From: Bryobacteraceae bacterium
Lineage (GTDB): Bacteria; Acidobacteriota; Terriglobia; Bryobacterales; Bryobacteraceae
Direction of reading: 5' to 3'
Assembly: GCA_035604115.1 (NCBI GenBank)
Contig: DATNJC010000230.1
Coordinates: 1,522 to 65,521 of the forward strand
Length of the DNA: 64,000 nt
Shown here: positions 1-64,000 of the stretch, in pieces
How positions within the stretch are numbered: position 1 is the stretch's first letter
Layout of the letters: each line of letters opens with the position of its first letter
Position numbers and translations under genes: made by a program
Notes under the pieces: generated by a model
The model's database searches: none
What the model saw: the letters and a program-made list of their open reading frames with translations, nothing else
What the model was told of the DNA's origin: nothing

Positions 1-1
1 C

Positions 2-808
2 ATGATCACCGGAGCCGGCCTGAACATCGCCGCGCAAATCGGCAAGGACGGAGTCCTGCTGGTCGACACCATGCCCCCCGCGCGCGTCCCCAACATCGTG
101 GCCGAGCTCCGCAAGCTAACCGACCAACCCATCCGCTACGTAGTCGACACCAGCCTGACCCCGGACCACGTAAGCGGCAACGACGCGCTAATCCCCTTCG
201 GCGCCACCGGAGCAACGCAAGTAGCCGGCGGAGGCCCCACCATCATCGCCCACGAAAACGTCCTGAACCGCATGACCACGCCGGTCAAGAGCGCTCAGAC
301 CCCGCCCCCGCAGCGCGGCCTGCCCAACGACGAATATTTCACGCCCACCAAGGACCTGTACTTCAACGGAGAGCCCGTAGTAGTGATCCACGAACCCGCC
401 GCGCACACCGACGGCGACAGCATAGTGCTATTCCGCCGCTCGGACGTAATCGCCGCCGGCGACATCTTCACGCCCGACCGCTACCCCGAGATCGACCTAG
501 CCCACGGAGGCAGCGTAAAAGGTTTGCTAGACGCACTGAATCACCTGCTGCACCTCACGGTCCCCGAGCGCCTGCAAGACGGAGGCACAAGAGTAATCCC
601 CGGCCACGGCCGCCTATGCAACGAAGCCGACGTAGTCGAATACCGCGACATGGTGACGATAGTCCGCGACCGCATCCAAGCGAGCCTCAAGAAAGGCATG
701 ACCCTCCAGCAAGTCAAGGCGTCCAAACCCACGCTAGACTACGACAATCAATACGGCCCAGGCGACGCCTTCATCGAGACCGTCTACAAAAGCCTAGGAG
801 ACAAGTAG
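2..808 (+). CDS. MBL-fold metallo-hydrolase, 5' end cut by window edge
   Basis: 268-aa ORF. Motifs 'AAHTDGDSIV' and 'VIPGHG' fit the metallo-beta-lactamase fold. High-GC third codon positions. Confidence 0.7.
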   Translation: MITGAGLNIAAQIGKDGVLLVDTMPPARVPNIVAELRKLTDQPIRYVVDTSLTPDHVSGNDALIPFGATGATQVAGGGPTIIAHENVLNRMTTPVKSAQTPPPQRGLPNDEYFTPTKDLYFNGEPVVVIHEPAAHTDGDSIVLFRRSDVIAAGDIFTPDRYPEIDLAHGGSVKGLLDALNHLLHLTVPERLQDGGTRVIPGHGRLCNEADVVEYRDMVTIVRDRIQASLKKGMTLQQVKASKPTLDYDNQYGPGDAFIETVYKSLGDK

Positions 809-810
809 CC

Positions 811-1644
811 ATGCGCACAACCCCGTGGAGCAGGCTTCAGCCTGCAACGGAGGCTTCAGCCTCCGTCCGGATGTGTCTCCAGATTTGCCTAGTGATGCTC
901 CTGCAAGCGCCCGCGTTCGCCCAGCCCCCAGGTCCCCCCCAACCCCCGCGCTCCCCCCGAGCCGCCGCCCCCGTCGATCTAACCGGCTACTGGGTCTCGG
1001 TAGTCAGCGAAGACTGGCGCTGGCGCATGGTAACCCCGCTAAAAGGCGATTTCGCCGGCGTCCCAGTAAACGCCGCCGCCCGCAAGGTAGGCGAGTCCTG
1101 GAACCCAGCCCAAGACGAAGCCGCCGGCGAGCAGTGCAAATCCTACGGCGCACCCGCCATCATGCGAGTCCCCGGCCGCGTCCACATCACCTGGCAGGAC
1201 GACAGCACCCTGAAGCTCGAAACCGACTCCGGCCAGCAGACCCGCCTATTGGATTTCAACGGCGCGTCCAAAGAGATCCAAGCGATCCCCAGTTGGCAGG
1301 GCTTCTCGACCGCCAACTGGGAGCGCCCACCCAACGGCGTCGAGGTTCCCGACAACTTCCCCGTCTTCTCCACCCGCACCGGCACGCGAGGCCGCTCGCT
1401 AGAAGTAGTGACCACCCATCTGCGCCCCGGCTACCTCCGCAAAAACGGAGTCCCCTACAGCGCCCAAACCATACTCAACGAATACTTCGACTATCACAAA
1501 GAATCCAACGGCGACGAGTGGTTCACCGTAACCACCATCGTCAAAGACCCCGTGTATCTAACCGGCCCCTACATCACCAGCACAGATTTCAAGAAGGAGC
1601 GAGACGGCTCGAAATGGGACCCGACACCCTGCACAGCCCGATGA
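811..1644 (+). CDS. Secreted hypothetical protein, distant member of the 'WEG..L.V.TT' family seen at 26-33 kb
   Basis: In-frame ATG at 811 (alternative ATG at 871) within ORF 616-1644. Signal-like 'LVMLLQAPAFAQ'. Motifs 'DLTGYWVSV' and 'SLEVVTTHL'. The start is uncertain because a hairpin repeat lies at 830-865. Confidence 0.6.
   Translation: MRTTPWSRLQPATEASASVRMCLQICLVMLLQAPAFAQPPGPPQPPRSPRAAAPVDLTGYWVSVVSEDWRWRMVTPLKGDFAGVPVNAAARKVGESWNPAQDEAAGEQCKSYGAPAIMRVPGRVHITWQDDSTLKLETDSGQQTRLLDFNGASKEIQAIPSWQGFSTANWERPPNGVEVPDNFPVFSTRTGTRGRSLEVVTTHLRPGYLRKNGVPYSAQTILNEYFDYHKESNGDEWFTVTTIVKDPVYLTGPYITSTDFKKERDGSKWDPTPCTAR
830..865. repeat. REP-like pair of GC-rich hairpins (gcaggcTTCAgcctgc, ggaggcTTCAgcctcc)
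   Basis: Two perfect 6-bp stems with 4-nt loops, read directly. Related hairpin clusters occur at 1703-1738, 17030-17118 and 20922-20957. Confidence 0.7.
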
Positions 1645-2759
1645 ACAACCCGATGACCCCACGCGATCCACTACTCTTGAAGCCCGCACAATCCCTTGTG
1701 GGGCAGGTTGTAAACCTGCGGCGGGTTGGCAACCCGCCTGCCGAAGCCGGTAAAACGCCGCCCAGCGCCGGTGATCAACCGGCGCGCAGGACGTCATCCT
1801 GCCCCACGTCATCCTGCCCCACGTCATCCTGCCCCACATCCTCGCTGCGGCGTCACGGTTCCCTGGCAGCCTCCATAGCCGCCGCGTTTCTCGCCCTACC
1901 CGCCTTCGCCCAAATCGACCTAACCGGCGAATGGGCCCCCGCCTATCACGAAGACGCCCCCGAACGCCTCCCCGGCCCCGAGCTAGGCGACTACATGGGC
2001 ATCCCCCTAAACGCCGCCGCCCGCCTCCGCGCCGACAGCTACGACGCCGACCGCATCTCAGTGGTCAACGAATACCAATGCCGCCCGCACTCCTCCGATT
2101 ACGGCATGCGCGGCCTAGGCAACCTGCGCGTGTGGCGCGAAATCAATCCCAAGAATCAGGAAGTCGTAGCGTTCCACACCTACATGCCCGCCTGGGGCAG
2201 CGAGCGCACCATCTGGATGGACAACCGCCCCCACCCGCCCGACTACGCCGAGCACACCTTCCAAGGTTTCTCGACCGGCGTGTGGGAAGGCAACATGCTG
2301 ACCATCACCACTACACATCTCAAGGCCAATTACTACCGCCGCAACGGCGTAGCGAGCAGCGACAAGCGCACAGTAACCGAACACTGGACCCGCCACGGCG
2401 ACTTCCTAACGGTGATCGTGGTCGAAAACGATCCAGTGATGCTGACCGAGCCATGGGTCCGCAGCGAGAACTGGTACCTCGACCCCGGCCAGAAGCTCTC
2501 CTCGTTCCAGTGCGAATACCAACCCGAAGTCCCCGCGCCGGTAGGCACCGTTCCGCACCACCTACCCGGCACGAATCCATTTCTCACGGAAGTAGCCGAC
2601 TGGTACGGCCTCCCCCGCGAAGCCACCAGAGGCGGCGCCGAAACCATGTACCCCGAATTTCGCAAGAAGATGAGCAAGCCCGCAGTCGAGCCCCCCGCGC
2701 ACTGCGAGCGCTTCTGCGTCTGCACGACGCTAGTCGACTGCCAACTGCACGGCCGGTAG
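1641..2759 (+). CDS. Hypothetical exported or membrane-anchored protein, paralog-like to 811-1644
   Basis: ATG at 1641 overlaps the upstream stop (ATGA). An internal signal/anchor 'LAASIAAAFLALPAFAQ' is followed by 'DLTGEWAPAYHED' and 'GVWEGNMLTITTTHL'. The first ~70 codons contain hairpin and tandem repeats, so the true start may lie downstream. Confidence 0.6.
   Translation: MNNPMTPRDPLLLKPAQSLVGQVVNLRRVGNPPAEAGKTPPSAGDQPARRTSSCPTSSCPTSSCPTSSLRRHGSLAASIAAAFLALPAFAQIDLTGEWAPAYHEDAPERLPGPELGDYMGIPLNAAARLRADSYDADRISVVNEYQCRPHSSDYGMRGLGNLRVWREINPKNQEVVAFHTYMPAWGSERTIWMDNRPHPPDYAEHTFQGFSTGVWEGNMLTITTTHLKANYYRRNGVASSDKRTVTEHWTRHGDFLTVIVVENDPVMLTEPWVRSENWYLDPGQKLSSFQCEYQPEVPAPVGTVPHHLPGTNPFLTEVADWYGLPREATRGGAETMYPEFRKKMSKPAVEPPAHCERFCVCTTLVDCQLHGR
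1703..1738. repeat. REP-like hairpin pair (gcaggttGTAaacctgc, gcgggttGGCaacccgc)
   Basis: Two adjacent 7-bp perfect stems read directly from the sequence. Confidence 0.65.
1791..1840. repeat. 15-bp tandem repeat, 3 copies plus a partial copy (acgtcatcctgcccc)
   Basis: Three exact consecutive units at 1791-1835 plus a partial fourth. In the CDS frame they encode (TSSCP)x3. Confidence 0.9.
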
Positions 2760-2769
2760 AGGATTCCCC

Positions 2770-4140
2770 ATGCCTCAACAAACCGTCGACGTCTCGGAAA
2801 TCATCGAGCGTCAGAAGCTCAGCGGGTTCTTGATCGGCCTGGTGCTGGTCTCCTGGCTCATCACCTTCTTCGACGGCTTCGACACCAACCTGATCAGCTT
2901 CGCCTCGCCGTACCTCGCGACCGCGTATCACCTGAGCCGCATCGAGCTCGGCCACATTTTCGCGATGGGTCTAATGGGCACGCTCATCGGCGGATTCGTG
3001 TTCGGCTACATCGGCGACCGCATCGGCCGCCGCCCCGCCGTGATCCTGGCCACGGCCGCGTTCGGCGTGCTGACCATGTGCTTCGCCTTCGCCAACGGCT
3101 ACTGGCCCTTCTTCTTGCTGCGCCTGATCGCCGGCATTCCGCTCGGAGGCATGTTGCCGCTGGCGTGGTCGCTCAACATGGAGTACGTTCCCAAGCGCTA
3201 CCGCACCACCATCGTGACCATCATCATGATGGGCTTCTCGCTCGGCACCGGGTTCGCCGGGCCCATCGCGGTGTGGCTGATTCCGAAGCTGGGATGGCAG
3301 GCGGTGTTCGTGCTAGGCGGCGCGGTGGCGCTGGCCTGCGCGGGGATTCTGTTCTTCCTGCTGCCCGAATCGATTCGCTTCCTGGCGAGCAAGCAGCGCT
3401 CGCCCCAACGCATCGCCAGCGTGCTCGCGAAGATCGCGCCGGGTGAACAGTTCAGCGCCGGCGCGCAGTACATCGCCGGCGACGAACCGACCATCCGCAA
3501 GGACTTCAAACCCTCCATGCTGTTCCAAGGCGAGCTGCTCAAGATCACGCCGCTGATCTGGCTGGCCTACATCGCCAGCTCCTTCGCCGTCTACTTCCTG
3601 GTGAATTGGACCCCACTGGTCTTCGAAGCCCTGCAATTCACCCGCTCCGAGGCCGCCACCGCCGCATCGCTCACGTCCATCATGGGCGCGTTCGGAGGAC
3701 TCACCCTCATGCGCTTCACCGACCGCCATGGCGCCAACGCCATCACCATCATGCCGGTGATCACGATGGCGCTGTTGTTCACCGCGACCTTCGCCGGCCT
3801 CCCTCACAAGAGTTTTCAAGTGCTGAACGCGTGCATCGGCTTCTTCCTCATCGGAGGACACTTCGGAGTGCTCAGCGTGTGCGGCGTCTTTTACCCCAGC
3901 GCGTTTCGAGGCAACGGGACCGGATGGGCCAGCAGCATGTCCAAGATCGGCTCGGTCGCTGGACCGCTGGTCGGCGGCTACGTGCTCTCCACGCACTTGC
4001 CCGTGCGCTACGTGTTCGCGGTTTTGGCGATCTGCCCCGCCATCTTCGCGACGTGCATCTTTGCGGTGGGGCGGATTCATAGCCGCATGCTGGGGCGAGA
4101 GGCGCTGGTGGAACTAGAGGAAGCCAGACTTGCTTCGTAG
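2770..4140 (+). CDS. MFS transporter (aromatic-acid/sugar-acid:H+ symporter-like)
   Basis: 456 aa and about 12 hydrophobic segments. MFS loop motif 'GDRIGRRPAV'. Confidence 0.85.
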   Translation: MPQQTVDVSEIIERQKLSGFLIGLVLVSWLITFFDGFDTNLISFASPYLATAYHLSRIELGHIFAMGLMGTLIGGFVFGYIGDRIGRRPAVILATAAFGVLTMCFAFANGYWPFFLLRLIAGIPLGGMLPLAWSLNMEYVPKRYRTTIVTIIMMGFSLGTGFAGPIAVWLIPKLGWQAVFVLGGAVALACAGILFFLLPESIRFLASKQRSPQRIASVLAKIAPGEQFSAGAQYIAGDEPTIRKDFKPSMLFQGELLKITPLIWLAYIASSFAVYFLVNWTPLVFEALQFTRSEAATAASLTSIMGAFGGLTLMRFTDRHGANAITIMPVITMALLFTATFAGLPHKSFQVLNACIGFFLIGGHFGVLSVCGVFYPSAFRGNGTGWASSMSKIGSVAGPLVGGYVLSTHLPVRYVFAVLAICPAIFATCIFAVGRIHSRMLGREALVELEEARLAS

Positions 4141-5815
4141 CAACCGAGTCAACAATCCCATGCGGCGGGCGCAATGGCTGGCGCTCGGCCTCTCCGACGA
4201 GGACATGCAGAAGCCCAAGATCGCCGTCGTCAACTCCTCGTCCGAACTGGCGATCTGCTTCAGCCACCTCGATGGCATAGCCGCCGTGGTCAAGCAAGCC
4301 GTGCGCGAGGCCGGCGGCCTACCTTTCGAGATCCGCACCACCGCGCCCAGCGACTTCATCATCAATTCCGGACGCGGCGGCAACTACATTCTGCCCAGCC
4401 GCGACCTGCTCACCAACGACATCGAAGTCACGGTGGAAGGCGCGCAGCTCGACGGCATGATCTGCCTGGCCTCCTGCGACAAAACGCTGCCCGGGCAGGT
4501 GATGGCCGCGGCGCGCTTGAACATTCCCACCATCATCGTAATCTGCGGGTATCAGCAGAGCGGGGAAGTGCGCGGCGCGCATTGCGATATCGAGGACGTG
4601 TTCGTGGCCTCGGCCGCCGCCGCCATGGGACGCATTTCGCAAGACGAACTCCGCGAAATGAGCGCCAACGCGATCCGCAGTCCCGGCGTCTGTTCGGGTC
4701 TGGGCACGGCGAACACCATGCATTCGGTGTGCGAAGCGCTGGGCATGTGTCTGCCCGGCGCGGCTCCTGTGCGCGCGAACAGCGAGAAGATGTTCGACTA
4801 CGCCCGCCGCTCCGGCGCGCGCATCGTTGAAATGGTCAACGAAGACCTGCGCCCGCGCGCCATCCTGACGCCGGCCGCGTTCGCCAACGCCGTGTCGATG
4901 GTGCTGGCGATCAGCGGATCCATCAACGCCATCAAGCACCTTCAAGCCATCGCCATCGAAGGCCAGGTGGACGTGGACATCTACAAGCTCTTCGACGAGA
5001 TCGGCCGCCAGATCCCGGTGCTGTGCGCCATCCGCCCCAACGGCGACCATCCTATCGAAGCGTTCGAAGACGCCGGCGGCGCACGCGCCGTGATGAAGCG
5101 CCTCGAACCGCTTCTCCCGACCTGGGCGCTGACCGTAACCGGCCGCACGCTGGCGGAGAATCTGGCCGGCGTGACGGTCGCCGATCCCGAAGTCATCCGC
5201 CCGCTCGACAATCCGTATTCGCGCGAACCGGCCATCGTGCTGCTGCGCGGCTCGCTCGCGCCCGGATGCGGCGTCGTGAAGATCGGATTGCGCGGCGAAG
5301 GCCGTCCTACCCAATTCCGCGGTCCCGCGAAAGTGTTCGAGGACCGCGGGCCCGCCCTCGAAGCCATCCGCACGGGCCGCATTCAAGCCGGCGACGTCCT
5401 GGTGCTGCGCGGCGACGGAGTCAAAAGCGGGCCCGGCATGGGCGGCGCGGCCAACATGGCCGTGTTCGCGCTCGACGGCGTCGGTCTCGCGCTCAAGGTG
5501 GCGGTGGTTACCGACGGCCAGATGTCCGGGCTCGCCAACAAAGGGCTAGTCGTCGCCGAAATCGAACCGGAGGCTGGCGTGCCCGGCCCGCTCGCCGTCA
5601 TCCGCGACGGCGACATCGTGTCGATCGACTTGGCTCTACGCCGGATCGATTTGGAAGTCCCTGCGGCTGAGCTCACAGCGCGCATCCAGCAAACTCCGCC
5701 CTTGCAGAAACCCGACGGCCGCGGCTGGCTGTCGATCTACCGCCGCACGGCGCTATCGCTCGACCAAGGCGCGTCACTCGCCCCCGCACCCGCTCCAGTG
5801 AAAACGGTACTTTAG
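4130..5815 (+). CDS. IlvD/Edd family dehydratase (dihydroxy-acid or sugar-acid dehydratase)
   Basis: 561 aa. Family motifs 'KPKIAVVNS', 'LASCDKTLPG' and 'TDGQMSG'. TTG start at 4130; alternative ATG at 4160. Confidence 0.9.
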   Translation: MLRSNRVNNPMRRAQWLALGLSDEDMQKPKIAVVNSSSELAICFSHLDGIAAVVKQAVREAGGLPFEIRTTAPSDFIINSGRGGNYILPSRDLLTNDIEVTVEGAQLDGMICLASCDKTLPGQVMAAARLNIPTIIVICGYQQSGEVRGAHCDIEDVFVASAAAAMGRISQDELREMSANAIRSPGVCSGLGTANTMHSVCEALGMCLPGAAPVRANSEKMFDYARRSGARIVEMVNEDLRPRAILTPAAFANAVSMVLAISGSINAIKHLQAIAIEGQVDVDIYKLFDEIGRQIPVLCAIRPNGDHPIEAFEDAGGARAVMKRLEPLLPTWALTVTGRTLAENLAGVTVADPEVIRPLDNPYSREPAIVLLRGSLAPGCGVVKIGLRGEGRPTQFRGPAKVFEDRGPALEAIRTGRIQAGDVLVLRGDGVKSGPGMGGAANMAVFALDGVGLALKVAVVTDGQMSGLANKGLVVAEIEPEAGVPGPLAVIRDGDIVSIDLALRRIDLEVPAAELTARIQQTPPLQKPDGRGWLSIYRRTALSLDQGASLAPAPAPVKTVL

Positions 5816-5820
5816 AAACT

Positions 5821-6429
5821 GTGCCGGTCGACAAACTCCTGGGAGGCGTCTCCCGATTCCAAAAGCACATTTATCCCCAGCATCAGGACCTGTTTGAGAA
5901 ACTGGCGCTAGGCCAGCGGCCCGAAGCGTTGTTCATCACCTGCGCGGATTCCCGCATCGACCCTTGCCTGCTGACGCAAACCAAACCCGGCGAGCTGTTC
6001 ATCTGCCGCGTGATCGGCAACATCGTGCCACCGTACCCCGACGCGATCGGCGGCGTGTCGGCCACCATCGAATACGCGGTGGGCGTGCTGCGGGTGCCGG
6101 AGGTGATCGTTTGCGGCCACACCGATTGCGGCGTCATGCGCGGCGCGCTGAATCCCGAGCCGCTGGCGGCGTTCGCCAACGTGGCGGCTTGGCTGCGCTA
6201 TGCCAACGTGGAACACCGCGAGTCCGCGCCGAGCGCCGAAGCGCTGCTGGCGCTGACGGAACGGAATGTGGTCGCACAACTGGAGAACCTGCGCTCGCAC
6301 CCCGCAGTCGCGGCGCGGCTGGAAGCAGGCGATCTGGCGCTGCATGGGTGGGTCTATCACATCGGTCCGGGCACAGTGACGGTCTTTGAGGAGCAGACGC
6401 GGAAGTTCGAGACGCCGGCTTCCGGCTGA
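5821..6429 (+). CDS. Beta-class carbonic anhydrase
   Basis: 202 aa with GTG start. Zinc-ligand motifs 'CADSRIDP' and 'GHTDCG'. Confidence 0.9.
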   Translation: MPVDKLLGGVSRFQKHIYPQHQDLFEKLALGQRPEALFITCADSRIDPCLLTQTKPGELFICRVIGNIVPPYPDAIGGVSATIEYAVGVLRVPEVIVCGHTDCGVMRGALNPEPLAAFANVAAWLRYANVEHRESAPSAEALLALTERNVVAQLENLRSHPAVAARLEAGDLALHGWVYHIGPGTVTVFEEQTRKFETPASG

Positions 6430-6437
6430 TGTGGAAC

Positions 6438-7076
6438 TCAGGGTTTACTGTGAACGCCGCTCTTTGAACTCATGTTCGGTCCCCAGGCTCGAATGTCGGA
6501 CGAAAAACTGTTGGAGTCGCAGTCCGGGTGGACTTCGAAGCCTTGGGAGTCAAAATAGGTTCTTCCTCTGGTCACCTTGCCTTTGGCGCTCACTGTGAAG
6601 CACCAGTAGATCTCGGTTTGAAAACCGAACACCTTGACTTCGAAGGCATCGCTGATTGCGTCCAGTAGATTCTGGCCGCTGCCCGCGTCGCAGGCGTAAA
6701 GAGTAATGCTCCCGTCTTCGGTGAACCGGTCTTTCACGGCCTTGATCTTGCTTAAGTTGGCCTTGATGGTGTCCTCGAAGATCAGACTATCCTGGGCGAA
6801 GTGGATATTATCACCCACGATCCTTCCTGCGAGCGCGAAGACGGAGCGGTTGGCGTGGCCGATCAAGCCCAGCGCGGCGATCGACCCCGGCTTCTCTTTC
6901 CCGATGATCTCGACCACCTGCGCGAGGGTCAGCGCTTCGCCGGAGGACCCTCCGGACATCGCGGCCGTCGCCCGAAAATCGTCGATCGACGGAAACCATT
7001 GCTTGGCGTCGGAAGCTGCGAGTTCGTCTTTCGCGTTCCTGAACTGGTTGGGGTAGCCTTTGGCAAGGATCAGCAT
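6438..7076 (-). CDS. Hypothetical protein in a visibly lower-GC patch; DUF4347-like/caspase-like His...Cys pattern
   Basis: 212 aa. RBS gaggagacagaATG. 'LGLIGHAN' and 'ITLYACDAGSG' resemble the DUF4347/CHAT-type arrangement (recollection only, no search run). Confidence 0.6.
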   Translation of the reverse strand: MLILAKGYPNQFRNAKDELAASDAKQWFPSIDDFRATAAMSGGSSGEALTLAQVVEIIGKEKPGSIAALGLIGHANRSVFALAGRIVGDNIHFAQDSLIFEDTIKANLSKIKAVKDRFTEDGSITLYACDAGSGQNLLDAISDAFEVKVFGFQTEIYWCFTVSAKGKVTRGRTYFDSQGFEVHPDCDSNSFSSDIRAWGPNMSSKSGVHSKP

Positions 7077-7163
7077 TCTGTCTCCTCAGACGGGCTTCGC
7101 AATCCTGGCCGCCCCAATGGTTTGCGCGGAGGTTGCGGGAGAATTGGCGCCAAACCCGTCTGT

Positions 7164-7445
7164 TCATTGAAGTATACTTCGCCACGCCGAAGCCACGATT
7201 CCGGTTGAGTAAGGGATGTGCATCCATCCATTCGGGCCATATTCGATGCCGGTATCGGGCATGGTAACCTGAGGCGGCATGAACACAGCGCGCAAGGTCA
7301 GGCTGGAGGCGCTGCGGATTTTATCGAGAAGGCGCAACGAGCCATCGGCGCAGGCGCCGACTTCCAGTCCGCTCGTGCCGCCCTGAAGCTCGGTCCGGCG
7401 TCGCAGGCCTGCGCGCGGCTGCGCGAACTGCGGGGCAAGGTTCAC
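7164..7445 (-). CDS. Possible small hypothetical protein upstream of 6438-7076
   Basis: 93-aa ORF with GTG start and fairly high GC3. The overlapping + strand ORF 7218-7484 is about equally plausible, and no homology was recognised for either. Confidence 0.25.
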   Translation of the reverse strand: MNLAPQFAQPRAGLRRRTELQGGTSGLEVGACADGSLRLLDKIRSASSLTLRAVFMPPQVTMPDTGIEYGPNGWMHIPYSTGIVASAWRSILQ

Positions 7446-7555
7446 TTCGAGCGCGCGTTTGCGGAGCTTAAGGCCGACCGCTAGTCGCGGATGGTTTGCT
7501 AGTTTTCACCCCGGCCTCATTTCGCGCCGATATGATCATATAGGTCGGAGGATGC

Positions 7556-9244
7556 ATGACCCAACTTCGCGGCATGGCGCTGCTTTCTTCGCCGGGGGAT
7601 AACAAGGGGACGGCGTTCACGCTGGAGGAACGGGACCGCCTGGGATTGAACGGGTTGCTGCCCCCGCATGTCGAGACGCTGGACGAGCAGGTCGACCGGG
7701 CTTACGAAGCTTACCAGCACAAGGACGACGACCTCGAGCGGCACATTTACTTGCGGCAGCTACAGGACACAAACGACGTCCTTTTCTATCGCCTGCTGCT
7801 GGACCACATTGAGGAGATGACGCCCATCGTCTATACTCCGGTGGTCGCGCAGGCGTGCCAGCAGTTCAGCCACATTTACCGGCGGCCTCGGGGGTTGTTC
7901 ATCTCGTACCCGCTGCGGGACCGCATTCCGGAGTTGTTGCGGAACCGGCCGCACGCCGAGGTGGACGTGATCGTGGTCACCGACGGGGAGCGGATTCTGG
8001 GGATCGGCGACCAAGGGGTCGGCGGGCTGGGGATTCCGATTGGGAAGCTGGCTCTGTACACGCTGATCGGAGGGATTCACCCGGCTCGCACGCTGCCCAT
8101 TGTGCTGGATGTGGGGACCAACAATCCGGAACGGCTGCGCGATCCGCATTATTTGGGCTGGCGGCATGAGCGGATCTGCGGGCAGGAATACCTGGACTTT
8201 ATCGATCTGTTTGTTCAAGCGGTGAGGCAGGAATTGCCGGCTACGTGCTTGCAGTGGGAGGATTTCTCGTCGCCGCATGCGCGCCCGATTCTGGATCGTT
8301 ACCGGGATCAGTTGCTCACCTTTAATGATGATATTCAGGGGACGGCGGCGGTGGTCATTGGAGCGCTGGTGGGCGCGGCTCAGGTGACCGGGACGCCGTT
8401 GCGGGAACAGCAGATCGTGTTCTTGGGCGCGGGGTCGGCGGCGATTGGCGTGGCGGATTACTTGAGATCGGCGATGGTGGCGGAGGGCTTGAGCGAGGCC
8501 GAGGCGCGGTCGCGATTTTGGATCGTGAACAGCGGCGGGCTGCTGCATACCGGGCGGGGCGGGCTGAATGCGGAACAATCGGTGTACGCCCAGCCGGTGG
8601 AGAGGATCGCGGGCTGGGCGCGGTCGCCCGCCGGGAAATCAAGTTTGCCTGCCGGGAAATCAAGTGTGGAAGATGACGGGCCGGGTCTGGCCGACGTCAT
8701 CCAGTCCATCGAGGCCACGGTTTTGATCGGGCTCTCGACCGCCGGCGGGGCGTTCACCGAACCGATCGTGCGGGAGATGGCGCGGAAGGTCGCGCGGCCG
8801 ATCATTTTTCCGTTGTCCAACCCCACGGCGCGGTCGGAGGCTACCGCGGGGGACTTGGTTCGCTGGACCGCGGGACAGGCGCTGATCGCCACGGGTTCGC
8901 CGTTCGGGCCGGTGGAGTGCGACGGGCGCAGCATCCCCATCGGGCAGTGCAACAACGTGTACATCTTTCCGGCGGTGGGGTTGGGAGTGGTGGCGGCGCG
9001 GGCGCGGCGGGTGACCGATTCGATGATGCTGGCGGCGGCTCGGGCGCTGGGACGGAATTCGCCGGCGCTCAAAGATCCGCGGGCTCCGTTGCTGCCGGCG
9101 TTGCAGGATATCCGGGCGATCGCGCGGGACATTGCCCTCGCGGTGGGGACGGAGGCTCAGCGGGCGGGGGAGGCTCCGGTGATGGGGGAGGATGAGTTGC
9201 GGGAGCGGGTGCGGGCTTGCCAGTGGGTTCCGGAGTACGCGTAG
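7556..9244 (+). CDS. maeA: NAD(P)-dependent malic enzyme
   Basis: 562 aa. N-terminal 'GDNKGTAFTLEERDRLGLNGLLPP', 'IVVTDGERILGIGDQG' and 'GAGSAAIGVA' are typical of malic enzymes. Confidence 0.92.
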   Translation: MTQLRGMALLSSPGDNKGTAFTLEERDRLGLNGLLPPHVETLDEQVDRAYEAYQHKDDDLERHIYLRQLQDTNDVLFYRLLLDHIEEMTPIVYTPVVAQACQQFSHIYRRPRGLFISYPLRDRIPELLRNRPHAEVDVIVVTDGERILGIGDQGVGGLGIPIGKLALYTLIGGIHPARTLPIVLDVGTNNPERLRDPHYLGWRHERICGQEYLDFIDLFVQAVRQELPATCLQWEDFSSPHARPILDRYRDQLLTFNDDIQGTAAVVIGALVGAAQVTGTPLREQQIVFLGAGSAAIGVADYLRSAMVAEGLSEAEARSRFWIVNSGGLLHTGRGGLNAEQSVYAQPVERIAGWARSPAGKSSLPAGKSSVEDDGPGLADVIQSIEATVLIGLSTAGGAFTEPIVREMARKVARPIIFPLSNPTARSEATAGDLVRWTAGQALIATGSPFGPVECDGRSIPIGQCNNVYIFPAVGLGVVAARARRVTDSMMLAAARALGRNSPALKDPRAPLLPALQDIRAIARDIALAVGTEAQRAGEAPVMGEDELRERVRACQWVPEYA

Positions 9245-9281
9245 AGTTTGTTTCTGGGATACTCGTTTTGACGTGTCTATC

Positions 9282-11246
9282 ATGGGAAAATCCGGCCGTT
9301 CGGTTCTTTGCGCCGTCGCTGTTCTGGCGGCGAGCGCCAGTCTGCTTTCCACGGCGCGAGGCCAGTTTGTCCAGCAAGGCGGCAAACTGGTTGGCACAGG
9401 CACCGTCGGAAACTCCTTGCAAGGCTTCGCTGTGGCGGTATCAGCGGATGGAAGCACGGCCATCGTGGGAGGCCCGATTGACAATGGATTCATCGGAGCG
9501 GCGTGGGTGTACACGCGCTCGGGCGGAGTGTGGACCCAGCAAGGCGGCAAACTGGTTGGCACGGGTGCTACCGGGGAGTCCTGGCAAGGCAGTTCCGTCG
9601 CGTTGTCCGCAGATGGGAATACGGCGATGGTCGGCGGGTATGCGGATGGCGGCGAAGCCGGAGCGGCGTGGGTGTACACGCGCTCGGGCAGCGTATGGAA
9701 GCAGCAGGGTGACAAACTGGTCGGCACACTGGCGGCCGGGCCCGCGGAACAAGGAATGTCCGTGGCGCTGTCCGCGGATGGGAATACGGCCATCGTCGGC
9801 GGGCTTACGGACAACACGTTTATAGGTGCGGCGTGGATCTTCACTCGATCTGGCGGCGTGTGGAGTCAGCAAGGCGCCAAATTGGTCGGAACGGGTGTTT
9901 CCGGAAGCGTGACATTTCAAGGCGACGCTGTGGGTCTTTCGGCGGACGGGAATACGGCGATCGTGGGCGGCTCCGGCGCGGAGGGCGGCTTTGGCGGCGC
10001 GGCGTGGGTGTACACGCGCTCGAACGGAGCATGGAGCCAGCAAGGCGGCAAACTGGCCGGCATGGGAGCGGTAGGGCTGGCATCTCAGGGCGGGTCTGTG
10101 GCGCTGTCGGGCGACGGCAATACGGCCATTGTGGGCGGAGCTTCCGACAACGCCTTTGCCGGCGCGGCTTGGGTGTTCACGCGGTTGGGCGGCGTCTGGA
10201 GCCAACAAGGCCCCAAAATAACCGGCACAGGCGCGGTCGGGGGGGCCAATCAAGGTATCTGTGTGACGCTATCCGTGGACGGGAATACCGCCGTCGTCGG
10301 CGGGGATTGGGACAACGGCAACGTCGGAGCTGTTTGGGTGCACCAACGTTCCGGAGGGGTCTGGAATCAGCAGGACGCCAAACTGGTTGGATCGGGTTCT
10401 GCCGGGCGCTCCCTTCAGGGACGGTCCGTGGCGTTATCTGCGGACGGCAGTACTGTCATCGCCGGCGGTCAGGGCGATAACAACCAAGCTGGGGCGGCAT
10501 GGGTGTTTGTGGCGGCAACTGGACCCGCCATTTCTTCCGCTGGTGTGGTAAACGGCGCAAGCTTCCTACCAGGGATCGCACCGGGGACTTGGATCACGAT
10601 CATGGGGACGAACCTGTCCGCCACCACGCGAAGCTGGGCCGATTCGGATTTTTCGGGTAACAATTTGCCGACCCAGTTGGATGGCGTCGGCGTCGCAGTC
10701 AATGGCAAATCGGCCTACGTTTCTTACGTTAGCCCAACGCAGTTGAACGCTCTGGCACCGGACGACACGGCGCCTGGTGATTCAATCGCAGTTCAGGTGA
10801 CGACGCCGCAGGGAAAAACCAACGTCGTAAACGCGGTCGAATCCGCGCTCGATCCGGGGCTGTTCACCTTCGGTCAAGACGGGGGCAGATATGTTGCTGC
10901 GGTTCGTGCGGATGGCGTCTATATTGGATCGCCCAATCTCATCCCCGGCGTGACTACGGTGCCCGCCCAGCCTGGCGACACGATCCTTTTGTTCGGGACC
11001 GGGTTCGGTCCCACTACACCCGCAAACACGATTGGCCAGTTGGTGAATCCAGCACCCCTGGCGAATCCGGTGACGGTGAATGTCGGGGGCGTCGCGGCGA
11101 GCACGCAGTTTGCCGGGATCACCGGACCGGGACTGTACCAGTTCAATGTGATCGTTCCGAATGTCCCGAACGGCGACAACCCAGTGACTGTTGAGATCGG
11201 GGGCGGCTCTTCGCAGGCTAACGTGTTTCTGTTCGTTCAACGTTGA
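9282..11246 (+). CDS. Secreted seven-repeat beta-propeller-like protein with a Solibacter-type C-terminal Ig-like domain
   Basis: Signal peptide 'MGKSGRSVLCAVAVLAASASLLSTARGQ'. Seven ~55-aa repeats of the form 'QQGGKLVGTG...SVALSADGNTAIVGG...GAAWVYTRSGGVW'. The C-terminal ~250 aa resembles the TIGR03437 domain. Confidence 0.8.
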   Translation: MGKSGRSVLCAVAVLAASASLLSTARGQFVQQGGKLVGTGTVGNSLQGFAVAVSADGSTAIVGGPIDNGFIGAAWVYTRSGGVWTQQGGKLVGTGATGESWQGSSVALSADGNTAMVGGYADGGEAGAAWVYTRSGSVWKQQGDKLVGTLAAGPAEQGMSVALSADGNTAIVGGLTDNTFIGAAWIFTRSGGVWSQQGAKLVGTGVSGSVTFQGDAVGLSADGNTAIVGGSGAEGGFGGAAWVYTRSNGAWSQQGGKLAGMGAVGLASQGGSVALSGDGNTAIVGGASDNAFAGAAWVFTRLGGVWSQQGPKITGTGAVGGANQGICVTLSVDGNTAVVGGDWDNGNVGAVWVHQRSGGVWNQQDAKLVGSGSAGRSLQGRSVALSADGSTVIAGGQGDNNQAGAAWVFVAATGPAISSAGVVNGASFLPGIAPGTWITIMGTNLSATTRSWADSDFSGNNLPTQLDGVGVAVNGKSAYVSYVSPTQLNALAPDDTAPGDSIAVQVTTPQGKTNVVNAVESALDPGLFTFGQDGGRYVAAVRADGVYIGSPNLIPGVTTVPAQPGDTILLFGTGFGPTTPANTIGQLVNPAPLANPVTVNVGGVAASTQFAGITGPGLYQFNVIVPNVPNGDNPVTVEIGGGSSQANVFLFVQR

Positions 11247-11273
11247 TGGGGGCTGCGTCGCTCGCGTTTCAGG

Positions 11274-11525
11274 ATGGTCGCCGCCCGCCGAAATTGTTAT
11301 TCTGAGGTCGTGGAAAATAACAAGACGGAAATTCCGGCAGCGGACTCCGAATTCGAGGGGCGTCGGTCGTTCGAGCAACTGGCGGCTCAACAAGCCGTGA
11401 CGCCCGTCGAGGACTTCAAGTCCTTGCTCGGCAGACCATACCTTGGCGACGAGTCCGCCGATGAATTCCTGGAGTTGCTGCGCGAGTGGCGTCTCGAAGG
11501 AATCCGTCCGGACCTGCCTCGGTGA
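11274..11525 (+). CDS. Putative antitoxin partnered with the downstream PIN gene
   Basis: 83-aa ORF whose TGA overlaps the GTG of the PIN frame (GTGA). Acidic C-terminus 'ESADEFLELLREWR'. No specific family recognised. Confidence 0.45.
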   Translation: MVAARRNCYSEVVENNKTEIPAADSEFEGRRSFEQLAAQQAVTPVEDFKSLLGRPYLGDESADEFLELLREWRLEGIRPDLPR

Positions 11526-11914
11526 ATGCCGCCATTGTCGACACCGATGTGGTGTCGATGCTCTAAAAAGGGGGCTCGCGGGCACTCGCATACCAGCCTC
11601 ACATGAGTGGGCGGTTGCTGGGAATCTCCTTTATGACCCTGGCGGAACTGGAGCGATGGGCGCTCGAACGGATGTGGGGCCCGGGGAGAAAACAAGAACT
11701 CGCTCAACACTTGACGCATTACACCGTTCTGGCCGCGAGCCGGGAACTGTGCTCCAGTTGGGCTGAGGTTTGTTTTGCCGCGAAGAAGAAGGGACGCCCG
11801 ATTCAGACCGCCGACGCCTGGATTGCGGCCAGTGCGCTGTACTATGGGGTTCCCCTGATCACGAACAATCAGAGGGACTACTCGATGGTGGACGGCCTGG
11901 TTCTAATGTCGTAG
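11522..11914 (+). pseudogene. vapC: VapC-like PIN-domain toxin interrupted by an in-frame TAA
   Basis: GTG 11522 reads 'VNAAIVDTDVVSML' then TAA at 11564-11566. The same frame continues as ORF 11603-11914 ('ISFMTLAELERWA...TADAWIAASALYYGVPLITNNQRDY'). Confidence 0.7.
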
Positions 11915-11928
11915 CTGCGCGGTGTTGT

Positions 11929-12153
11929 CTACGTCAGGAACTCCTTGAAAGCTTGGGTGGCCCGCTTGACTGTACCGGAGCCGTCCAGGGTGTTCTCCAG
12001 TTCCTGCGCGGGAAGCTGAAACGGGCCGATTTGGATGTTGTGGACTCGATCGAACGGGGTGACGCCCGCGCCTCGGACAGCGACAAAGTAGCGATTGGGA
12101 TCGAATTCGCTCCGTCACAGAATCAGAACTACGGCTTCACTGGGCTCTAGCAT
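11929..12153 (-). other. Coding-like frame with an in-frame TGA (possible small pseudogene)
   Basis: Minus frame reads 'MLEPSEAVVLIL*RSEFDPNRYFVAVRGAGVTPFDRVHNIQIGPFQLPAQELENTLDGSGTVKRATQAFKEFLT*'. GC3 is high. No family recognised. Confidence 0.25.
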
Positions 12154-12190
12154 AGTTGCGATCTCCCGTTCGATTAGCTTACGTGCGATT

Positions 12191-14824
12191 CTACCCGCGA
12201 GAGACCTGCTCTCCTATCTGGCGATGGTCGTGCTGGTCCGCGCGCGAGTTCTCCTGAATGCCAGCCAGCGCCTGGTAGCTTGAGTAGGCGCTCCTTGCGA
12301 TCGACGCCCACGAGAACCGGGCTTCCGCCGTTCGCCGGGCTCGCGCGCCTATGCTGGACCGGAGGGGCGCGTTCAGGAGAGTTTCACACACCGCCGCCGC
12401 GAAACCGTCCCAGTTTTCGCGGACGACGGGGCGGATGAAAGCGTCTTCGCCGTCGTTGAGAGCGAGGCCGGCGCACCCGACCGGCGTGCTCACTACCGTT
12501 TTGCCGCAGGCCATCGCTTCGAGCACCTTGATGTTGGTGCCCGCGGACACTTCCAGCGGCACTACTACCACGGTCGCGCGCGCGTACAGAGGGCGCAGAT
12601 CTTCCACGTAGCCTTGGATCTCGATCCTCGGATCGGAGTCCATGCGCTCGCCTTGCTTGGCCAACGTGTTCCAGAAATATTCGTGACGCGGGCCGGCCAC
12701 TACGCGCAGGCGCGCGTTCGGGATCCGCGGCCAGACGCGCGGCATCACCTCCCGGCACAGCTTCTGAAATCCCAGAATGTTCGGCAGGTGACGGAAGGAG
12801 CCTACGTAGAACACTTCGGGGGGCGCTTCCGGGAACGCTTCCGGAGCGGGCACGAACCGCCGCACGTCCACGCCGTTCGGAACTACGAACGTCCGCTGCG
12901 GATGGCTGCCTCCTTGAATCGCGCCGGTACGGTCCTCCGCGGACATGGTCCACACCGCGTCAAAGGACGCCAGCCAGTGGCGCTCAAAGTCCAGCCAGCG
13001 GTGGTACTCGTCCCACGCCGCATCGGACGGATTCGTTTGCGCCAGTTGGCCATACAGTTTGAAGGTGAGGTCGTGCTCGACCAGCAGCGCGGGCACGTGC
13101 GGCGCGCACTCGCGATAGCCGGCCATATGCGTGAATTCGATTTGCAGCAGGTCCGGTTGCAGACGCCGGCACACGTCCGCGATCAGCGCTCGCAGGCTTG
13201 CCGATTGGGCTGCGCGCACTTGCCGGGGAAGCCACTCGTCGCTCGATTCACGCTCGTCGAGGTCCACTGTGTACACATGGCGGAAGACCTGGTGCAGCTT
13301 TTCGTAGTGCACCTGGTCGTGGGCTTCGCGGACGGCGATCAATATGAAGTCAACCCGGTCGGCCAGCTCCCGACAGAGATTGAAAATGCGCACAGCGCCG
13401 CCGTGCGCCAGCGGATACGGCAGAAACGGCGAGACCACCACCACCTTCAGGCGGCCCGGCCGCAGGGGCAATTGCAGTGACGGCGCGAACGAGATCGTGC
13501 CGCGGGACAAATCCGGCTCGCGGGGGGCGAGCTGGCGCAACTTGCGATCCGCGAGAAAGTGCAAGAAAAACTCGGTTTCCTGTTCCGGGAAATCCGGTTG
13601 CCAGCCGGGCTGCTCCGGCCCCGGCTCGCTGTAGCAGCGCCATCCCGCCGCGGCGGCTTTCCAGAAGATCAGCATCCATGCGGTATACGTCAGCTTGGTT
13701 TGCGGGACGCCTAGCGCGGCGAGCTTGGACCGGTCCACCCAAATGGTTTGGGACAGCGGCGCCAGCACCTGGCTCGCGGTGCCGGGCTGCAGGTGGCGGA
13801 AGGGCGCCATGGGGAACAATGCCGGTTTCCAACCTCGGGCCTCCGATTGCCTGGCCACGGCGAAGGTGCGCGGATCGGCGAATAGCGGCGACACCGCGTC
13901 GATTGCAGGCTGGTCGCTGGCCTCGGCGTCCTGCTGCCAACAGATCCAGCGGGCCTGGCTCGATTGCACGAAGCCGGCGAAGCCGCGCGCGTCCCAGACA
14001 TGCCCCTTCTGTACGAAGCGTTCCACGCGGCAGCCTGAGGCGCGCACGAGCGCATCGAGAGATTCATTCCCGTGCAACCGATTGAACCAGGCGCGATGCG
14101 GATAGGAGAGCCATCTCAGGAAGGTCGCGAGCGTGAAGACGGAAACGCCGGATGCGACGTCCCACACGCGCCGGACGGGACTCGAACGCCAGACGTGGTA
14201 GGACACCAGCCGCCAGACGCCGTAACCGACCTCCTGGGTGCGCCGGACCGGGCCGGAACGCCAGATATGATACGACACCAGCAGCCAGTAGGCGGCCGCC
14301 AAGTCCTGCGTGCGCCGGACCGGATTCGAGTGACAACAGCCAATGCTGAGCTCTTTAATCCGGATCCAACCGGAGAGCGCCGCGCCGAGCAAGAAGCGGT
14401 GCGAATGCAGCAAGACCAGCGCCGGCTTGCCCGGAAAGAACCCGCCCCAACTATTGAGGAGCAGTACGCGGAACGGCTGTATGAAGAAAGGCGCCAGCTT
14501 CAGCAGCCAGCGGCCGTGCTCGGCGGTCCAAGTGCCAACTGCGATGGCGACCCAATAGGGCCATAGGCGGATCTGCGCCTGCAAGAACAGAGACAACGAG
14601 CCGCGGTTCACATACACGCGTTCGCAGAGTGCCGCGGTTTCCGGAAGCGGCGGCGCGGTCGAGAAGAGCCACACCGGGACCTCCGGTGCCCCTGCCTTGA
14701 GGTGAACTACCGCCTCATGACAAGGCCCCGGCGAGATCCCGAAGACCGCTGCAACCTTCTTTTCACCCTTGCCCAGTAACGCCAGGACTGACTTGAGTCC
14801 AACTTTCACCCACACTTTTTCCAC
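12191..14824 (-). CDS. Large glycosyltransferase: uncharacterised N-terminal region plus C-terminal GT-B family 1/4 domain
   Basis: 877 aa. C-terminal half has 'LKVVVVSPFLPYPLAHGGAVRIF' and 'EVSAGTNIKVLEAMACGKTVVST', typical of GT1/GT4. Internal 24-aa tandem repeats. Confidence 0.8.
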   Translation of the reverse strand: MEKVWVKVGLKSVLALLGKGEKKVAAVFGISPGPCHEAVVHLKAGAPEVPVWLFSTAPPLPETAALCERVYVNRGSLSLFLQAQIRLWPYWVAIAVGTWTAEHGRWLLKLAPFFIQPFRVLLLNSWGGFFPGKPALVLLHSHRFLLGAALSGWIRIKELSIGCCHSNPVRRTQDLAAAYWLLVSYHIWRSGPVRRTQEVGYGVWRLVSYHVWRSSPVRRVWDVASGVSVFTLATFLRWLSYPHRAWFNRLHGNESLDALVRASGCRVERFVQKGHVWDARGFAGFVQSSQARWICWQQDAEASDQPAIDAVSPLFADPRTFAVARQSEARGWKPALFPMAPFRHLQPGTASQVLAPLSQTIWVDRSKLAALGVPQTKLTYTAWMLIFWKAAAAGWRCYSEPGPEQPGWQPDFPEQETEFFLHFLADRKLRQLAPREPDLSRGTISFAPSLQLPLRPGRLKVVVVSPFLPYPLAHGGAVRIFNLCRELADRVDFILIAVREAHDQVHYEKLHQVFRHVYTVDLDERESSDEWLPRQVRAAQSASLRALIADVCRRLQPDLLQIEFTHMAGYRECAPHVPALLVEHDLTFKLYGQLAQTNPSDAAWDEYHRWLDFERHWLASFDAVWTMSAEDRTGAIQGGSHPQRTFVVPNGVDVRRFVPAPEAFPEAPPEVFYVGSFRHLPNILGFQKLCREVMPRVWPRIPNARLRVVAGPRHEYFWNTLAKQGERMDSDPRIEIQGYVEDLRPLYARATVVVVPLEVSAGTNIKVLEAMACGKTVVSTPVGCAGLALNDGEDAFIRPVVRENWDGFAAAVCETLLNAPLRSSIGARARRTAEARFSWASIARSAYSSYQALAGIQENSRADQHDHRQIGEQVSRG

Positions 14825-14994
14825 CCCCGTCTACATGGCGGAAGACTTCTTCGGGAGCATCACCCTAGCTCCCGGTCTCAGCATTCTAGACTAAAACGCG
14901 AACTTTGAGTAGAGGAATTTTTACGGGGGGACTTTTGCGGGACTGGCCGAGTGCCGGCCAGTGTGGTACGATCTTCGACGATTGGGAGGAAACC

Positions 14995-17028
14995 GTGCGT
15001 TCGACCATCATTTTCACAATTGCAGCGGGGCTGGGTCTGACATCGACTTTGCCGCTGCCGGCGCAGACGGGGGCCAAGAACGGGGAGTGGCGGAGCTATG
15101 GCGCCGACACTGGGAATACTCACTACTCGCCGCTCGATCAGATCAACGCGGGGAATTTTAACCGGCTCCAAGTGGCCTGGCGGTTTCGCACCGAGAGCCT
15201 GGGGCCGCGGCCGGAGTACAACTTGGAGGGGACTCCGCTGATGGCCAACGGCGTCGTGTATGCGACCGCCGGAACGCGCCGCGACGTGGTGGCGCTCGAC
15301 GCGGCTACTGGCGAATTGCTGTGGGTCCACGGCGAACGCGAAGGCGCGCGGGGGACTAATGCTCCGCGGCAGCTGTCGGGGCGCGGGCTCGCTTACTGGA
15401 CCGACGGGCGGGCGGAGCGCGTGTTGTATGTCACGCCGGGGTATCGCCTGATTGCTCTGGATGCGAAGACGGGCGCGCCGGTGCCTGGGTTCGGCACGGG
15501 CGGCGTTGTGGATTTGAAGATGGACGACGATCAGGAGATCGATCCGGTGACGGGCGAGGTGGGGTTGCACTCGGCGCCGGTGGTGGCCGGAGATACCGTG
15601 ATCGTGGGTGCGGCGCACCGCTCGGGCGGAGTGCCGCGGAGCAAGAGCAACGTCAAGGGATTTGTGCGCGGGTTCGATGTGCGGACAGGGAAGCGGTTGT
15701 GGATCTTCCATACCATTCCGCGTTCGAATGAGTTCGGCTATGACACTTGGCTGAAGGATTCGGCTTCTTACACCGGCAACACGGGCGTTTGGGGGCAGAT
15801 CAGCGTCGATGAGCAATTGGGCATGGCGTATCTGCCGGTGGAACTGCCCACTGGCGATTACTACGGCGGGCATCGGCCGGGCAACGGGTTGTTCGGTGAA
15901 TCGCTGGTGGCTGTGGATTTGAAGACTGGCGTGCGCAAGTGGCATTTCCAGTTAGTGCATCACGGGATCTGGGATATGGATATTCCGGACGCGCCGATTC
16001 TGTGCGACATCACGGTCAATGGGCGCGCGGTGAAGGCGGTGGCTCAGCCTACTAAGCAGGCCTTCCTTTATGTATTCAACCGCGAGACGGGGCAGCCTAT
16101 CTGGCCCATCGAGGAGAAGCCGGTGGAGAAGGGCGAGGTTCCGGGTGAAGCGTATTCGCCGACGCAGCCATTTCCCAGCAAGCCTCCGGCTTACGACCGG
16201 CAGGGTTTGTTGATCGAAGACTTGATCGATTTCACGCCGGCGCTGCGGGCGGCGGCGGTGGAGCTGGTGTCGAAGTACAAAATTGGTCCGGTCTTCACGC
16301 CGCCGGTGCTGAGCAAGATCGATGGTCCGCTGGCGACGCTGGCCATGGCGACAGCGGGCGGCGGGACCAATTGGGCGGGCGGCGCGTTCGATCCCGAGAC
16401 GCACATCGCTTATGTACCGTCGCAGAAATCGCTCAGCCAGTTGGGGCTGGTGGCGACCGATCCCAGCAAGACCGACTTCGCGTACGTGCAGGGGACGGCG
16501 CGGGAAGGAGCGCGGAGATCGGGCGGGGCGGGGGCGGATGCGGGGGCTGACACTGCTGTGGCCGCTCCGGCTCCGGCCGCTGCCGAGGGCGGAGGCGGGG
16601 GACTTTCCGTGCAGGGCTTGCCCCTGATGAAGCCGCCTTACGGACAAATCACGGCTATTAATCTGGATAAAGGTGAAATTCAGTGGCAAATCGCGCATGG
16701 TGAGACGCCCGATAACGTCAAAAACAATGCGGCGCTGAAGGGTTTGAATATTCCGCGCACGGGACGGCCGGGTGTCATTGGGGCGCTGGTGACCAAGACG
16801 CTGGTGGTCGCGGGGGAGAGCGGGTTCGTCACAACTACGCAGGGGCGGGGCGCGTATCTGCGGGCTTACGACAAGGCTACTGGGAAAGACGCGGGCGCGG
16901 TGTACATGTCGGCGGGACAGACTGGCACTCCGATGACGTATTCGGTGAACGGGCGGCAGTACATTGTGGTGGCGATCGGCGGGCAGGGGTATCCGGCGGA
17001 GTACGTCGCGTACCGGTTGGCGAATTGA
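14995..17028 (+). CDS. PQQ-dependent (quinoprotein) dehydrogenase, secreted
   Basis: 'GNTHYSPLDQINAGNFNRLQVAWRF' and 'WHFQLVHHGIWDMD' are PQQ propeller signatures. GTG at 14995 precedes a signal peptide; the ORF track start is 14905. Confidence 0.88.
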   Translation: MRSTIIFTIAAGLGLTSTLPLPAQTGAKNGEWRSYGADTGNTHYSPLDQINAGNFNRLQVAWRFRTESLGPRPEYNLEGTPLMANGVVYATAGTRRDVVALDAATGELLWVHGEREGARGTNAPRQLSGRGLAYWTDGRAERVLYVTPGYRLIALDAKTGAPVPGFGTGGVVDLKMDDDQEIDPVTGEVGLHSAPVVAGDTVIVGAAHRSGGVPRSKSNVKGFVRGFDVRTGKRLWIFHTIPRSNEFGYDTWLKDSASYTGNTGVWGQISVDEQLGMAYLPVELPTGDYYGGHRPGNGLFGESLVAVDLKTGVRKWHFQLVHHGIWDMDIPDAPILCDITVNGRAVKAVAQPTKQAFLYVFNRETGQPIWPIEEKPVEKGEVPGEAYSPTQPFPSKPPAYDRQGLLIEDLIDFTPALRAAAVELVSKYKIGPVFTPPVLSKIDGPLATLAMATAGGGTNWAGGAFDPETHIAYVPSQKSLSQLGLVATDPSKTDFAYVQGTAREGARRSGGAGADAGADTAVAAPAPAAAEGGGGGLSVQGLPLMKPPYGQITAINLDKGEIQWQIAHGETPDNVKNNAALKGLNIPRTGRPGVIGALVTKTLVVAGESGFVTTTQGRGAYLRAYDKATGKDAGAVYMSAGQTGTPMTYSVNGRQYIVVAIGGQGYPAEYVAYRLAN

Positions 17029-17029
17029 T

Positions 17030-17118
17030 GTGGAGTGGGCTTTAGCCTGCAACGGGTGCTTTAGCACCCGGGTCGAGACGGAGCTGAAGCCTCAGTTGCA
17101 GGCTAAAGCCCGCTCCAC
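17030..17118. repeat. Compound REP-like element: 24-bp inverted repeat enclosing smaller hairpins
   Basis: Arms gtggagtgggctttagcctgcaac and gttgcaggctaaagcccgctccac differ at one position. The inner hairpin is gggtgcTTTAgcaccc. Confidence 0.75.
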
Positions 17119-17151
17119 ACCGAGCACAGACAAACACAGAGGGAGGTTCGG

Positions 17152-17916
17152 ATGAAGCGTGGTTTCGCTGTTGGAGTCGCGGTTTTGTGGTCGGCGGCCT
17201 GCGCGCCGGCTGAGACGCCTGTCGAGCACAGCTCCGAGGCGCGGTTTCAATTGGACGTGCATGTTTCGGACGCGGCGCTGAAGGCGTATCTGCCGGAGGG
17301 GTTCACGCCCAATGTCGCTGCGCAGGGCGCTGCTAAAGACGCGAACCTGCGCGTTGTGTTCATCGACCGCGTGACGATCAATGGTCCGGACGGCAAGCCG
17401 GTGGGGAAGGGATCGAACCGGCTGGTGTATCTGGTGGCTCCGGTGAAGGACCCGGGCGGGGCTAATGCGCAATTGGTGATTGGCGGGATCACCGAAGAAC
17501 CAGCGGATGCGCCGGGGCCTTTCGGGGTGTACCTGTTGGCGACGACGCATAAGATGTCACGTTCGACTACAGACAACGGGTCGGGGGCGCTGGTGGACAC
17601 CCAGGATTGGACGCTCGCGGCGGCGGGCGGCGAACATCTGGAGTTGCACCTCAAGTACGAGAAGGGCGTGGCCAACAAGGGCAATGTCGCTGATACTAAG
17701 TTTTATTCCGCGAAGAATCCCGGATTTTTTCAGATTTCGCGTCAGGAACAGGTGCTGGATATTCTAAGGAATGCCACCACCAATCCGCCCGACCGGGTGA
17801 AGGAGTTTTCGTTCAAGGCCGGCGGCGGGAGCTACTCCAAACTCTTCGACGACACCGAGAAGCTGCTGAGCTGGGATAACATTCTTTGGATCAACCGGAC
17901 GGTGCTGCTGCCTTAG
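17152..17916 (+). CDS. Secreted hypothetical protein
   Basis: 254 aa. RBS gggaggttcggATG and signal peptide 'MKRGFAVGVAVLWSAACAPA'. No family recognised. Confidence 0.65.
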   Translation: MKRGFAVGVAVLWSAACAPAETPVEHSSEARFQLDVHVSDAALKAYLPEGFTPNVAAQGAAKDANLRVVFIDRVTINGPDGKPVGKGSNRLVYLVAPVKDPGGANAQLVIGGITEEPADAPGPFGVYLLATTHKMSRSTTDNGSGALVDTQDWTLAAAGGEHLELHLKYEKGVANKGNVADTKFYSAKNPGFFQISRQEQVLDILRNATTNPPDRVKEFSFKAGGGSYSKLFDDTEKLLSWDNILWINRTVLLP

Positions 17917-17921
17917 GCCGT

Positions 17922-17941
17922 CGCCGACCTGGAGGTCGGCG
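17922..17941. terminator. GC-rich hairpin between convergent genes (possible bidirectional terminator)
   Basis: Perfect 8-bp stem cgccgaccTGGAggtcggcg lying between the stop codons at 17916 and 17942. The T-tract is weak. Confidence 0.4.
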
Positions 17942-18328
17942 CTACTTTAGCTCGACTCGCACTACGTACTGGTTGGTCGTGCCGGCGTTGCGGGCTTCGT
18001 GGATGAACGTTTCGTTCCAGTTGATCTCGCCGAAATGGCGGTTGGAATGGATGATCTGGCCGCTGGGGTACAGCTTCTGCTCCATCTGGTAGTCGGCCAG
18101 CGCAATCGTCAGGCCGTGCATGTGGCGGTGCTTGCGGACGACGCGGCCGGGCGGCATTCGCTCCTCGGTCACGCGGACCAGCGCGTTCTCGAACACCACC
18201 TTCTGGACGTCCGGCGCGATTTTCACCGGGTCCAGCTCTTCCTCTTGCGCGCTCGCCCGCTGCCATGCCGCGAAACTCGCCAGGATCACGGCCAGCCCGA
18301 TCGTCCACAGCTTCCAGCAACGTTTCAT
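17942..18328 (-). CDS. Small secreted cupin-like protein
   Basis: 128 aa with a signal peptide. 'VVFENALVRVTEERMPPGRVVRKHRH' resembles single-domain cupins. Confidence 0.55.
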   Translation of the reverse strand: MKRCWKLWTIGLAVILASFAAWQRASAQEEELDPVKIAPDVQKVVFENALVRVTEERMPPGRVVRKHRHMHGLTIALADYQMEQKLYPSGQIIHSNRHFGEINWNETFIHEARNAGTTNQYVVRVELK

Positions 18329-18425
18329 TTTGTGATTCCCTTCGTCAGCCGATTTGATTTGACTCGCGCGCCTTCCGCCACGCTATTATAGTGTGTTTGC
18401 TTTCCGTGAACCTTCCTCTGAAACC

Positions 18426-19880
18426 ATGATCGTCAAACTGAATCACCTGCATGGCAAGTCGGCCGGGGCCAGCGCCCAAGTGGTCGTGGACACGATCTAC
18501 ACGCTTTTGGGAGAAGGCCGGCTGGGGCAGGAACAGTTCGCGCGGCTGCAGATCGAGCTGGATTGGATCCAGTACAAGCAGAACTTTCGCGAGGTGGTGA
18601 TCGCCTCGCAAGGGTACACGCCGCGCGGCGAACATCTGCCGGTTCTGGATGTGCTGGTCGACACGCGGCAGGTGGAGCCCGCGACGCTGCGCGCGGACAT
18701 GCTGAAAGCTCTGGCCAGCGCCGCGGTGCCGGTGAGAGCGACGGACCCGGATCGCCTGGTGCTGGAGGAGTTCTGCTCGCTGCGCCACAGCATCGTATGG
18801 GAATTCAACAAGCTCTACTGGAGCCGGTTGAACCATTGGGAGGAAGCTACTGGCAAGGGCTATGAGCAGGCGTTGCCCGGGGGCCAGTCCGCCGGGCATC
18901 ATCCCCAGGCGATCGCGGACAGCGTGGCCGACTTCTGGACACTGCTGCGCGATCTCGAATCCAAGAACCAGTTGCCGGCGGAATTCTTTATTCTGGAGCT
19001 CGGCGTGGGCACGGGCACGCGGTGCGGGATCTTCCTGGACAAGTTCCAGGCGCTGGACCGGCTGCGCGGAACCAGTTACTACCCCAAGCTTCGCATCCTG
19101 CTGGGCGATTACTCGCTGGCCACGCTGGATATGTCCAAGCCGGCCGTGCGCGAGCATGCGGAACTGTGCAGCTTCATGGTGCTGGACGCTCTGAATCCGC
19201 TGAAGACGCTTTCTTTCCTGCGGCACAAGATTCTGCAGGTCCACGCCACCAACGTGTACGACAACCTGCCGGATGAAGAAGTCGTGCGCCGGGATGGGCG
19301 TTTGTATTTCGTCCAGGTGCGTTCCTACATTCCGCGCGCGGAGGCCGAGCGGATCGGCGTGGTGTTCGGGGTTCCGGTGGAAAAGTTGCGCTCCACGATT
19401 CATCGCATTCTGGAAGGCGGGTTCGAGGATCTCGGATCGCTCAAGCAAGGCGTCGCATTTTGGCAGGAAGTGTGGAAAGCGGTCCGGTTGGAGGAGCAGT
19501 TAGTGCTGCTCGAGGATCTTCCGGATTTTCCGTTCCCGGAAGGGCTGGACGCGGCTAAACTCGAAGACATCCTGCAGCACGCGCCCGCGGACATCCGCTT
19601 CCACCTGAGCTCGGGCGCGCTTGAGAGCTTCATGAACACCATGCCGCTGCTGCATCCGCGCGGATATCTGCAGGTGCAGGATATTTTCGTCACCGACCTG
19701 TCGCAATACCGGCTGGGGTTCTACGGACCGGGCAAACTGGAGGGGTCCCTGTTGAACTGGGTCAATGGTGCTTTACTAAAAGAGGTGGCGGAACGCGCCG
19801 GATACGACGTGCACTTTGCGCCGTTCCACTATCTTAAGGGCTCCAAGACATCCGTCCTATATACGACCCGCCGCGAGTAA
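18426..19880 (+). CDS. Class I SAM-dependent methyltransferase-like protein (MidA/DUF185-like)
   Basis: Motif I 'FILELGVGTGT' and the later 'ATNVYDNLPDEEV' recall NDUFAF7/MidA-type enzymes. ATG at 18426; alternative GTG at 18393. Confidence 0.55.
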   Translation: MIVKLNHLHGKSAGASAQVVVDTIYTLLGEGRLGQEQFARLQIELDWIQYKQNFREVVIASQGYTPRGEHLPVLDVLVDTRQVEPATLRADMLKALASAAVPVRATDPDRLVLEEFCSLRHSIVWEFNKLYWSRLNHWEEATGKGYEQALPGGQSAGHHPQAIADSVADFWTLLRDLESKNQLPAEFFILELGVGTGTRCGIFLDKFQALDRLRGTSYYPKLRILLGDYSLATLDMSKPAVREHAELCSFMVLDALNPLKTLSFLRHKILQVHATNVYDNLPDEEVVRRDGRLYFVQVRSYIPRAEAERIGVVFGVPVEKLRSTIHRILEGGFEDLGSLKQGVAFWQEVWKAVRLEEQLVLLEDLPDFPFPEGLDAAKLEDILQHAPADIRFHLSSGALESFMNTMPLLHPRGYLQVQDIFVTDLSQYRLGFYGPGKLEGSLLNWVNGALLKEVAERAGYDVHFAPFHYLKGSKTSVLYTTRRE

Positions 19881-19902
19881 CCCGGAGGCAATCAGAAAGC
19901 AG

Positions 19903-20904
19903 ATGACTCTACCCATTCTTCCCACCACCATCGTCGGCAGCTACGCCATGCCGGGCTGGCTGGAACGGCTCAAGACCGACTATTTCGCGCGGCGCATCAG
20001 CCGTCACGATCTGGAGGAGATTTACGATTCCGCGGTGAAGGCGGCAATCAAGGACGAAGAAACCGCAGGTTTGGACATCATTACCGACGGTGAAGTGCGC
20101 CGCGACAATACGGTGGACTACTTTATTGAACGGTTGCCCGGCGTGCAGATCGACCGCTCGTCCAAGAAGTTCTACTACGATTTCTACGACAGCTCGGTGC
20201 AGGGCAAGATCCCCATGGCTTCCTTGGGTCTGGTGCAGGACTTCCATTTTCTGCGGAGGTTCACTGAGCGCGAATGCAAGATCTGCATCACGGGTCCGCA
20301 TTGCTTGACGAAGCGCATTCGCAACCAGCACTATCCGAGTGAAGAGGCTTTGGCCACCGACATCGCCCGGGTGATGAATATGGAGTTGAAGGCGCTGGCC
20401 AAAGCGGGCGCGCGCTACATTCAGATCGACGAGCCGTATTATTCCGGATTTCCGGAAGACATCCACTGGGCTGTCCGGGTTTTGAACATCCTGGTGGACG
20501 GGGTGGACGCCGACATTGTGGTTCACATCTGTTACGGCAACCGCTACGGCAAGCCTTCGTGGGAGGGCAGCTACCGGTATCTGTTCCCGGCGATTCTGGA
20601 AGCCAAGGTGAAGGGTCTGACGCTCGAGTTCGCGCGCCGCGGCGGCGAGGATTTGGATCTGTTTAAAGAGTTTGACACCAAGTTTATCCTTGGCGTGGGT
20701 GTGGTTGACGTCAAGACGCATGAGGTGGAGACGCCGGAGATGGTGGCTGAGCACATCCGGCGCGCTTTGAAGGTGCTGCCACCGGAGCGCATCTTTACGC
20801 TGCCCGATTGCGGCTGTTTCCATCTGCCGCGGGACGTGGCATTCGCTAAACTACAAGCGTTGGTGGAGGGCACGCGGATTGTGCGAAAGGAGCTTGGGAA
20901 GTAG
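19903..20904 (+). CDS. Cobalamin-independent methionine synthase (MetE C-terminal domain)-like methyltransferase
   Basis: Starts 'MTLPILPTTIVGSYAMPGWL'. 'ITDGEVRR' and 'VHICYGN' are typical of the single-domain MetE/UROD-like family. Confidence 0.8.
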   Translation: MTLPILPTTIVGSYAMPGWLERLKTDYFARRISRHDLEEIYDSAVKAAIKDEETAGLDIITDGEVRRDNTVDYFIERLPGVQIDRSSKKFYYDFYDSSVQGKIPMASLGLVQDFHFLRRFTERECKICITGPHCLTKRIRNQHYPSEEALATDIARVMNMELKALAKAGARYIQIDEPYYSGFPEDIHWAVRVLNILVDGVDADIVVHICYGNRYGKPSWEGSYRYLFPAILEAKVKGLTLEFARRGGEDLDLFKEFDTKFILGVGVVDVKTHEVETPEMVAEHIRRALKVLPPERIFTLPDCGCFHLPRDVAFAKLQALVEGTRIVRKELGK

Positions 20905-20921
20905 GGCTTTGGGAAAGTAGG

Positions 20922-20957
20922 GCCGGCTGAATGCCGGCTGCAGGCACGATTGCCTGC
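20922..20957. repeat. REP-like hairpin pair (gccggcTGAATgccggc, gcaggcaCGATtgcctgc)
   Basis: Perfect stems in the intergenic region upstream of the ATG at 21000. Confidence 0.65.
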
Positions 20958-20999
20958 CCCACAACAGGCAGGGTTGCTTGCACTACAGAGAGATCCATC

Positions 21000-22529
21000 A
21001 TGGCGGCGCCTAATCCAATTCGGGACGCTTTTGCTCGCAAGCAGTTCTGCTACATGGTGGAGCTGGTCGCCAGCCGCCTGACTCGTGAAGCTACGCTGCT
21101 GCAGGTCGCCTCGCAACTGGCGCAGATTCCGGGTGTAGTGGCGGGCGGCATCACCAGCTACGCCGGGGGCGGGTTGGGGCACGATCCCATTCGCGTCGGC
21201 ACGGCGGCACGGGCGCGCGGACTGGTGCCTAACATCCATCTCACCTGCGTGAACCGCGACCGTCTGGATCTTTTGCGGGCGCTCGAGGATCTGTATGCGC
21301 TGGGTATCGAGAACGTTTTCGCGATCACCGGAGATTATCCCAAGGCAACGAATTCTTCCGCGCCTGCCGACTTCTCGATGGATTCGGTGCAGCTGGTGGA
21401 GATGATCAGCGAGCTGCGCGCCGCGGGTATGCCGTTCCACATCTCGGTGGCGGTTTCGCCATTCAAATACACGGAGCCGGATTGCGCCTATCAATACTTG
21501 AAGCTGGAGAAAAAGATCGCCGCGGGCGCGGACTTCGCGATCACCCAGCTCGGTTACGATGTCCGCAAGTTCCGCGAGCTGAAGCGTTACTTGGACGAGC
21601 GCGGCTTGAAGACGCCGGTGATGGGTAACGTCTACGTGCTGGCGGCCAAGCCCGCCGAGAGGATGTCCAAGGGCGAGCCTCCCGGATGCTGGGTATCGAA
21701 GGAGCTGCTCGAAAAGATTCAGGCAGAGACTAAGGCATCGACCGATAAGGGATTGGCTGCGCGCCTGGAACGGGCCGCGCGCACGGTGGCGGTTCTGCGC
21801 GGGATTGGCTACGCCGGAGCTTACCTCGGCGGCGACCATCAGGCCGACCGGGTCCGCTGGATCATCAAGCGGTCCGAAGAACTCGCGCCGAAGTGGGAGG
21901 AGCTGGCCGACGAACTCGCTTACGCGCCCAAGGGCGGGTTCTATTTTTACGATTCGCCCAAGCCCGCGCCTCCCAAACCGGAACTGCTTCCTCGATTCCT
22001 CGATTTCATGGGGCGATTGTTCCCGGTAAAGAAGCAAGGCCGGCTGCACGGCTTGCTGGCCAAGGTGTTTGGTTGGATCGACCGGCGTCCGGCGCTGGCG
22101 CACGGCCTGGAGCGCGTCGAGCTGTTGATGAAGAACAGGACCTTCGGGTGCAAGGCGTGCGGTAATTGCGTGCTCGGCGAGATGGAATACGTTTGTCCGA
22201 TGACGTGTCCCAAGAGCTTGCGCAACGGCCCGTGCGGCGGCACGTCCAACGGCCAGTGTGAGGTGTATCCGGACAAGCCCTGCATCTGGGTAGCGGTGTA
22301 CAATCACGCCAGCGCGGCCGGGCGCGTGGAGGATCTGAAGCTGTTCATTCCGGCGCGCAACCGGTCTCTGCAAGGCACCAGCTCCTTTATCAATCTGTTT
22401 CTCGATCGCGACAGCCGGCCGGGGCGGCCCCAACCGCTCATCCAGATCGGCGGCGTCACTCCAGTGGTTTTAGGAACCATGACCAAAACTTCAGACCCAG
22501 CGGAATTGGCTAAAGCGAGCGGTAAATAA
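21000..22529 (+). CDS. metF: Methylenetetrahydrofolate reductase fused to a Cys-rich MTHFR C-terminal (MetV-like) domain
   Basis: TIM-barrel motifs 'IHLTCVNR', 'FAITGDYP' and 'AITQLGYD'. The C-terminal 'CKACGNCVLGEMEYVCPMTCPKSLRNGPCGG' resembles the MTHFR_C zinc-ribbon domain. Confidence 0.85.
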   Translation: MAAPNPIRDAFARKQFCYMVELVASRLTREATLLQVASQLAQIPGVVAGGITSYAGGGLGHDPIRVGTAARARGLVPNIHLTCVNRDRLDLLRALEDLYALGIENVFAITGDYPKATNSSAPADFSMDSVQLVEMISELRAAGMPFHISVAVSPFKYTEPDCAYQYLKLEKKIAAGADFAITQLGYDVRKFRELKRYLDERGLKTPVMGNVYVLAAKPAERMSKGEPPGCWVSKELLEKIQAETKASTDKGLAARLERAARTVAVLRGIGYAGAYLGGDHQADRVRWIIKRSEELAPKWEELADELAYAPKGGFYFYDSPKPAPPKPELLPRFLDFMGRLFPVKKQGRLHGLLAKVFGWIDRRPALAHGLERVELLMKNRTFGCKACGNCVLGEMEYVCPMTCPKSLRNGPCGGTSNGQCEVYPDKPCIWVAVYNHASAAGRVEDLKLFIPARNRSLQGTSSFINLFLDRDSRPGRPQPLIQIGGVTPVVLGTMTKTSDPAELAKASGK

Positions 22530-22572
22530 TACACTCCCTTTCTAGCCGGTTTAGCTATAAGCTGTACAGGAC

Positions 22573-23673
22573 ATGCCTCCACGGTATCGAGCCGACCAAG
22601 TTGGCAGTTTGTTGCGGCCGCCTGAACTTCTGGAAATGCGCACGGCTTACGCCGCGGGGCGGATTGAGCGCGGCGAGCTCCTGGCGGCGGAAGACACGGC
22701 CATTGCGGATGCGCTTGCTCGGCAGCGGGATATCGGTCTGGACATTCTCGCGGACGGGGAAATGCGGCGGGGATCCTGGCTTACCGACATGGCCGACGCG
22801 GTCGAGGGATTCGTTCCGGATCGCGTGGCGCTGGAGTGGAAGGGACCGGGCGGCGGCGTCGAGGGCAGCACCGCGCAGGTCGCCGGATCGCGTTTGCATA
22901 AGGCCCGGAATCTCACCTCGAGGGAACTCCCGTATCTGATGCAACACGCCGCGGGGCCCTTCAAAATTACGCTGCCGGCGCCTTCGAACTTCATGGTTTC
23001 GAGCTATAAGCCCGGCCTGACCGACAAAGTGTACTCATCGCGCGCCGAATTGAGCGCGGAATTGGGCAAAATCGTCAAAGACGAAGTCGCCTGGCTGGCC
23101 GATCAGGGCGTGGTGTATCTTCAGTTGGACGCGCCTTATTATTCGCATTATCTGGACCCCCAGCATCGCGAGCAGTATCGCGCTCAAGGCCGCGATCCGG
23201 ACCGTGAGTTGGAGCAAGCGATCGCTTGCGATAACCTGGCTCTCAGTCCTCTGCCCCGCGAAGGGATCACTTCGGCCATGCACATCTGCCGCGGTAATAG
23301 CCGCAGCCGCTGGTACGCCGAGGGCGGTTACGAGGCGGTGGCCGAGAGGCTCTTCGGAACGGTGAAGGTGGACCGGTTCCTGCTGGAGTACGACACCGAG
23401 CGGTCTGGAGGGTTTGAGCCGCTGGCCCAGGTTCCGCGGGGGAAGACGGTGGTCCTGGGTTTGATCACCACGAAGACCCCGGAGCTCGAATCGCACGAAC
23501 AACTGCGGCGACGGATTGACGAGGCCTCCCGGTACATTCCTTTGGAGCACCTTGCTATCAGCCCGCAGTGCGGATTTGCTTCGGTGGCGGCGGGGAATCT
23601 GTTAACGCTCGACGAGCAATGGCGTAAGTTGGAACTGGTTGTTTCGGTGGCGCGCGAGATGTGGGGAGGCTGA
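22573..23673 (+). CDS. Second MetE-like (cobalamin-independent methionine synthase II family) protein
   Basis: 366 aa. 'YRADQVGSLLRPPELL', 'LADGEMRR' and 'MHICRGNSRS'. Confidence 0.8.
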   Translation: MPPRYRADQVGSLLRPPELLEMRTAYAAGRIERGELLAAEDTAIADALARQRDIGLDILADGEMRRGSWLTDMADAVEGFVPDRVALEWKGPGGGVEGSTAQVAGSRLHKARNLTSRELPYLMQHAAGPFKITLPAPSNFMVSSYKPGLTDKVYSSRAELSAELGKIVKDEVAWLADQGVVYLQLDAPYYSHYLDPQHREQYRAQGRDPDRELEQAIACDNLALSPLPREGITSAMHICRGNSRSRWYAEGGYEAVAERLFGTVKVDRFLLEYDTERSGGFEPLAQVPRGKTVVLGLITTKTPELESHEQLRRRIDEASRYIPLEHLAISPQCGFASVAAGNLLTLDEQWRKLELVVSVAREMWGG

Positions 23674-23675
23674 AC

Positions 23676-24563
23676 ATGAAACGCTTCTATGGAGCGACGG
23701 TATGGTTGTTGCTGTGGGCGGCGCTGGCTGGCGCTCAAACGCCCGCTTATCAGGATCGCTTCGTCACCGTGAACGGCCTGCGCATCCACTACCTGGACTG
23801 GGGCGGCGACGGCAAACCTCCGTTCCTGATGCTGCACGGCATCGGCCGCGTGGCGCATTCTTTCGACCACATCGCGCCGCGCTTCGCCGGGCGCTACCAC
23901 GTCATCGCCATGGACATGCGCGGGCACGGGGACTCGGGTTGGTCTCCCGAAGGCGCGTATCTGGTCGAGGACTACGTCAAGGATGTCGAAGGCCTGGTGG
24001 AGCAACTCAACTTGCGCGGGCTTACGCTGCTGGGCAATTCCACCGGAGGGCGTGTGGTGCAGGTTTACGCGAGCCTGCACCCGGAGCGCGTTGCCCGCCT
24101 GGTGGTCGAAGACGTGGGACCCGAGCGCACCAACGAAATCGCGTCCGGATTCGCCCGCCGGGTCGAGCAGGAAGATAAGGGCTGGGCGTCGGAAGACGAA
24201 TTGGTCGCGTCGCTGATGCGGGGCGGGGGACGAATTTCCGAGGCGTTACAGCGCAATTATGCGCACTTCGGCAGCAAAAAACGCGACGACGGACGCATTG
24301 TTTGGAAGCGCGATCCAAATCTGGTGAAAGGCTTCGTGCCCACGGAGCTATGGCGGTTCGTCAGGCAGATCAAGTGCCCCACGATTTATGTTCTCGGCGG
24401 GGCCAGCAACATCGTGCCGCCGGAAACGCAACTGGAGTTGCAGCAGACGCTGCCGGCCGTTAAGATCGTCGCCATGCCCGGGCTGGGGCATTATCCGCAC
24501 CTGGAGAGCCCGGACGAGTACCTGAAGATCGTAGACAAGTTCCTCGGCGCTTCGAAGCCGTGA
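23676..24563 (+). CDS. Secreted alpha/beta hydrolase
   Basis: Signal peptide, 'FLMLHGIG' and nucleophile elbow 'GNSTGG'. Confidence 0.8.
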   Translation: MKRFYGATVWLLLWAALAGAQTPAYQDRFVTVNGLRIHYLDWGGDGKPPFLMLHGIGRVAHSFDHIAPRFAGRYHVIAMDMRGHGDSGWSPEGAYLVEDYVKDVEGLVEQLNLRGLTLLGNSTGGRVVQVYASLHPERVARLVVEDVGPERTNEIASGFARRVEQEDKGWASEDELVASLMRGGGRISEALQRNYAHFGSKKRDDGRIVWKRDPNLVKGFVPTELWRFVRQIKCPTIYVLGGASNIVPPETQLELQQTLPAVKIVAMPGLGHYPHLESPDEYLKIVDKFLGASKP

Positions 24564-24590
24564 AAATTGGGTTTCGTTAGGAGCTTGTCC

Positions 24591-25784
24591 TCATTTAATC
24601 GTGGCCGGTCTGCCGAACCGTTTCGCGTCAATCGCGACGTTGGTCTGCACATCGCTGAGCTGAATGGCATCCCGCCCGTCCAGCCACGCGAAGGTCAAAC
24701 GAAACGGCATCTTGATGCCCCCGACGTCCCGATAATCGGCGAAATCCATCTGCGTGGGAACCCGCCCGATCGGCGTCCTGCTGTAACGGACCTCCCGCAA
24801 AAGCAGGCCCGACTCCTGGTCGAAGAATAAGGTCGCCAGAAGCCCTCGAGGGCCGCTTCCCTGGACCACTTGGACTCGTCGATCCTGCATCGGCACGACG
24901 TTCGCCTCCGACGCTGTTTGGCTGGATGGTCCGGGAAGATCGCTGATGGTGGTCGGCAAGCTGACCCGCAAATTGGTGAAGATCTGCTTGATCTGACCGG
25001 GGAAGGCCAGTTGCGCATCCAGCCTGGCTCCGTCCAGCTCAGTTCCGGTTATTTCGTACTCGCCCAGCACGGTAAGGGGAGTCTTGATCCACCCGGCCTG
25101 GCCGTTGTAGGTCCGGATGCTGTCTCCCCGATCCGGAGCATCCTTAAACTCGATCAGCGTGGTATGTTGATCCGGGAATTTCGCGAAGATTTGAACTTGT
25201 CCTCCGCCCCCGAAGCCTCCGAAGCCTACGCTGCTTCCTTTGGCAACATAGCTGGTCACGGCAGCCAGGCGCTGAGCCCCGCCCACGGCCTGAATGTACT
25301 TGTCGAAAATCTGCGCGGCCGAAGGCTGCCCCGGTATCGCGGGCAGAACATCGTCTTGCGCGGTCGGGCCAGGACCATAGATGTCTTCCAGGGCCGGCGT
25401 AGTCGCTGGATGATCGCGGCCGCGATGGCAGGTCCAGCAGGTGACGACCTGCGCTCCCGCGAAGTTGGTGCGATTGATGGTGGTCACCATGTTCACCATC
25501 TTCCTCGCGGTTACTTTGCGGGGAGTGTCGGCCGCCCAATCCACCTTGTCGGTACCGGCATTGGTATGACACTCATTGCAGCAAAAGCCCAGCGCCGCCG
25601 ACATCACGCCCATGGAGCCGATGAAATCGTCCACGCTCATGTCCTTGAGCGCCTGAATGTTCTTAAAGACCTGGTCCGCGTTTGGCCGGGTTTGTGAGTG
25701 CGCCTGAGGGAGCGCGACGCCGCCCAGCCAAATGACCGTCATGATCGAGACCGCCGCCAGCAGTCGTATCGAACGCAGCTTCAT
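24591..25784 (-). CDS. Periplasmic di-heme c-type cytochrome domain protein with a beta-rich C-terminal domain
   Basis: Signal peptide and two CxxCH sites ('CNECH', 'CWTCH'). The context 'FKNIQALKDMSVDDF' recalls the reaction-centre cytochrome c subunit-like domain. Confidence 0.8.
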   Translation of the reverse strand: MKLRSIRLLAAVSIMTVIWLGGVALPQAHSQTRPNADQVFKNIQALKDMSVDDFIGSMGVMSAALGFCCNECHTNAGTDKVDWAADTPRKVTARKMVNMVTTINRTNFAGAQVVTCWTCHRGRDHPATTPALEDIYGPGPTAQDDVLPAIPGQPSAAQIFDKYIQAVGGAQRLAAVTSYVAKGSSVGFGGFGGGGQVQIFAKFPDQHTTLIEFKDAPDRGDSIRTYNGQAGWIKTPLTVLGEYEITGTELDGARLDAQLAFPGQIKQIFTNLRVSLPTTISDLPGPSSQTASEANVVPMQDRRVQVVQGSGPRGLLATLFFDQESGLLLREVRYSRTPIGRVPTQMDFADYRDVGGIKMPFRLTFAWLDGRDAIQLSDVQTNVAIDAKRFGRPATIK

Positions 25785-25952
25785 AAATAATGTCCTTTCC
25801 GGATCTGCTCGCCAGCGCAGTCGGCCAACCGGGCCCAGCGGGGCAGACCTCCAGATCTGCGCGGGGCTATTTAGGCCCAGCTTCGGCTTCGGCCCCGCTG
25901 CGTAGGAATGCAGGACCGCCGCGCCCGTGCGCTCACTCCGTTGGCTGCCGCC

Positions 25953-26366
25953 TTATTTGGCGTCTGCTGGAGGAGCCGACGCGGCATCCGAGGAGCCCAC
26001 GAACAGCTTCCGGCCGTCCTGGAACGTGATATCGCGCCCATTGGCGCGACTGGTTCCATCCTTGGCCTGATAGCCGTCCACCACCACCACGGTGCCGGTT
26101 TCCAGCGAATTCTTCGTCATGCCCCGGCGCAGCAGTGTGTTGGGGCTGCCACCCTCGATCATCCAGTTGGTGACCTTGCCGTCGGCGTCTTTCACATCGA
26201 TGTGAATCCAGGCGTGCGGATTGATCCACTCCACCTTGGTCACGGTGCCCGTGAGTTTCACCGGCTTCTGCGCGTCGAACTCGGCGGCGAAGGCGTGGTG
26301 CGCCCAGGCCGGCACGACCGCCAGCAAAGCTCCGAAACCCGCTACTAGCATCAGTTTGGTTCGCAT
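25953..26366 (-). CDS. DUF6152-like small secreted protein (copy a)
   Basis: RBS gggaggg. 'MRTKLMLVAGFGALLAVVPAWA|HHAFAAEFD'. About 115 aa when mature. Confidence 0.8.
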   Translation of the reverse strand: MRTKLMLVAGFGALLAVVPAWAHHAFAAEFDAQKPVKLTGTVTKVEWINPHAWIHIDVKDADGKVTNWMIEGGSPNTLLRRGMTKNSLETGTVVVVDGYQAKDGTSRANGRDITFQDGRKLFVGSSDAASAPPADAK

Positions 26367-26429
26367 AATAATAATTTCCCTCCCATGCCCCGCAAGGCTA
26401 CTCTTCCCGCAAGCCACTTTTCCCGCAGG

Positions 26430-27443
26430 CTACTTACCCGCTTTCTTCTCGGCATCCCGCGCGCCCGATAAAATTCCTACCATACCATAGTTGCCTTCGT
26501 GGCACGCGTACTCAAAGATCGGCCCATCTATTTTCTCACTGGGAATCTGCGCCGTCCAGGGGTGGGCAAACGAGGACGGGTCATCCACGCTGAACGTATA
26601 GGTTAACGTGTCGGCCGCCGTGCGCGTGAAGCGCTCGGTCAAATGCAGGTTCGCGCTGGAGCCGCGGAACACGGTCTTATCGGTGAAATTGGTGGTGTCC
26701 ACCACCAGGGTGTCGCCTTCCCAGTGGCCGCGCGAATCGCCCAGCCACTGGCGAACTTCCTTGGGCGGGTGCGGACGCCCATCCAGCGGAATCATGCGCA
26801 CATCGTGAATCTGTTCGTTCGAGATGGCCACGAAGTCGCGCGTCTGCACGATCTGATAGTTGTTGTTGTAGGCGCTTGGCAGCATCGGCGGACCGGCGGT
26901 GGCCCAGTTGAGGCAACGCTCTGACAGGGTCCGGTCTTCAGGCCCCTCCGCCACACGCGTGCGCCGGTCGGCTGCTGCAGCTATACGCTGCTTCGCCGCC
27001 CCCGAGAGCGCCGGAATCTTGCCGTCGGGAGGATCGATAATCAGGGACGTGCGCCGCGTTTCGATCACTTTCGTTCCGCGATCGTACCAGGCTTCGTTAT
27101 AGGCGCGGCCGACGTCGGCGGCGTTTCCGCCATCCCGGCGGTCGCGGTTTTCGCGCGCGTTGACGGCGGCCTCATACTCGGCCGCCTCTTTCGCAGTCAG
27201 CGTGGGCTTGCCCGCTAGATCGTCGGGCCGCTCGAGCGGCGTAATCGTCGCGTTGGACCAGATTCCTTGCAGATCTGGCTGGCCGTCGGCGGTGCGTGGG
27301 GCCGTGTACTTCTTCGCGATCGCGGCGGCTTTCGCGGAGGCGGGTTTCGCGGCCGGAGTCTGAGCCAGCGCAAGCGCCGCGCCCGCTATCGAACATACGG
27401 ACCAAGTGGCGAACCCGGACCAAGTAGCGAACCGATGCTTCAT
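26430..27443 (-). CDS. Uncharacterised secreted protein, array paralog P1
   Basis: RBS gggaggg plus ATG at 27443. Motifs 'PRTADGQPDLQGIWS', 'YNNNYQIVQ', 'GHWEGDTLVVDTTNF' and 'FEYACHEGNYGM'. Confidence 0.8.
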   Translation of the reverse strand: MKHRFATWSGFATWSVCSIAGAALALAQTPAAKPASAKAAAIAKKYTAPRTADGQPDLQGIWSNATITPLERPDDLAGKPTLTAKEAAEYEAAVNARENRDRRDGGNAADVGRAYNEAWYDRGTKVIETRRTSLIIDPPDGKIPALSGAAKQRIAAAADRRTRVAEGPEDRTLSERCLNWATAGPPMLPSAYNNNYQIVQTRDFVAISNEQIHDVRMIPLDGRPHPPKEVRQWLGDSRGHWEGDTLVVDTTNFTDKTVFRGSSANLHLTERFTRTAADTLTYTFSVDDPSSFAHPWTAQIPSEKIDGPIFEYACHEGNYGMVGILSGARDAEKKAGK

Positions 27444-27473
27444 CGCTGACCCTCCCTTGCTCAAAATTCTCTA

Positions 27474-28523
27474 CTACCTTCCGGCAGCGGCCTTCTCTTC
27501 GGCCCCGCGGGCGCCGGACAAGATGCCCGTCATCCCGTAGTTGCCTTCGTGGCACGCGTACTCAAAGATCGGCCCATCTATTTTCTCACTGGGAATCTCC
27601 GCCGTCCAGGGGTGGGTGAAGGCCGCCGGATCGTCCACCGTGAAAGAGTACAGCAGTGTGTCCGGGGCCACGCGCGTGAAGCGCTCGGTCAGGTGCATGT
27701 TCTCACTGTGGTTGAAACGGCCGAATTCGACGCCGCGGAATGCGGTTTCACTCGAGAAGTTGGTGGTTTCGACCACTAAGGTGTCGCCTTCCCAATGGCC
27801 GCGCGAATCGCCCAGCCATTGGCGAATACCTTTGTCCACATGCGGGCGGTTGTCCAGCGGAATCATCCGCATATCGTGGATCTGTTCGTTCGAGATCGCC
27901 ACAAAATCGCGCGTCTGCACGATCTGATAGTTGTTGTTGTATGCGCTAGGCATCATCGGCGGACCGGCGGTGGCCCAGTTGATGCAGCGTTCCGACAGAG
28001 CCCGGTCCTCCGGACCATCGGACGGGTGCAGACGCCGCGACTCCGCGCGCGCCGCTACCTGCTTCTGCGCTTCCGGCGTCAGAGCCGGCAACTTGCCATC
28101 GGAAGGATCCACAATCAGCGAGGTGCGCCGCGTGCCGACGACCTTGGTTCCACGGTCCCACCAGAAATCGTTGTAGGCGCGGCTGACGTCCGCATCGGTT
28201 CCCGCGCCGGCGCGGCTATCCATGTTGTTCCGCTTGCGAACGGCGGCTTCATAATCGGCGGCTTCCTGGGCGGAGAGCGAGGCTTTGCCCGCCAGATCGG
28301 CGGGCCGCTCCAGCGGTGTGATGGTGGCGTTGGACCAGATTCCTTGCAGATCGGGTTGCCCCTCCGGCGTGCGCGGCGCCGTATACTTCTTCGCAATCGC
28401 AGCTGGCTTGACCGCGGGTTTGGCTACCGGCGCTTGAGCCGACACTTGAGCCGATGCTTGAGCCAGGGCCAGCGCCGCTCCGGCCAACGAAGATGCAGAC
28501 CAAGCGGCGAATCGGTGCTTCAT
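27474..28523 (-). CDS. Uncharacterised secreted protein, array paralog P2
   Basis: RBS aggagg plus ATG at 28523. Same motif set as P1. The C-terminal two-thirds is highly similar to P1 by eye. Confidence 0.8.
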   Translation of the reverse strand: MKHRFAAWSASSLAGAALALAQASAQVSAQAPVAKPAVKPAAIAKKYTAPRTPEGQPDLQGIWSNATITPLERPADLAGKASLSAQEAADYEAAVRKRNNMDSRAGAGTDADVSRAYNDFWWDRGTKVVGTRRTSLIVDPSDGKLPALTPEAQKQVAARAESRRLHPSDGPEDRALSERCINWATAGPPMMPSAYNNNYQIVQTRDFVAISNEQIHDMRMIPLDNRPHVDKGIRQWLGDSRGHWEGDTLVVETTNFSSETAFRGVEFGRFNHSENMHLTERFTRVAPDTLLYSFTVDDPAAFTHPWTAEIPSEKIDGPIFEYACHEGNYGMTGILSGARGAEEKAAAGR

Positions 28524-28536
28524 CGAGGTCCTCCTG

Positions 28537-29505
28537 TTACTGGCCGGCAGCTTTCTTCTCGGCTTCCCGCGCACCGCCCAGCATACCCGTCATCGCGTAA
28601 TTGCCTTCACTGCACGCGTACTCGTACAGATCGCCATCCGACTTGTTCCAGGTGATCGACGCGGTCCACGGTTTGGTGAACGCCGCCGGATCTTCCACCG
28701 TGAATTCGTAAGACAACATATCCCGAGCCACGCGTTTGAAACGCTCGGTCAGCTTCATGTTCTCCGTGGCGCCCCGGAAGCGCGTCTTGTCGCTGAAGTT
28801 GGTGGTCTCGACCACCAGGGTGTCGCCTTCCCAGTGGCCCCGCGAATCTCCCATCCACTGCCGGACGCTGGAGGGAACATGCGGACGGCCGTCGGTGGGG
28901 ATCGTTCGCACGTCATGAACCATCTCCACCAGAATGGTGACGGCTCCGGGTGTTTGAACGATGCGGTAGTTGTTGTTGTAAAAGCTCGGCAACATGGGTG
29001 GACCCGCGGTGGGCCACAGAATACACCGTTCCGTCAGCGCGCGGTCCTCGGGGCCATCGGCGGGATGCAGGCGCGCATACGCGCGCTGTTCCTGCTGCCG
29101 TTTTTGCGCCGTGGGCGTCAACGCCGGAATGCGTCCGTCCTTAGGGTCCACGATCAGCGAGGTCCGCTTGGTTCCCACCACCTTGGTCCCACGGTCATAC
29201 CACGCGTCGTTGTAAGCGCGCCCGACATCGGCTTCGGCGCCTCCATCGCGGCGGTCGGCGTTGTTGCGCTCTAGAGTTTCCTTCTCGAATTGCGCGGCTT
29301 CCTCATTGCTGAATCTTTCCTTGTTCGCCAGATTTGCGGGCCGCTCCAGGGGCGTAATGGTGGCGCTCGACCAAACGCCCGACAAGTCCGGATGCCCATC
29401 GGCGGTGCGGGGAGGAGTGTAGGATTTCGCCGGGCCTTGCGCCCAGGCTATTCCGAGGAACGCTGCCGCCAACCCGGCGGACCCCAGGTGAATCATAGGT
29501 TTCAT
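28537..29505 (-). CDS. Uncharacterised secreted protein, array paralog P3
   Basis: 'PRTADGHPDLSGVWS', 'YNNNYRIVQ', 'GHWEGDTLVVETTNF' and 'YEYACSEGNYAM'. Start is ambiguous (29505, 29496 or 29532). Confidence 0.75.
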   Translation of the reverse strand: MKPMIHLGSAGLAAAFLGIAWAQGPAKSYTPPRTADGHPDLSGVWSSATITPLERPANLANKERFSNEEAAQFEKETLERNNADRRDGGAEADVGRAYNDAWYDRGTKVVGTKRTSLIVDPKDGRIPALTPTAQKRQQEQRAYARLHPADGPEDRALTERCILWPTAGPPMLPSFYNNNYRIVQTPGAVTILVEMVHDVRTIPTDGRPHVPSSVRQWMGDSRGHWEGDTLVVETTNFSDKTRFRGATENMKLTERFKRVARDMLSYEFTVEDPAAFTKPWTASITWNKSDGDLYEYACSEGNYAMTGMLGGAREAEKKAAGQ

Positions 29506-29548
29506 TTTATTACACACGTGGCGCAGGGCCATGCCCTGCGAACCGGCC

Positions 29549-30571
29549 TTACTTCTTGCCCGCGGCCCTGGCTTCGTCTTCGCGCGCGGCGCCCAGAATT
29601 CCGCGCAGCGCGTAGTTACCTTCGGTGCACGCGTACTCGTAAACCTGATCGGGCGTCTTGTTCATCGGGACTTCGCCGGAAAACGGCCGCGCGAAGGTAC
29701 TCGGGTCGTCGACGGTGAACTGGTAGCTGATGGTATCCGCATCCACGCGAGTGAGCCGCTCGATCAAATGCATGCCGTCGCTCGAGCCATTAAAATTGCT
29801 CTTCTCGGCAAAATTGGTGGACTCGATGACCAAGGTGTCGCCTTCCCAATGTCCGCGCGGATCGCCCATCCACTGCCGGATGCTTCCCGGCACGTGCGGA
29901 CGCGGGTCCGAGGGCCGAACCAAGGGAATGATGCGCGCGTCGTGAATCATCTCATGCAGGATCGCCACGTAGCCCGGCGCTTGCACGATCTGGAAGTCGT
30001 TGTTATAAGGCCCCGGCACGATCGGCAGGCCGCGGGTCAGACAGCGTTCCCACAGGTTGCGGTCTTCGGGGCCGTCGGCGGGATGCGCGCGCTGATACGC
30101 GCGTTGCGCGGCCTGCTTCTTTTCGGCCTCGGCGGTCAGCGCAGGGATTTTTCCATCCGCCGGATCGGTGATCAGCGAGGTGCGCAGGCTGGCGATCACC
30201 GAATTCCCGCGGTCGCGCCAGAATTCGTTATACGAGCGCCCTACGTCCGCCTGCGGTCCGCCATCGCGGCGGTCTCCGGTGATATTGGCGAACTGGTTCT
30301 TGGCCCAGGTGTCGGCCTCCTGCTGCGAGGCGAAGTGGCTCTTGTTCGCGAGGTCGGCCGGGCGCTGCAGCGGCGTGAGCGTCGAGTTGGTCCAGACGCC
30401 CTGCAAATCGGGCTGGCCATCCGCGGTGCGCGGCACGGTCCATTTCTTGGAAACCGCGGTGGCAGGCTTAGCGGAGGAATTCGCTGGCTTGGCGACTGCG
30501 GTCTGGCCGGAGGCGACAACTGCAAATGTCGCCATGGCGAGTCCGCAAGAAACCAGCAGCCGGCGTGTCAT
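29549..30571 (-). CDS. Uncharacterised secreted protein, array paralog P4
   Basis: 'PRTADGQPDLQGVWT', 'YNNDFQIVQ', 'GHWEGDTLVIESTNF' and 'YEYACTEGNYAL'. The ATG overlaps the upstream stop by 1 nt (TAATG). Confidence 0.8.
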   Translation of the reverse strand: MTRRLLVSCGLAMATFAVVASGQTAVAKPANSSAKPATAVSKKWTVPRTADGQPDLQGVWTNSTLTPLQRPADLANKSHFASQQEADTWAKNQFANITGDRRDGGPQADVGRSYNEFWRDRGNSVIASLRTSLITDPADGKIPALTAEAEKKQAAQRAYQRAHPADGPEDRNLWERCLTRGLPIVPGPYNNDFQIVQAPGYVAILHEMIHDARIIPLVRPSDPRPHVPGSIRQWMGDPRGHWEGDTLVIESTNFAEKSNFNGSSDGMHLIERLTRVDADTISYQFTVDDPSTFARPFSGEVPMNKTPDQVYEYACTEGNYALRGILGAAREDEARAAGKK

Positions 30572-30993
30572 TACTTGCTGGTGTCTGCGCCCGGCTCAGC
30601 TCCCGGCGCCGAGCCGCCCATGAACAGCCGCTTGCCATCCTTGGCGAACGTGAGATTGGCTCCCACGGCCCGGTTTGCTCCGTCCTTGGCCTGATAGCCT
30701 TCGACGATGATGTCGGTGCCCGGAGGCAGCGCGTTCTTGGTGAAACCCAGCCGGAGCAGGGCATTGGGGCTTCCACCTTCCACCATCCACTCGGTGACCT
30801 TACCGTCCGGGCCCTTCACGTTCAGCCGGATCCAGGAATGTGGATTGACCAGCTCCCACTTCACGACGGTGCCTTGCAACTTCAACGGCCGGTTCTCGTC
30901 GAACTCCGCAGCGAAGGCGTGATGCGCGTGAACCGGCAGCGCGACCGTGAGCGCAGCCGCCGCCGCGCAAATCAAAAATATACGAGTGCGCAT
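30571..30993 (-). CDS. DUF6152-like small secreted protein (copy b)
   Basis: RBS aggag. 'MRTRIFLICAAAAALTVALPVHA|HHAFAAEFD'. Confidence 0.8.
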   Translation of the reverse strand: MRTRIFLICAAAAALTVALPVHAHHAFAAEFDENRPLKLQGTVVKWELVNPHSWIRLNVKGPDGKVTEWMVEGGSPNALLRLGFTKNALPPGTDIIVEGYQAKDGANRAVGANLTFAKDGKRLFMGGSAPGAEPGADTSK

Positions 30994-31021
30994 TCTGACT
31001 CCTGACTTCTTGCTACTGGTG

Positions 31022-32017
31022 TCACTTGGCACCGGCGGCTTGCTTGGCCTCAGTCGCCCGCACGCCGCTCAGAATGTTGGCCATCCCGTAGTTGCCTTCC
31101 TGGCAGGCGTACTCGAAGATGCGATCATTGGCGCTCTTGACCCACGACACCTCCGCCGACCACGGCTGGGTCCAGGTGGCGGGATCTTCCACGGTGAACT
31201 GATAGGTGAGCGTCTCGGCGTCTTTGCGCGTGAAGCGCTCGGTCACATGCAGGTTTTCGCTGGACCCGCGCCACGCCGCCCGGCCGTTGAAGTTCGCCGT
31301 ATCCACCACCAGCGTGTTGCCTTCCCAGTGCCCGCGCGAATCGCCGAACCACAGCTTCACATTCTTGTCCGGATGCGCGCTCCCGTCCGTGGGAATCATG
31401 CGCGTGTCGTGGATCATCTCCTGCAGAATGGCCACGTAGCCCGGCCCTTGCACGATCTGAAGGTTGTCGTTGTAACCCGCCGCCATCATCGGCGGACCCT
31501 CGCTGCCCCACAAAATGCAGCGCTCCGCCAGCCCGCGATTTTCCGGCCCGTCGAAGCCGTGGTCGCGCCGTATCGCGGCCGCGGCCGCCGCCCGTTGCTT
31601 GGCCGCGTCGGTAGTCGGCGGAATCCGTCCCTCCGGACCCACGATCAGCGAAGTACGCAAGCTAGGTGCAATCTCGCGCCGGTTCAATGCGAACTGGCTC
31701 AGGTCGTAGTGCACCGCCAACGCACCATCTTCGCGCGGCGCGGCCTTTCCCTTGCGCTGCCCGGCCCGCGCGGCATTGGCGGCGAGTTCCTCGGGTGTGT
31801 AAAACTCCTTAGCGCCGAGGTTCGCCGGCCGCTCCAGCGGCACCGTCGTCGCCGTCGACCACACGCCCTGCAAATCCGGCTGCCCGTCCGTCGTGCGCAG
31901 CGCGACCGTCCCTTTGGACGCGGGGGCGGCAGCGGGCTTCGACGCCACCTGTGAAAAAGCCAGCGCTGCGGCCAGCATCACGATAGCAACAAGAGCGAAT
32001 GTGAATTTGCGAATCAT
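31022..32017 (-). CDS. Uncharacterised secreted protein, array paralog P5
   Basis: 'RTTDGQPDLQGVWS', 'YNDNLQIVQ', 'GHWEGNTLVVDTANF' and 'FEYACQEGNYGM'. Confidence 0.8.
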   Translation of the reverse strand: MIRKFTFALVAIVMLAAALAFSQVASKPAAAPASKGTVALRTTDGQPDLQGVWSTATTVPLERPANLGAKEFYTPEELAANAARAGQRKGKAAPREDGALAVHYDLSQFALNRREIAPSLRTSLIVGPEGRIPPTTDAAKQRAAAAAAIRRDHGFDGPENRGLAERCILWGSEGPPMMAAGYNDNLQIVQGPGYVAILQEMIHDTRMIPTDGSAHPDKNVKLWFGDSRGHWEGNTLVVDTANFNGRAAWRGSSENLHVTERFTRKDAETLTYQFTVEDPATWTQPWSAEVSWVKSANDRIFEYACQEGNYGMANILSGVRATEAKQAAGAK

Positions 32018-32060
32018 CGTGAGCGCGTCTCCTGGAAATGATTTTGATTTGTCTGCTTAC

Positions 32061-32894
32061 TTATTTTGTGTAGGGATCGGTTCCCTTTTTGCGGAGGTTT
32101 CCGTACAGCAGCTCCTCGGCGAACTCCACGCATTTGAACTCCAGCAACTGGGCGTTCTTCTCCACGTGCCGGTACAGCGGGAAGCTGATCTTCCACGGCT
32201 TCGAGAACACATTCTTGTCTTCGATCGTGGCCTCGTAGTTCAAGGTATCGGCGCTGCGCGGCGTCCAGCGCTCCACCACGTGCAGAGCGTCGCTATGGTA
32301 GTTGCCGGAGCGGTCGAACCACGTCATGTCGTTCAAGCCGGTGACGTCCACCACCAGCGTGTCGCCTTCCCAGTGGCCGTTGGACCAGCCCATCCAGCTA
32401 TCCACCGGCGCTTCCTTCTTGCTGTCGATGTTGATGGTGCGCACCGCGCCCGCGTACTCGTACGAAATCAGAACCACCTTGCTCGATTGCACGATCTGGA
32501 ACGGATACGGCATGTAGTTGGCGCGCGGCACGCCGGGCAGGTAGCACTTCAGCTCCGGATCGTCTTTCGAGCGGGCGGCAAAATTCGCTTTTTTCTTAGC
32601 CAGCGCCGCGGGCAGATAGGGAATTTCTTCGCCGTCCACGATGCCCAGCCCGGGCGGCTGCGCTTCCTCGGCGCCCAGTTGCCACATGAACCCCGGACCC
32701 GCCGCGTGCCCTTGAATGTCCCAATTGGCGGTGTTCATGGCCTGCCAGATCCCGTTCAGATTGGCGTGGCCATCCGCGGTTTTTGGAGCCTTATAAGCCG
32801 GCGCCTGACTGTGGGCCGGCATCACCGCGAGCAGCAGGCCCGCCGCCGCGGCCGCTGTCACCATACTCCAGTTTCGAAGCTCAGTTCGCGTCAT
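32061..32894 (-). CDS. Uncharacterised secreted protein, divergent array paralog P6
   Basis: RBS gagggaacaATG. 'PKTADGHANLNGIWQ', 'GHWEGDTLVVDVTGL' and 'LEFKCVE'. Shorter and more divergent than P1-P5. Confidence 0.75.
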   Translation of the reverse strand: MTRTELRNWSMVTAAAAAGLLLAVMPAHSQAPAYKAPKTADGHANLNGIWQAMNTANWDIQGHAAGPGFMWQLGAEEAQPPGLGIVDGEEIPYLPAALAKKKANFAARSKDDPELKCYLPGVPRANYMPYPFQIVQSSKVVLISYEYAGAVRTINIDSKKEAPVDSWMGWSNGHWEGDTLVVDVTGLNDMTWFDRSGNYHSDALHVVERWTPRSADTLNYEATIEDKNVFSKPWKISFPLYRHVEKNAQLLEFKCVEFAEELLYGNLRKKGTDPYTK

Positions 32895-33039
32895 TGTTCC
32901 CTCGCGCACAACGGACTCGTTTGTGCGTCCTTTTCGTGAAAATACACCACCGGCGCGCCGGTCCGACAACTCCGGCTAAGATGGTACATTCAAATCACTT
33001 CAGTGTCAACGGGAGAATGGCGGCGGGACGGTTGCACTG

Positions 33040-33347
33040 TCATTGCTGAGCCCGCTGGCTCAGAAACGCCGGGATGTCGCGTGAGCCCTGGGTCACGGCC
33101 ACGATCTCAATGGACTGACGAGACGCACGATAGATGATCAAATACGCCCCGACCGGCCAGAACGGACCGGATGAGGCGTGAAGTCTTCGCGCTTGCGGCC
33201 CATCCCCGGAGTCTGCCCGAGGGCCTCAAACGCGTCGTACAGCGTTCCGATCCAGCGATCGGCGGCCTCGACGTCGTCTGCGGCGATGTATTCCCAAATC
33301 CCGTCGAGGTCGCGATCTGCATCGCCACTAAGGACGTACCCGCTCAC
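33040..33347 (-). pseudogene. parE: ParE/RelE-family toxin with a 1-nt frameshift
   Basis: GTG 33347 reads 'SGYVLSGDADRDLDGIWEYIAADDVEAADRW...REDFTPHPVR'. The conserved C-terminus 'FWPVGAYLIIYRASRQSIEIVAVTQGSRDIPAFL' continues in another frame, with the shift near 33161-33162, down to the stop at 33040. Confidence 0.75.
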
Positions 33348-33610
33348 GCGCGAGTCTTGCGGCGTTCGGCAGACTTGCGCTGTAATCGGGCGCGGGCGGC
33401 AGCCGGGTCGACGGTTTCGCCGCGATCGAGGGCGGCGAGGCGGCGGCCGAGCTCCTGGTTGAATTCCGCCAGTTGCGCCGCGCGCGCGGAGTCGTGCTCC
33501 TCCAGCAATCGCAACGCTTCCCGAACGACCTCGCTCGCCGAGTTATAACGACCCGATTGCACCTTAGCGCTGACGAGTTTTTCCAGTTCCGGCGTTAGAG
33601 AGACGTTCAT
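33344..33610 (-). CDS. parD: ParD/CopG-type (TIGR02606-like) antitoxin
   Basis: 88 aa. 'MNVSLTPELEKLVSAKVQSGRYNSASEVVREALRLLEE'. GTGA overlap with parE. Confidence 0.85.
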   Translation of the reverse strand: MNVSLTPELEKLVSAKVQSGRYNSASEVVREALRLLEEHDSARAAQLAEFNQELGRRLAALDRGETVDPAAARARLQRKSAERRKTRA

Positions 33611-33696
33611 TTGGGCGACTCCGGGCCGTCTTCAGAGTAAGTCCGGATAGCGAAGATTGTCAATGTCTGTTATTGCGCAAGTTCGCTTTAATCGCA

Positions 33697-35169
33697 CTAT
33701 TGCTGGATCGGGTTGAGCGCTTTGGGCGGCGCGGGCGGCCTGGGCACGCCCGGAATCGCGGGCACGCCCGGAATGGCGGGAGCGACCGGTGCTTTCGGAG
33801 CCGCGGGCGCCACGTCCTCCGCCCCCGCTTTTTGCACCTCGATGCGCCCGCGCTCGGTCGACAGATCCACCGACGGTCCACCGTTGGACCCGCGCAGCGC
33901 CGACCCGCGCTTGTTCGATTCCTCGCGCAGCGGAGGCCCGAATTCATTGCTCACTTCGCCGCGCACGCTGGTCGCATTCAAGTCGAACTTGGCAGCCGCC
34001 GGGAGCGCCAGCTCGATGTTCCCGGCGCGCGTGTGGACCTGCATTCTGGCCAGGGGCAGGGAACCGGGCCGCAGGTCGATGTCGCCGCGGACGACGTTCA
34101 CTTCGAGGGAATTCGTAACGCCAGAGATCTGCACGTCGCGCGCGTTGGAGTGAAGGATCACCGGGCCCACCAGATTCTCGCCCGTGAATTCTCCCAGCGG
34201 CATGCGCACCTCGCCGGGAATCTTCTCGGCGCTAAACTCGCTCTGCGGGCCGGTGAAGTGCACCGTCCGGGTCATATTATGAAAGCGCACCATGCCGCGA
34301 TAGCCGCCGTTGATGATTACCGGGCCGTCGACATTCTCCAGATCGATGTCGCTCCCACTGCCCCTAAGGACCAGCCCGCCCTTCAGATTCACCGCCCGCA
34401 CAATCTCGCTGCGGCGCAGGTCCAGGCGCGCCTGCCCGCCCACGTTTTCCATCCGCACGCCGGCGTTATCGGAGGTGATGTCCACTTCGCCATTAATTCC
34501 GCTGATATCGAAATCGCCGCTGCGTCCATGCGCTTCTATTGACGCCCCTCTGGGAACGGTGATGTCCATTTCGGCCGTAATCCGCGCGGCCCTGGAAGGA
34601 TGGTCCTGATTGGTGCGGATCACCACGCGGTTGGCGTCCCCCACTAGCTCGAACGGAGATTCCCGGTCGCTCGCGTCGGCCGCGTTCTGGTCCATGCTGC
34701 GAACCGTCTTGCGCCCGGTCACCTTGACGCTGGTGACATCGCCGCCGGTGATGTGTGCGTTGCCCCGGAAACTCTCCAGCACCACGCGCGGCGCGGCAGC
34801 GGCGGGCTTTTCTCCGGACAGCGGATACTCGAAACTTTCGCCGAACACGTCCAGCCCGCCCATCTCCAGCCGCCCCCGCGGCAGCCAGTTCGAGAACCCG
34901 CGCGCCGCGTTCAGGCTGAATCCGAAAATGCACAGGAACACCACCAGCACCCATTCGCCGGCCGAAACGCCGGCATTAGGCAGGGGCCGAGAGGTAGAAG
35001 CCCAGAACACAATCTCGGCCAGCCGCAGTACGCCCCACAGAATCAGCAGCAGCGGCCAGTACTTGGCCAGATAGTCCAGCAGCGGCACGTCCGGAAACAC
35101 GTTCCGCGCCAGAAACACCCCGCCGATGCCGATCAGCAACAGTGGCGCCGCGAGCGATGCGCGTCTCAT
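33697..35169 (-). CDS. Membrane-anchored DUF4097 (putative adhesin/LiaF-like) protein with a Pro-rich tail
   Basis: N-terminal TM hairpin 'YWPLLLILWGVLRLAE'. Repetitive beta-helix-like segments such as 'GDFDISGINGEVDITSDNAGVRMENV'. ATGA overlap with the upstream gene. Confidence 0.75.
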   Translation of the reverse strand: MRRASLAAPLLLIGIGGVFLARNVFPDVPLLDYLAKYWPLLLILWGVLRLAEIVFWASTSRPLPNAGVSAGEWVLVVFLCIFGFSLNAARGFSNWLPRGRLEMGGLDVFGESFEYPLSGEKPAAAAPRVVLESFRGNAHITGGDVTSVKVTGRKTVRSMDQNAADASDRESPFELVGDANRVVIRTNQDHPSRAARITAEMDITVPRGASIEAHGRSGDFDISGINGEVDITSDNAGVRMENVGGQARLDLRRSEIVRAVNLKGGLVLRGSGSDIDLENVDGPVIINGGYRGMVRFHNMTRTVHFTGPQSEFSAEKIPGEVRMPLGEFTGENLVGPVILHSNARDVQISGVTNSLEVNVVRGDIDLRPGSLPLARMQVHTRAGNIELALPAAAKFDLNATSVRGEVSNEFGPPLREESNKRGSALRGSNGGPSVDLSTERGRIEVQKAGAEDVAPAAPKAPVAPAIPGVPAIPGVPRPPAPPKALNPIQQ

Positions 35170-35348
35170 AATTGCCGCCATCCTCCGGTGCGCCGGCCCA
35201 GCAGCAGTACGCCCCACACGATCAGCAGCACCGGCCAAAACAGGTGCAACTCACGCAGCCAGTACAGGTCCGGAAACAAGTTCCGCGCCAGCCAAAACGT
35301 CCCGAACAAGATCAAGACCACCGGGAACCCAATGGATCCGCCTCTCAT
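35166..35348 (-). CDS. 60-aa two-TM mini-protein (DUF5668/LiaF-N-like hairpin)
   Basis: 'MRGGSIGFPVVLILFGTFWLARNLFPDLYWLRELHLFWPVLLIVWGVLLLG'. ATGA overlaps on both sides. Confidence 0.6.
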   Translation of the reverse strand: MRGGSIGFPVVLILFGTFWLARNLFPDLYWLRELHLFWPVLLIVWGVLLLGRRTGGWRQL

Positions 35349-35524
35349 ACGCTTTTTGCTCCAAATCTCTCCGCGAGCTTCAACAGCCCGATTACGATCA
35401 GCAGCACCGGCCACGTACGCCAGAAACTCACCGAGCCGAAATGATCGATGGTCACCAGCACGCCCAGTGTGATCATCATCACCGGTCCCCGGATGGCGGA
35501 AATGAAGGAGCCGCTGCTGGTCAT
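35345..35524 (-). CDS. 59-aa two-TM mini-protein (same hairpin module)
   Basis: 'MTSSGSFISAIRGPVMMITLGVLVTIDHFGSVSFWRTWPVLLIVIGLLKLAE'. ATGA overlaps on both sides. Confidence 0.6.
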   Translation of the reverse strand: MTSSGSFISAIRGPVMMITLGVLVTIDHFGSVSFWRTWPVLLIVIGLLKLAERFGAKSV

Positions 35525-36384
35525 GCCGGCCCTCCGCTTCCCGGCGGTGTGTCCTGCCGGCGGTTCTCGCGCGTCGCCCACGCCAGCCGCACATACAGCA
35601 TGTAAACGCCCAGCGCGATCAGCAGCACCGGCCAATACCGCAAGATCCGCCGGATTTCAAGGAAGCCCAGATTGCTTAGCAGAAACACCACGCCCAACGC
35701 GATCAGGATCACGGGAGCGGCGGGAATATTGGTGCCGCCGTGGACCGGCAACACGCTGGAGAATTCATCCACCGGCTGCCCCAGCCTCCGCCGTTTGGCG
35801 GTGTGAAACGCTTCGAAGGCCATGTAGGCCCAAAACGCGGCCAGCATCAGGCTCAGCAGAGGCTCCAGGCCCTCGGCCGCGTTGTTGCTCAGAACCGAGA
35901 TCAGCAAGCCCACGATCACCACATGCACCAGGCCCTTGCCGTACTGCCCGTTGTAGACCGCGCCCACACCCGGAATCAGCCCCAGCAGGAACGCCAACCC
36001 GGGCGACACGTCGCGATTCGGCAAGGGCGGCGGCGCGGTGCTCGTATAGGGCGAGGCATATGGCGAATCGGCAAACCCCGCACCGGTTGCGGTGAACCCG
36101 CTTCCCGTCGCACCAGCACCGGCCGTGCCCGCTCCGGCCGCGCCCCCGGCCGCTCCCCCAGACGCTCCCATGGGAGGCGGCGCATGCTCGGCGCAAAAAA
36201 TGGTTCCATGTGCCGCGCGAACGCTCGCGGCGTCCAGGGCTTTGCCGCACGCGCGGCAATAGCCGACGGTCACGCCTGGCGCCGAGCTCGAGCCCGGACT
36301 TTGCTCCGGACTTCGCTCCGGACTTCGCTCCGGACCTTGCTCCCGGCCCTGCTCGGGGCTTTGTCCCGGCTGCTGCGGATTCAT
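35521..36384 (-). CDS. Zinc-ribbon membrane protein with a low-complexity linker and the same C-terminal TM hairpin
   Basis: 'YCRACGKALDAASVRAAHGTIFCAEH', several TM segments, and C-terminal 'RYWPVLLIALGVYMLY'. ATGA overlap with the anti-sigma gene. Confidence 0.7.
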   Translation of the reverse strand: MNPQQPGQSPEQGREQGPERSPERSPEQSPGSSSAPGVTVGYCRACGKALDAASVRAAHGTIFCAEHAPPPMGASGGAAGGAAGAGTAGAGATGSGFTATGAGFADSPYASPYTSTAPPPLPNRDVSPGLAFLLGLIPGVGAVYNGQYGKGLVHVVIVGLLISVLSNNAAEGLEPLLSLMLAAFWAYMAFEAFHTAKRRRLGQPVDEFSSVLPVHGGTNIPAAPVILIALGVVFLLSNLGFLEIRRILRYWPVLLIALGVYMLYVRLAWATRENRRQDTPPGSGGPA

Positions 36385-36992
36385 TTCGAATTCGCTCCTT
36401 CCGGCATTGACTGGGCCGGCCCCGCCTGCGGCAAAGCCGCCGCGTCCGCCGCCGCATCCGCGCCCGGCTGGTCCTCGGTCCATTCCTTCAGGCGCGACTG
36501 GATTTCAAACACTACTCGCAAACTCTCGTAATACTTCATGCCTCGTTCCCACACCCGTGTAGCACGATCCTCGGCCAGCGTCCAAACTTTCACCGGATCC
36601 AAATCCGCTGCGGTCAATTGCCGCGGACTAATCCCGGCCACCTTGAACAACATGGCAAAACTCAACACCGTCATGGCCATGCTCATGGCATACCGCGGTT
36701 CGAGTATCGGCTCCAACCATTTGCCGAACACCCGGCGCGCCCACGACGGTTTCACCACCGCCCGGCTGGGTCCTGCCGTCACCTCGAACAGCAGCCGCGT
36801 GACGAGCTCCGGAGGAGCCTCCACCACCGCAGCCCGTTCCATGAAGCCGACCGCGGCGGCCGAATCCCGCGCCAGTTCCGCGCACCCCGCGCACTCGGCC
36901 AGATGAGCTTCGACAGCCGACTTCTGCTCGCCGTGGAGCAATCCATCCACGTAATCGGCCAGCAGAATCTCGATCTCGCCGCAGTTCATCAC
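36381..36992 (-). CDS. Anti-sigma factor (zf-HC2 type)
   Basis: N-terminus 'MNCGEIEILLADYVDGLLHGEQKSAVEAHLAECAGCAE' carries the H-x3-C-x2-C motif. Located directly downstream of the ECF sigma gene. Confidence 0.8.
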   Translation of the reverse strand: MMNCGEIEILLADYVDGLLHGEQKSAVEAHLAECAGCAELARDSAAAVGFMERAAVVEAPPELVTRLLFEVTAGPSRAVVKPSWARRVFGKWLEPILEPRYAMSMAMTVLSFAMLFKVAGISPRQLTAADLDPVKVWTLAEDRATRVWERGMKYYESLRVVFEIQSRLKEWTEDQPGADAAADAAALPQAGPAQSMPEGANSK

Positions 36993-37010
36993 GCTTTGAA
37001 TCTCTAATCC

Positions 37011-37679
37011 TTATACCGCAACTTTGTTCCGCCGGAGGATGCGCGCCAGTTCGGCGCGTCCCCGGTTCAATCTCGACTTCACCGTGCCCTCGGGCACGTT
37101 CAAAATCTGCGCCACTTCCCGATACTCCAGTTCTTCCAGATCCCGCAAAATCACTGTTTCCCGCAGCTCCGGCGACAGCTTGGCCAGAGCGGCTTGCAGC
37201 GCCTCCCCGGCTTCCCGCCCCGCCAGCATCCCCTCGGTGCGCGATTCGGCCGTGCGCTGCTCAATCATGGGAAGCTGCTCTTCGAGCGACGACGTCGCCC
37301 GCTCCTGCTTGGTCCGCCGGTAGTGATCGATCAATAAATTCCGCGTCAGCCGCCCCAGCCATACCGTGAACGAACCCTCTCCGGCGCGAAAACTCTTGAG
37401 CGATCGAAATACCCGCAGGAACACTTCCTGGGTGAGATCCTGCGCGTAGTGGTCGGACCCCGTAAACCGATAGCAGATCCCATACACACGTCGCGTATGG
37501 ACCTTGACCAGATCCTCCCAGGCGGCCTCATCCCCGCTCAAACATCGTTCGACTAGTTCGACGTTGGAGTCCAAAAAGTCGCCGTCCAAGAAAGGCCTCC
37601 GCGCCTTCGCACCCCATACCGGCAGCGCCCAATCGAGGGCCTTCGACACAATCCCCGTTCCGGTCCCGGTTCGCCGCAT
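37011..37679 (-). CDS. ECF (group 4) RNA polymerase sigma factor
   Basis: Region 2 'VYGICYRFTGSDHYAQDLTQEVFLRVF' and region 4 'REVAQILNVPEGTVKSRLNRGR'. Start is ATG 37679 or 37748. Confidence 0.88.
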   Translation of the reverse strand: MRRTGTGTGIVSKALDWALPVWGAKARRPFLDGDFLDSNVELVERCLSGDEAAWEDLVKVHTRRVYGICYRFTGSDHYAQDLTQEVFLRVFRSLKSFRAGEGSFTVWLGRLTRNLLIDHYRRTKQERATSSLEEQLPMIEQRTAESRTEGMLAGREAGEALQAALAKLSPELRETVILRDLEELEYREVAQILNVPEGTVKSRLNRGRAELARILRRNKVAV

Positions 37680-37952
37680 GGCTTGACCGTGGTTCACCGC
37701 AAGACTGCCTACCGTGTTAATCTGTCGGACTGTGGCTGTTGCCGCCATATCCTCTCCGTTCCAGCTTCACTACCAGCTGCATCAACAATGGGAACGAAGA
37801 GCGGACGTGAAAAGTTCGATCTATATTCTACTATTCATTGGGATACCGCAACAGGACATCGGCTTGGGGCGGTTTGGGGATGGCCGGGTCCCGGGCCTTA
37901 GCGGCACCGGCCCACGTTTTGAAAAGGCCGCGAAGGGGGCGGCCGTAACCGC

Positions 37953-39002
37953 TTGAAAAAGCGTCATCTGGGTGCAATTGCGGGGGTCGCAGCCACGTTG
38001 GTTGCGGGGTACTTTGTGTATTACCGCTGGAGCACCTCCGGCTTCGTCTGGCAGGATTTCGTCACCTCGGTCGAGAACGTCAACTGGCACTGGATGAGCC
38101 TGGCGCTGGCTTCCGTCCTGGTGACGTACCTTGGCCGGGCTCTGCGGTGGGAAATTATGCTCCGTCCGCTCACCAGCAACACCAGCGTATGGCGGGTGCT
38201 GGTGGCCACCTGCATCGGTTTCGCGGCCGTGGTCCTGTTCGGACGGGCGGGCGAACTGGTCCGTCCGTTTCTGATTGCCAAAAAAGAAGGCGTCTCCTTC
38301 TCCAGCCAGGTAGCCGCGTGGGTAGTGGAGCGCATGCTCGACTTGCTCATGGTCCTGGTCATCTTCGGGATTGCGCTAACCCAAGTAGGGAACAGCGCCA
38401 TCGAGCACGGTCCGCGGGTTCAAGCGCTGCTTAAAGCCGCGGGCTACGCCGGCGGAGTCACCGGCACCGTGTGCCTCACGCTGCTGATCGCCTTGCGCCA
38501 GTTCCGGGGACGCGTCCGGGCCCGCCTGATGCAAGCTTTGGCGTTTCTACCCGGTCCTTTACACATCAGAATCGAGAAATTCCTGGCAGCTTTCGAGCAG
38601 GGCATGGCCAGTACCCGCGACACCAGCTTCACCTGGATGCTGATTCTGTACTCGGCGCTGGAGTGGGCCGTAATCGCCGGGTCGTTTTACGCCAGTTTCC
38701 ACGCCTTCCCCGCCACCGCCGCCTTGGGCCTGACCGACGCGGTGATCACCCTCGGCTTCATCGCCCTGGGAAGCATCGTGCAAATCCCGGGCGTGGGAGG
38801 CGGAATGCAACTGGCCGCCATCGTCGTCCTTACCGAGTTCTACGGTGTAAATCTTGGCGCAGCCACCAGCATTGCGTTAACCTTGTGGATCAACAATTTC
38901 GTCATCATAATTCCCGTAGGCTTCGGCCTGGCGCTTCATGAAGGTATTAAATGGCGTAATTTGAAGCAATTAAGCGAATCATCGTCAGGTTTTAGTTTAT
39001 GA
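37953..39002 (+). CDS. UPF0104/lysylphosphatidylglycerol-synthase-TM-region-like (flippase-like) membrane protein
   Basis: 349 aa with about 8 TM segments. The TTG start and overall pattern fit the TIGR00374-like family. Confidence 0.65.
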   Translation: MKKRHLGAIAGVAATLVAGYFVYYRWSTSGFVWQDFVTSVENVNWHWMSLALASVLVTYLGRALRWEIMLRPLTSNTSVWRVLVATCIGFAAVVLFGRAGELVRPFLIAKKEGVSFSSQVAAWVVERMLDLLMVLVIFGIALTQVGNSAIEHGPRVQALLKAAGYAGGVTGTVCLTLLIALRQFRGRVRARLMQALAFLPGPLHIRIEKFLAAFEQGMASTRDTSFTWMLILYSALEWAVIAGSFYASFHAFPATAALGLTDAVITLGFIALGSIVQIPGVGGGMQLAAIVVLTEFYGVNLGAATSIALTLWINNFVIIIPVGFGLALHEGIKWRNLKQLSESSSGFSL

Positions 39003-39457
39003 CGTGCCCCTTCTGCGGCCACCGCCACGACCGGGTGATCGACTCCCGCGAGAGCAAGGAAGGCGACCTCATCCGCCGCCGCCGCGAGTGTCTGGGTTGC
39101 CAGCGCCGCTTCACCACCTACGAGCGGAGCGATGAGATCCCTTACATGGTGGTCAAACGCGACGGCCGCCGCGAGAAGTTCGACCGCCAGAAAGTGCTCG
39201 AGGGACTGCTCAAGGCCTGCTCCAAGCGACCCATCCCCATGGCCAAGCTGGCCGAGGTCGTGGACGAGATCGAGGCCGTCTTGGCCGAGAGCCCAGACCG
39301 CGAATTGCCGACCACTCGGATAGGCGAGCTGCTGATGGAGCGCCTGCGGACACTCGACAAGATCGCTTATGTGCGGTTTGCGTCGGTCTACCGGGATTTC
39401 CAGGACGTTGAGGCGTTCTTGGTCGAGCTCCGGGATGTGCTCCAGCGGAGGAGCTGA
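38999..39457 (+). CDS. nrdR: Transcriptional repressor NrdR
   Basis: 'MTCPFCGHRHDRVIDSRESKEGDLIRRRRECLGCQRRFTTYE' zinc ribbon followed by an ATP-cone. Confidence 0.95.
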   Translation: MTCPFCGHRHDRVIDSRESKEGDLIRRRRECLGCQRRFTTYERSDEIPYMVVKRDGRREKFDRQKVLEGLLKACSKRPIPMAKLAEVVDEIEAVLAESPDRELPTTRIGELLMERLRTLDKIAYVRFASVYRDFQDVEAFLVELRDVLQRRS

Positions 39458-39512
39458 CCGAGTATGCCAAACGGCGGCTTGGTACGCCCAGAACATCCGC
39501 TGAAATAGAGAC

Positions 39513-39541
39513 TTAACTAATTGAAAGAACCCTGTTATACT
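39513..39541 (+). promoter_or_regulatory. Candidate sigma-70-type promoter upstream of rpoD
   Basis: TTAACT, a 17-nt spacer, then TATACT. Pattern match by eye only. A 9-bp stem (39577-39585 / 39621-29629) follows in the leader. Confidence 0.25.
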
Positions 39542-39704
39542 GGGCACAGCACGGTGGAGGCTGTGTGTCGGCGGTAGGTTCTGTCTAAAGTATTGTAATA
39601 ACACGTCTGAATGAAAAGCCGACAGAACCCGGAGGGAAGATCGGGCGAAGGAGTGTATCAGGTGAAGACCTGATGCCCGGTTCCCGGCTGGGAGGTGAAT
39701 CTAC

Positions 39705-41237
39705 GTGGATCATTTCGAGGACCAGTTCTTAGGCGAGGGTCACGAGCCTCTTGGGCTTCCTTTTGACGAGGAAGGCGCTTTTTTCCATCCTGAGGAAGTT
39801 CACGATGGAGAAGAATTCGCGCACGCCCACCCGGTTGAAGAGTCCATCTACACCGATGATCCGGTACGCGTGTATCTGCGCGAGATGGGCGCCGTTCCGC
39901 TGCTCACGCGCGAAGGCGAAGTCAATCTCGCCCGCCGCATGGAGCGCGGAAAACTTCGCATGCAGAAGGCCATCAGCCGCAGCGCGCTAGTGCAGTTGCA
40001 GGCTGTAGAAATTGCCGAACAGATCCGCCGGGGGATGGAAGAGCTGGACGCCTTCGCCGATCTGGGCGATCTGGAAGCCGAAAGCGCCGCTTACAACAAG
40101 CGCCGCGGCGAAGTCGAACAGGACTTCGCCGGAATCGTCGGCGCCCACAAGAAGCTCGGCCAGTCCACCGAGAAGTTCTCGACCGTCGCGCTCAGCAATA
40201 AGAAGCTTCGCCGCAGATGGGCGGGCCGGATGAGCCGCCATCGCGTGGAAGTCTCCCAGGCCATCCGCAAGATCCCGTTCTACAACTCGCAGTGGAAGCA
40301 GTTTGCCAAGGAAATCGAGCGCGTGGTGGACGAGCTCACCTTGCTGGAGCAGGACCTGCGCAAGCTGGAGAGCCGCAACGGCCAGACCGCGCAGGCCAAA
40401 GCCAAGGAGCTGCGCCGCGAGATCCGCAAGCGCGAGCACGCCGCCGGCGCCAGCGTGACCGACCTGCGCCACACCATCGCCGTCATCCGCCACGGCGAAA
40501 TCGAAGCCGAGCGCGCCAAGAAAGATCTGGTCGAGGCCAACCTCCGCCTCGTGGTTTCGGTCGCCAAGAAATACGTCAACCGCGGCCTGCATTTGCTGGA
40601 CCTGATCCAGGAAGGCAACATCGGCCTGATGCGCGCCGCCGACAAGTTCGAATACCGCCGCGGCTACAAGTTCTCCACTTACGCCACCTGGTGGATTCGC
40701 CAAGCCATCACGCGCGCCATCGCCGACCAGTCCCGAACCATCCGCATCCCCGTTCACATGAACGAAAGCATGAACAAGTTCCTGCGGGCCACGCGCGAGC
40801 TGGAAAAGGAACTCGGCCGCGCGCCCACCAACGACGAAATCTCGCGCCGCATGGACATTCCGGTCGAGAAGGTGCAGAAGCTCAAGACCATCTCGCGCGA
40901 TCCGGTGTCGCTCGAAACGCCAGTGGGCCGCGACGGCGAATCCGCGCTGGGCGATTTGATCGAGGACCGCTGGGTGGGCTCGCCGGTCGACGCGGTGATC
41001 GACACCAACGTCCGCGACGAGACCGCCAATATCCTGAAAACTCTCTCGCCGAAAGAAGAGAAGGTGATCCGCCTGCGCTTCGGCATCGGCTGCGAGCGCG
41101 AGCACACGCTCGAGGAAATCGGCCAGGAGTTCGACGTCACCCGCGAACGCATCCGCCAGATCGAAGCCAAGGCTCTGCGCCAGTTGCGGTCCCCCGAGCG
41201 CGCCCGGCATCTGCGCGCGCTGCTCGCCGCGCGGTAA
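39705..41237 (+). CDS. rpoD: Primary RNA polymerase sigma factor RpoD
   Basis: 510 aa. RBS gggagg plus GTG start. '[24 protein letters not shown]' and '[54 protein letters not shown]'. Confidence 0.97.
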
Positions 41238-41282
41238 GCTGGCGCCTCTATGCAGGCCCTTGCTTTCTGGAAGGAAGTAACC

Positions 41283-41771
41283 ATGGATCAGGCCAATTTT
41301 CTCGAGGGCCTGATCGGTCTGCTGGACGAGAATCACATCCGGTATTGCGTGATCGGCGGACAGGGCGTAAACGCTTACGCCGATCCGCTAGTCAGCCTCG
41401 ACCTTGACCTGGCGGTAGCTGTCGATCAACTGCCTGTTGTCGAGCGGCTGCTGAGCGACCGGTTCCGCATCGAGCATTTTCCGCACAGCCTGAACGTTTC
41501 GACCGAGGATTCGCAACTTCGGGTTCAGATTCAAACCGATCCGCGCTATTTCCCATTTCCCGAGCGCGCCTCGGTGCGAGAAGTGCTTGGTCTTCGAGTG
41601 CCTGTCGCTGCGCTCGAGGACGTGCTGATCGGCAAGATCTGGGCGGCACAAGACCCCGAGCGCCGGGCCAGCAAGCGGCGCAAGGACTTGCTCGACATCG
41701 AGCGCCTCATTGAAGCGCATCCCGCACTGCGGACGCGGGTTCCCGCGGAAATCCTGGCGAAGTTTTCGTAA
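41283..41771 (+). CDS. Minimal nucleotidyltransferase-fold protein (MNT/DUF6036-like)
   Basis: 'YCVIGGQGVNAYADPLVSLDLDLAV' fits the NTase pattern G-x-A...D-x-D. 162 aa. Located inside the insertion bracketed by the rpoD 3' repeats. Confidence 0.6.
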   Translation: MDQANFLEGLIGLLDENHIRYCVIGGQGVNAYADPLVSLDLDLAVAVDQLPVVERLLSDRFRIEHFPHSLNVSTEDSQLRVQIQTDPRYFPFPERASVREVLGLRVPVAALEDVLIGKIWAAQDPERRASKRRKDLLDIERLIEAHPALRTRVPAEILAKFS

Positions 41772-41882
41772 CTTTCGCCTGGGTGCGCATTGCTTTGCAA
41801 CTTCTGAATCCTCTTGTCGCGCAATTCGTCTTACATAATGCTTGTTTGTAGTCCAAAAGACAGTAGATTAAGAGGAGCCTTT

Positions 41883-42752
41883 GTGCAGATCATTGACTCT
41901 TCGGCAGCTGCGTTGACGAGGCGGCGGAGAAGTCGAAATCTAGTTGGTGGCGATCGGGAATTGCAGGTATCCTCGACAACCGATTTGCTTTTTGGAGTGA
42001 TCTCGCTGATGGTCGTTCTTTCGGCTGGTCTGGTATTGAGCCTGCTGTTCCTCTGGCGAAGCTCACCAGTTCAGACATTCGACTTTCTCGTCGCTTATCT
42101 TCCGCTCACACTGCCCATATTAACGGTCGGTCTCACTGTAATCCTCCGCCCGCACGAGCTTGTTGACCTTCATGGATGGCTGCGTCTATCGACCACTTTC
42201 AGTCTTGGCCTTGTAAGCTTCGCAATCTGGGCGTTTGTCGCGGGCCAATCGGTGAGCCAATATATCGTGATCAATTCCACAAAGGTGTACAACAAGGATC
42301 ACGCTATGTTCCTTCTTCTGGTGGCGTTCATCTGGGCGACCTCTGGTTCCCTCGTTACTGCGCTCGCCGAGAGTGCGGAGAAGAAGCGCCGTTGGAAGGT
42401 CATACAGGCAATTCAGTTTGCCTTCTCGCTTGCCGCTTGCTTCGTTCTGCCGTTCTTGCTGCTGGAGGACAAGGCCGCGGTCGAGAAGAGTACCGGGCAG
42501 TCTTTCGACACTCGCCAATTCATCGTCAACATCCCCTACCGGAATGCGTCCCTGAACCAGCATCTTGGCCGCTCGACAGATCCCATTACCGAGTGTTTTG
42601 TGGCTCGGCATGTTTCAGCGAAGAGTCGGGCACAAGCCATCCGGAGGGCAAACGAGCTCATGAGCCAGGAGGATCTCGCATTCAGCAAGGGGCGCGGGTC
42701 GTCCGCCATCGAGGTACTGGAGAGTCAGATTGTGGAGCAAGAGGAGCCGTAG
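41883..42752 (+). CDS. Lower-GC five-TM membrane protein with a ~90-aa soluble C-terminus (no family recognised)
   Basis: RBS agaggag 7 nt before GTG 41883 (the ORF track starts at TTG 41814). Five hydrophobic segments. The stop codon lies 1 nt before the duplicated rpoD fragment. Confidence 0.6.
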
Positions 42753-42753
42753 C

Positions 42754-43063
42754 GCCGCGACGGCGAATCCGCGCTCGGCGATTTGATCGAGGACCGCTGG
42801 GTGGCTCGCCCGTCGACGCGGTGATCGATACCAACGTCCGCGACGAAACTGCAAATATCCTGAAAACTCTCTCGCCGAAAGAAGAGAAGGTGATCCGCCT
42901 GCGCTTCGGCATTGGCTGCGAGCGCGAGCACACGCTCGAGGAAATCGGCCAGGAGTTCGACGTCACGCGCGAACGCATCCGCCAGATCGAAGCCAAGGCC
43001 CTGCGCCAGTTGCGGTCCCCCGAGCGCGCCCGGCATCTGCGCGCGCTGCTCGCGGCGCGGTAG
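42754..43063 (+). pseudogene. rpoD: Detached duplicate of the rpoD 3' end (last ~103 codons) with a 1-nt deletion
   Basis: Aligns base for base with 40927-41237, with 11 substitutions and one deleted G. Encodes '...[85 protein letters not shown]'. Confidence 0.92.
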
Positions 43064-43120
43064 CCCTGGGCACGGCGTTAAGACTTGTAATACGGCTCCG
43101 TAATACGCTAGGCTGGATTC

Positions 43121-43381
43121 GTGGCGTCACCCATAACATTACGTCTGGACCCGGAAATCCGCCGGAAGGTCGCCCAGATCGCCCGCCGCAAGGGTACGAC
43201 CACGTCCAAGGTGTTGCGCGAAGCGATCACCACGTGGGTCGACCGCGAGGAAAGCGCGCTATCGGCCTACGAGCAGATTAAGGACCTGATCGGGAGTGTT
43301 CACGGAGGCGACCCGCACCGCTCGACGGACATGGGCAAGAAATTCACGCAATTACTTAAAGCCCGCCGGAATCAATCGTGA
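43121..43381 (+). CDS. Ribbon-helix-helix (CopG-like) antitoxin
   Basis: 'ITLRLDPEIRRKVAQIARRKGTTTSKVLREAI'. Its stop overlaps the vapC GTG. Confidence 0.8.
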   Translation: MASPITLRLDPEIRRKVAQIARRKGTTTSKVLREAITTWVDREESALSAYEQIKDLIGSVHGGDPHRSTDMGKKFTQLLKARRNQS

Positions 43382-43782
43382 TCCTGGTGGACGCCGGTCC
43401 CTTAGCTGCAATCGCCGACACGCATGACCAGCATCATGCAGCTTGCGTGGCCGCTCTTGAAACGATTCGGGAGCCAATGGGCACGGTGTGGCCCGCGCTA
43501 AGCGAAGTCATGTACCTGCTAGCGGACCTGCCAAGAGCTCAAAACTCAGTCTGGGACATCCTAGCAAGGGGCACTGTCCGACTTCTCCCGCTCGGCCCCG
43601 GCGACATACCCAGAATGCGCGAGCTGATGGAGCAGTATTCCAACCGCCCCATGGACCTCGCCGACGCCGCCTTGATCTGCGTGGCCGAGCGGGAAGGCAT
43701 CCGCCGGATCTTCACGGTCGATCGCGAGGATTTCTCGGTCTACCGGCTTCATGGTCGGATTCGTCCATCGATTTTGCCGTAG
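43378..43782 (+). CDS. vapC: PIN-domain toxin VapC (apparently intact)
   Basis: 'MILVDAGPL', 'DLADAALICVAER' and 'IFTVDREDF' retain the acidic PIN residues. Confidence 0.8.
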   Translation: MILVDAGPLAAIADTHDQHHAACVAALETIREPMGTVWPALSEVMYLLADLPRAQNSVWDILARGTVRLLPLGPGDIPRMRELMEQYSNRPMDLADAALICVAEREGIRRIFTVDREDFSVYRLHGRIRPSILP

Positions 43783-43795
43783 CCACCCAGCTACA

Positions 43796-44671
43796 ATGGA
43801 TGGCGCGGTGATCCGTTTAATCCAACATCCCGTCCGCGTGGTCGCCGTGCTGCTAGCAGCCGCTGTGGCGTTGCTCGCGCAGCGCGGATTTCGCGGCGGA
43901 GGCGGTTTCGGCGGCTTCGGGTTCGGCCCTAGCGAAGACGACGGCCCCAGCCCGAATTTCAAAACCGACACCGAGTTCCACTTCATCCGCGGCGAATACA
44001 CCGACTCGCCCAACTACCGCCGCGGCTTCGGCAACGTCTCCCGCCGCGGGCGCGCCAACGGCTGGTGGGCGCAGGACTGGCCCGATGCCGACGAGCACTT
44101 CACCCAAGGCGTGCTGCGCCTCACCCGCATCGACGCCGGCGATCCTCGCCACCTCGGCTTTAGCGACGAGAAGATCTTCGACAACCCCTGGGTCTACATG
44201 ACGCAGACCGCTTACTGGAGCCTGACCGAAAAAGAAATCTCCCGCATGCACGAGTTCCTGGAGCGCGGGGGCTTCCTGGTCACCGACGATTTCTGGGGTC
44301 CGTATGAATGGGAAGTGTTCCAGGAAACCATGCAGCGCGTGCTGCCCAACCACGCCATTACCGACATCGCGCTGGGCGACTCCGTGATGCACGTGCTCTA
44401 CAACATCGAGGAAAAGGATCTCACCTACATCCCCGGCACGCGCCATCTGCGCCGCGGCCCCGGCGGCCAAATGGTGGTGCAGCAGCAAGGCAACTCCCCC
44501 GCCTGGCGTGCCATCTACGACGACAAGCAGCACATGGTGGTGGCCATCAACTTCAACACCGACGTGGGCGACGCCTGGGAGTACGCCGACTCACCGCTGT
44601 ATCCAGAAGCCATGACCACGCTGGCTTATCGGTACGGGATTAACTACGTCATCTACGCGATGACGCACTGA
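43796..44671 (+). CDS. DUF4159-like protein
   Basis: N-terminal anchor, then 'FLVTDDFWGPYEWEVFQETMQRVLP' and 'AINFNTDVGDAWEY', which resemble DUF4159. Confidence 0.65.
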   Translation: MDGAVIRLIQHPVRVVAVLLAAAVALLAQRGFRGGGGFGGFGFGPSEDDGPSPNFKTDTEFHFIRGEYTDSPNYRRGFGNVSRRGRANGWWAQDWPDADEHFTQGVLRLTRIDAGDPRHLGFSDEKIFDNPWVYMTQTAYWSLTEKEISRMHEFLERGGFLVTDDFWGPYEWEVFQETMQRVLPNHAITDIALGDSVMHVLYNIEEKDLTYIPGTRHLRRGPGGQMVVQQQGNSPAWRAIYDDKQHMVVAINFNTDVGDAWEYADSPLYPEAMTTLAYRYGINYVIYAMTH

Positions 44672-45112
44672 CTAAGCCGCATCCCGCACCGATATGCTGA
44701 TCTCCTTGCCCAGCGCATGGAACGCAGCCTCGATCTGATCGAACCCGGAATGGTGGCTCAAGTTAAACAGCCGGTCCACGCTGGTCTTGGGGAGCGCCAG
44801 CCGCCGCCCCAATTCAGCCTTCCGAATGCCCGATGCTAGGAACTCCCGGTACAGCTCCGCCTTCGCCGCTTGCAGCGCCGGCAGTCGAACCATGCGGAAT
44901 TTCCGCCCGCGAGGCTTGCTCGGCCACGGCAAATCCTCGCCATGACGCATGTGCTCCTGAACCAAAGTTTGGAGCAGAGCGACGGCCATCTCGCGAGCCT
45001 CTTCCTCGGTATCACCCTGAGAAACGCCCCAGCCGAAGTCGGGGATGGTGATCACAAATCCGCCGTCTTCGACGGCCTCGAAGCGAGCGGGATATTCCAT
45101 AGGGGTCTTCAC
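44672..45112 (-). CDS. hicB: HicB-family antitoxin with a C-terminal HTH
   Basis: 'YPARFEAVEDGGFVITIPDFGWGVSQGDTEEEAREMAVALLQ' followed by an HTH-like tail. GTG start overlaps the hicA stop (GTGA). Confidence 0.85.
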   Translation of the reverse strand: MKTPMEYPARFEAVEDGGFVITIPDFGWGVSQGDTEEEAREMAVALLQTLVQEHMRHGEDLPWPSKPRGRKFRMVRLPALQAAKAELYREFLASGIRKAELGRRLALPKTSVDRLFNLSHHSGFDQIEAAFHALGKEISISVRDAA

Positions 45113-45298
45113 CTTCGTTTCATCCCCAATTCTTTGAGGATGCTGTAATACGTTCCGGTTTTAATCTCTTTTGTGAGGATGGCGGGGAATCGTAGTGCGG
45201 CGGCCTTCGAAGTAAACGACTCAATGTTTCGTCCCCTGTTCAATCCGGCACCCTTCATTCTCCAGGCGTCGCTTCAACTCGCTCGCCGTCACATCCAA
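45109..45298 (-). pseudogene. hicA: HicA toxin remnant with an in-frame TGA and a +1 frameshift
   Basis: Minus strand reads '(L)DVTASELKRRLENEGCRIEQGTKH*VVYFEGRRTTIPRHPHK'. It then needs a shift at the A4 run (45169-45172) to read 'EIKTGTYYSILKELGMKRR*'. The TGA is at 45221-45223. Confidence 0.7.
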
Positions 45299-45950
45299 AT
45301 GGTATCAGAAGTGAATCCTTTTCTGAGGAAGCGCCAGCTCCCTCGCGGGCTCGGAACTGCTTAGCTCGACCGCCAGTCACCGCGCAACCAACCCCGTCCC
45401 AAAGCATCCGCGGGCACTCCCTTGTAGGCCACGACAGAGCGAATCCAAGGCGAACATTCCACATCATGCGCATTTGTGGTACACACTTTCCACATAGCTA
45501 CATTCCCGGGGGCCGCACGCCACCCTCCGCGCCTCTCAATCCCCAATGTAACCATTTGATTCTTCTTCGGTTCCGCAGACAGCAAAACGAACCCAAGGAA
45601 GCCAGGCGCACCGCCTGTGGAGCTTATCAACCCGCCGCTGGTCCGCCCAGCCCGGCCCACAACTACGCAACCAACCCCACGCCCCTGAACCGCCTTCACC
45701 TCGGATGAGTCGAGGGATTTGTTACCCAGTTTCTTGGGACACAGTGTTAGGATTAGGACGGGCACGGGGCTGGGCGCCGTAAGCTCAGGCGGCCCTTTCG
45801 AGCGGCCGTCAGGTTTCCGTCGCGCTGACAGCGGCGATACCGCCAGTCTGGAGATATGAAGGACCACTTGATCGCAGTTGCTGCACCTGCGCGCCACGCC
45901 GTAACCGAATCGTCATTCCCCGCGGCCAACTGCCGGTGCGACAATGACTA

Positions 45951-46574
45951 GTGATGTTGATTTACGGCTACTATTACGCCGCAGGCCTGCTCGCCGGCGC
46001 GGGTGTCGTGACCTGGCTGGCCGGGTGGCCGTATGCCGTGCCGTTCTACATTTTGGCCGCGTTTTGTTTGAACTTCTTCCGCGACCCGGAGCGCGCCGTG
46101 CCCACCGGACCCGTGGCGGTTTCGCCCGCCGACGGCAAAGTGGTCTCCATCCGCCAGGATGATGCGGGCGGCCATCGCGTCAGCATCTTCTTGAACGTGT
46201 TCGATGTCCACGTGAATCGCACGCCGATTGCCGGCAAGGTCACCTGCGTCACGTACAAGAAAGGCGCATTCCTGGTGGCCAGCAGGGAACAAGCCAGTGC
46301 CGCGAATGAACAGAACGTGATGACGGTGGAAGGCGTGGTCGGGGGCTGCCCGACCAAGGTCAAGTTTAGCCAGATCGCGGGGCTGATCGCCCGCCGGATC
46401 ATCTGCTACAAAAAGGCGGGAGATGTTTTGAGCGCCGGCGAACGCGTGGGCCTGATCAAGTTCGGCTCGCGTGTCGATGTATTTCTAGGTCCGGAGTGGA
46501 CCGTCGCGGTGCGCGTTGGCGAGCGCGTTGTAGCGGGGTCGAGCGTAATCGCGCGAATTACGGGAGCGACATGA
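45951..46574 (+). CDS. psd: Phosphatidylserine decarboxylase proenzyme (short Asd-type)
   Basis: 207 aa with an N-terminal TM segment. 'NFFRDPER', 'IFLNVFDVHVNRTP' and self-cleavage-site-like 'KFGSRVD'. Confidence 0.88.
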   Translation: MMLIYGYYYAAGLLAGAGVVTWLAGWPYAVPFYILAAFCLNFFRDPERAVPTGPVAVSPADGKVVSIRQDDAGGHRVSIFLNVFDVHVNRTPIAGKVTCVTYKKGAFLVASREQASAANEQNVMTVEGVVGGCPTKVKFSQIAGLIARRIICYKKAGDVLSAGERVGLIKFGSRVDVFLGPEWTVAVRVGERVVAGSSVIARITGAT

Positions 46575-47440
46575 AAGTCCTGCGGCTGAGCGAGCGGCTG
46601 ATCGATCCGCGGTCTCCGGACCGGCGTCCGCGGCGCGCCGCCTATGCCCTGCCGACGCTGTTCACCGCGGGCAGCGTATTCCTGGGATTCTACGCGCTCA
46701 TCGAATTCTTTCAAGGCGCGATGCAAACGGCGTCGAATCTGGCCACGGGGCATCTGCATTTTCAAACCGGCGCGGTGGCCATCGGAGTGGCCGTGTTCCT
46801 GGACGGCCTGGACGGCCGCATCGCGCGCATGACCAACACGGTAAGCGATTTCGGACGTGAGATGGATTCCCTCGCCGACGTGATCACCTTCGGCATCGCT
46901 CCCGCGGTGCTGGCGTTTGCCTGGGGCGTGGAGTTCGTCGAAGCGCCCGCGCGCTGGGTCACTCTGGAGCAGGTGCGTAGCGTGGGGTACTTCGCGTCGT
47001 TCGTGTTCCTGCTGTGCGGAGCGATGCGCCTGGCGCGCTTCAATATCCAAAAAAATCCGGTGCTCAAGAACCCGGGGCGGCCGGACCGCAAATATTTCGC
47101 GGGGCTTCCGATTCCGTCCGGGGCGGCCGCGGTGGCCGCTGTGGTGTACTTCCAGGGAAGCGAGCCGCTGCGGTGGTGGGGATGGTCGGTGGCGTGGCTG
47201 GCGCTGCTGGCGTTGCTTTCGTTCCTGATGGTCAGCACCTGGCGCTACCCGAGTTTCAAGGATCTGAGCCTGACGCGGCCGCGCTCGCCCGTAACCGTTG
47301 TGCTGATGGGAATCCTGATTTACCTGATCTGGTATTATTCCCAGGAAGCGCTGCTGGTCATGGCGGGAACCTACGTGATGAGCGGGATTGCGATTCGCCT
47401 GGGCGGCATTGCGCGGCGGGTCTTCCGGCGCGCGGCATGA
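46571..47440 (+). CDS. pssA: CDP-diacylglycerol--serine O-phosphatidyltransferase
   Basis: CDP-alcohol phosphatidyltransferase motif 'DGLDGRIARMTNTVSDFGREMDSLADV'. ATGA overlap with psd. Confidence 0.9.
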   Translation: MKVLRLSERLIDPRSPDRRPRRAAYALPTLFTAGSVFLGFYALIEFFQGAMQTASNLATGHLHFQTGAVAIGVAVFLDGLDGRIARMTNTVSDFGREMDSLADVITFGIAPAVLAFAWGVEFVEAPARWVTLEQVRSVGYFASFVFLLCGAMRLARFNIQKNPVLKNPGRPDRKYFAGLPIPSGAAAVAAVVYFQGSEPLRWWGWSVAWLALLALLSFLMVSTWRYPSFKDLSLTRPRSPVTVVLMGILIYLIWYYSQEALLVMAGTYVMSGIAIRLGGIARRVFRRAA

Positions 47441-47450
47441 GCACTCCGGC

Positions 47451-48473
47451 ATGAGCACTGTCGACAAAGGCATCGAGCGTCCGCTGATCGCGGTTGTGGG
47501 TGGCGATACGCTGCTGGCACGGGAAGTGCGGAGCGTGCTCGAAGCGGCCAAACCCGCGCCGCGCGTGAAGTTGATTGCGGGCACGGCCGTCCATACGGAC
47601 GAAAAGGACGCGGAGGAGAGGGGCGAAGGCGAAGAAGAGACGCCCATGCTGCCGCTGTCGCTGGAGAGTCTGGAAGGCGCGCGCGTCGTGATCCTCGCCG
47701 GGTCTCCGGCCTCCAGCCGGCGGGCCCTCAAACTGAATCTGAATCGCGGCGCCAAGCTCATCGATCTGACGGGGGCGCTGGAGGAGCAGCCCCAGGCCCG
47801 GCTGCGGGGGCCGATCGCGGAGGCCATCACCGGAGCGCCGGCCGCGGCTGCGATTCAGGTGATCGCGCATCCGGCGGCGATGGTGCTGGCGAAGTTTTTG
47901 ACCACGGTGTCGCGGTGCTCGGTGGTGCGGATGTCGCTGGCGCACATCTTCGAGCCCGCCAGCGAACGCGGCAAGCCGGGCATCGAAGAATTGCAGCAGC
48001 AGACCGTGTCGCTGCTGCGGTTCCAGAAGCTACCCACTGAAGTGTTCGACTCGCAGCTGGCGTTCAACGTGTTGGCCCGTTACGGCGAGGAAGCCCGGGA
48101 GCCGCTCGAAGGCGTGGAACAGCGAGCCGAGCGGCATCTGGCGTCGCTGCTGGCGGGCTGGCCGGGCGTGCCGATGCCCTCGCTACGCATGATCCAGGTG
48201 CCGGTGTTTCACGGCCACAGTTTTTCGGTGTGGGTGGAATTTCAGACCAACCCGGGTGTGAAGAACCTGACCGAGACGCTCGAGCGCGGCGGGTTCGACG
48301 TGCGGCCGGACGATCCTCCGTCGAATGCCCGCATCGCGGGGGAAAGCGGCATCGGCGTGGGCGCGATCGCCGAGGACCGGAACAATTCACGGGCGTTCTG
48401 GTTTTGGCTGGCCGTCGATAATTTGAAGCTGACCGCGGAGAACGCCGTGGCTGTCGCGCAGGAGATGTTGTAA
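47451..48473 (+). CDS. Aspartate-semialdehyde dehydrogenase-like protein lacking the catalytic Cys
   Basis: Dimerisation-domain 'QVPVFHGHSFSVWVEF' is retained. 'IAHPAAMVL' sits where ASADH has 'NPNC(S/T)T'. An acidic insert 'DEKDAEERGEGEEE' is present. Confidence 0.65.
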   Translation: MSTVDKGIERPLIAVVGGDTLLAREVRSVLEAAKPAPRVKLIAGTAVHTDEKDAEERGEGEEETPMLPLSLESLEGARVVILAGSPASSRRALKLNLNRGAKLIDLTGALEEQPQARLRGPIAEAITGAPAAAAIQVIAHPAAMVLAKFLTTVSRCSVVRMSLAHIFEPASERGKPGIEELQQQTVSLLRFQKLPTEVFDSQLAFNVLARYGEEAREPLEGVEQRAERHLASLLAGWPGVPMPSLRMIQVPVFHGHSFSVWVEFQTNPGVKNLTETLERGGFDVRPDDPPSNARIAGESGIGVGAIAEDRNNSRAFWFWLAVDNLKLTAENAVAVAQEML

Positions 48474-48489
48474 GCGCGGTCGGCGGCCC

Positions 48490-49917
48490 TCACGTAGCAG
48501 CGGCTCTTAGCCTCACGCGAATCGGTTCCGAGCGAGTTCCCCCGTGGTCCACGAAGATGGTGGTTTCTTCTCCCGATGCCGCCGGGATGCGCGCGTTGAC
48601 TTGCCTGACGCCGGAGCTTTCGCTCGCCGACACGAAATCCACCGGGAGCCGCTGGGATTCGGAATACACCCGCACATTGTTCCGATCGCAGTTCTCTGCG
48701 AGACCGCTGATCCATAGCGCCAGGTGGCCCCACTTCTCGTCCGAACGAAACTGCACTTCTCCCGGCTGCCAGGTCTTGCCGTCCTGGGCGTCTACGATCG
48801 CGATACCGCTAGTCTTCACCGGCAGGTCGACCGCGATCCGGCAGGTGTTGCTGAAGCCCGAGCGCACCGTCCGTAGCCGCACCTCATGCCAGCCCGGCCG
48901 CAGGCCCGGCGGTAGGCGAAAGTTCGCATGCCATTCCTGTTCCCCATCGCGAAGCAAGACCACCGGAAGCACTCCGTACCCGGAGACTTCGGGCCGTAAA
49001 TCCTCGCGGTGCAGATCTGTTTCGGAGCTAATGAACCAGCACGTCAAGAATTCTTCTTTACGAGTGTTGAAATTGATTCCGTTGTCGCCCCATCGTCCGT
49101 TAACGGCCGCGCGCAACACGGGCGGGTCCGCGGGCGCCGGTTCGGGCGGAAGTTCCCAGCGCCGGTAGCAAGCCACACGAGCATGGCGATGCTTCACATT
49201 GAGGAGTTCCGCGCGCGCGAAACCGGCGGAACGGCACAGCGCCAGCAAACACTCCAGCGTGGGGCCCACCCAGTTGTCGACCTGATTCGACAGCTCGGTG
49301 GTTTCATAGAACTCCATCCACGGAATCGGGGACCCAGTTCCGCCCCGGTAATCGTCGTCGACGATGAAAGAATCGACAATCGCGATATCCGTGGTTAATT
49401 CGCAAACGATTTCAAGCGCCAGAAGGGGATGGCGGAGATGATACAACACGCCCAAGAAGAAGGTGTAATCGAACGGCGCAAATCCACGATCGCGGAGCTC
49501 ATACACCTCCGCGATCTCATAGACGACTTTCGACGCCAGCTCACGCCGCGCATAGTGAAAATTCTCTTGCTCAATGTTGTCCACGGCGACCACATTCGCG
49601 CCCCGGCGTTCCGCCTCGAACGCGAACCATCCATCCCAGGTGCCGATGTCGAGGACTCGCTTACCGCTCAAGTTCGGCGGCAGTGGAAACTCCGCGAAAC
49701 GCTCTTTCAACTCCGCCAGGCTCAAGAAGCCGTCGATGACGCGGCCACCCGGCAGCTCCAGGCTGTGGTACCAGCCGGCCTTGAAGAGTTCCGCGCTGAA
49801 ATCCTCGCTCCGCCGCTTCCGCAACACGTCTGTCTCAGCGTTCACATCGCGAGCGCCGGCTGCATCCGCGGCGATCTTCGACGGCTGGGACAAGAGCTTC
49901 TTGAAGGGAGAACGCAC
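48490..49917 (-). CDS. Class I SAM-dependent methyltransferase with an uncharacterised C-terminal domain
   Basis: Motif I 'KRVLDIGTWDGWFAFEAERRGANVVAVD' (CmoB/DUF1698-like). 475 aa. Confidence 0.75.
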   Translation of the reverse strand: MRSPFKKLLSQPSKIAADAAGARDVNAETDVLRKRRSEDFSAELFKAGWYHSLELPGGRVIDGFLSLAELKERFAEFPLPPNLSGKRVLDIGTWDGWFAFEAERRGANVVAVDNIEQENFHYARRELASKVVYEIAEVYELRDRGFAPFDYTFFLGVLYHLRHPLLALEIVCELTTDIAIVDSFIVDDDYRGGTGSPIPWMEFYETTELSNQVDNWVGPTLECLLALCRSAGFARAELLNVKHRHARVACYRRWELPPEPAPADPPVLRAAVNGRWGDNGINFNTRKEEFLTCWFISSETDLHREDLRPEVSGYGVLPVVLLRDGEQEWHANFRLPPGLRPGWHEVRLRTVRSGFSNTCRIAVDLPVKTSGIAIVDAQDGKTWQPGEVQFRSDEKWGHLALWISGLAENCDRNNVRVYSESQRLPVDFVSASESSGVRQVNARIPAASGEETTIFVDHGGTRSEPIRVRLRAAAT

Positions 49918-50002
49918 AGATCGAGTCTATCAACTCGCGCCCACTCCTCTCGTCTTGGGGCGAGGCGTTCGTTGGTTGGACGGTCCAGTATACTGGTACC
50001 CA

Positions 50003-50533
50003 GTGAAGGCACGTTTTGCGTTGGCGGGATGCGCCTTGGCGCTCGCCGCGATGTCGCTGGGTTCCTGCGGGTATCACACGGGCGGGCGCGGCGAATTGCT
50101 GCCGGCTACTCTCAAGACCGTCGCCGTACCCGCGTTCGCCAACGCCACCACTCGCTACAAGTTGACCGACCGATTGGCGGACTCGGTCGCCAAGGAGTTT
50201 TTGACGCGCACGCGGTACCGCGTGGTGACGAATCCCGACGCCGCCGACGCGGTGCTGCGCGGCACGGTGATCAATTATACTGCGTTCCCCACGCTGGTGG
50301 ATCCAGCGACGGGGCGGGCCAGCGCGGTCGAGGTACACCTGATTCTGCGCGTAGTGTTGCAGGAGCGAGCCACCGGCAAGGAGCTGTTCTCGCGCCCGAG
50401 TTTCGAGGTTCGCGAACGCTACCAGATCAGCACCGTGGCCGCGGACTATTTCGAAGAGAGCGACGATGCGCTGGACCGCGTGAGCAAGATTGTGGCGCGG
50501 CAGGTGGTCACGGGCATTCTCGAAAATTTCTAG
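50003..50533 (+). CDS. lptE: LPS-assembly lipoprotein LptE
   Basis: GTG start, lipobox 'LGSCG', and 'LKTVAVPAFANATTRYKLTDRLADSV'. The conserved position upstream of holA supports the call. Confidence 0.75.
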   Translation: MKARFALAGCALALAAMSLGSCGYHTGGRGELLPATLKTVAVPAFANATTRYKLTDRLADSVAKEFLTRTRYRVVTNPDAADAVLRGTVINYTAFPTLVDPATGRASAVEVHLILRVVLQERATGKELFSRPSFEVRERYQISTVAADYFEESDDALDRVSKIVARQVVTGILENF

Positions 50534-50549
50534 CCACGGATGAACACGG

Positions 50550-51626
50550 ATGAACGCCGATCAGTTTCTGGCGCGGCTCGCTAAGAACGGTGCGGAGCCC
50601 GCCTACCTTTTTGTCGGGCCGGAACCGTACCAGCGCGAGGTCTGCCGCAAAGCTCTGGTTGAGGCCGTGCTGCCCGGGGATCAGCGCGAGAGCGGGTGGT
50701 CGCGGCACGATCTGGACCAGGTGCCGCTGGCGGCGGCGGTGGACGATGCGCGGTCGATGTCGTTGTTCGCGCCGCAACGAATTGTCTGGCTGGGGCGCGC
50801 TGAAGCGGCGCTGCCTCGTGGACGGGCGGCGGAGGCGGAGTCCGATGGAGATCCAGAGGAGCGCGGCGATTCGGGCGCCGGCGCACTGGCGGCGTATTTG
50901 AAGCAGCCTTCTCCAGGCACGGTGCTGGTGATCGATTGTTCGCGTTTCGATTTTGACGGCGAAGACAAAGCCCGGCTGGAGCGCGTCGAGAAATTCTACT
51001 CCGCGGTCGCGGCGAAGGTCGAGTTTCGCTCGCTGACGCCGGAAGCGGCTCGCGCGCTGGCGCAGAAGCTGGCGAAGGACTGCGGGTTGCAGTTGGGATA
51101 CGCGGAATTGGCGCTGCTGCTGGAGGCCACCGGCGGCGAAGCTTCGCGCATCGCGGTGGAGATCGAAAAGCTGCGCGTGTTCGCGGGTACCGACCGCAAG
51201 GTGACGGCCGAGGACATCGCCGCGCTGACGTCGGATGCGCAGGCATCGACGATCTTCGCTTTGGTGGCCGCGCTAGGGCGGAACGACCGGATGCGGGCGC
51301 TGGAAATCTTAGAGATGCTATCGCGCGAGGGCGAATACATGCCGCTGGCGCTGACGTTTCTTGCGACGCAGTTCCGAATGGCGTTGGCGGCTCGCGAAGC
51401 CGGGCTGCGCGGAGCCGGCCAGATTCAAGCGCACTTCACAAAACTGGGAGCGCGGATGTGGCCGGAGCGGGCACGGCAAGTGGAGCAGACGGCCGCGGCG
51501 TTTTCGCGGGAGCGGCTGGAACGCGCGGTGGTGAAATTGTTCGAAACAGATCGCGGGCTGCGTGACGCGCGTCCCGACGACCGCATCGTGATGGAAGAGA
51601 TGGTGCTCGCGCTGACCGCGAAGTGA
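50550..51626 (+). CDS. holA: DNA polymerase III delta subunit
   Basis: 358 aa. 'PAYLFVGPEPYQRE' and the overall delta-subunit pattern. Adjacent to lptE. Confidence 0.85.
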   Translation: MNADQFLARLAKNGAEPAYLFVGPEPYQREVCRKALVEAVLPGDQRESGWSRHDLDQVPLAAAVDDARSMSLFAPQRIVWLGRAEAALPRGRAAEAESDGDPEERGDSGAGALAAYLKQPSPGTVLVIDCSRFDFDGEDKARLERVEKFYSAVAAKVEFRSLTPEAARALAQKLAKDCGLQLGYAELALLLEATGGEASRIAVEIEKLRVFAGTDRKVTAEDIAALTSDAQASTIFALVAALGRNDRMRALEILEMLSREGEYMPLALTFLATQFRMALAAREAGLRGAGQIQAHFTKLGARMWPERARQVEQTAAAFSRERLERAVVKLFETDRGLRDARPDDRIVMEEMVLALTAK

Positions 51627-51637
51627 GGCCGCGTGAA

Positions 51638-51907
51638 TTAAGCCGTCGCGAGGCTGCGCAGGCGCAGGGCGATGCGGCTCTTGTAGCGGGCCGCCGTGTT
51701 CTTTTTAATGATGCCCCACTTGGCGGAGCGGTCGATCAAAGAGAACGTCTTGGGAGCCAGGGCCGCTGCGGCGGAGGCGTCCTTAGCCTCCAGCAAGCGG
51801 CGCATGGCGCGGACTTGGTGCCGCAGCCGGTGCTTTCGGACGCGGTTGACCGCGGTCCGGCGCTCGGCGATACGCACACGTTTTTGCGCTGTTACAGTAT
51901 TTGCCAT
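51638..51907 (-). CDS. rpsT: 30S ribosomal protein S20
   Basis: '[33 protein letters not shown]...[14 protein letters not shown]'. Confidence 0.93.
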
Positions 51908-52063
51908 GGAAGTTTTAGGATAGCGCAGAGGTGCGCGCGCGGTCAAACGCGTTGGAGTGGGATAGACCGCGTCCTACTATACTAACGGTCGCGACTCGGA
52001 AATGGACGATTGCGAGCAAGGCCTGCTGTTGACAGTGTAAACTAAAAGATTGACACTTGAAGC

Positions 52064-52339
52064 ATGGTCGGCGGTTTCCGGCACAAAGGGCTTGAGGAGA
52101 TCTACCTCACCGGCCACACACGCCGGATCGGCGCAGATCATATCGGGAAGTGCGTGCGGATCCTGCAGTTACTGGAGGTTGCCGATCGGCCCGAACAGAT
52201 GAACATCGCCGGGCTCCGCTTTCACCTGCTGCAAGGCAACCCCAGACGCTGGTCGGTGCGCGTGACCGGCAATTACCGGATCACCTTTGGCTGGTCGGGC
52301 GAAAACGCCTCCGACATCGATTTTGAGGATTATCATTAA
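52064..52339 (+). CDS. higB: HigB-type (RelE/ParE superfamily) killer toxin
   Basis: 'FRHKGLEEIYLTGHTRRIGADH...RWSVRVTGNYRITFGW...DFEDYH'. Confidence 0.88.
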   Translation: MVGGFRHKGLEEIYLTGHTRRIGADHIGKCVRILQLLEVADRPEQMNIAGLRFHLLQGNPRRWSVRVTGNYRITFGWSGENASDIDFEDYH

Positions 52340-52351
52340 AGACCAACTACG

Positions 52352-52690
52352 ATGGGGAACAAAGTCATGAAGAGAGCAAACGGATTGCCGCCGGTCCATC
52401 CCGGCGAGATTCTCAAGGAGGACATCCTGCCGTCGGTAGGTCTGTCCGTCGCGGCCGCCGCGAAGGCTCTGGGCGTCTCCCGCCAGATGCTTCATGACAT
52501 TCTAGCTGAGCGCAAGCCTCTTTCCGCCGTCATGTGCTTGAGGATATCGCGCCTGTTTGGCGGCTCTCCGGAAGTATGGATTCGGTTGCAGGCAACCTAC
52601 GATCTGAAGAAGGCAGAGCAGGACAAGAAGGTCATGGCTCGCGTCGCCCGCATCGTGCCGGTGAAGGTGGTCGAGGAAGCCGGGGTCTGA
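52352..52690 (+). CDS. higA: HigA antitoxin (XRE-family HTH)
   Basis: 'PPVHPGEILKEDILPSVGLSVAAAAKALGVSRQMLHDILAERKPLSAVMCLRISRLFG'. Confidence 0.9.
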   Translation: MGNKVMKRANGLPPVHPGEILKEDILPSVGLSVAAAAKALGVSRQMLHDILAERKPLSAVMCLRISRLFGGSPEVWIRLQATYDLKKAEQDKKVMARVARIVPVKVVEEAGV

Positions 52691-52742
52691 ATCACAGGAC
52701 CCTCCAGATCCAGCTCAGGAATTCTTGAACTGAAGATCAGAA

Positions 52743-53399
52743 TCAAGTATTCCCGGTAACTTCGCGGTGCCGGTCGATCCACCAGGCCCACAGAGGCAAT
52801 AGCCACAGCGCCAGCGCGGCGACAGCGATCGTGCGAACGTCCGGCGGCGGTGGGCCAACGATGTTCGCAACATACGTCACCGCGCCGAATGCCAGGAACG
52901 CCCACAAGGCATACTGGCCCGTGCGGTCACGGGAGCGAGTCATGGAGAGGTACAGCCAAGCGCCCGCGGCGTACATGGCCACCTCCACGGCGATTGTGGC
53001 CGGCACGGAGTTCCACAAGCCCAAGCCGACGCGAGGACCCCCTGGATAGAGCGGCATGTCCGGGCGATGCGTGATGAAGTCGAGAACCCAGTGGCTCACC
53101 ACGCTGAGCGCGATCACCACGGCGCCGCGTGTGTACCGCGTAAAGATCCAGTAGACAATTGCGAACAGTGCGCCCCAGCCGCAGGACGTAAGGAGACTGT
53201 GCGAGATCGGGTAGCTAACGAAGTCGAGGGGTGTAAAGGCGGTGTTGCCGGAATCGATGCGTACTTGCTCCCAACCCAACAGCAGGAAGATGGGCCACAG
53301 CAGGTCGAGAAGATTCGGCGCGGCCATCAACACGCCCAGAGATGCGCGCGGTGCTACACGTTTCGATGCCAGTCCGACTGCCCAGTGACCGATGAACAT
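52743..53399 (-). CDS. Membrane-embedded metal-dependent hydrolase-like protein (YdjM/DUF457-like)
   Basis: 218 aa, polytopic. Starts 'MFIGHWAVG' and has conserved His residues ('SHWVLDFITHRPD'). Confidence 0.55.
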   Translation of the reverse strand: MFIGHWAVGLASKRVAPRASLGVLMAAPNLLDLLWPIFLLLGWEQVRIDSGNTAFTPLDFVSYPISHSLLTSCGWGALFAIVYWIFTRYTRGAVVIALSVVSHWVLDFITHRPDMPLYPGGPRVGLGLWNSVPATIAVEVAMYAAGAWLYLSMTRSRDRTGQYALWAFLAFGAVTYVANIVGPPPPDVRTIAVAALALWLLPLWAWWIDRHREVTGNT

Positions 53400-53405
53400 G
53401 AGTGC

Positions 53406-54635
53406 TCACCTCACGAAGAACGTTTTTTTATCCACCCCCGCGTCCACCGCCACATCGAAAAATCCGACCATCATCTCTTCCCAGCTCTGAAATCCGTACC
53501 AAACCTCGGCAGACGGATCGGGATTGCGCGGGTTGTTCGCGGAATTGTCGTAGGTCGCGATCCATTCCAGGCGTGTGCCGGCTTTGAGCAGCCGCGGCTG
53601 CGCCAGGCGATACGTCAGCTGCCAGTAGAAATCGTAGGGCCGCACGCGCAGCAGCGTTTCGGGCTGGCCGTCGGCGCGGACCAGCGTGTACTCGAATTCC
53701 TTGCCGCGCAGGTGCATGTGCGGGAAGAAGCCGACGAGCAGCGCGTCGTTGGGCAGGGTGCCCCACACAGTGACGCGGTAATCGCGCGCGCCGGGCGGGA
53801 TGAGGAAACGCGTGTTGTCCATTTGCAGCGTGAGAACGCGCTTGGCGGGCGGAGCGGCGGCGAACTGGATGCCGATCTGGGTGCGGTCGGCGAGGCGCTT
53901 GCCGGTGGGCGTGTAGTGGATTTCGAAAACCAGATCGGAGCCGGCCTTGATCAGCTTCGCCATGCCTGGCGGCTGCACATCGGGCGCGGAGCCGGGGGCG
54001 TAGACGTTCAGGATGTCGGCCTTGGTGGGGGTGTGCGTGGGATTGGGAAACGACGTGTCGCCAGGTTCGCGGATGTAGACGACGGCGTGATGGACCGCGG
54101 CGCGCGCGCTGGGGCGGACCTCGGATGCTTGCACCCAGCGGTCCTGCGCGAAGCCGGTAGGGACGACGAAGTATTGGTAGTCGAGCGAACCCTTGGCGGG
54201 GACTTCGAAAGCCCGGGCCGGCCCCAGGACCAGATCGGGAGCAGGGATGTTCCAGCCTTCGGTCCATGCGCGCGGCGGCGGAGCTTCGCGCGGGTCGCCT
54301 GCGCCTGCGCCGGTGGCGGCCCATTCCGCTAAGGTGTCGCGCTCGGCTGCGGTTAGCGATCGATCATTGGAGAACTTGCCGCAGCACGGGTCGGCGAACC
54401 AGGGAGGCATGCGGCGGCTGAGCACATCCTTGCGGATGGCGGCGGCCCAGGGGCGCGTTTCCTTAAACGTGGTGAACGCCATGGGCGCGATTTGCCCGGG
54501 CCGGTGACATTCCTGGCAGCGGGTTTCGAGGATGGGGAGCACGTCGCGATAGAAGGTGGGCGGGCTCGCGGCAGCGGCGGCTGCGCTGCAGACGAGCGCG
54601 ATCCAGAGGGCCAGGCGGTGAGCGCGGTCAAGCAT
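53406..54635 (-). CDS. Secreted heme-c (CxxCH) domain fused to a copper type II monooxygenase (PHM/DBH)-like domain
   Basis: 'LETRCQECHRPGQIAPM' is followed by His patterns 'AAVHHAVVY' and 'FFPHMHLRG', then Met-rich 'WEEMMVGF'. Confidence 0.65.
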   Translation of the reverse strand: MLDRAHRLALWIALVCSAAAAAASPPTFYRDVLPILETRCQECHRPGQIAPMAFTTFKETRPWAAAIRKDVLSRRMPPWFADPCCGKFSNDRSLTAAERDTLAEWAATGAGAGDPREAPPPRAWTEGWNIPAPDLVLGPARAFEVPAKGSLDYQYFVVPTGFAQDRWVQASEVRPSARAAVHHAVVYIREPGDTSFPNPTHTPTKADILNVYAPGSAPDVQPPGMAKLIKAGSDLVFEIHYTPTGKRLADRTQIGIQFAAAPPAKRVLTLQMDNTRFLIPPGARDYRVTVWGTLPNDALLVGFFPHMHLRGKEFEYTLVRADGQPETLLRVRPYDFYWQLTYRLAQPRLLKAGTRLEWIATYDNSANNPRNPDPSAEVWYGFQSWEEMMVGFFDVAVDAGVDKKTFFVR

Positions 54636-54972
54636 TCCTAGCGTCTGCGGCCTTCTGGATTCGCAAGGTGGTCACGTCGGACACCGCGATCAGGCCCTTG
54701 TCCATCATCTCTTCGAGCACGGGCAACAAGCGGGCGATGTTTTCGGCGGAGTCGACGATTTGGATCACGATGGGCAGGTCGTGCGCCAACAGGTGCGGCT
54801 TGTGAATCTCCGCGGATCCGCCGTAGCCTTCCAGGCCGCGGAAGACCGTCGCGCCGGCGATGTCCAACTTCCGGCAGGTTTCCACAATGGCCTCGTACAG
54901 CGGCTTGCCTTGATGGCGGTCGCGCTCGGTGAGGTGCAGGCGGAGGAGTTTAGCTGGCTGGTAGTGTTGCAT
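54628..54972 (-). CDS. DUF190 (PII-like, CrcB-associated) protein
   Basis: 'LRLHLTERDRHQGKPLYEAIVETCRKLDIAGATVFRGLEGYG'. Confidence 0.8.
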   Translation of the reverse strand: MQHYQPAKLLRLHLTERDRHQGKPLYEAIVETCRKLDIAGATVFRGLEGYGGSAEIHKPHLLAHDLPIVIQIVDSAENIARLLPVLEEMMDKGLIAVSDVTTLRIQKAADARNA

Positions 54973-55690
54973 CGGGAGCCTCCGGCGGGGACGGGGAGTG
55001 GACCAGACGAACGATGTCGACTTCGGAGAGAACGATCAGACCGTCCGACAACATATCTTCGATCGCTTCGGCGGCCGGAGTGAGTTTCTCGGCCGTGTCG
55101 ACGACGGCGATCATGATGGGGAGGTCGCGGCTGTTGTGCAGCAGGTGCTCCTTATGCGTGTGGCCTTTGGCGCCGTAGCCCAGGATGCCGCGATACACCG
55201 TGGCTCCGGAGATGTCCATCATGCGCAGATGCTTGACGATCGCGTCGTAGAGCGGTTCGCCGTTCCAGCGGTCGGCTTCGCCGAGGTAGATGCGCATCAT
55301 CTGGGCTTTGCCGGCCTTGCGCTGGTGCGGCGGCTTGGGCTCGGACGCCGGTTTATGCTTTTCCTTCCGGGCAATCTTGACCACCGTGGTGTCCTGAACT
55401 TCGATCAGGCCGTCGGTGACCATATCGTAGAGCGCCGGCAGGAGTTCTTCCAGTCTTTCGGCGGTTTCGATGAACTCGATGCGGACGGGCAGGTGTTCGG
55501 CCATGGCCTCGACCTTGGGCGTGTGCATCACGCGATGGGCGCCGAATCCGGCCATGGCGCGGGTAGCGGTGGCGCCGGAGACGCCTTTGTGCATCAGGAA
55601 CGCCAGGATGCGTTCGTAGAGAGAAGTGAAATGCTCCTGAGTGTCTTCGTTGACGTAAATCGTGACTTTTTTTGCCGTGCCCTTTAACAT
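54950..55690 (-). CDS. Tandem double DUF190 protein
   Basis: Two repeats of the 'vtIYvnEdd...plyeaIv..l...gisGATv.rg..GfG' pattern. Start is ATG 55690. Confidence 0.8.
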   Translation of the reverse strand: MLKGTAKKVTIYVNEDTQEHFTSLYERILAFLMHKGVSGATATRAMAGFGAHRVMHTPKVEAMAEHLPVRIEFIETAERLEELLPALYDMVTDGLIEVQDTTVVKIARKEKHKPASEPKPPHQRKAGKAQMMRIYLGEADRWNGEPLYDAIVKHLRMMDISGATVYRGILGYGAKGHTHKEHLLHNSRDLPIMIAVVDTAEKLTPAAEAIEDMLSDGLIVLSEVDIVRLVHSPSPPEAPDATLPAS

Positions 55691-55712
55691 TTGAGTCGCT
55701 CTTATTTTGCCG

Positions 55713-56087
55713 TCAGCGTCGGCCAGCCACAAGCACTCCCAGCCACACCGCGAAATAGCCCAGCAGCACGCTGCCCAGCACGTTCAGAAGGCCGAGCCAC
55801 AATGCGCCGCCGCGCACCAGACCGAAGGTCTCCCACTCAAAACTCGAAAACGTAGTGTAGCCACCGAGCACTCCGACCACCAAGCCGAGTTGCCAGTTGG
55901 GGTGCGGGTTCAGGCGTTGGGTCAGCAGCGTCATGGTGAAGCCGATCAGGAACGATCCGGTGACGTTGATGAAGAACGTTCCCAAGGGGAAGGGCCCGCC
56001 CACGCGGCTCATGATGGCGGTTCCGATCAGATAACGGGCCAAGGATCCGGTGGCTCCGCCTAGCATCACGACTAAATATCGGTCCAA
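55713..56087 (-). CDS. crcB: Fluoride channel CrcB/FluC
   Basis: RBS ggagg plus TTG at 56087. 'LVVMLGGATGSLARYL...GTFFINVTGSFLIGF...GGYTTFSSFEWE'. Confidence 0.9.
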   Translation of the reverse strand: MDRYLVVMLGGATGSLARYLIGTAIMSRVGGPFPLGTFFINVTGSFLIGFTMTLLTQRLNPHPNWQLGLVVGVLGGYTTFSSFEWETFGLVRGGALWLGLLNVLGSVLLGYFAVWLGVLVAGRR

Positions 56088-56171
56088 ACTGACCTCCCTC
56101 CAGTCCAGGGTAGTGGATTGATCGCGGCTTCGCGGGGATCGCCCCGCGGGATGAGCAGGTAGAATGGCAGA

Positions 56172-57623
56172 GTGATCCGCCGCGTCGTGCGACTTCTTGT
56201 GTCGGTCGGGAGCGTGACGTTGATTACCTTCATCGGGTTTCGTCTGGTCCCTTTTAACGCCACCGCACAAGGTTTTGCATATCTCCTGCTGATATTGATC
56301 CTGGCGAGCTACATCGGGTTCACGGAGGCCTGTGTGGCGTCGGTGGCCGCGGTGCTGGCGTTCAATTACTTCTTCCTGGAACCGATCCTCACCTTCACCA
56401 TTGCGGACCCGCGCAATTGGGTGGCCCTGTTCAGTTTCCTGGTGACGTCCCTCATCGCCAGCAGCTTGTCGACGAAAGGCAAACAGCGGGCGCTGGACGC
56501 CCTGGCGCGGCAACAGGACTTGGAGCGGTTGTATTCCTTCAGCCGCGCGATTCTGCTGATCGATCCAGCGGAGCCGTTTCCCAAGCAACTCGCCCAGAAA
56601 ACGGCTGACATCTTTTTGCTGAGCGCGGTGGTGTTGTACGAACGCCGCAGCGACGAATTCTATCGCGCGGGTCCGAATGACTTTGAGGGTCTGGACGATC
56701 AGCTCCGGGAAGCCGCGTTGCTCGGCACGTCGTTCGCCGATGCACAACACGGCCGCACCATTACCGCGGTGCGGCTGGGCGCGGAACCCATCGCGGCGCT
56801 GGCCTTACAAGGCGCGCGCATGCCGGACGCAATGGTGCAAGGGATCGCCAACCTGGTAGCGATCGGTCTCGAACGGGCGCACGCGCAGGACTTGACGGCC
56901 CAGATGGAAGCCGTGCGGCAAAGCGAAGCGCTGCGAACCACGATCATCGATGCCATGGCTCACGAACTCAAGACGCCCTTGACCTCCATCATGGCGGCGA
57001 CGACCGCGCTTCTGGGGGACTCTCAACAACCGGACTCCCAGCAAAGCGCCGAAAGCAGGATGGAACTGATCCGGATTGCCGATGAAGAGGCCCGGCACTT
57101 GAAAAGCCTGATCGAGGAATCGCTGGAGATGGCACGCCTGGATACCTCGAACATTCAGGTGAAGCCCGAACCATCCGATGTCTGCGAGGTAGTGCGCGAT
57201 GTGATGGCCGGAATGCGGCGCGAGATCGACAGCCGGCCTATCGATTTCGTCTGCGGCGAGCGCCCGTACACCATCGCCATCGACCGGAGGCTGATGCGGC
57301 TGGCCATCAAGCAACTGGTTGACAATGCCCTGAAGTATTCTCCGCCGGATCAGCCGGTGAAGATCGAAGTACGGGACGGCAACGGAGCCATCACGATCGC
57401 GGTGACGGATCATGGCAAAGGAATCCCCGCGCAGGAACAGAAACGGATCTTCGAGCGCCTGTACCGGAGCCCCACGGTGCAGCATCGAATCCCGGGTTCC
57501 GGCCTGGGCTTGAGCATTGCCCGGGACATCGTGCAGGCGCACCAGGGCGACTTGAGCGTGACCAGCCATCCGGGCGAGACAACCTTCCGCTTGACGTTGC
57601 CCGAACAAGGAGCCAAGCAGTGA
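56172..57623 (+). CDS. kdpD: KdpD-like sensor histidine kinase lacking the N-terminal KdpD/Usp sensor domains
   Basis: Begins at the DUF4118-type TM block ('AFNYFFLEPILTFTIADPRNWVALFSFLVTSLI'). This is followed by HisKA ('MAHELKTPLTSI') and HATPase ('GSGLGLSIARDIV'). Only 483 aa. Confidence 0.8.
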   Translation: MIRRVVRLLVSVGSVTLITFIGFRLVPFNATAQGFAYLLLILILASYIGFTEACVASVAAVLAFNYFFLEPILTFTIADPRNWVALFSFLVTSLIASSLSTKGKQRALDALARQQDLERLYSFSRAILLIDPAEPFPKQLAQKTADIFLLSAVVLYERRSDEFYRAGPNDFEGLDDQLREAALLGTSFADAQHGRTITAVRLGAEPIAALALQGARMPDAMVQGIANLVAIGLERAHAQDLTAQMEAVRQSEALRTTIIDAMAHELKTPLTSIMAATTALLGDSQQPDSQQSAESRMELIRIADEEARHLKSLIEESLEMARLDTSNIQVKPEPSDVCEVVRDVMAGMRREIDSRPIDFVCGERPYTIAIDRRLMRLAIKQLVDNALKYSPPDQPVKIEVRDGNGAITIAVTDHGKGIPAQEQKRIFERLYRSPTVQHRIPGSGLGLSIARDIVQAHQGDLSVTSHPGETTFRLTLPEQGAKQ

Positions 57624-58318
57624 GCAAAGGTCGAATCCTGGTGGTGGATGACGAACCTCAAATCCGCCGGATTATGCGGGTGACGCTAACCAGCGCCGGC
57701 TACGAGGTGGAGGATTCCAAGACCGGCGAGGAGGCGCTGGGCAAGCTGCGGGAGTTTCGCCCCGATTTGGTTTTGCTGGACATCAACATGCCCGGCATGG
57801 GTGGATTAGAAGCCTGCCGGGCCATCCGGACCGACTCCAGCGTCGCGGTCATCATGCTCACCGTCAACGACACGGAAGCGGCCAAAGTCGAAGCTCTGGA
57901 CGCCGGCGCGGACGACTTTGTCACCAAGCCGTTCAGCACGCCCGAACTGTTGGCGCGCATCCGGGCCGCGCTGCGCCGGTTGCCGGTGACTCAGTCGGCG
58001 CCGAACCGTTTGGAATTCGGCGAACTCAGCATCGACTTCGCCGCGCGAACTGTGTCCATGAAGGGAACCGAAGCGCACCTGACTCCGAAGGAACTGGACT
58101 TGCTTCGTTACTTGACGCAGCACCCCAATCAGGCGTTGTCGCACCGAGCGCTGCTGCAGGCCGTGTGGGGCCCCGACTACGGCGACCAGGTGGACTACTT
58201 GCGGGCGTTCATCCGGAACCTGCGCAAGAAAATCGAGCCGAATCCGGAGCGGCCTCAATACATTACAACGGAACCTTGGGTGGGCTACCGTTTCAACGTA
58301 GTAGCGGAATCTTCATAG
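57620..58318 (+). CDS. kdpE: OmpR-family response regulator KdpE
   Basis: 'ILVVDDEPQIRR...DLVLLDINMPGMGG' receiver domain plus a winged-helix 'LTPKELDLLRYL'. Overlaps the kdpD stop. Confidence 0.88.
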   Translation: MSKGRILVVDDEPQIRRIMRVTLTSAGYEVEDSKTGEEALGKLREFRPDLVLLDINMPGMGGLEACRAIRTDSSVAVIMLTVNDTEAAKVEALDAGADDFVTKPFSTPELLARIRAALRRLPVTQSAPNRLEFGELSIDFAARTVSMKGTEAHLTPKELDLLRYLTQHPNQALSHRALLQAVWGPDYGDQVDYLRAFIRNLRKKIEPNPERPQYITTEPWVGYRFNVVAESS

Positions 58319-58386
58319 CTTCTTCACGTCTTTTCGATGACTTCTTCACTCCTTCCGGTCTAAGTTTGGAAGGGGCGGAAACCACG

Positions 58387-59346
58387 ATGTCTTCGGTCCA
58401 GACCGGCAAGCAGCTCGACCACTACATTATTGGAGAACTCATTGCGCGCACCGACACAGCTTCGATCTATCGCGGCGCGGATGTTCGTTCGGGCCGCCCC
58501 GTCGCTCTCAAGGTGCCGCACCCGGAGGTGGAGGGCGACCTGTTGTTCTACAACCGTTTTCTCCGCGAGCAGCAAATCTGCGAAACGCTGGACCATCCGG
58601 CCGTGGTGAAGGGGTTCGCAGACCCGAAGCGCAGCCAAATCTACATCGCAATGGAATTGGCGCCGGGACGGCTGCTTCGCGAGATCCTGCACGAGCAGGG
58701 AAAACTGCCGCCGGATCGGGCCGTGAGGATCGTCATAGCGATTTGCGAGGCGCTGGACTATATTCACGAGCAAGGCATCGTGCATCGCGATCTGAAGCCG
58801 GAAAACCTTCTGGTGGATGCCGGTGATCGGGTGAAGCTGGTCGACTTTGGCATCGCCGCCCAGGCGGGGGCGCGCCGGCTGACGTTCGGCAAGCTCTCCA
58901 ACATTATGGGCACGCCCGATTACATCTCTCCCGAACAGGTGAAGGGAAAACGCGGCGACCAGCGCGCCGACATTTATGCGCTCGGAGTCATGTTGTACGA
59001 AATGTTGACCGGGGAGATACCGTTTCCTGGAACTACTGCTCTGCTTCGCATGAACAGCCGGCTGGCGAACCAGCCCGTCCCGCCGCGAGCGATCGATTCG
59101 AGCATCACCCCAGAACTGCAGGAGATCGTCTGCCGCGCGCTCGAACGAGAGCCGCGCAACCGTTACGCCGACGCTCGCGAACTGGCGAACGATCTGCGGC
59201 ATCCAGACCGGGTCCGGGTGGTGGAGCGCCAGGAGTTGCCGGGGCAACCCGTGCCTTGGGCGCGCAGGCCCTGGTTTTACGGGATGCTGCTAGCGATTCC
59301 AGCTGTCATTTTCGGACTTCTGATCTTGGTCGCGCGACAAAGTTAG
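58387..59346 (+). CDS. Ser/Thr protein kinase with a C-terminal TM anchor
   Basis: 'VALKV', 'HRDLKPENLLV', 'DFGIA' and 'GTPDYISPEQ' Hanks motifs. Tail 'WFYGMLLAIPAVIFGLLILVA'. Confidence 0.9.
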   Translation: MSSVQTGKQLDHYIIGELIARTDTASIYRGADVRSGRPVALKVPHPEVEGDLLFYNRFLREQQICETLDHPAVVKGFADPKRSQIYIAMELAPGRLLREILHEQGKLPPDRAVRIVIAICEALDYIHEQGIVHRDLKPENLLVDAGDRVKLVDFGIAAQAGARRLTFGKLSNIMGTPDYISPEQVKGKRGDQRADIYALGVMLYEMLTGEIPFPGTTALLRMNSRLANQPVPPRAIDSSITPELQEIVCRALEREPRNRYADARELANDLRHPDRVRVVERQELPGQPVPWARRPWFYGMLLAIPAVIFGLLILVARQS

Positions 59347-59575
59347 TCTTTCTCGAGGAATCTCCTTCACCCGTTTGCACCCGCAACCTGAGTGAAATGA
59401 CCCAATCTTGCTGCAGCGCAATGGCCACCGACAACTCCTCCGCAGTCTTCAGCCCAGCGCGGCTGAGCGGGCGGAGTGGCCATCGGCGTGCCTCGATGTC
59501 GGGCGACTAGGGTATTCATGAACTCTTTATAGCTTCTCGATGACTTATTTAGGCTCTTTCGCGTAAGCTTCGATT

Positions 59576-60052
59576 GTGGGAGCACGAGATACCATGGCCC
59601 TCGAAAAGATCCTGGCCCCGGCTGCGCACTCCGCGGCGCAGTCAAGAACAACCGAAACCGAGCGGAAGCTAAATATCGCAGTAGTGTTTACCTCGCCGGA
59701 GGCGACGCTTGCAGCGATTAAAGAGGCGGGAAAGCTGGCGGAGAATTTGAGCGCCAGGCTCGAACTGGTGGTGGCCCAGGTGGTGCCTTTTCCGCTCCCT
59801 CTGGAGAGTCCACCGGTCTTGATCGAGTTCAGCGAGAACCGGCTCCGGGAAATCGCCAGCCAGAGTCCGGTGGAGACCACCGTGCGCATCTATCTCTGCC
59901 GCGATAGCGGGGAAACTCTGGCGAAAGTCTTGAAACCCGCTTCGGTGGTGGTTCTGGGTGGACGCCGAAGATGGTGGCCAACGCGGGAATCCGCTTTGGC
60001 ACGCAAACTGCAAAAAGCAGGGCACGAAGTTGTGTTCAAAGAAATGGAGTAA
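59576..60052 (+). CDS. Universal-stress-protein-fold-like hypothetical protein
   Basis: 'LNIAVVFTSPEATLAAIKEAGKLA...LELVVAQVV' and 'ASVVVLGGRRRWWPTRESALARKLQKAGHEVVF' resemble the USP/ETFP adenine-nucleotide hydrolase fold. Confidence 0.5.
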   Translation: MGARDTMALEKILAPAAHSAAQSRTTETERKLNIAVVFTSPEATLAAIKEAGKLAENLSARLELVVAQVVPFPLPLESPPVLIEFSENRLREIASQSPVETTVRIYLCRDSGETLAKVLKPASVVVLGGRRRWWPTRESALARKLQKAGHEVVFKEME

Positions 60053-60058
60053 GCACCA

Positions 60059-60142
60059 ATGCTGGATCTGTTCTATCTCGCCGTGGGCTGCGTGGCTCTG
60101 TTGTTGTGCTGGGCCTTCACCAAGGCCTGCGACAAACTCTAG
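60059..60142 (+). CDS. 27-aa hydrophobic peptide upstream of kdpF (hypothetical)
   Basis: 'MLDLFYLAVGCVALLLCWAFTKACDKL'. Below the ORF-track length cutoff and read manually. Confidence 0.35.
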   Translation: MLDLFYLAVGCVALLLCWAFTKACDKL

Positions 60143-60150
60143 GAAGGAAT

Positions 60151-60234
60151 ATGGATTACATCATAGCGGGTATCACATCGCTGGGATTATTCGCGTACTT
60201 GATTTACGCGCTGCTTCGTCCCGAGAAATTCTGA
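60151..60234 (+). CDS. kdpF: K+-transporting ATPase subunit F
   Basis: '[27 protein letters not shown]' matches the KdpF consensus ending (YLxYALLrPErF). RBS aggaagg. Confidence 0.85.
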
Positions 60235-60241
60235 GGTTTCC

Positions 60242-62038
60242 ATGACTAGTAATGGCGTGTTACAAATCGCGTTCTTTTTGGGCATCATCCTGGCGTGCGC
60301 CAAGCCGCTGGGCGCCTACATGGCGAGAGTGTTCGAAGGTGAGCGCACCTTCATGCATCCCGTCCTGCGGTGGCTGGAGGTTTTGACCTACAAGGTCATC
60401 GGCGTTCGCGAAGAAGTCGAGCAACGCTGGACGCAATACACCGCGGCCTTGCTGAGCTTCAGCATCTTCGGATTCCTGCTGACCTACGCGCTGCAACGGT
60501 TGCAAGGCGTGCTGCCGCTGAATCCGCAGGGATTCGGGACGGCGCAGGTCAGCCCCGACTTGGCTTTCAACACCGCCGCGAGCTTTGTCACGAATACGAA
60601 CTGGCAGGCCTACACCGGAGAAGCGACCATGAGCTACTTCGTGCAAATGGCGGCCTTGGCGGTTCAAAACTTCGCGTCGGCTGCCGCGGGAATCGCAGTC
60701 GCCATCGCCCTGGTGCGCGGGTTTGCGCGTCAGGAGAAGAAAACCGTCGGTAATTTCTGGGTCGACGTGACCCGCGCGACGTTGTACGTGCTGTTGCCGC
60801 TGTCGATCATCGCCGGCTTATTGTACTGCTCCCAGGGTGTGATTCAGAATCTGAAACCGTACACGACGGTGACCACGGTGGAGGGCGGGAAACAGATCAT
60901 CGCTCAAGGGCCGGTCGCGTCGCAAGAGGCGATCAAGCAACTGGGGACCAATGGCGGCGGTTTCTTCAACGCCAATTCCGCGCATCCTTTCGAAAATCCG
61001 ACTCCGCTGAGCAATCTGCTGGCGATGGTTCTCATTTTCCTGATCCCCGGCGCACTGACGTACACCTTCGGAAAGATGATCGGGGATACGCGCCAAGGCT
61101 GGGCCATCTTTGCCGCGTTCTCGGTGATGTTTTTGATCGGCGCGTTTGTCGCCTACCACTACGAGCAGGTGGGCAATCCGATGATGACCAACCTGGGGAT
61201 CCAGAACGCCGCGACCGCGGGCCAGCCGGGCGGCAACATGGAAGGCAAGGAAGTCCGGTTCGGGATCGTGAACTCGGCTCTGTTCGCTACCGTCACCACG
61301 GACGCCAGTTGCGGCGCGATCAATAGCTGGCACGACAGCTTCACCGCGCTGGGCGGGCTGGTCCCGCTGTTCAACATGATGACCGGTGAAGTGATTTTCG
61401 GCGGTGTGGGCGCCGGACTATACGGGGTTTTGCTGTACTGCATTGTGGCGGTGTTCATCGCGGGATTGATGGTCGGCCGCACGCCTGAATATCTCGGCAA
61501 GAAGATCGAGCAGAAAGAAGTCAAGATGGCCATGCTGGCGATCATCGCGACGGCCTTCAGCATTCTGGTGTTCAGCGCGATCTCTACGGTCGTCAATTTC
61601 CAAGCCAAGGGTTATTGGAACCCGCCGGGCGCGGCGATCGCCAACACCAACAATAATGGACCGCATGGCTTTAGCGAGGTGCTGTACGCGTATGTCAGCA
61701 GCACGGCCAATAATGGAAGCGCCTTCGCCGGGTTGAATGTGAATACTCCTTGGTACAATCTCACGACCGGGTTGGCTCAGGTGATTGGGCGCTTCCTGTT
61801 TCTGATCCCCTTGCTGGCGGTTGCCGGCAGTCTGGCGGCCAAAAAGAAAGTCCCGGTCACAGCCGGGACGTTCCCCACTCACGGTCCCTTGTTCGTCGGA
61901 CTGTTGGTGGGCACGGTGCTGATCGTCGGAGCGCTTACGTTCTTCCCGGCGCTCTCTCTCGGTCCGATCGTGGAGCATCTTTTGATGCAGAGCGGGAAGC
62001 TGTTCTCCATGCTTCCGTTGACGCACCTTTGGAGTTAA
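60242..62038 (+). CDS. kdpA: K+-transporting ATPase subunit A
   Basis: 598 aa and polytopic. '[11 protein letters not shown]', '[21 protein letters not shown]' and '[10 protein letters not shown]'. Confidence 0.95.
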
Positions 62039-62041
62039 GCC

Positions 62042-64000
62042 ATGACTAGCACTACTATCGACACCCCGACGGCACAGCCTCCGCAGGACGATCCAACCTC
62101 GCTGCTGCCCAAGAAGCTGGCGCGGGCGCGCCCGCTGTTTGACCCGGAAATCGTCAGAAACGCGACAGCGGCGTCGTTTGGCAAATTGAATCCGCTTACT
62201 TTGATGAAGAATCCGGTGATGTTTGTCGTCGAAGTTGGCGCTGCGCTCACGACCATCTATGTGATTCGCGATATCGTCACTGGAGCCGAGGCGATCAAGT
62301 TCGGGGTGCAGATCGCCGTATGGTTGTGGTTCACCGTGTTGTTCGCCAATTTCGCCGAAGCCATGGCGGAAGCGCGCGGCAAAGCGCAAGCGGACAGTCT
62401 GCGCAAGACTAAAACGGATGCGGTGGCCAAGCGCATTAACTCGGCGGGCAAGATCGACCAGATTTCAGCCTCCGCTCTGCGCGCGGGTGACGTTGTCATT
62501 TGCGACGCGAGCGACCTGATCCCCGGCGACGGCGACGTGATCGAGGGCATCGCGACGGTGGACGAATCGGTGATCACCGGCGAAAGCGCTCCCGTGATTC
62601 GCGAGTCGGGCGGCGACCGCAGCGCCGTGACCGGCGGTACGCGAGTGCTGTCGGATCAGATCAAGATCAAGATCACCTCGAATCCCGGCGAAACGTTCCT
62701 GGATCGCATGATTGCGCTGGTAGAAGGCGCCGAGCGGCAGAAGACGCCCAATGAGATCGCGCTCAACATCTTGATCGCCGGGCTCACGCTGATCTTCTTG
62801 CTCGCCGTGATCACGCTGCAGCCGTTCTCGGTCTTCAGCGTGGCTCAAGCCGGCGCCGGAGCGGTGCCGTCGGTGGCGGTCCTGGTGTCCTTGCTGGTGT
62901 GCCTGATCCCGACCACGATTGGCGGGTTGCTCTCGGCGATCGGCATCGCGGGCATGGATCGTGTGATGCAACACAACGTGCTGGCGATGAGCGGTAAAGC
63001 CGTCGAGGCCGCCGGCGACGTGAATTCGCTTTTGTTGGACAAGACCGGAACGATCACCCTGGGAAACCGGCAGGCAGTCGAGTTCTTAACCATTAACGGA
63101 GTGACGGCGGAGGAGCTGGCGGACGCGGCTCAATTGTCCAGCCTGGCGGATGAAACACCGGAGGGCCGTTCTGTTGTGGTGCTGGCCAAGGAGAAGTACG
63201 GCCTGCGCGGCCGGCACATTCCGGAGGGAGAAGCGACCTTTATCCCATTTTCGGCGTATAGCCGGATGAGCGGCGTGGATTTCGAAGGGCGGAAGCTGCG
63301 CAAAGGCGCTACCGATGCCATCATCAAGTTCGTTCTCGAAAATGGAGGCGACGCTCCAGGCTATTTCAAGGAGATGAGCGACCGCATTTCGCGCAATGGC
63401 GGAACGCCCTTGGCGGTGTGCGATGGCGGGCGGCTGTTGGGCATCATTCACCTGAAGGACGTCGTCAAAGGCGGAATGAAGGAGCGCATCGATCAACTGC
63501 GGAAGATGGGCATTCGCAGCGTAATGATCACCGGCGACAATCCGCTGACCGCGGCCGCGATCGCCGCCGAAGCCGGCGTCGACGATTTCCTGGCCCAAGC
63601 GACTCCGAAAGACAAACTGGAGTACATCAAGAAGGAACAAATGGCGGGCCGGCTGGTGGCGATGACCGGCGATGGCACCAACGACGCTCCGGCGCTGGCG
63701 CAAGCCGACGTGGGGCTGGCGATGAACACCGGAACGATGGCGGCCAAGGAAGCCGGCAACATGGTGGACCTGGACAGCAACCCGACCAAGCTCATTGAAG
63801 TCGTGGCTATCGGCAAGCAGTTGTTGATCACGCGCGGCGCACTGACCACGTTCTCCATCGCCAATGACGTCGCGAAATATTTCGCGATTATTCCGGCGAT
63901 GTTCCTGACCACGTATCCGGTGCTCGAAAAACTGAACATCATGGGGCTGCACACGCAGCAGAGCGCGGTGCTATCGGCGGTGATCTTTAACGCGCTGATC
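62042..64000 (+). CDS. kdpB: K+-transporting P-type ATPase subunit B (3' end beyond window)
   Basis: Manual translation is open to the window end. '[11 protein letters not shown]', '[14 protein letters not shown]' and '[18 protein letters not shown]'. Confidence 0.95.

Follow-up and report, generated by a model that had tools for sequence, protein, structure and literature searches.

Six related secreted proteins, two DUF6152 proteins and a di-heme c-type cytochrome are encoded side by side in a soil acidobacterium, and the question raised by this locus is whether they belong together and in what kind of process. The window analyzed here is a stretch of 64,000 nucleotides from a Bryobacteraceae metagenome-assembled genome (GCA_035604115.1, DATNJC010000230.1:1522-65521), whose genes in the array carry the NCBI label "hypothetical protein." A first-pass annotation, made from the sequence alone, had proposed an enzyme or binding-protein family working in a periplasmic redox context. 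Here, we report the anatomy of the array, its distribution and a tentative reading of its function.

The array spans 24591-32894 on the minus strand in the order P6, P5, DUF6152b, P4, P3, P2, P1, DUF6152a, di-heme cytochrome c (Table 1); the gene order, strand and coordinates annotated earlier were borne out on rereading the window. P6 starts at ATG 32894, giving a 277-aa product identical to NCBI HXP88502.1, and an alternative start at TTG 32969 was rejected as an over-extension. Spacers in transcription order are 43, 28, -1, 43, 13, 30, 63 and 168 nt, the negative value being a TAATG in which the DUF6152b stop and P4 start overlap by 1 nt, so that the earlier description (mostly 10- to 45-nt spacers and one 1-nt overlap) holds for most of the array and fails for the last two spacers. 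At their N-termini all nine products show a basic n-region followed by a hydrophobic stretch and then an AxA-type cleavage site (read from the sequence), which agrees with the signal peptide claimed for each gene and is consistent with a periplasmic or secreted location. The 18-nt duplication reported in the P1 signal peptide was found at 27398-27433 (period 18, 2.0 copies, 94% matches) and is absent in the ortholog from a syntenic relative (metagenome contig L082), in which the complete nine-gene array was found again. The array is far beyond chance.

A single promoter-like site, TTGACA-17 nt-TACCAT, was found in 24300-33700; the block of about 55 nt around it is identical in L082, though the genes upstream differ, and it probably works as a promoter. 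Given nine same-strand genes with short spacers and one overlap, this lone conserved site and the recurrence of the array in L082, we infer that the array may be a single operon with its own sigma-70-type promoter, encoding a periplasmic multiprotein system.

Table 1. Features of the array and its surroundings (window coordinates).
Feature	Coordinates	Strand	Description
P6	32061..32894	-	Short-type (S) barrel-family member, 277 aa, signal peptide
P5	31022..32017	-	Long-type (L) member, 331 aa; L of the S-L-D core
DUF6152b	30571..30993	-	140 aa; predicted mature N-terminus HHAFAAEFD; PF19649
P4	29549..30571	-	L-type member, 340 aa; start overlaps DUF6152b stop by 1 nt
P3	28537..29505	-	L-type member, 322 aa; NCBI HXP88498.1
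P2	27474..28523	-	L-type member, 349 aa; private 7-aa insertion VEFGRFN
P1	26430..27443	-	L-type member, 337 aa; 18-nt tandem duplication in signal peptide
DUF6152a	25953..26366	-	137 aa; predicted mature N-terminus HHAFAAEFD; PF19649
Di-heme c-type cytochrome	24591..25784	-	PufC-like N-terminal unit and C-terminal domain of ~250 aa
Soluble PQQ-dependent dehydrogenase	14905..17028	+	PF01011; context only, outside operon
Candidate sigma-70-like promoter	32981..33009	-	TTGACA-17 nt-TACCAT, upstream of P6

P1-P6 are paralogs, with identities to P1 of 75, 61, 55, 51 and 32%. Neither they nor 87 diverse relatives gave a match in Pfam, NCBIfam or PDB sequence searches, in keeping with the earlier statement that no characterized family could be recognized, and the P family is widespread yet unstudied (26,879 clusters at 50% identity, reaching E<=1e-3). 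The sequence blocks described as invariant in P1-P5 exist and are highly conserved; strict invariance fails at DGHPDLSG in P3, at GPENR in P5, and in P4, where GLPIV stands in place of GPPM and the IHD..R..P.DG block contains an insertion. Paralog pairs have dN/dS of 0.17-0.55 and dS no lower than 0.89, values that mark every copy as old and subject to purifying selection, and each window paralog is closer to orthologs elsewhere than to the other copies inside the array.

Described earlier as a row of six paralogs in which P6 is merely a shorter, divergent relative, the locus in fact has a different anatomy. P6 falls in a distinct short subfamily of its own (S), well conserved at ~70% identity over hundreds of clusters, and is not a degenerate copy. 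S pairs with a long-type gene (L) and a DUF6152 gene (D) as a core, so the window reads as S-L-D, then L-L-L-L-D, then the cytochrome. Among the multigene architectures at 81 genome loci seeded with L-type genes, S-L-D came up most often (11 times alone and also embedded in larger arrays); the commonest arrangement overall was a solitary L with neither S nor D (75 cases), indicating that L can function alone. In 80 metagenome loci seeded with DUF6152, each D gene of this clade with >650 bp of upstream sequence lies directly after a P-family gene. D and the barrel protein have been fused into one polypeptide independently in two unrelated lineages (open reading frames in L003, Rariloculaceae, and L077, Acidobacteria gp5), and module gene order is conserved across phyla. 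The S-L-D module is real and widespread, and DUF6152 linkage is both conserved and much stronger than had been supposed. Neighbors outside the core are mixed (tannase, MBL hydrolases, phosphodiesterase and PSCyt/DUF1501 pairs).

In the AF2 model of P3 (pLDDT 79, medium confidence; pTM 0.76), a first strand with GxW is followed by a helical "lid" and then by eight to nine antiparallel strands. Nearly all of the best 40 Foldseek matches were FABP, CRABP or SAHS (E 4e-4 to 6e-3; TM to target, 0.44-0.57), although the FABP match covers ~115 of 331 residues, about a third of L, at 10-15% identity; the model thus points weakly to an FABP/calycin-like barrel. No lipocalin/FABP Pfam family was matched by the window proteins (E<=0.1) or by the 87 relatives (E<=0.01). 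GxW is near-invariant in the family and, with C170, R209, WEG, E263, Y275, D281 and C307, makes up the core common to L and S; the two invariant cysteines, kept in S, probably form a disulfide. Among 396 L-type sequences, H206 (89%), D214 (86%), H218 (79%), H308 (85%) and N311 (95%) are conserved, at which positions 163 S-type sequences have G, D/G, K, V and a gap, respectively. P6 lacks the L-specific H206, D207, H218, D229, H308 and N311 and also part of the helical insert. The copies, whose number may reflect the substrate diversification suggested in the first-pass annotation, differ at one conserved L-type position: within the window H308 occurs only in P1 and P2, whereas P3, P4 and P5 have S, T or Q there, so a fixed three-His site cannot be universal.

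Both DUF6152 proteins match PF19649 far above its cut-off of 27 (DUF6152b, 111.2 bits; DUF6152a, 123.2 bits), covering model positions 3-95 and 6-94 of 98. In 37/37 diverse sequences HH directly follows the AxA cleavage site (predicted by rule) and NPH is present; the conserved elements are the N-terminal HH and NPHxWxH, and no conserved Met-x-Met was found. Sequence searches gave no match of DUF6152 to any solved structure. DUF6152a models as a small secreted OB-fold protein (AF2 pLDDT 78; Foldseek matches to the LysRS N-domain, SSB, PriB and Stn1), and the conserved His and Trp of this predicted fold suggest metal handling.

The cytochrome has two CxxCH motifs (CNECH and CWTCH), both aligning with PufC heme sites, and over residues 25-141 it matches the first di-heme half of PufC (PF02276, 53.3 bits against a cut-off of 22.4, E 3.6e-14, model positions 41-141 of 310 only; PDB 7c52_C, E 1e-14). 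The score against NF033196 ("c_type_nonphoto") is borderline (70.2 bits; cut-off, 70). Because PufC proper has four CxxCH motifs, the window protein is a half-unit relative rather than PufC; no relation between its C-terminal domain and the P family was detected. As a linked partner gene, which the first-pass annotation took it to be, the window-type cytochrome is enriched with DUF6152 (5/29 DUF6152-containing loci versus 2/59 others; Fisher p 0.04), although it accompanies a minority of loci only. It recurs in L082, L084, L085 and L086, and a CytoC_RC cytochrome lies near D in these four and in L008, L031, L037, L050, L074, L118 and L149. The findings named in advance as telling against the earlier interpretation were an established annotation of homologs and linkage not conserved in other genomes, and neither was encountered outright.

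Beyond the array, PQQ-dependent dehydrogenases and c-type cytochromes are preferred neighbors of the P family. PQQ dehydrogenases are ~10-fold denser within 1 kb of family genes (5.6 per 100 kb, versus ~0.5 at 6-10 kb; 22/88 loci carry one), and 15.8% of the genes lying within 2 kb of D encode CxxCH proteins, versus 6% further away (~2- to 3-fold enriched), which independently supports the periplasmic redox context. PQQ dehydrogenases associate with solitary L at least as much as with D-containing modules. The window's own dehydrogenase (PF01011, E 3.9e-183; TIGR03074-like without the membrane anchor) lies 7.6 kb from the array in a separate transcription unit. SoxH-like MBL hydrolases (scores below NCBIfam cut-offs), YVTN propellers and c-type cytochromes share neighborhoods with the family and PQQ dehydrogenases. 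Compared with the NCBIfam quinoprotein accessory models (XoxJ/MxaJ-like SBP, PQQ-associated propeller, SoxYZ-like carrier and relay metallohydrolases), P1-P6 gave nothing and DUF6152 only noise.

Tentatively, then, we infer that the S-L-D module may be a periplasmic, possibly metal-dependent binding or enzyme complex acting alongside quinoprotein and cytochrome redox enzymes. L would be the functional subunit, an FABP/calycin-like beta-barrel with a helical lid, in which the polar conserved residues and H206, D214, H218 and H308 form a predicted metal or catalytic/ligand site; S would be a partner paralog in which the barrel core and both invariant cysteines persist and the L-type site has been lost. 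After signal-peptide cleavage D would expose an invariant His-His N-terminus near the conserved NPH histidine and bind a metal ion, most likely by Cu(II)-type "histidine-brace/XH" chemistry, and its action on the barrel protein would be that of a metallochaperone or redox relay. Electrons or substrates would be exchanged between this complex and the di-heme cytochrome, as well as, in other genomes, the PQQ dehydrogenases encoded nearby, while organic compounds are oxidized in the periplasm. Against this reading, the fold match is weak and partial, and the predicted DUF6152 OB-fold has neither the CusF ligands nor the beta-sandwich of brace proteins. H308 is not fixed, solitary L is common, the PQQ enrichment is not D-specific and the neighbors are heterogeneous.

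A possible, if more doubtful, explanation is that S and L are barrels of FABP, lipocalin or YceI type that bind ligands in the periplasm without catalysis, with D as an adaptor, and that hand partner enzymes a small molecule of amphipathic or anionic character, for instance a quinone, scavenged PQQ, or what neighboring hydrolases and dehydrogenases consume or make. The best structural matches are all ligand carriers, and the conserved barrel Arg/Tyr/Trp/Glu resemble carboxylate-anchoring sites. The adjoining PQQ enzymes belong to several subfamilies (TIGR03075-type and GDH-like), which implies a generic rather than a substrate-specific partner; Acidobacterial quinoproteins score on the NCBIfam "acido-empty-quinoprotein" model, and many Acidobacteria lack PQQ synthesis or PqqU (PMC12124388). 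However, the large polar conserved set and the L-specific His/Asp would suit an active or metal site better than a lipid pocket, and a single cofactor as ligand would not readily explain why one operon has five L paralogs. Adjacency to PQQ dehydrogenases and the many invariant Asp/Glu in both L and D would also suit capture and periplasmic delivery of the dehydrogenase active-site metal, lanthanide or calcium, and small periplasmic Ln cargo proteins have been predicted in soil bacteria (bioRxiv 10.64898/2026.07.10.737718). We consider this unlikely: the conserved residues that most set these proteins apart are histidines, which coordinate Ln(III) and Ca(II) poorly, an EF-hand-like loop is missing, and the published cargo protein has no conserved domain and so is not DUF6152.

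Two further explanations would detach the array from metabolism or from any shared function. ECF sigma, anti-sigma, LiaF-like and DUF4097 genes lie directly upstream on the same strand in L082 and upstream also in the window, and the array might be their output, serving envelope stress or structure; its own conserved sigma-70-like promoter, the toxin-antitoxin pair inserted between regulators and array in the window, and the absence of ECF sigma genes from the recurrent neighbors in 85 loci make this very unlikely. Coincidence, in which tandem duplicates of an abundant secreted family are joined by hitch-hiking DUF6152 and cytochrome genes with no functional link, fits the common solitary L genes and the minority pattern of cytochrome linkage. 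Yet the P-then-D adjacency, the two independent fusions and the order conserved across phyla have already largely refuted it for DUF6152, and as an account of the locus it is highly improbable.

Among known systems, the P3 model resembles FABP, CRABP and tardigrade SAHS (calycin superfamily) in the GxW strand, lid and antiparallel strands, whereas L is 2.5 times larger, with a ~100-residue lid, a conserved N-terminal segment and a long C-terminal helix, and is secreted, with two invariant cysteines and no FABP or lipocalin HMM match. YceI-like barrels are periplasmic, bind polyisoprenoids/quinones and are encoded beside cytochrome b561; they would share with L a periplasmic lipocalin-type barrel genetically linked to a cytochrome, an analogy only, since there is no sequence or Pfam similarity and the partners here are a c-type di-heme protein and DUF6152. 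PufC is a tetraheme subunit of photosynthetic reaction centers, whereas the window cytochrome has one di-heme unit followed by a ~250-aa domain and is accompanied by no reaction-center genes. PQQ-cluster accessory genes (XoxG/cytochrome cL, XoxJ/MxaJ, PedG/YVTN propeller and SoxH-like "quinoprotein relay" metallohydrolases) are PQQ-adjacent, as is the P family, whose association is statistical rather than universal; S, L and D matched none of those models. The predicted DUF6152 fold recalls two periplasmic OB-folds, the Cu(I)/Ag(I) chaperone CusF and the YgiW/BOF family; the Cu(I) site of CusF consists of His-Trp-Met-Met ligands, a pattern replaced in DUF6152 by the N-terminal His-His and NPHxW. 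Although its modeled OB-fold differs from the Ig-like or cupredoxin-like beta-sandwich of the histidine-brace copper proteins (LPMOs, CopC and YcnI), DUF6152 would share with them a mature N-terminal histidine, as predicted here, together with further conserved histidines.

Nine consecutive minus-strand genes with coding-type base composition (GC3 0.74-0.81) lie at 24591-32894, separated in transcription order by 43, 28, −1, 43, 13, 30, 63, and 168 nt. All nine products open with a predicted, typical Sec signal peptide with an AxA-like end (read by eye from the sequence). P1 to P6 are paralogs (75 down to 32% identity to P1), and both small proteins belong to Pfam DUF6152 (111 and 123 bits, against a cut-off of 27). 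The P3 and P6 products are identical to GenBank HXP88498.1 and HXP88502.1, respectively, both labeled “hypothetical protein” in a Bryobacteraceae metagenome-assembled genome. The first-pass annotation described the gene order, families, and paralogs correctly apart from three small points: its conserved blocks are real but not strictly invariant (P4 and P5 deviate); most spacers are as it stated, but the last two are longer; and its gene set stands, but P6, P3, P2, P1, and both DUF6152 genes begin at internal ATGs. The 18-nt duplication that it reported in the P1 signal peptide is real and private to this genome. P6, taken there for a divergent shorter relative, belongs instead to a distinct, tightly conserved short subfamily (S; ~260 to 280 aa), separate from the long subfamily (L; P1 to P5). 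The array thus reads S-L-D (P6, P5, DUF6152b; D denotes a DUF6152 gene), then L-L-L-L-D (P4 to P1, DUF6152a), and last the cytochrome.

Within the array, P1 has a 15-nt tandem repeat (1.9 copies; 27324-27352), in the Ala/Lys/Pro linker behind the signal peptide. P2 carries a private 7-aa insertion (VEFGRFN; 27690-27730, minus strand) in a barrel loop; its ortholog in L082, a related contig, is without the insertion.

Coordinates of array genes, flanking genes, and features of homologous loci (L003, L077, L083, and L086)
Feature	Location	Strand	Remarks
P6	32061-32894	-	First in transcription order; S-type
P5	31022-32017	-	Second; L-type
DUF6152b	30571-30993	-	Third; Pfam DUF6152
P4	29549-30571	-	Fourth; L-type
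P3	28537-29505	-	Fifth; L-type
P2	27474-28523	-	Sixth; L-type
P1	26430-27443	-	Seventh; L-type
DUF6152a	25953-26366	-	Eighth; Pfam DUF6152
Cytochrome c gene	24591-25784	-	Ninth and last; two CxxCH motifs
Soluble PQQ-dependent dehydrogenase	14905-17028	+	707 aa; 7.6 kb from array, other transcription unit
ORFs flanking the PQQ dehydrogenase	17152-17916, 17942-18328, 18393-19880		Three ORFs without family match
MTHFR block	19816-23673	+	MTHFR gene with DUF5981 C-terminal domain, between two MetE-like (Meth_synt_2) genes; syntenic with L082
Alpha/beta hydrolase gene	23661-24563	+	Downstream of array, convergent; in the window but not in L082
Toxin-antitoxin insertion	33038-33610	-	ParD-like antitoxin (33344-33610) and ParE-like toxin, between DUF4097 gene and P6
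ECF sigma block	33697-37748	-	Upstream of array: ECF sigma factor, zf-HC2 anti-sigma factor, LiaF-like/DUF4097 “toastrack” membrane protein; directly precedes array in L082 too
Kdp genes	56172-62038	+	KdpD-like sensor kinase (DUF4118, HisKA, HATPase) and kdpA; no relation to array
D-P fusion	L003:1055-2194		Rariloculaceae
D-P fusion	L077:7734-9104		Acidobacteria group 5
Tannase/feruloyl-esterase gene	L083:12310-13833		After S-L-D
Tannase/feruloyl-esterase gene	L086:12297-13826		After S-L-D

Only one site in the region matches a sigma-70-like promoter (TTGACA-17-TACCAT, 33009-32981); it sits immediately ahead of P6, and a ~55-nt block around it is identical in L082, which has the same nine genes without the toxin-antitoxin insertion. 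A single operon under its own promoter would be the simplest reading of the array. An Rfam scan of 23000-35000 returned zero matches and hence no riboswitch lead. The ~85-nt leader that separates the promoter-like site from the P6 start holds a GC-rich hairpin (ACCGGCGCGCCGGT; 32949-32962, minus strand) followed by a T-rich run; the hairpin is kept only partly in L082 and may act as a leader or attenuator, or have no role at all. Further upstream, a frameshift near 33175 disrupts the ParE-like toxin gene, leaving its N- and C-terminal halves in different frames.

A profile of P1 to P6 matched 26,879 cluster representatives (50% identity clusters) at an E value of ≤1e-3 and 2,989 at ≤1e-30. Searches with P3 and with P6 gave at least 8,000 matches each; among the matches listed, all were “hypothetical” and none had a precomputed Pfam domain. 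All nine array proteins were searched against Pfam and NCBIfam, with nothing found for S or L; Pfam searches of 87 diverse relatives gave no match except one fusion to a squalene-cyclase-like domain. Searches of PDB sequences with three profiles, the family profile included, returned nothing for S or L, and DUF6152 likewise had no match among PDB sequences. These empty searches bear out the earlier statement that P1 to P6 fall in no characterized family. Family hosts are mainly Acidobacteriota (Bryobacterales, Vicinamibacterales, and Terriglobia), with some Gamma- and Alphaproteobacteria, and several copies are often found per genome. Among the paralogs, pairwise dN/dS was 0.17 to 0.55 and dS was at least 0.89 for every pair; P3 has ~70% identity to relatives in many other genomes and at most 65% to its array neighbors. 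The dS values and the closer relatives that each paralog has in other genomes rule out recent tandem amplification and indicate that the copies are old, individually maintained lineages.

To place the array among its homologs, 81 genome loci around L-type homologs were fetched and every family gene therein was classified. Solitary L genes were most frequent (75 cases). Among multigene arrangements, the most frequent was S, L, and DUF6152 on one strand with short gaps, found 11 times alone and also embedded in LSLD, LSLDSLD, SLDL, and similar arrays; independent gene calls gave the S-L-D order again in loci L083, L085, L087, and others. Among 80 DUF6152-seeded metagenome loci, every D with >650 bp of upstream sequence was directly preceded by a same-strand family gene, and all ten D-only loci were contig-edge cases. 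In two unrelated lineages, one ORF encodes a signal peptide, DUF6152, and an entire S-like barrel (D-P fusions in the table). Taken together, the gene adjacency, the conserved order, and the domain fusions make it very likely that DUF6152 and the barrel proteins are directly linked in function, and probably physically as well. An apparent 485-aa L-D fusion in L086 was rejected as a read-through or assembly artifact because its DUF6152 part retains its own Met and signal peptide. In L029, L041, and L073, the long ORFs that run over D were spurious upstream extensions.

The AlphaFold2 model of P3 (pLDDT 79, pTM 0.76) runs from a short first strand with a near-invariant GxW through three helices and eight more strands to a long C-terminal helix. 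Foldseek against the PDB returned almost only fatty-acid/retinoid-binding proteins and tardigrade SAHS proteins, all weak matches (E value of 4e-4 and worse, TM 0.44 to 0.57 relative to small targets, ~115 residues aligned). On this model, L bears a weak likeness to a “FABP/calycin-like barrel with an enlarged lid” and would not be a member of that family. Comparison of 396 L-type with 163 S-type sequences (P3 numbering) gave a common core of GxW, PE, C170, QxxQ, E203, R209, WxG, WEG, E263-R264, Y275, D281, PW, E304, C307, E309, and R322. Replaced or deleted in S are the L-specific R64, Y185-N186, H206 (89%), D207, D214 (86%), H218 (79%), D229, R231, H308 (85%), and N311 (95%). All five L copies in the window have H206 and H218; H308 is found in P1 and P2 only. 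This L-specific pattern suggests that L carries a candidate metal or catalytic/ligand site and that S may be a partner that lost it. The two invariant cysteines, which sit in the two lowest-confidence segments of the P3 model, would most likely form a disulfide in a periplasmic protein. DUF6152a was modeled as an OB-fold (pLDDT 78); in 37 diverse DUF6152 members, the predicted cleavage site was always followed by His-His and an NPH motif was always present. In bioinorganic chemistry, a mature N-terminal His with another His at position 2 and a further conserved His is typical of Cu(II)-binding “histidine brace” and NH2-Xaa-His sites.

Residues 25 to 141 of the window cytochrome can be aligned to di-heme unit one of the reaction-center cytochrome PufC, and ~250 unassigned residues lie beyond this unit; a diverged P-family (S and L) barrel in the C-terminal domain was ruled out (hhalign probability 0.4%). 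This specific 400-aa PufC-like cytochrome turns up close to D, in one orientation or another, in at least eleven loci, yet only about one-fifth of D-containing loci have it (Fisher p 0.04). Of the genes within 2 kb of DUF6152, 15.8% encode CxxCH proteins, compared with 6% of more distant genes. Two homologous loci (L033:1-987 and L069:1-573) have a segment (“...YREVGGVQIPRF...”) ahead of a SoxH-like metallo-beta-lactamase domain; by eye it is like the end of the C-terminal domain of the window cytochrome (“...YRDVGGIKMPFR...”), and the domain may be shared.

Neighbors were counted in 85 clustered loci, and 88 loci entered a later density analysis. The families found in the largest numbers of these loci were the P family (82), DUF6152 (26), PQQ-dependent dehydrogenases (25), and secreted SoxH-like metallo-beta-lactamase-fold hydrolases (13). 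High-scoring PQQ dehydrogenase genes numbered 30 in 22 loci, 13 of them within 1 kb of a family gene; their density was 5.6 per 100 kb at up to 1 kb from family genes and dropped to ~0.5 per 100 kb at 6 to 10 kb. They are of the methanol/ethanol type and the soluble glucose-dehydrogenase-like type, and several score on the NCBIfam “acido-empty-quinoprotein” model; solitary L genes show an association with them no weaker than that of D-containing modules. The enzyme in the window is like the glucose/quinate/shikimate family, without a membrane anchor or cytochrome domain. Other neighbors were YVTN propellers, six-bladed PQQ sugar dehydrogenases (GSDH), a phosphodiesterase, PSCyt/DUF1501 pairs, DUF1552/DUF1592 pairs, and ankyrin; across the clustered loci, neighbors were heterogeneous, and no further conserved partner beyond the core module was found. 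Their common theme is periplasmic oxidoreductases and hydrolases. The “periplasmic redox context” proposed at first reading is supported by the PQQ dehydrogenase, cytochrome, and hydrolase neighbors, which do not pinpoint the reaction. In L083, one of two related contigs with a tannase/feruloyl-esterase gene after S-L-D, that gene overlaps the DUF6152 stop, suggesting co-transcription with an esterase of plant phenolics.

The module, composed of S, L, and DUF6152, exists in a neighborhood of redox enzymes; its metal, ligand, and catalytic roles are ones that we infer. Our tentative proposal, which as a whole has somewhat less than an even chance, is a periplasmic complex of L, S, and DUF6152 with cytochrome and PQQ partners. 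In it, L would be the working subunit, a barrel whose metal or ligand site is built on His/Asp residues, and S its degenerate partner; the DUF6152 His-His N terminus would bind metal and serve the barrel as a chaperone or redox relay, and the di-heme cytochrome, plus PQQ dehydrogenases elsewhere, would be the redox partners. The main rival, possible though on the unlikely side, is that S and L are non-catalytic small-molecule carriers. PQQ or quinone as the ligand would fit the link to several PQQ-enzyme types, as well as the report that many Acidobacteria do not make PQQ (PMC12124388). A farther-reaching and improbable reading makes S-L-DUF6152 an accessory system, not recognized before, for periplasmic quinoproteins in hosts mostly without their own PQQ synthesis: the barrels would capture and hold a redox cofactor (PQQ/quinone) or be metal-dependent redox enzymes, with the His-His-tipped OB-fold protein as metal loader or as electron relay to c-type cytochromes. 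Were this true, many “empty” acidobacterial quinoproteins would gain a working cofactor and electron pathway.

Lanthanide or calcium handling has a slim probability. A regular expression for Ln-type D-Y-D, too crude for GDH-like enzymes, gave one plausible case and one unrelated match in 31 neighboring PQQ enzymes, a result that speaks neither for nor against this reading. Recent papers on acidobacterial XoxF clusters and lanthanide cargo proteins (bioRxiv 10.64898/2026.07.10.737718) deal with other small proteins, not the P family. Control of the array by the ECF sigma factor is not favored because a conserved promoter of its own precedes the array and ECF sigma genes do not recur among the neighbors; the same two points weigh against an envelope-stress role, the chances of which are slimmer still. 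Coincidental clustering is the least probable of all.

Bryobacterales and Vicinamibacterales (Acidobacteriota) rank with the most abundant bacteria in soils, and much of their periplasmic biochemistry is uncharted. The first-pass observation held and its interpretation was supported in part only, with the mechanism still one that we infer. Beyond it come the S/L split and the S-L-DUF6152 core module, the obligate placement of D directly after a P-family gene along with two natural fusions, candidate site residues particular to one class together with a predicted invariant His-His N terminus, and the enrichment of PQQ dehydrogenases and c-type cytochromes near family genes. An anonymous “hypothetical protein” block thereby becomes a concrete experimental target (module, two fusions, candidate site residues, and PQQ/cytochrome link) in a very abundant soil-bacterial family, hypotheses on whose role are now testable. 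At minimum, new family models and the S/L subfamily split are justified. Should the module act in quinoprotein function or in the oxidation of plant-derived compounds in the periplasm, it would bear on the use of PQQ enzymes by soil bacteria that do not make PQQ.

The only firm memberships in known families are DUF6152, itself uncharacterized, and the PufC-related di-heme domain. The predicted likeness of L to FABP/calycin carriers is at fold level, and every S and L profile test was negative, giving no membership. In its modeled fold, DUF6152 is like periplasmic OB-fold proteins such as CusF, but the CusF ligand set is missing in DUF6152; with histidine-brace proteins it shares a predicted His-first mature end, whereas its modeled OB-fold differs from known brace folds. 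No paper mentioning DUF6152 or PF19649 was found in the literature searched. On these grounds, we rate the module as outside known kinds of system, “new” here meaning uncharacterized rather than demonstrably exotic. The nearest system-level analogies, short of membership, are YceI-type barrels beside cytochromes and accessory genes of quinoprotein clusters, the latter with no match to the NCBIfam quinoprotein-accessory models.

Follow-up and report, generated by a model that had tools for sequence, protein, structure and literature searches.

The window, that is, the whole stretch of 64,000 nucleotides that was analysed, contains two genes for DUF6152 (PF19649), a family in which two histidines at the predicted mature N-terminus, His1 and His2, and the histidine of an N-P-H motif, His29, are essentially the sole invariant residues family-wide, and which is paired with a second protein family in a conserved module of two genes that are sometimes fused. 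The three histidines suggest a candidate metal site that works with the partner protein. In the explanation that best accounts for the whole, to which we give slightly better than even credence, DUF6152 would be an OB-fold protein with a His-His start and a mononuclear metal site, acting in a two-part module with the partner and within a wider system that includes DUF6644 and cytochrome.

Both window copies lie above the curated Pfam gathering cut-off for PF19649 (27 bits), and an NCBIfam search with the two returned no model. Their features are as follows:

25953 to 26366, minus strand: DUF6152 copy a, 137 aa; PF19649 E 3.6e-36, 123.6 bits; OB-fold model with pLDDT 88
26301 to 26366, minus strand: signal peptide of copy a, residues 1-22
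25956 to 26300, minus strand: predicted mature protein of copy a
26298 to 26300, minus strand: His1 codon of copy a
26295 to 26297, minus strand: His2 codon of copy a
26214 to 26216, minus strand: codon of the N-P-H histidine, His29, of copy a
30571 to 30993, minus strand: DUF6152 copy b, 140 aa; PF19649 E 2.1e-32, 111.5 bits; signal peptide residues 1-23, ending in VHA
30922 to 30924, minus strand: His1 codon of copy b
30919 to 30921, minus strand: His2 codon of copy b
30838 to 30840, minus strand: His29 codon of copy b

Copy a reads MRTKLMLVAGFGALLAVVPAWA followed directly by HHAFAAEFD, and copy b reads MRTRIFLICAAAAALTVALPVHA followed by the same segment; Shine-Dalgarno-like sequences precede the ATG codons of both (GGGAGGG before 26366 and AGGAG before 30993, respectively). 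The initial annotation had reported a signal-peptidase motif immediately before HHAFAAEFD in both copies, and the open reading frames and translations read as it quoted them, the motif being A-x-A or V-x-A.

Invariant residues and the two-gene module

DUF6152 comprises 12,724 representative clusters at 50% identity (E<=1e-3), and the source genome (6.98 Mb) encodes 66 copies above the Pfam cut-off. Conservation of the His pair across homologs, a check that had been proposed alongside the original claim, is confirmed: His1 is kept in 65 of the 66 paralogs and in 129 of the 131 diverse 50%-identity representatives that have an N-terminus, His2 in 65 of the paralogs and all 131 of these representatives, and His29 in every paralog and in 148 of 149 representatives, the diverse representatives being the best 150 of the 12,724 clusters. 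A further 80 loci from other genomes were retrieved with a 17-sequence alignment whose pattern itself contained HH, and were therefore excluded from these counts. In an alignment of 59 mature paralogs (25-68% identity), the invariant columns are His1, His2, Pro28 and His29, with no others; the third invariant histidine lies 27 residues past the His pair, in the N-P-H turn. Asp9, Asn27, Trp46 and several glycines are conserved in at least 90% of these sequences and Glu7 is common, whereas there are no conserved Met or Cys columns. The His-His pattern is far beyond chance. The lone paralog without it is a fusion protein reading ALAQ/DG (the slash here and below marks a predicted cleavage point), which otherwise looks intact. 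Two database homologues carry DUF6152 twice in tandem: the internal second domain has no HH segment in P0126, and that of P0154 retains HH and has lost NPH.

The window copies are interleaved with six paralogs of the partner family and followed by a cytochrome gene:

24591 to 25784, minus strand: secreted c-type cytochrome, 397 aa, with two CxxCH motifs; downstream of copy a
26430 to 27464, minus strand: partner paralog P1, 344 aa, secreted, no Pfam domain; directly upstream of copy a
27474 to 28574, minus strand: partner paralog P2, of uncertain start, the listed GTG overlapping the 3' end of P3 by 38 nt
28537 to 29532, minus strand: partner paralog P3
29549 to 30571, minus strand: partner paralog P4, the start of which overlaps the stop of copy b by 1 nt
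31022 to 32017, minus strand: partner paralog P5; directly upstream of copy b
32061 to 32969, minus strand: partner paralog P6, a divergent short form with 32% identity to P1
32981 to 33009, minus strand: sigma-70-like promoter match TTGACA-17-TACCAT, the sole match upstream of the array, by consensus only and no commoner than in shuffled sequence, which may drive the whole array from P6 to the cytochrome

For P2, the listed GTG is less likely to be the start than a downstream codon (MKHR...) that aligns with the P1 start. Directly upstream of the array, at 33138-33610 on the minus strand, there is a ParD antitoxin gene (PF03693) with a short ParE-like ORF (PF05016, 69 aa).

The initial annotation had spoken of a paralog array beside DUF6152. 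That the array adjoins DUF6152 stands; that these are mere neighbouring genes does not, since the array represents a conserved direct partner that is sometimes fused. A profile of the six window paralogs finds 164 copies of the partner family in the source genome (~300-366 aa); 50 of the 66 DUF6152 genes there lie within 1 kb of a partner gene, and a partner gene adjoins DUF6152 in 77 of the 80 loci from other genomes, these being drawn from Bryobacterales, Vicinamibacterales, Holophagales and Terriglobia, together with MAGs labelled Steroidobacter and Alphaproteobacteria. Two partner types can be distinguished, one as in P6 and one as in P1, and the same two precede DUF6152 in genomes with a single copy. 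Where D denotes DUF6152 and P the partner, the operon orders are DP (21 cases), PD (9) and PPD (6). Across 45 adjacent pairs, the distances between the DUF6152 proteins correlate with those between their partners (Mantel r = 0.46; reached by 0 of 2000 permutations), which argues that the pair duplicates and diverges as a unit. The source genome also encodes three natural fusions, outside the window, each with the order signal peptide, DUF6152, linker, partner domain:

contig C268, 60 to 1280: DUF6152-partner fusion
contig C123, 4280 to 5461: DUF6152-partner fusion
contig C255, 2496 to 3788: DUF6152-partner fusion with DG in place of His-His and NPH kept

The six window paralogs match no Pfam or NCBIfam family even at E<=10, a PDB profile search with them found nothing, and all 120 of the nearest database relatives of the partner family are unnamed. 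Among the partner genes without a DUF6152 neighbour, there are 12 cases that are adjacent to, or fused with, a protein of the metallo-beta-lactamase fold, an association that almost never coincides with DUF6152; across the genome, partner-family domains adjoin, or are fused to, 12 of the 27 such metallo-beta-lactamase genes. This suggests that the partner family recruits alternative metal-dependent companions. At the start of the window itself, a metallo-beta-lactamase-fold gene (2-808, plus strand; PF00753, E 3.5e-7) precedes an ORF of 644 aa (825-2759, plus strand), the C-terminal part of which matches one half of the partner-family sequence (E 1.6e-9).

When the neighbours at all 66 DUF6152 loci were clustered, a second associated family emerged, DUF6644 (PF20349), a membrane protein with four TM helices. 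Its match to CopD, seen in two of nine members, is sub-threshold (E 3.8e-6; 27.7 bits, the cut-off being 32.1), and DUF2214 matches are seen in four of the nine; a search of the PDB with its profile gave nothing useful. The first TM helix of DUF6644 carries an invariant histidine (E-S-x-H). DUF6644 is absent from the neighbourhood of both window copies; in the source genome, only 3 nt separate a DUF6644 gene from the end of each of the two most divergent DUF6152 genes, which are without a partner gene yet keep His1, His2 and His29. These two loci also lie outside the window:

locus L111, 6314 to 7939 (G000:C142): DUF6152 with DUF6644
locus L112, 5557 to 6462 (G000:C28): DUF6152 with DUF6644

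In single-copy genomes, the locus has the layout 'partner, partner, DUF6152', tail-to-tail with 'DUF6644, DUF6644, small cytochrome c'-like protein'; this was read directly in three genomes from two taxonomic families, and by match coordinates in three more. Of 151 sampled Acidobacteriota genomes, 14 encode DUF6152; DUF6644 is found in those 14 and, as a weak match, in one more, and the partner in 13 of the 14, the hits spanning ~10 genera whose related genomes are not independent. DUF6152, DUF6644 and the partner thus have one patchy distribution. From these data we infer a functional coupling of DUF6152 to the weakly CopD-like DUF6644 and cytochrome, and the conserved neighbours in single-copy genomes (DUF6644 and the small c-type cytochrome) point to metal or redox chemistry.

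The cytochrome within the window is a different matter. Its N-terminal part resembles PufC, of the reaction-centre cytochrome family; the C-terminal ~250 residues are without a Pfam match. The source genome has four full-length copies of this family, and only that at 24591-25784 lies beside a DUF6152; the three other paralogs share 46-47% identity, two of them being in tandem on contig C130. Of the 80 related loci, 8 contain a homologue, which in two cases has the same position, and ORFs with CxxCH motifs are found near 18 of the 66 DUF6152 loci, as against ~14 expected from their density. The proposal that the adjacent c-type cytochrome takes part in a relay therefore does not extend to the family: we rejected this cytochrome as a family-wide functional partner, and its neighbourhood, judged by one in four copies and 8 of 80 loci, reflects local synteny among close relatives. 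DUF6152 is not specifically tied to the neighbouring cytochrome. A PQQ dehydrogenase was likewise considered as a conserved neighbour and rejected, being present in one of the three single-copy loci that were read, as fragments in a second, and in 2 of the 80 related loci. The NHL-repeat, ankyrin and PQQ families found near DUF6152 loci are themselves highly expanded, with no clear enrichment.

Fold and candidate metal site

An AlphaFold2 model built from the paralog alignment has a mean pLDDT of 88.3 and a pTM of 0.78 (the single-sequence model is poor, with a pLDDT of 61), and comprises five strands, of which the third and fourth are separated by a helix. The NPH motif falls in the turn that joins strand 1 to strand 2, and among the structured parts of the model, confidence is lowest for the first ten residues (mean pLDDT 82). 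Foldseek searches of the PDB with this model return OB-folds exclusively, namely, SSB, PriB, Rim1 and the anticodon domains of LysRS and AspRS, with TM ~0.5 and E ~2e-3; among the 59 paralogs, sub-threshold Pfam matches are to tRNA_anti-codon (17/59) and TOBE (3/59). By this model, DUF6152 is a small exported OB-fold protein. Searches of PDB chain sequences were uninformative, yielding a weak repeat-adhesin match alone (E 0.12 for copy a and 1.3e-4 for the 59-paralog profile).

The likeness to LPMOs and CopC/PmoB-like proteins drawn by the initial annotation does not hold at the level of family: the modelled OB-fold argues against a relation to LPMOs, CopC or PmoB, and no match to LPMO_10, CopC, YcnI or CusF is found in Pfam for the 59 paralogs at E<=10. 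On the model, DUF6152 is unrelated to LPMOs, CopC, YcnI, DUF4198 and DUF6702. What it does fit, with a putative metal site, is the published class of metalloproteins in which a signal peptide is followed directly by histidine: the features of that class that are present are a His as residue 1 once cleavage occurs at the predicted SPase I site, together with other conserved candidate ligands, namely, His2, His29 and Asp9.

The mechanism that we propose would begin with signal peptidase I cutting after A/V-x-A, such that the mature chain starts with His-His. The free amine and the imidazoles of His1 and His2, together with His29 and probably Asp9 or Glu7, would then form one mononuclear transition-metal site, the metal being most likely Cu(II), with Ni, Zn and Fe also possible. 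DUF6152 would be the small component of a two-part periplasmic module with the ~340-aa partner family, and, if CopC/CopD and YcnI/YcnJ are a guide, loading of the metal or re-reduction of the site could fall to DUF6644 and the c-type cytochrome. Since DUF6152 has expanded to 66 genes and the partner to 164, the site would presumably serve binding to, or chemistry on, many ligands held by the divergent partners, rather than metal homeostasis; indeed, with 66 copies per genome, the role of a simple metal-homeostasis chaperone is unlikely.

Whatever the fold, Cu(II) or Ni(II) is chelated tightly by a peptide that begins with His-His, and for Xaa-His peptides, a chelate formed by NH2, amide and His2 is no less plausible chemically than a brace. 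With such an N-terminus, Cu(II) would be the natural first guess. Nevertheless, copper is not a given, since Ni is preferred over Cu by those non-canonical N-terminal-His proteins that have been published (PMC12537917), and the lack of conserved Met or Cys argues against a Cu(I) site of the CusF type. A bolder extension, which we offer as speculation and would not expect to hold in full, is that DUF6152, the partner, DUF6644 and a c-type cytochrome constitute an undescribed periplasmic metallo-redox system, in which an OB-fold His-His site, with copper or another redox metal, would be catalytic on small molecules held by the variable partner, and the membrane and cytochrome parts would supply it with metal or reduce it again; on this view, the numbers of genes, 66 and 164, would represent substrate diversification on soil organic matter, comparable with the LPMO or P450 families.

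In a reading that follows the initial annotation, the site would be a canonical copper brace of the LPMO/CopC type, T-shaped, with the NH2 and N-delta of His1 and the N-epsilon of a second His as ligands, and it would exchange electrons or copper with the cytochrome at 24591-25784. An N-terminal His after a signal peptide would suit such a site, as would the availability of a second and third invariant His; moreover, the cytochrome gene lies on the same strand, 168 nt downstream, and small c-type cytochromes and CopD-like proteins recur in the single-copy loci. We nonetheless consider this reading doubtful: the modelled fold is OB, whereas LPMOs have an Ig-like sandwich and CopC a cupredoxin-like barrel, searches at E<=10 reveal no relation in sequence to LPMO_10, CopC or YcnI, the cytochrome family has the scattered distribution described above (one of four full-length copies by a DUF6152; 8 of 80 related loci), and the preference of the published non-canonical sites for Ni over Cu (PMC12537917) also speaks against it.

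Alternatively, the cluster of His1, His2 and His29 might bind a cofactor or ligand together with the partner (for example, through haem axial ligation, or as a site for an anionic group), might act in acid-base catalysis, or might form a docking surface for the partner. That DUF6152 strictly co-occurs with the partner family, is fused to it and diverges jointly with it would follow naturally from such a role, the partner has an invariant His of its own in a GHWEG motif, and its alternative pairing or fusion with metallo-beta-lactamase-fold proteins suggests the recruitment of a catalytic companion. Against this, the conserved placing of the His pair right at the signal-peptide junction would be difficult to account for if the free N-terminus were of no importance; all three fusions in the source genome keep DUF6152 N-terminal, although the operons show both gene orders, and, as has been argued for other families (PMC12537917), an N-terminal His-His would chelate Cu(II) or Ni(II) tightly regardless of the fold. 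We thus regard this alternative, too, as unlikely. The reading that we prefer, a mononuclear metal site at the mature N-terminus, has counter-evidence of its own, in the fused paralog with DG for HH and in the one tandem-domain homologue in which HH is internal.

Predicted cleavage site

The position of the cleavage site was assessed on 372 distinct DUF6152 N-termini with the rule-of-thumb (-3,-1) criterion. The residue before HH is A in 344, G in 23 and S in 2 of these (A/G/S in 369/372), and the rule is satisfied at X/HH in 351, with A, V, L, I or another small residue at -3. A strongly hydrophobic 10-residue core is present in 99% of the N-termini, K or R occurs within the first eight residues in 209 of 219, Pro occupies -4 in ~85%, and the median distance from the annotated start to HH is 23 residues. 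Likewise, 65 of the 66 paralogs of the source genome have a hydrophobic signal-like stretch with a small residue at its end and HH directly after. Judged by these rules, X/HH carries the classic marks of a Sec/SPase I site, and the claim that the mature protein is predicted to start with His-His is upheld: the Sec signal peptide and a canonical SPase I motif abut the invariant HH.

It is very improbable that the peptidase instead cuts five residues later (HHAFA/AEFD) or not at all, with HH removed or membrane-proximal in a role in export or regulation: the crude rule is also satisfied at the downstream site (HHxFx/x) in 338 of the 372 N-termini, and A-F-A/A-E looks like a good SPase I site, but the helix-breaking Pro would then sit at -9, the downstream site fails in divergent paralogs that still have A/HH (HHSWPVNN and HHSFVMFD), A/G/S before HH in 99% with Pro at -4 in ~85% is the usual signature of a true site, and the invariant His pair would end up in a discarded peptide, whereas signal-peptide c-regions are not normally invariant and HH is kept down to 25% identity while the rest varies freely.

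Significance and comparison with known systems

DUF6152 is a very large family, with dozens of genes possible in one soil bacterium, yet a literature search found no paper naming DUF6152, PF19649 or DUF6644. If His-His and the NPH histidine do form a metal site, this would be a new structural class, the OB-fold, of N-terminal-histidine metalloprotein, and the first such protein to work as an obligatory two-protein module. In addition, the conserved link to weakly CopD-like proteins and cytochrome provides a concrete hypothesis for the source of the metal or of electrons.

The modelled fold is shared with the Cu(I)/Ag(I) chaperones CusF and SilF (PMC10656224), which are small periplasmic OB-fold proteins and bind metal, as DUF6152 putatively does. 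They differ in having an internal His/Met/Met(/Trp) site for Cu(I)/Ag(I), whereas the candidate ligands of DUF6152 are N-terminal and no Met or Cys is conserved; moreover, DUF6152 has neither a Pfam match to CusF nor a CusCBA context. More broadly, none of the copper regulon genes CsoR, CopA, CueO and CusF was seen near DUF6152.

In the copper histidine brace, an N-terminal His contributes its NH2 and pi-N, and a second His its tau-N, to a T-shaped chelate of the metal (PMC10952591). The brace proteins, which include the LPMOs (AA9-AA17), the CuB site of PmoB, and X325/Bim1 (PMC10952591), are similar to DUF6152 in that its predicted free N-terminal His and a further His could supply NH2, N-delta and N-epsilon, in being secreted, and in belonging to a family that is expanded in degraders of complex organic matter. 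They are dissimilar in sequence and fold (an Ig/FnIII-like sandwich rather than the OB-fold modelled here), and DUF6152 has no carbohydrate-active context and no flat substrate surface to infer; furthermore, its residue 2 is also an invariant His, which would permit an NH2/amide/His2 chelate.

The concept that a signal peptide followed by His marks a metalloprotein has been published (PMC12537917; reviewed in PMC10952591), although DUF6152 is not mentioned in the text of either paper. The signal-strapping families include DUF4198 (Ni; His1 and His18), DUF6702 (Ni/Co/Cu; His1, His28 and His32, a 'tri-histidine brace'), Ang-1 and Ang-2 (PMC12537917). Like DUF6152, they are exported bacterial DUFs with a conserved His right after the predicted SPase I site and further conserved His residues some 17-31 positions downstream (DUF6152 having His1, His2 and His29), and the same logic of inference applies to both. 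The differences lie in the fold (OB as against their beta-sandwich or Ig-like folds), in the lack of any detectable sequence relation, and in the ligands, DUF6152 having His-His rather than a single His, at a conservation of ~98-100% as against 65-100%. In addition, DUF6152 would always work with a second protein family, and it reaches dozens of copies per genome.

In terms of genetic context, a comparison can be made with the copper-uptake pairs CopC/CopD and YcnI (DUF1775)/YcnJ (PMC8424229, PMC12362106), in which a small periplasmic or extracellular protein binds Cu(II) through its mature N-terminal His and has a CopD-type membrane protein as its neighbour. In a similar fashion, DUF6152 adjoins DUF6644 in single-copy genomes and at two loci of the source genome, although DUF6644 is not a Pfam CopD member (27.7 against 32.1 bits, in two of nine members); the folds also differ, CopC being a cupredoxin-like barrel and YcnI having a different beta fold, both distinct from the OB-fold of the DUF6152 model, and DUF6152 has an extra obligatory partner and a massive copy number. 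YcnI, like DUF6152, is a DUF with a near-invariant N-terminal His; it has CopD neighbours and binds Cu(II) through that residue (PMC8424229), and the context evidence for DUF6152 is of the same kind as that which led to YcnI being tested (PMC8424229). Together with the signal-strapping families, YcnI sets a precedent in which reasoning of this type from sequence has more than once uncovered genuine copper and nickel proteins, and a new OB-fold variant of the N-terminal-histidine metal-binding idea, as the sequences of DUF6152 would have it, is plausible.

Follow-up and report, generated by a model that had tools for sequence, protein, structure and literature searches.

Duplicated rpoD 3′ end in a Bryobacteraceae genome as a probable scar of recombination between two downstream gene arrangements

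A 64,000-nt stretch of DNA from a soil acidobacterium of the Bryobacteraceae (the window, within which all coordinates are counted) contains the 3′ end of rpoD twice, in direct orientation and 1,516 bp apart. All substitutions between the two copies are silent. We consider it probable that the locus is a recombinant, formed through rpoD homology, of two arrangements that occur in related genomes: rpoD followed by a nucleotidyltransferase gene and, in some cases, a membrane-protein gene (type I), and rpoD followed by an RHH-PIN gene pair (type II). The duplication is a new example of a kind of scar that is already known. The features of the locus are as follows.

39705 to 41237, plus strand: rpoD, primary sigma-70 factor, 510 aa, intact, GTG start (Pfam regions 1.2, 2, 3 and 4)
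40927 to 41237, plus strand: copy A, the functional rpoD end, last 103 codons plus TAA, regions 3.2-4.2, 311 nt (alignment)
41250 to 41771, plus strand: small nucleotidyltransferase gene, 173 aa, predicted MenT1/AbiEii-like fold (Pfam AbiEii, E = 2.9e-7; AlphaFold model)
41883 to 42752, plus strand: membrane-protein gene, 289 aa, rare family (13 homologues; no Pfam or NCBIfam match)
42753/42754, no strand: putative illegitimate (non-homologous) joint, where rpoD-derived sequence starts abruptly (alignment; Logan contigs L085-L088 read through)
42754 to 43063, plus strand: copy B, the displaced rpoD 3′ fragment, a frameshifted pseudogene (psi-rpoD′) ending in TAG, 310 nt (alignment)
42821 to 43063, plus strand: 80-aa ORF in copy B, GTG start, sigma region 4 alone (gene callers; predicted only)
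43064 to 43120, plus strand: spacer of the rpoD-to-RHH-PIN type, with GTAATAC repeats at 43087 and 43100 (homologous spacers in relatives)
43121 to 43381, plus strand: RHH antitoxin (Pfam RHH_1)
43378 to 43782, plus strand: PIN toxin (Pfam PIN)

Silent divergence of the two rpoD ends

The protein encoded by the intact rpoD matches P0001 at 100% and P0002, from the nearest other lineage, at 96%. In a pairwise alignment with a codon tally, copies A and B differ by 11 substitutions and a 1-bp deletion (96.5% identity). The substitutions lie at positions 40949, 40985, 41003, 41021, 41024, 41027, 41087, 41141, 41174, 41228 and 41237 of copy A and, in the direction A to B, change ctg to ctc, ccg to ccc, gac to gat, gag to gaa, acc to act, gcc to gca, atc to att, acc to acg, gct to gcc, gcc to gcg and taa to tag. 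All 11 fall on codon position 3 and are silent. The deletion removes a G from copy B (GGG at 40975-40977, GG at 42802-42803); the frameshift aside, both copies encode identical amino acids. Similarity ends on the right at the stop codon and on the left at 40926/42753, beyond which the two sequences disagree at 15 of 26 bases. These observations reproduce what a first-pass annotation of the same DNA had reported, namely 11 silent third-position changes, one lost G, an insertion of about 1.5 kb, and similarity bounded by the stop codon and by 40927/42754. The alignment includes stretches of 59, 53 and 53 nt without any difference between the copies, which is ample for RecA-dependent exchange.

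By the Nei-Gojobori method, the 102 sense codons contain 78 synonymous and 228 non-synonymous sites, at which there are 10 synonymous and, on recounting, zero non-synonymous differences (dS = 0.14). The probability of a silent-only pattern is 1.2e-6 if both copies evolved neutrally and 1.2e-4 if only one of them did. The same segment in the eight nearest rpoD genes has 24-29 changed codons and no amino-acid change, which is the pattern seen between A and B. Because none of the 10 sense-codon changes alters the protein, copy B must once have been part of a working rpoD gene. Moreover, B alone has at least three of the changes (41024, 41027 and 41087) and A alone has one or two at the least (41174 and 40985); therefore, silent changes were gathered in both lineages. 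When the changes were polarised with 30 outgroups, 3-5 were clearly derived in B and 1-3 in A, and the remainder were homoplastic. An earlier polarisation with three outgroups, which gave nine changes derived in B and two in A, was abandoned on this account. The alignment supports the reading, already given in the first-pass annotation, that the copies diverged within functional rpoD genes of different lineages, here closely related ones, and that this chromosome therefore has one copy of foreign origin. Silent-only divergence between a gene and a nearby fragment of it is a signature of inter-lineage recombination and not of an integrase.

Inserted genes and downstream arrangements in relatives

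The nucleotidyltransferase gene likely starts at the ATG at 41250 (173 aa), 12 nt past the rpoD stop; the gene callers place the start at 41283 (162 aa). Its 3,491 homologues are mostly 173-176 aa in length and share the conserved N-terminus MQALAFWK. The active site is of the G-x-x-G ... S-x-D-x-D type, with G36, G39, S49 and D51 invariant and D53 near-invariant. The AlphaFold model (pLDDT 83) most closely resembles the PDB folds of MenT1, LnuA and ANT(2″)-Ia (TM 0.5-0.6), and both the Pfam and the PADLOC matches to AbiEii are weak. The fold and this weak family match suggest a MenT1/AbiEii-like nucleotidyltransferase. No cognate antitoxin gene (AbiEi or MenA) adjoins it: rpoD lies upstream, and the downstream genes vary among lineages. 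The membrane protein has no family match in Pfam, NCBIfam or PADLOC, and its gene has a G+C content of 0.55, compared with 0.62 for the window. One homologue, in L189, occupies the same relative position and has the same C-terminus; another, in L187, adjoins an IS21 IstB gene and is 3.7 kb from an integrase. Neither cargo protein had a match in the plasmid search or a significant match in a PDB sequence search. The idea that the two genes travel as one conserved cassette was rejected because in L189 a 75-nt rpoD remnant lies between them and because most type I lineages are without the membrane-protein gene.

Upstream of rpoD, synteny is conserved in relatives (LPG-synthase, NrdR), and downstream it differs in every one of them. 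The type I arrangement, in which the nucleotidyltransferase gene follows rpoD after a gap of 10-13 nt with a homologous flank, is found in no fewer than six further lineages of the Bryobacteraceae (L189, L195-197, L163, L137, L140 and the P0134 contig). The type II arrangement is found in at least four others (L164, L116, L122 and L155), where RHH-PIN homologues (63-78% at the amino-acid level) stand directly behind rpoD and the spacers begin right after the rpoD stop and are homologous to 43064-43120. In L134 and L176, RHH-PIN homologues are placed after other inserted genes downstream of rpoD. The RHH and PIN genes of the window (43121-43782) form a VapBC-like pair, and the two GTAATAC repeats in the spacer have an operator-like appearance.

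Comparison of syntenic loci shows that each copy has a flank with a natural counterpart in relatives: the flank of copy A is homologous to the type I junctions and that of copy B to the type II junctions. The window thus combines two arrangements that are alternatives to each other. Together with its flank, copy B is a genuine rpoD-to-RHH-PIN junction, as in the four type II lineages.

Shorter rpoD-end repeats occur independently behind inserted genes in three other lineages. In L189, where the order is rpoD, transferase, remnant and membrane-protein gene, the 75-nt copy behind the transferase gene has only silent differences, one of them a first-position change between AGA and CGA. A perfect 26-nt copy is present in L195-197, and L049, from the Hyphomicrobiaceae, contains an 88-nt copy behind a 91-aa ORF. 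No rpoD-end repeat was detectable in L163, L137 and L140, the comparison covering the type I loci that gave DNA (all but the P0134 contig). The repeats differ in length (310, 88, 75 and 26 nt) and bracket different cargo, which a fixed attachment site would not produce.

Recombination anchored in rpoD and the alternatives to it

According to the explanation that we favour, DNA from a closely related lineage (dS of about 0.14 in the segment) would have recombined with the resident chromosome, the sole shared homology being the conserved rpoD 3′ end. One crossover would have occurred within that homology, and the other end would have been joined illegitimately at 42753/42754. The route is inferred: it may have been homology-facilitated illegitimate recombination of a linear fragment or, equally, single-crossover (Campbell-type) integration of a circularised molecule carrying the 310 nt of the rpoD 3′ end, the transferase gene and the membrane-protein gene. 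Either route would yield the same product, namely an intact rpoD (with end A), the cargo, the displaced rpoD 3′ end (B) and then the older neighbours. After the event, B would have been a pseudogene and would have gained its one frameshift. The two copies would differ only at silent sites because both belonged to working rpoD genes until the event. The 310-nt anchor is common to A and B, and both parental arrangements are present in related genomes. As for direction, we lean, more weakly, towards a type II recipient that gained A and the cargo, because only rpoD and the genes upstream of it are syntenic and new cargo always adjoins the functional gene.

Two points sit less easily with this explanation. 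The joint lies 1 nt past the TAG stop of the membrane-protein gene, and in L049 it lies 2 nt past the cargo stop; a joint so near the cargo stop is tidier than a random illegitimate end predicts and counts against the explanation. In addition, a duplication is a less usual outcome than a deletion in experimental homology-facilitated illegitimate recombination.

The search for the parents covered metagenome contigs and sequence databases. An empty site, in which this RHH gene would stand behind a full-length rpoD at the appropriate distance, was absent from the metagenome contigs screened with a degenerate pattern, and the databases searched contained no full-length rpoD with B-type alleles. 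Among 90 Bryobacteraceae rpoD 3′ ends retrieved with a core pattern, the best identity was 92% to A and 90% to B, and across the family this end is 86-92% identical. The first-pass annotation had proposed that comparison with relatives would tell which copy is native. The comparison bore out silent-only evolution, but no lineage was nearer to B than copy A itself (96.5%, with the next lineage at 90%). Because neither parental lineage was found, the direction and the assumption of a single event rest on parsimony.

An alternative is that an identical duplication arose in situ and that an allele was later replaced, in the functional gene or in the pseudo-copy, by homologous recombination with a related lineage. 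This would predict the silent-only pattern equally well; the perfect 26-nt repeat in L195-197 is what an in-situ copy or a recent conversion would give, and the long identical runs in rpoD 3′ sequences across lineages favour allelic exchange. However, this scenario needs two events and also leaves a 310-bp target duplication on insertion unexplained, and the match of the A and B flanks to different natural arrangements is explained directly by one inter-lineage event. A breakpoint scan by binned identity showed no mosaic pattern along rpoD relative to its neighbours, but resolution was poor and, with the nearest relative at only 84-92% identity, the scan carries no information. We regard an in-situ origin as unlikely.

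The first-pass annotation went further and saw in the locus the footprint of a decayed or non-autonomous island that integrates into the 3′ end of a gene. Its claims of inter-lineage divergence and of a foreign copy hold, but the integrase-driven island finds no support: no recombinase turned up in the 64 kb, the insert is not discrete and the repeats vary. A remnant of a site-specific integrative element of the e14/phage 21-icd type, whose integrase was lost or acted in trans, would account for the direct repeats that end at the stop codon and for the lower G+C content of the cargo, and the L187 homologue of the membrane protein does lie near IS21 IstB and an integrase. The footprint of e14 in icd is also alike, with an intact gene, the element and a displaced 3′ pseudogene with mainly silent differences, as summarised in PMC13626634. 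However, no recombinase or transposase family was found by Pfam in the insert, within 10 kb of it or among the ORFs of at least 150 aa in the 64 kb, which agrees with the earlier remark that no integrase is present. Furthermore, the interval is only 1.5 kb and is filled by two cargo genes, repeat length and cargo vary among the cases, and the plasmid search was negative. Boundaries are not constant, nor is the insert present or absent as a whole: in six other lineages rpoD has the transferase alone as a stable neighbour, and L163, L137 and L140 have it without a detectable repeat. An element of this kind therefore appears improbable.

It is also conceivable that copy B has been kept by selection, its 80-aa ORF serving as a free-standing sigma region 4, for example as a decoy for anti-sigma or phage factors; this would account for the tolerance of silent changes alone. 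The ORF is intact past the frameshift, begins with GTG and is called by gene finders, in L089-L091 with a Pfam Sigma70_r4 match, and it also matches the NCBIfam RpoD C-terminus. Nine of the 11 changes, including all those clearly derived in B, lie inside it, and read-through transcription is possible since no terminator-like site was found between rpoD and copy B in a scan whose promoter and terminator counts equalled the expectation from shuffled sequence. However, the two changes upstream of the ORF (42776 and 42811) are likewise silent when read in frame with rpoD, the L189 remnant of 75 nt shows the same silent-only pattern and is far too short for a domain, and no obvious Shine-Dalgarno sequence precedes the ORF. 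The carriers are nearly clonal, so selection after the event is not measurable. We believe that such a role is very improbable.

The remaining possibility, a chimeric contig assembled from two co-occurring strains, might be raised because the data are metagenomic and because one rpoD (L175) has an odd in-frame 63-nt tandem duplication that is possibly such an artefact, but we reject it as having a negligible probability because the same structure was recovered in four JGI assemblies, which are independent and come from different samples, and in several Logan assemblies. Both copies and the insert are present at 99.97-100% identity in L089 (3300030659), L090 (3300001356) and L091 (3300000567), and copy A with part of the insert is present in L092 (3300027625). 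The Logan contigs L085-L088, from other runs, read contiguously from A or the insert into B, passing the unique joint and the 1-bp deletion; their only breaks fall where more than 31 bases are identical between A and B. All sequenced carriers of the duplication are nearly clonal.

Known systems and the meaning of the rpoD scar

Recombination anchored in rpoD has counterparts in known systems. Experiments have demonstrated homology-facilitated illegitimate recombination in E. coli conjugation (PMC3240628) and in transformable bacteria (de Vries & Wackernagel, 2002; Prudhomme et al., 2002; Meier & Wackernagel, 2003; all as cited in PMC5361080). This process and insertion-duplication by single crossover share with our locus one homologous anchor, the lack of a dedicated recombinase, and foreign genes from a related lineage that are trapped beside a conserved gene; the abrupt joint at 42753/42754 may correspond to their non-homologous joint. 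The difference is that here the process is read from a natural footprint, with a 310-bp duplication of the anchor and not the usual deletion.

The same mechanism has been proposed for T6SS and Rhs arrays in which 3′ ends are displaced (PMC5361080). In arrays of the Rhs, CDI and T6SS type, as proposed here for the window, the arriving module carries its own copy of the conserved upstream part and pushes the old 3′ part and the downstream genes away (PMC5361080), and events can stack, as the gene order of L189 also suggests. However, the displaced 3′ ends of those arrays encode different toxins and represent functional diversification, and orphan arrays are recognised by alternative C-terminal domains with immunity genes, which A and B lack. 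In the window the two rpoD ends code for identical amino acids, which makes the duplication a neutral by-product.

In E. coli, the e14 and phage 21 elements integrate in the 3′ end of the icd gene, and icdC is left behind as a pseudogene (Hill et al., 1989, as cited in PMC13626634). Going by that secondary account, the resemblance lies in an essential or housekeeping gene whose 3′ end stays intact because incoming DNA supplies it, in an old end left as a downstream pseudogene with mostly silent differences, and in direct repeats that permit excision to give a chimeric gene. By the same account, e14 differs in being a prophage of 15 kb that has an integrase of its own and a defined attachment core, compared with the absence of a recombinase, the 1.5-kb cargo and the variable repeats at rpoD.

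The locus offers a clean natural example of how an essential, conserved gene can serve as a homology anchor, by which accessory genes, here toxin-antitoxin-like and defence-like modules, move between related genomes without the machinery of mobile elements. A scar of this kind might be annotated wrongly as a gene for a small sigma-like protein; here, gene callers do report an 80-aa “Sigma70_r4” protein. As a tentative and rather doubtful extension, the rpoD 3′ end may be a recurrent, recombinase-free landing pad, with small accessory genes spreading together with a piece of rpoD as a portable homology arm. If this were true, the MenT-like transferase, toxin-antitoxin pairs and the membrane protein would move between lineages, and even to another phylum, into a constitutively transcribed position, leaving graded rpoD-end remnants of 310, 88, 75 and 26 nt. 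In a more exotic version, the 80-aa sigma region 4 ORF of copy B would be expressed as a decoy. If complete genomes confirm the recurrence in four lineages, rpoD-end remnants could serve for dating the gene gains at the hotspot and for placing them in sequence.

Two copies of the rpoD 3′ end

The primary sigma factor gene rpoD is complete, and its last 311 nt (copy A) are present again downstream (copy B). The 1516 bp that separate the copies contain two genes.

39705–41237, + strand: rpoD, encoding the complete primary sigma factor RpoD (510 aa; Pfam regions 1.2, 2, 3 and 4)
40927–41237: copy A, the 3′ end of rpoD
41250–41771: nucleotidyltransferase gene, starting 12 nt past the rpoD stop
41883–42752: membrane-protein gene of a rare family (13 members)
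42754–43063: copy B

The similarity is limited by the stop codon at the right and by 40926/42753 at the left. When the pairwise alignment was rerun with a codon tally, the counts of the first-pass annotation proved right: the copies differ by 11 substitutions, all of them silent and at third codon positions (TAA>TAG among them), and copy B has one base deleted within a GGG run. The 102 sense codons comprise 78 synonymous and 228 non-synonymous sites and hold 10 silent and 0 replacement differences (dS = 0.14). This pattern has a probability of P = 1.2e-6 if both copies drifted and P = 1.2e-4 if one drifted while the other was constrained. Over its final 103 residues, RpoD is unchanged in the eight nearest relatives, although 24–29 codons have changed; therefore, two functional alleles can differ only silently.

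The closest known relative of each copy is the other (96.5%), and the next lineage shows 92% identity to A and 90% to B. Among 30 outgroups, three changes (41024, 41027 and 41087) are unique to B and at least one (41174) is unique to A, and the other difference sites are polymorphic. Silent changes thus built up in both lineages; an estimate of nine changes derived in B, based on three outgroups, was dropped once the 30 were used. Copy B belonged to a working gene until recently, and the frameshift is its sole later acquisition. The earlier proposal that one copy stems from another lineage is supported by the silent-only divergence and the unlike flanks; a database search for the two parental lineages found neither.

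The structure is not an artefact. The nucleotidyltransferase protein is encoded by 13 public contigs, and the whole structure occurs in three JGI assemblies of different samples (L089, L090 and L091; identity 99.97–100%); a fourth (L092) has copy A plus a portion of the insert. In other runs, short Logan contigs start in copy A or the insert, cross the joint and continue into copy B, 1-bp deletion included; they are interrupted only at stretches of more than 31 bases identical between the copies, because a k-mer assembler must break there. An assembly chimera is therefore excluded for practical purposes. The host, known from soil or peat metagenomes, is an uncultured member of the Bryobacteraceae (Acidobacteriota).

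Gene arrangements downstream of rpoD

In relatives, the upstream gene order is kept (ECF sigma, anti-sigma, LiaF-like, LPG synthase, NrdR, then rpoD), and the downstream genes differ in each lineage, with two recurring arrangements. In type I, a nucleotidyltransferase gene follows rpoD after 10–13 nt (contigs L189, L195–197, L163, L137, L140 and that of P0134; 70–90% aa identity). In type II, rpoD is followed by an RHH-PIN pair, directly adjoining in L164, L116, L122 and L155 and preceded by other small insertions in L134 and L176. On the reverse-complemented contigs, these are a 1.8-kb insertion with TonB C-terminal-like and VWA-like ORFs (L134, 327–2119) and a 0.65-kb insertion with two small ORFs (L176, 193–843). 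The insertions differ and neither holds a detectable rpoD remnant; therefore, the rpoD/RHH junction is a variable spot.

The flank directly 3′ of copy A shares homology with type I junctions, and the spacer directly 3′ of copy B is homologous to type II spacers, which start at the rpoD stop. The window is therefore a type I arrangement joined to a type II arrangement, with the joint inside rpoD, and a full-length type II rpoD formerly ended in copy B and its flank. Copy B is followed by a 57-nt spacer, the RHH-PIN (VapBC-like) pair, DUF4159, HicB and housekeeping genes. Upstream of the RHH gene lies a pair of GTAATAC repeats spaced by 13 nt (43087–43106); they are conserved in the rpoD-RHH spacers of L164, L116, L122 and L155, and are probably an operator of the antitoxin.

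The nucleotidyltransferase belongs to a large family (3491 matches, typically 173–176 aa) with a conserved N-terminus and has a weak AbiEii Pfam match; the nearest folds to its predicted model (pLDDT 83) are the MenT1 toxin and the LnuA and ANT(2'')-Ia nucleotidyltransferases. A profile search with the membrane-protein family gave no match. Toxin-antitoxin-type modules cluster near rpoD: ParD/ParE upstream (about 33138–33610) and, downstream, RHH-PIN (43121–43782), a HicB-like gene (44672–45100) and the MenT1-like transferase. A long non-coding leader (39458–39704) precedes rpoD and contains the only promoter-like site of the region (39513–39541); no terminator-like site was seen between rpoD and copy B. 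The LiaF-like gene (minus strand) contains about five tandem repeats of the 12-nt unit CCGGACTTCGCT (36294–36353).

Remnants of rpoD in other lineages

Fragments of the rpoD 3′ end also lie downstream of rpoD elsewhere.

L189, Bryobacteraceae: rpoD, transferase, 75-nt remnant (92% to its own rpoD end), membrane gene, unrelated genes
L195–197, Bryobacteraceae, three separate assemblies: 26-nt remnant, a perfect copy of the rpoD terminus, 8 nt past the transferase stop
L049, 4834–7464, Hyphomicrobiaceae MAG JBGANK010000054.1: dnaG, rpoD, 91-aa ORF, 88-nt remnant (89% identical)

The L189 remnant (983–1057; ENA ERZ27251359 k141_1534124) lies between homologues of the nucleotidyltransferase and the membrane protein, and its five clear differences are all silent (CAT/CAC, GCT/GCC, CTT/CTC, AGA/CGA and TAG/TAA); Logan contig L190 begins within this remnant and runs on into the membrane gene. 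The 26-nt remnant, TGCGGGCGCTGCTGGCCGCGCGCTAA (L195, about 3291–3316; also L196 and L197), has a score of 52, and shuffled sequences reached 29 at most. No remnant directly follows the transferase in L163, L137, L140 or the window. In L049, the alphaproteobacterial dnaG-rpoD locus is followed by a stretch of about 550 nt that holds the ORF (7099–7374), and some differences of the remnant are replacement changes; the L049 scar is of this same kind and comes from a different phylum.

The remnant starts 1 nt past the TAG stop of the membrane-protein gene in the window (42750–42754) and 2 nt past the ORF stop in L049 (7372–7377), and in both the cargo codons and the rpoD codons of the remnant are read in one phase, which is tidier than a random illegitimate joint predicts. 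Separately, rpoD of L175 (WNFI01022717.1, about 4560–4724) has 63 nt of region 4.2 duplicated in tandem and in frame, and the two units differ at silent sites only; the duplication may be real or may be an assembly artefact from mixed strains.

Origin of the rearrangement

The findings are consistent with recombination that used rpoD homology as its anchor and made one illegitimate joint. A linear fragment may have entered by homology-facilitated illegitimate recombination, or a circularised fragment with the cargo and the 3′ end of rpoD may have integrated by a single crossover; either route would yield an intact hybrid rpoD, the cargo, the displaced old end and the old neighbours. Between the copies, runs of 59, 53 and 53 nt are identical, which is long enough for RecA-dependent exchange. 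The process is known from experiments in several bacteria (PMC5361080, PMC3240628) and has been proposed to account for displaced 3′ ends and orphan genes of T6SS, Rhs and CDI loci (PMC5361080).

We favour a type II recipient that would have acquired copy A, the transferase and the membrane gene, because relatives have no homology in common other than rpoD and the genes upstream of it and because, in the model, new cargo always adjoins the functional gene. The reverse direction is possible. The two parents were closely related (dS 0.14), and downstream synteny may have been common to both as well. A rival, duplication in situ and then allelic replacement of a single copy, accounts for the silent pattern; it needs two events and a hypothetical duplicating mechanism. 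Selection on an 80-aa region 4 ORF that gene callers annotate within copy B is weakened as an explanation, because the two changes outside the ORF are silent too, the L189 remnant has the same silent-only pattern, and the ORF has no ribosome-binding site. The silent-only pattern rejects neutral decay of a copy made in situ.

Among integrase-based systems, the classical counterpart is e14, whose insertion in icd leaves icdC behind as a pseudogene (PMC13626634). The footprint is the same. What defines e14 is a recombinase together with a discrete unit whose boundaries are constant; a search for both at the rpoD locus found neither. Pfam matches of genes within 10 kb and of all ORFs of at least 150 aa elsewhere in the 64 kb include no integrase, transposase or other recombinase family, so the first-pass statement that no integrase is present holds for this search; its reading of the insert as an integrative island is not supported, because repeat length, left boundary and cargo also vary from case to case. 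We consider the locus to be a well-documented fresh example of a recombination scar of known kind. Of moderate interest is the recurrent role of the rpoD 3′ end as an anchor through which small accessory genes are gained.
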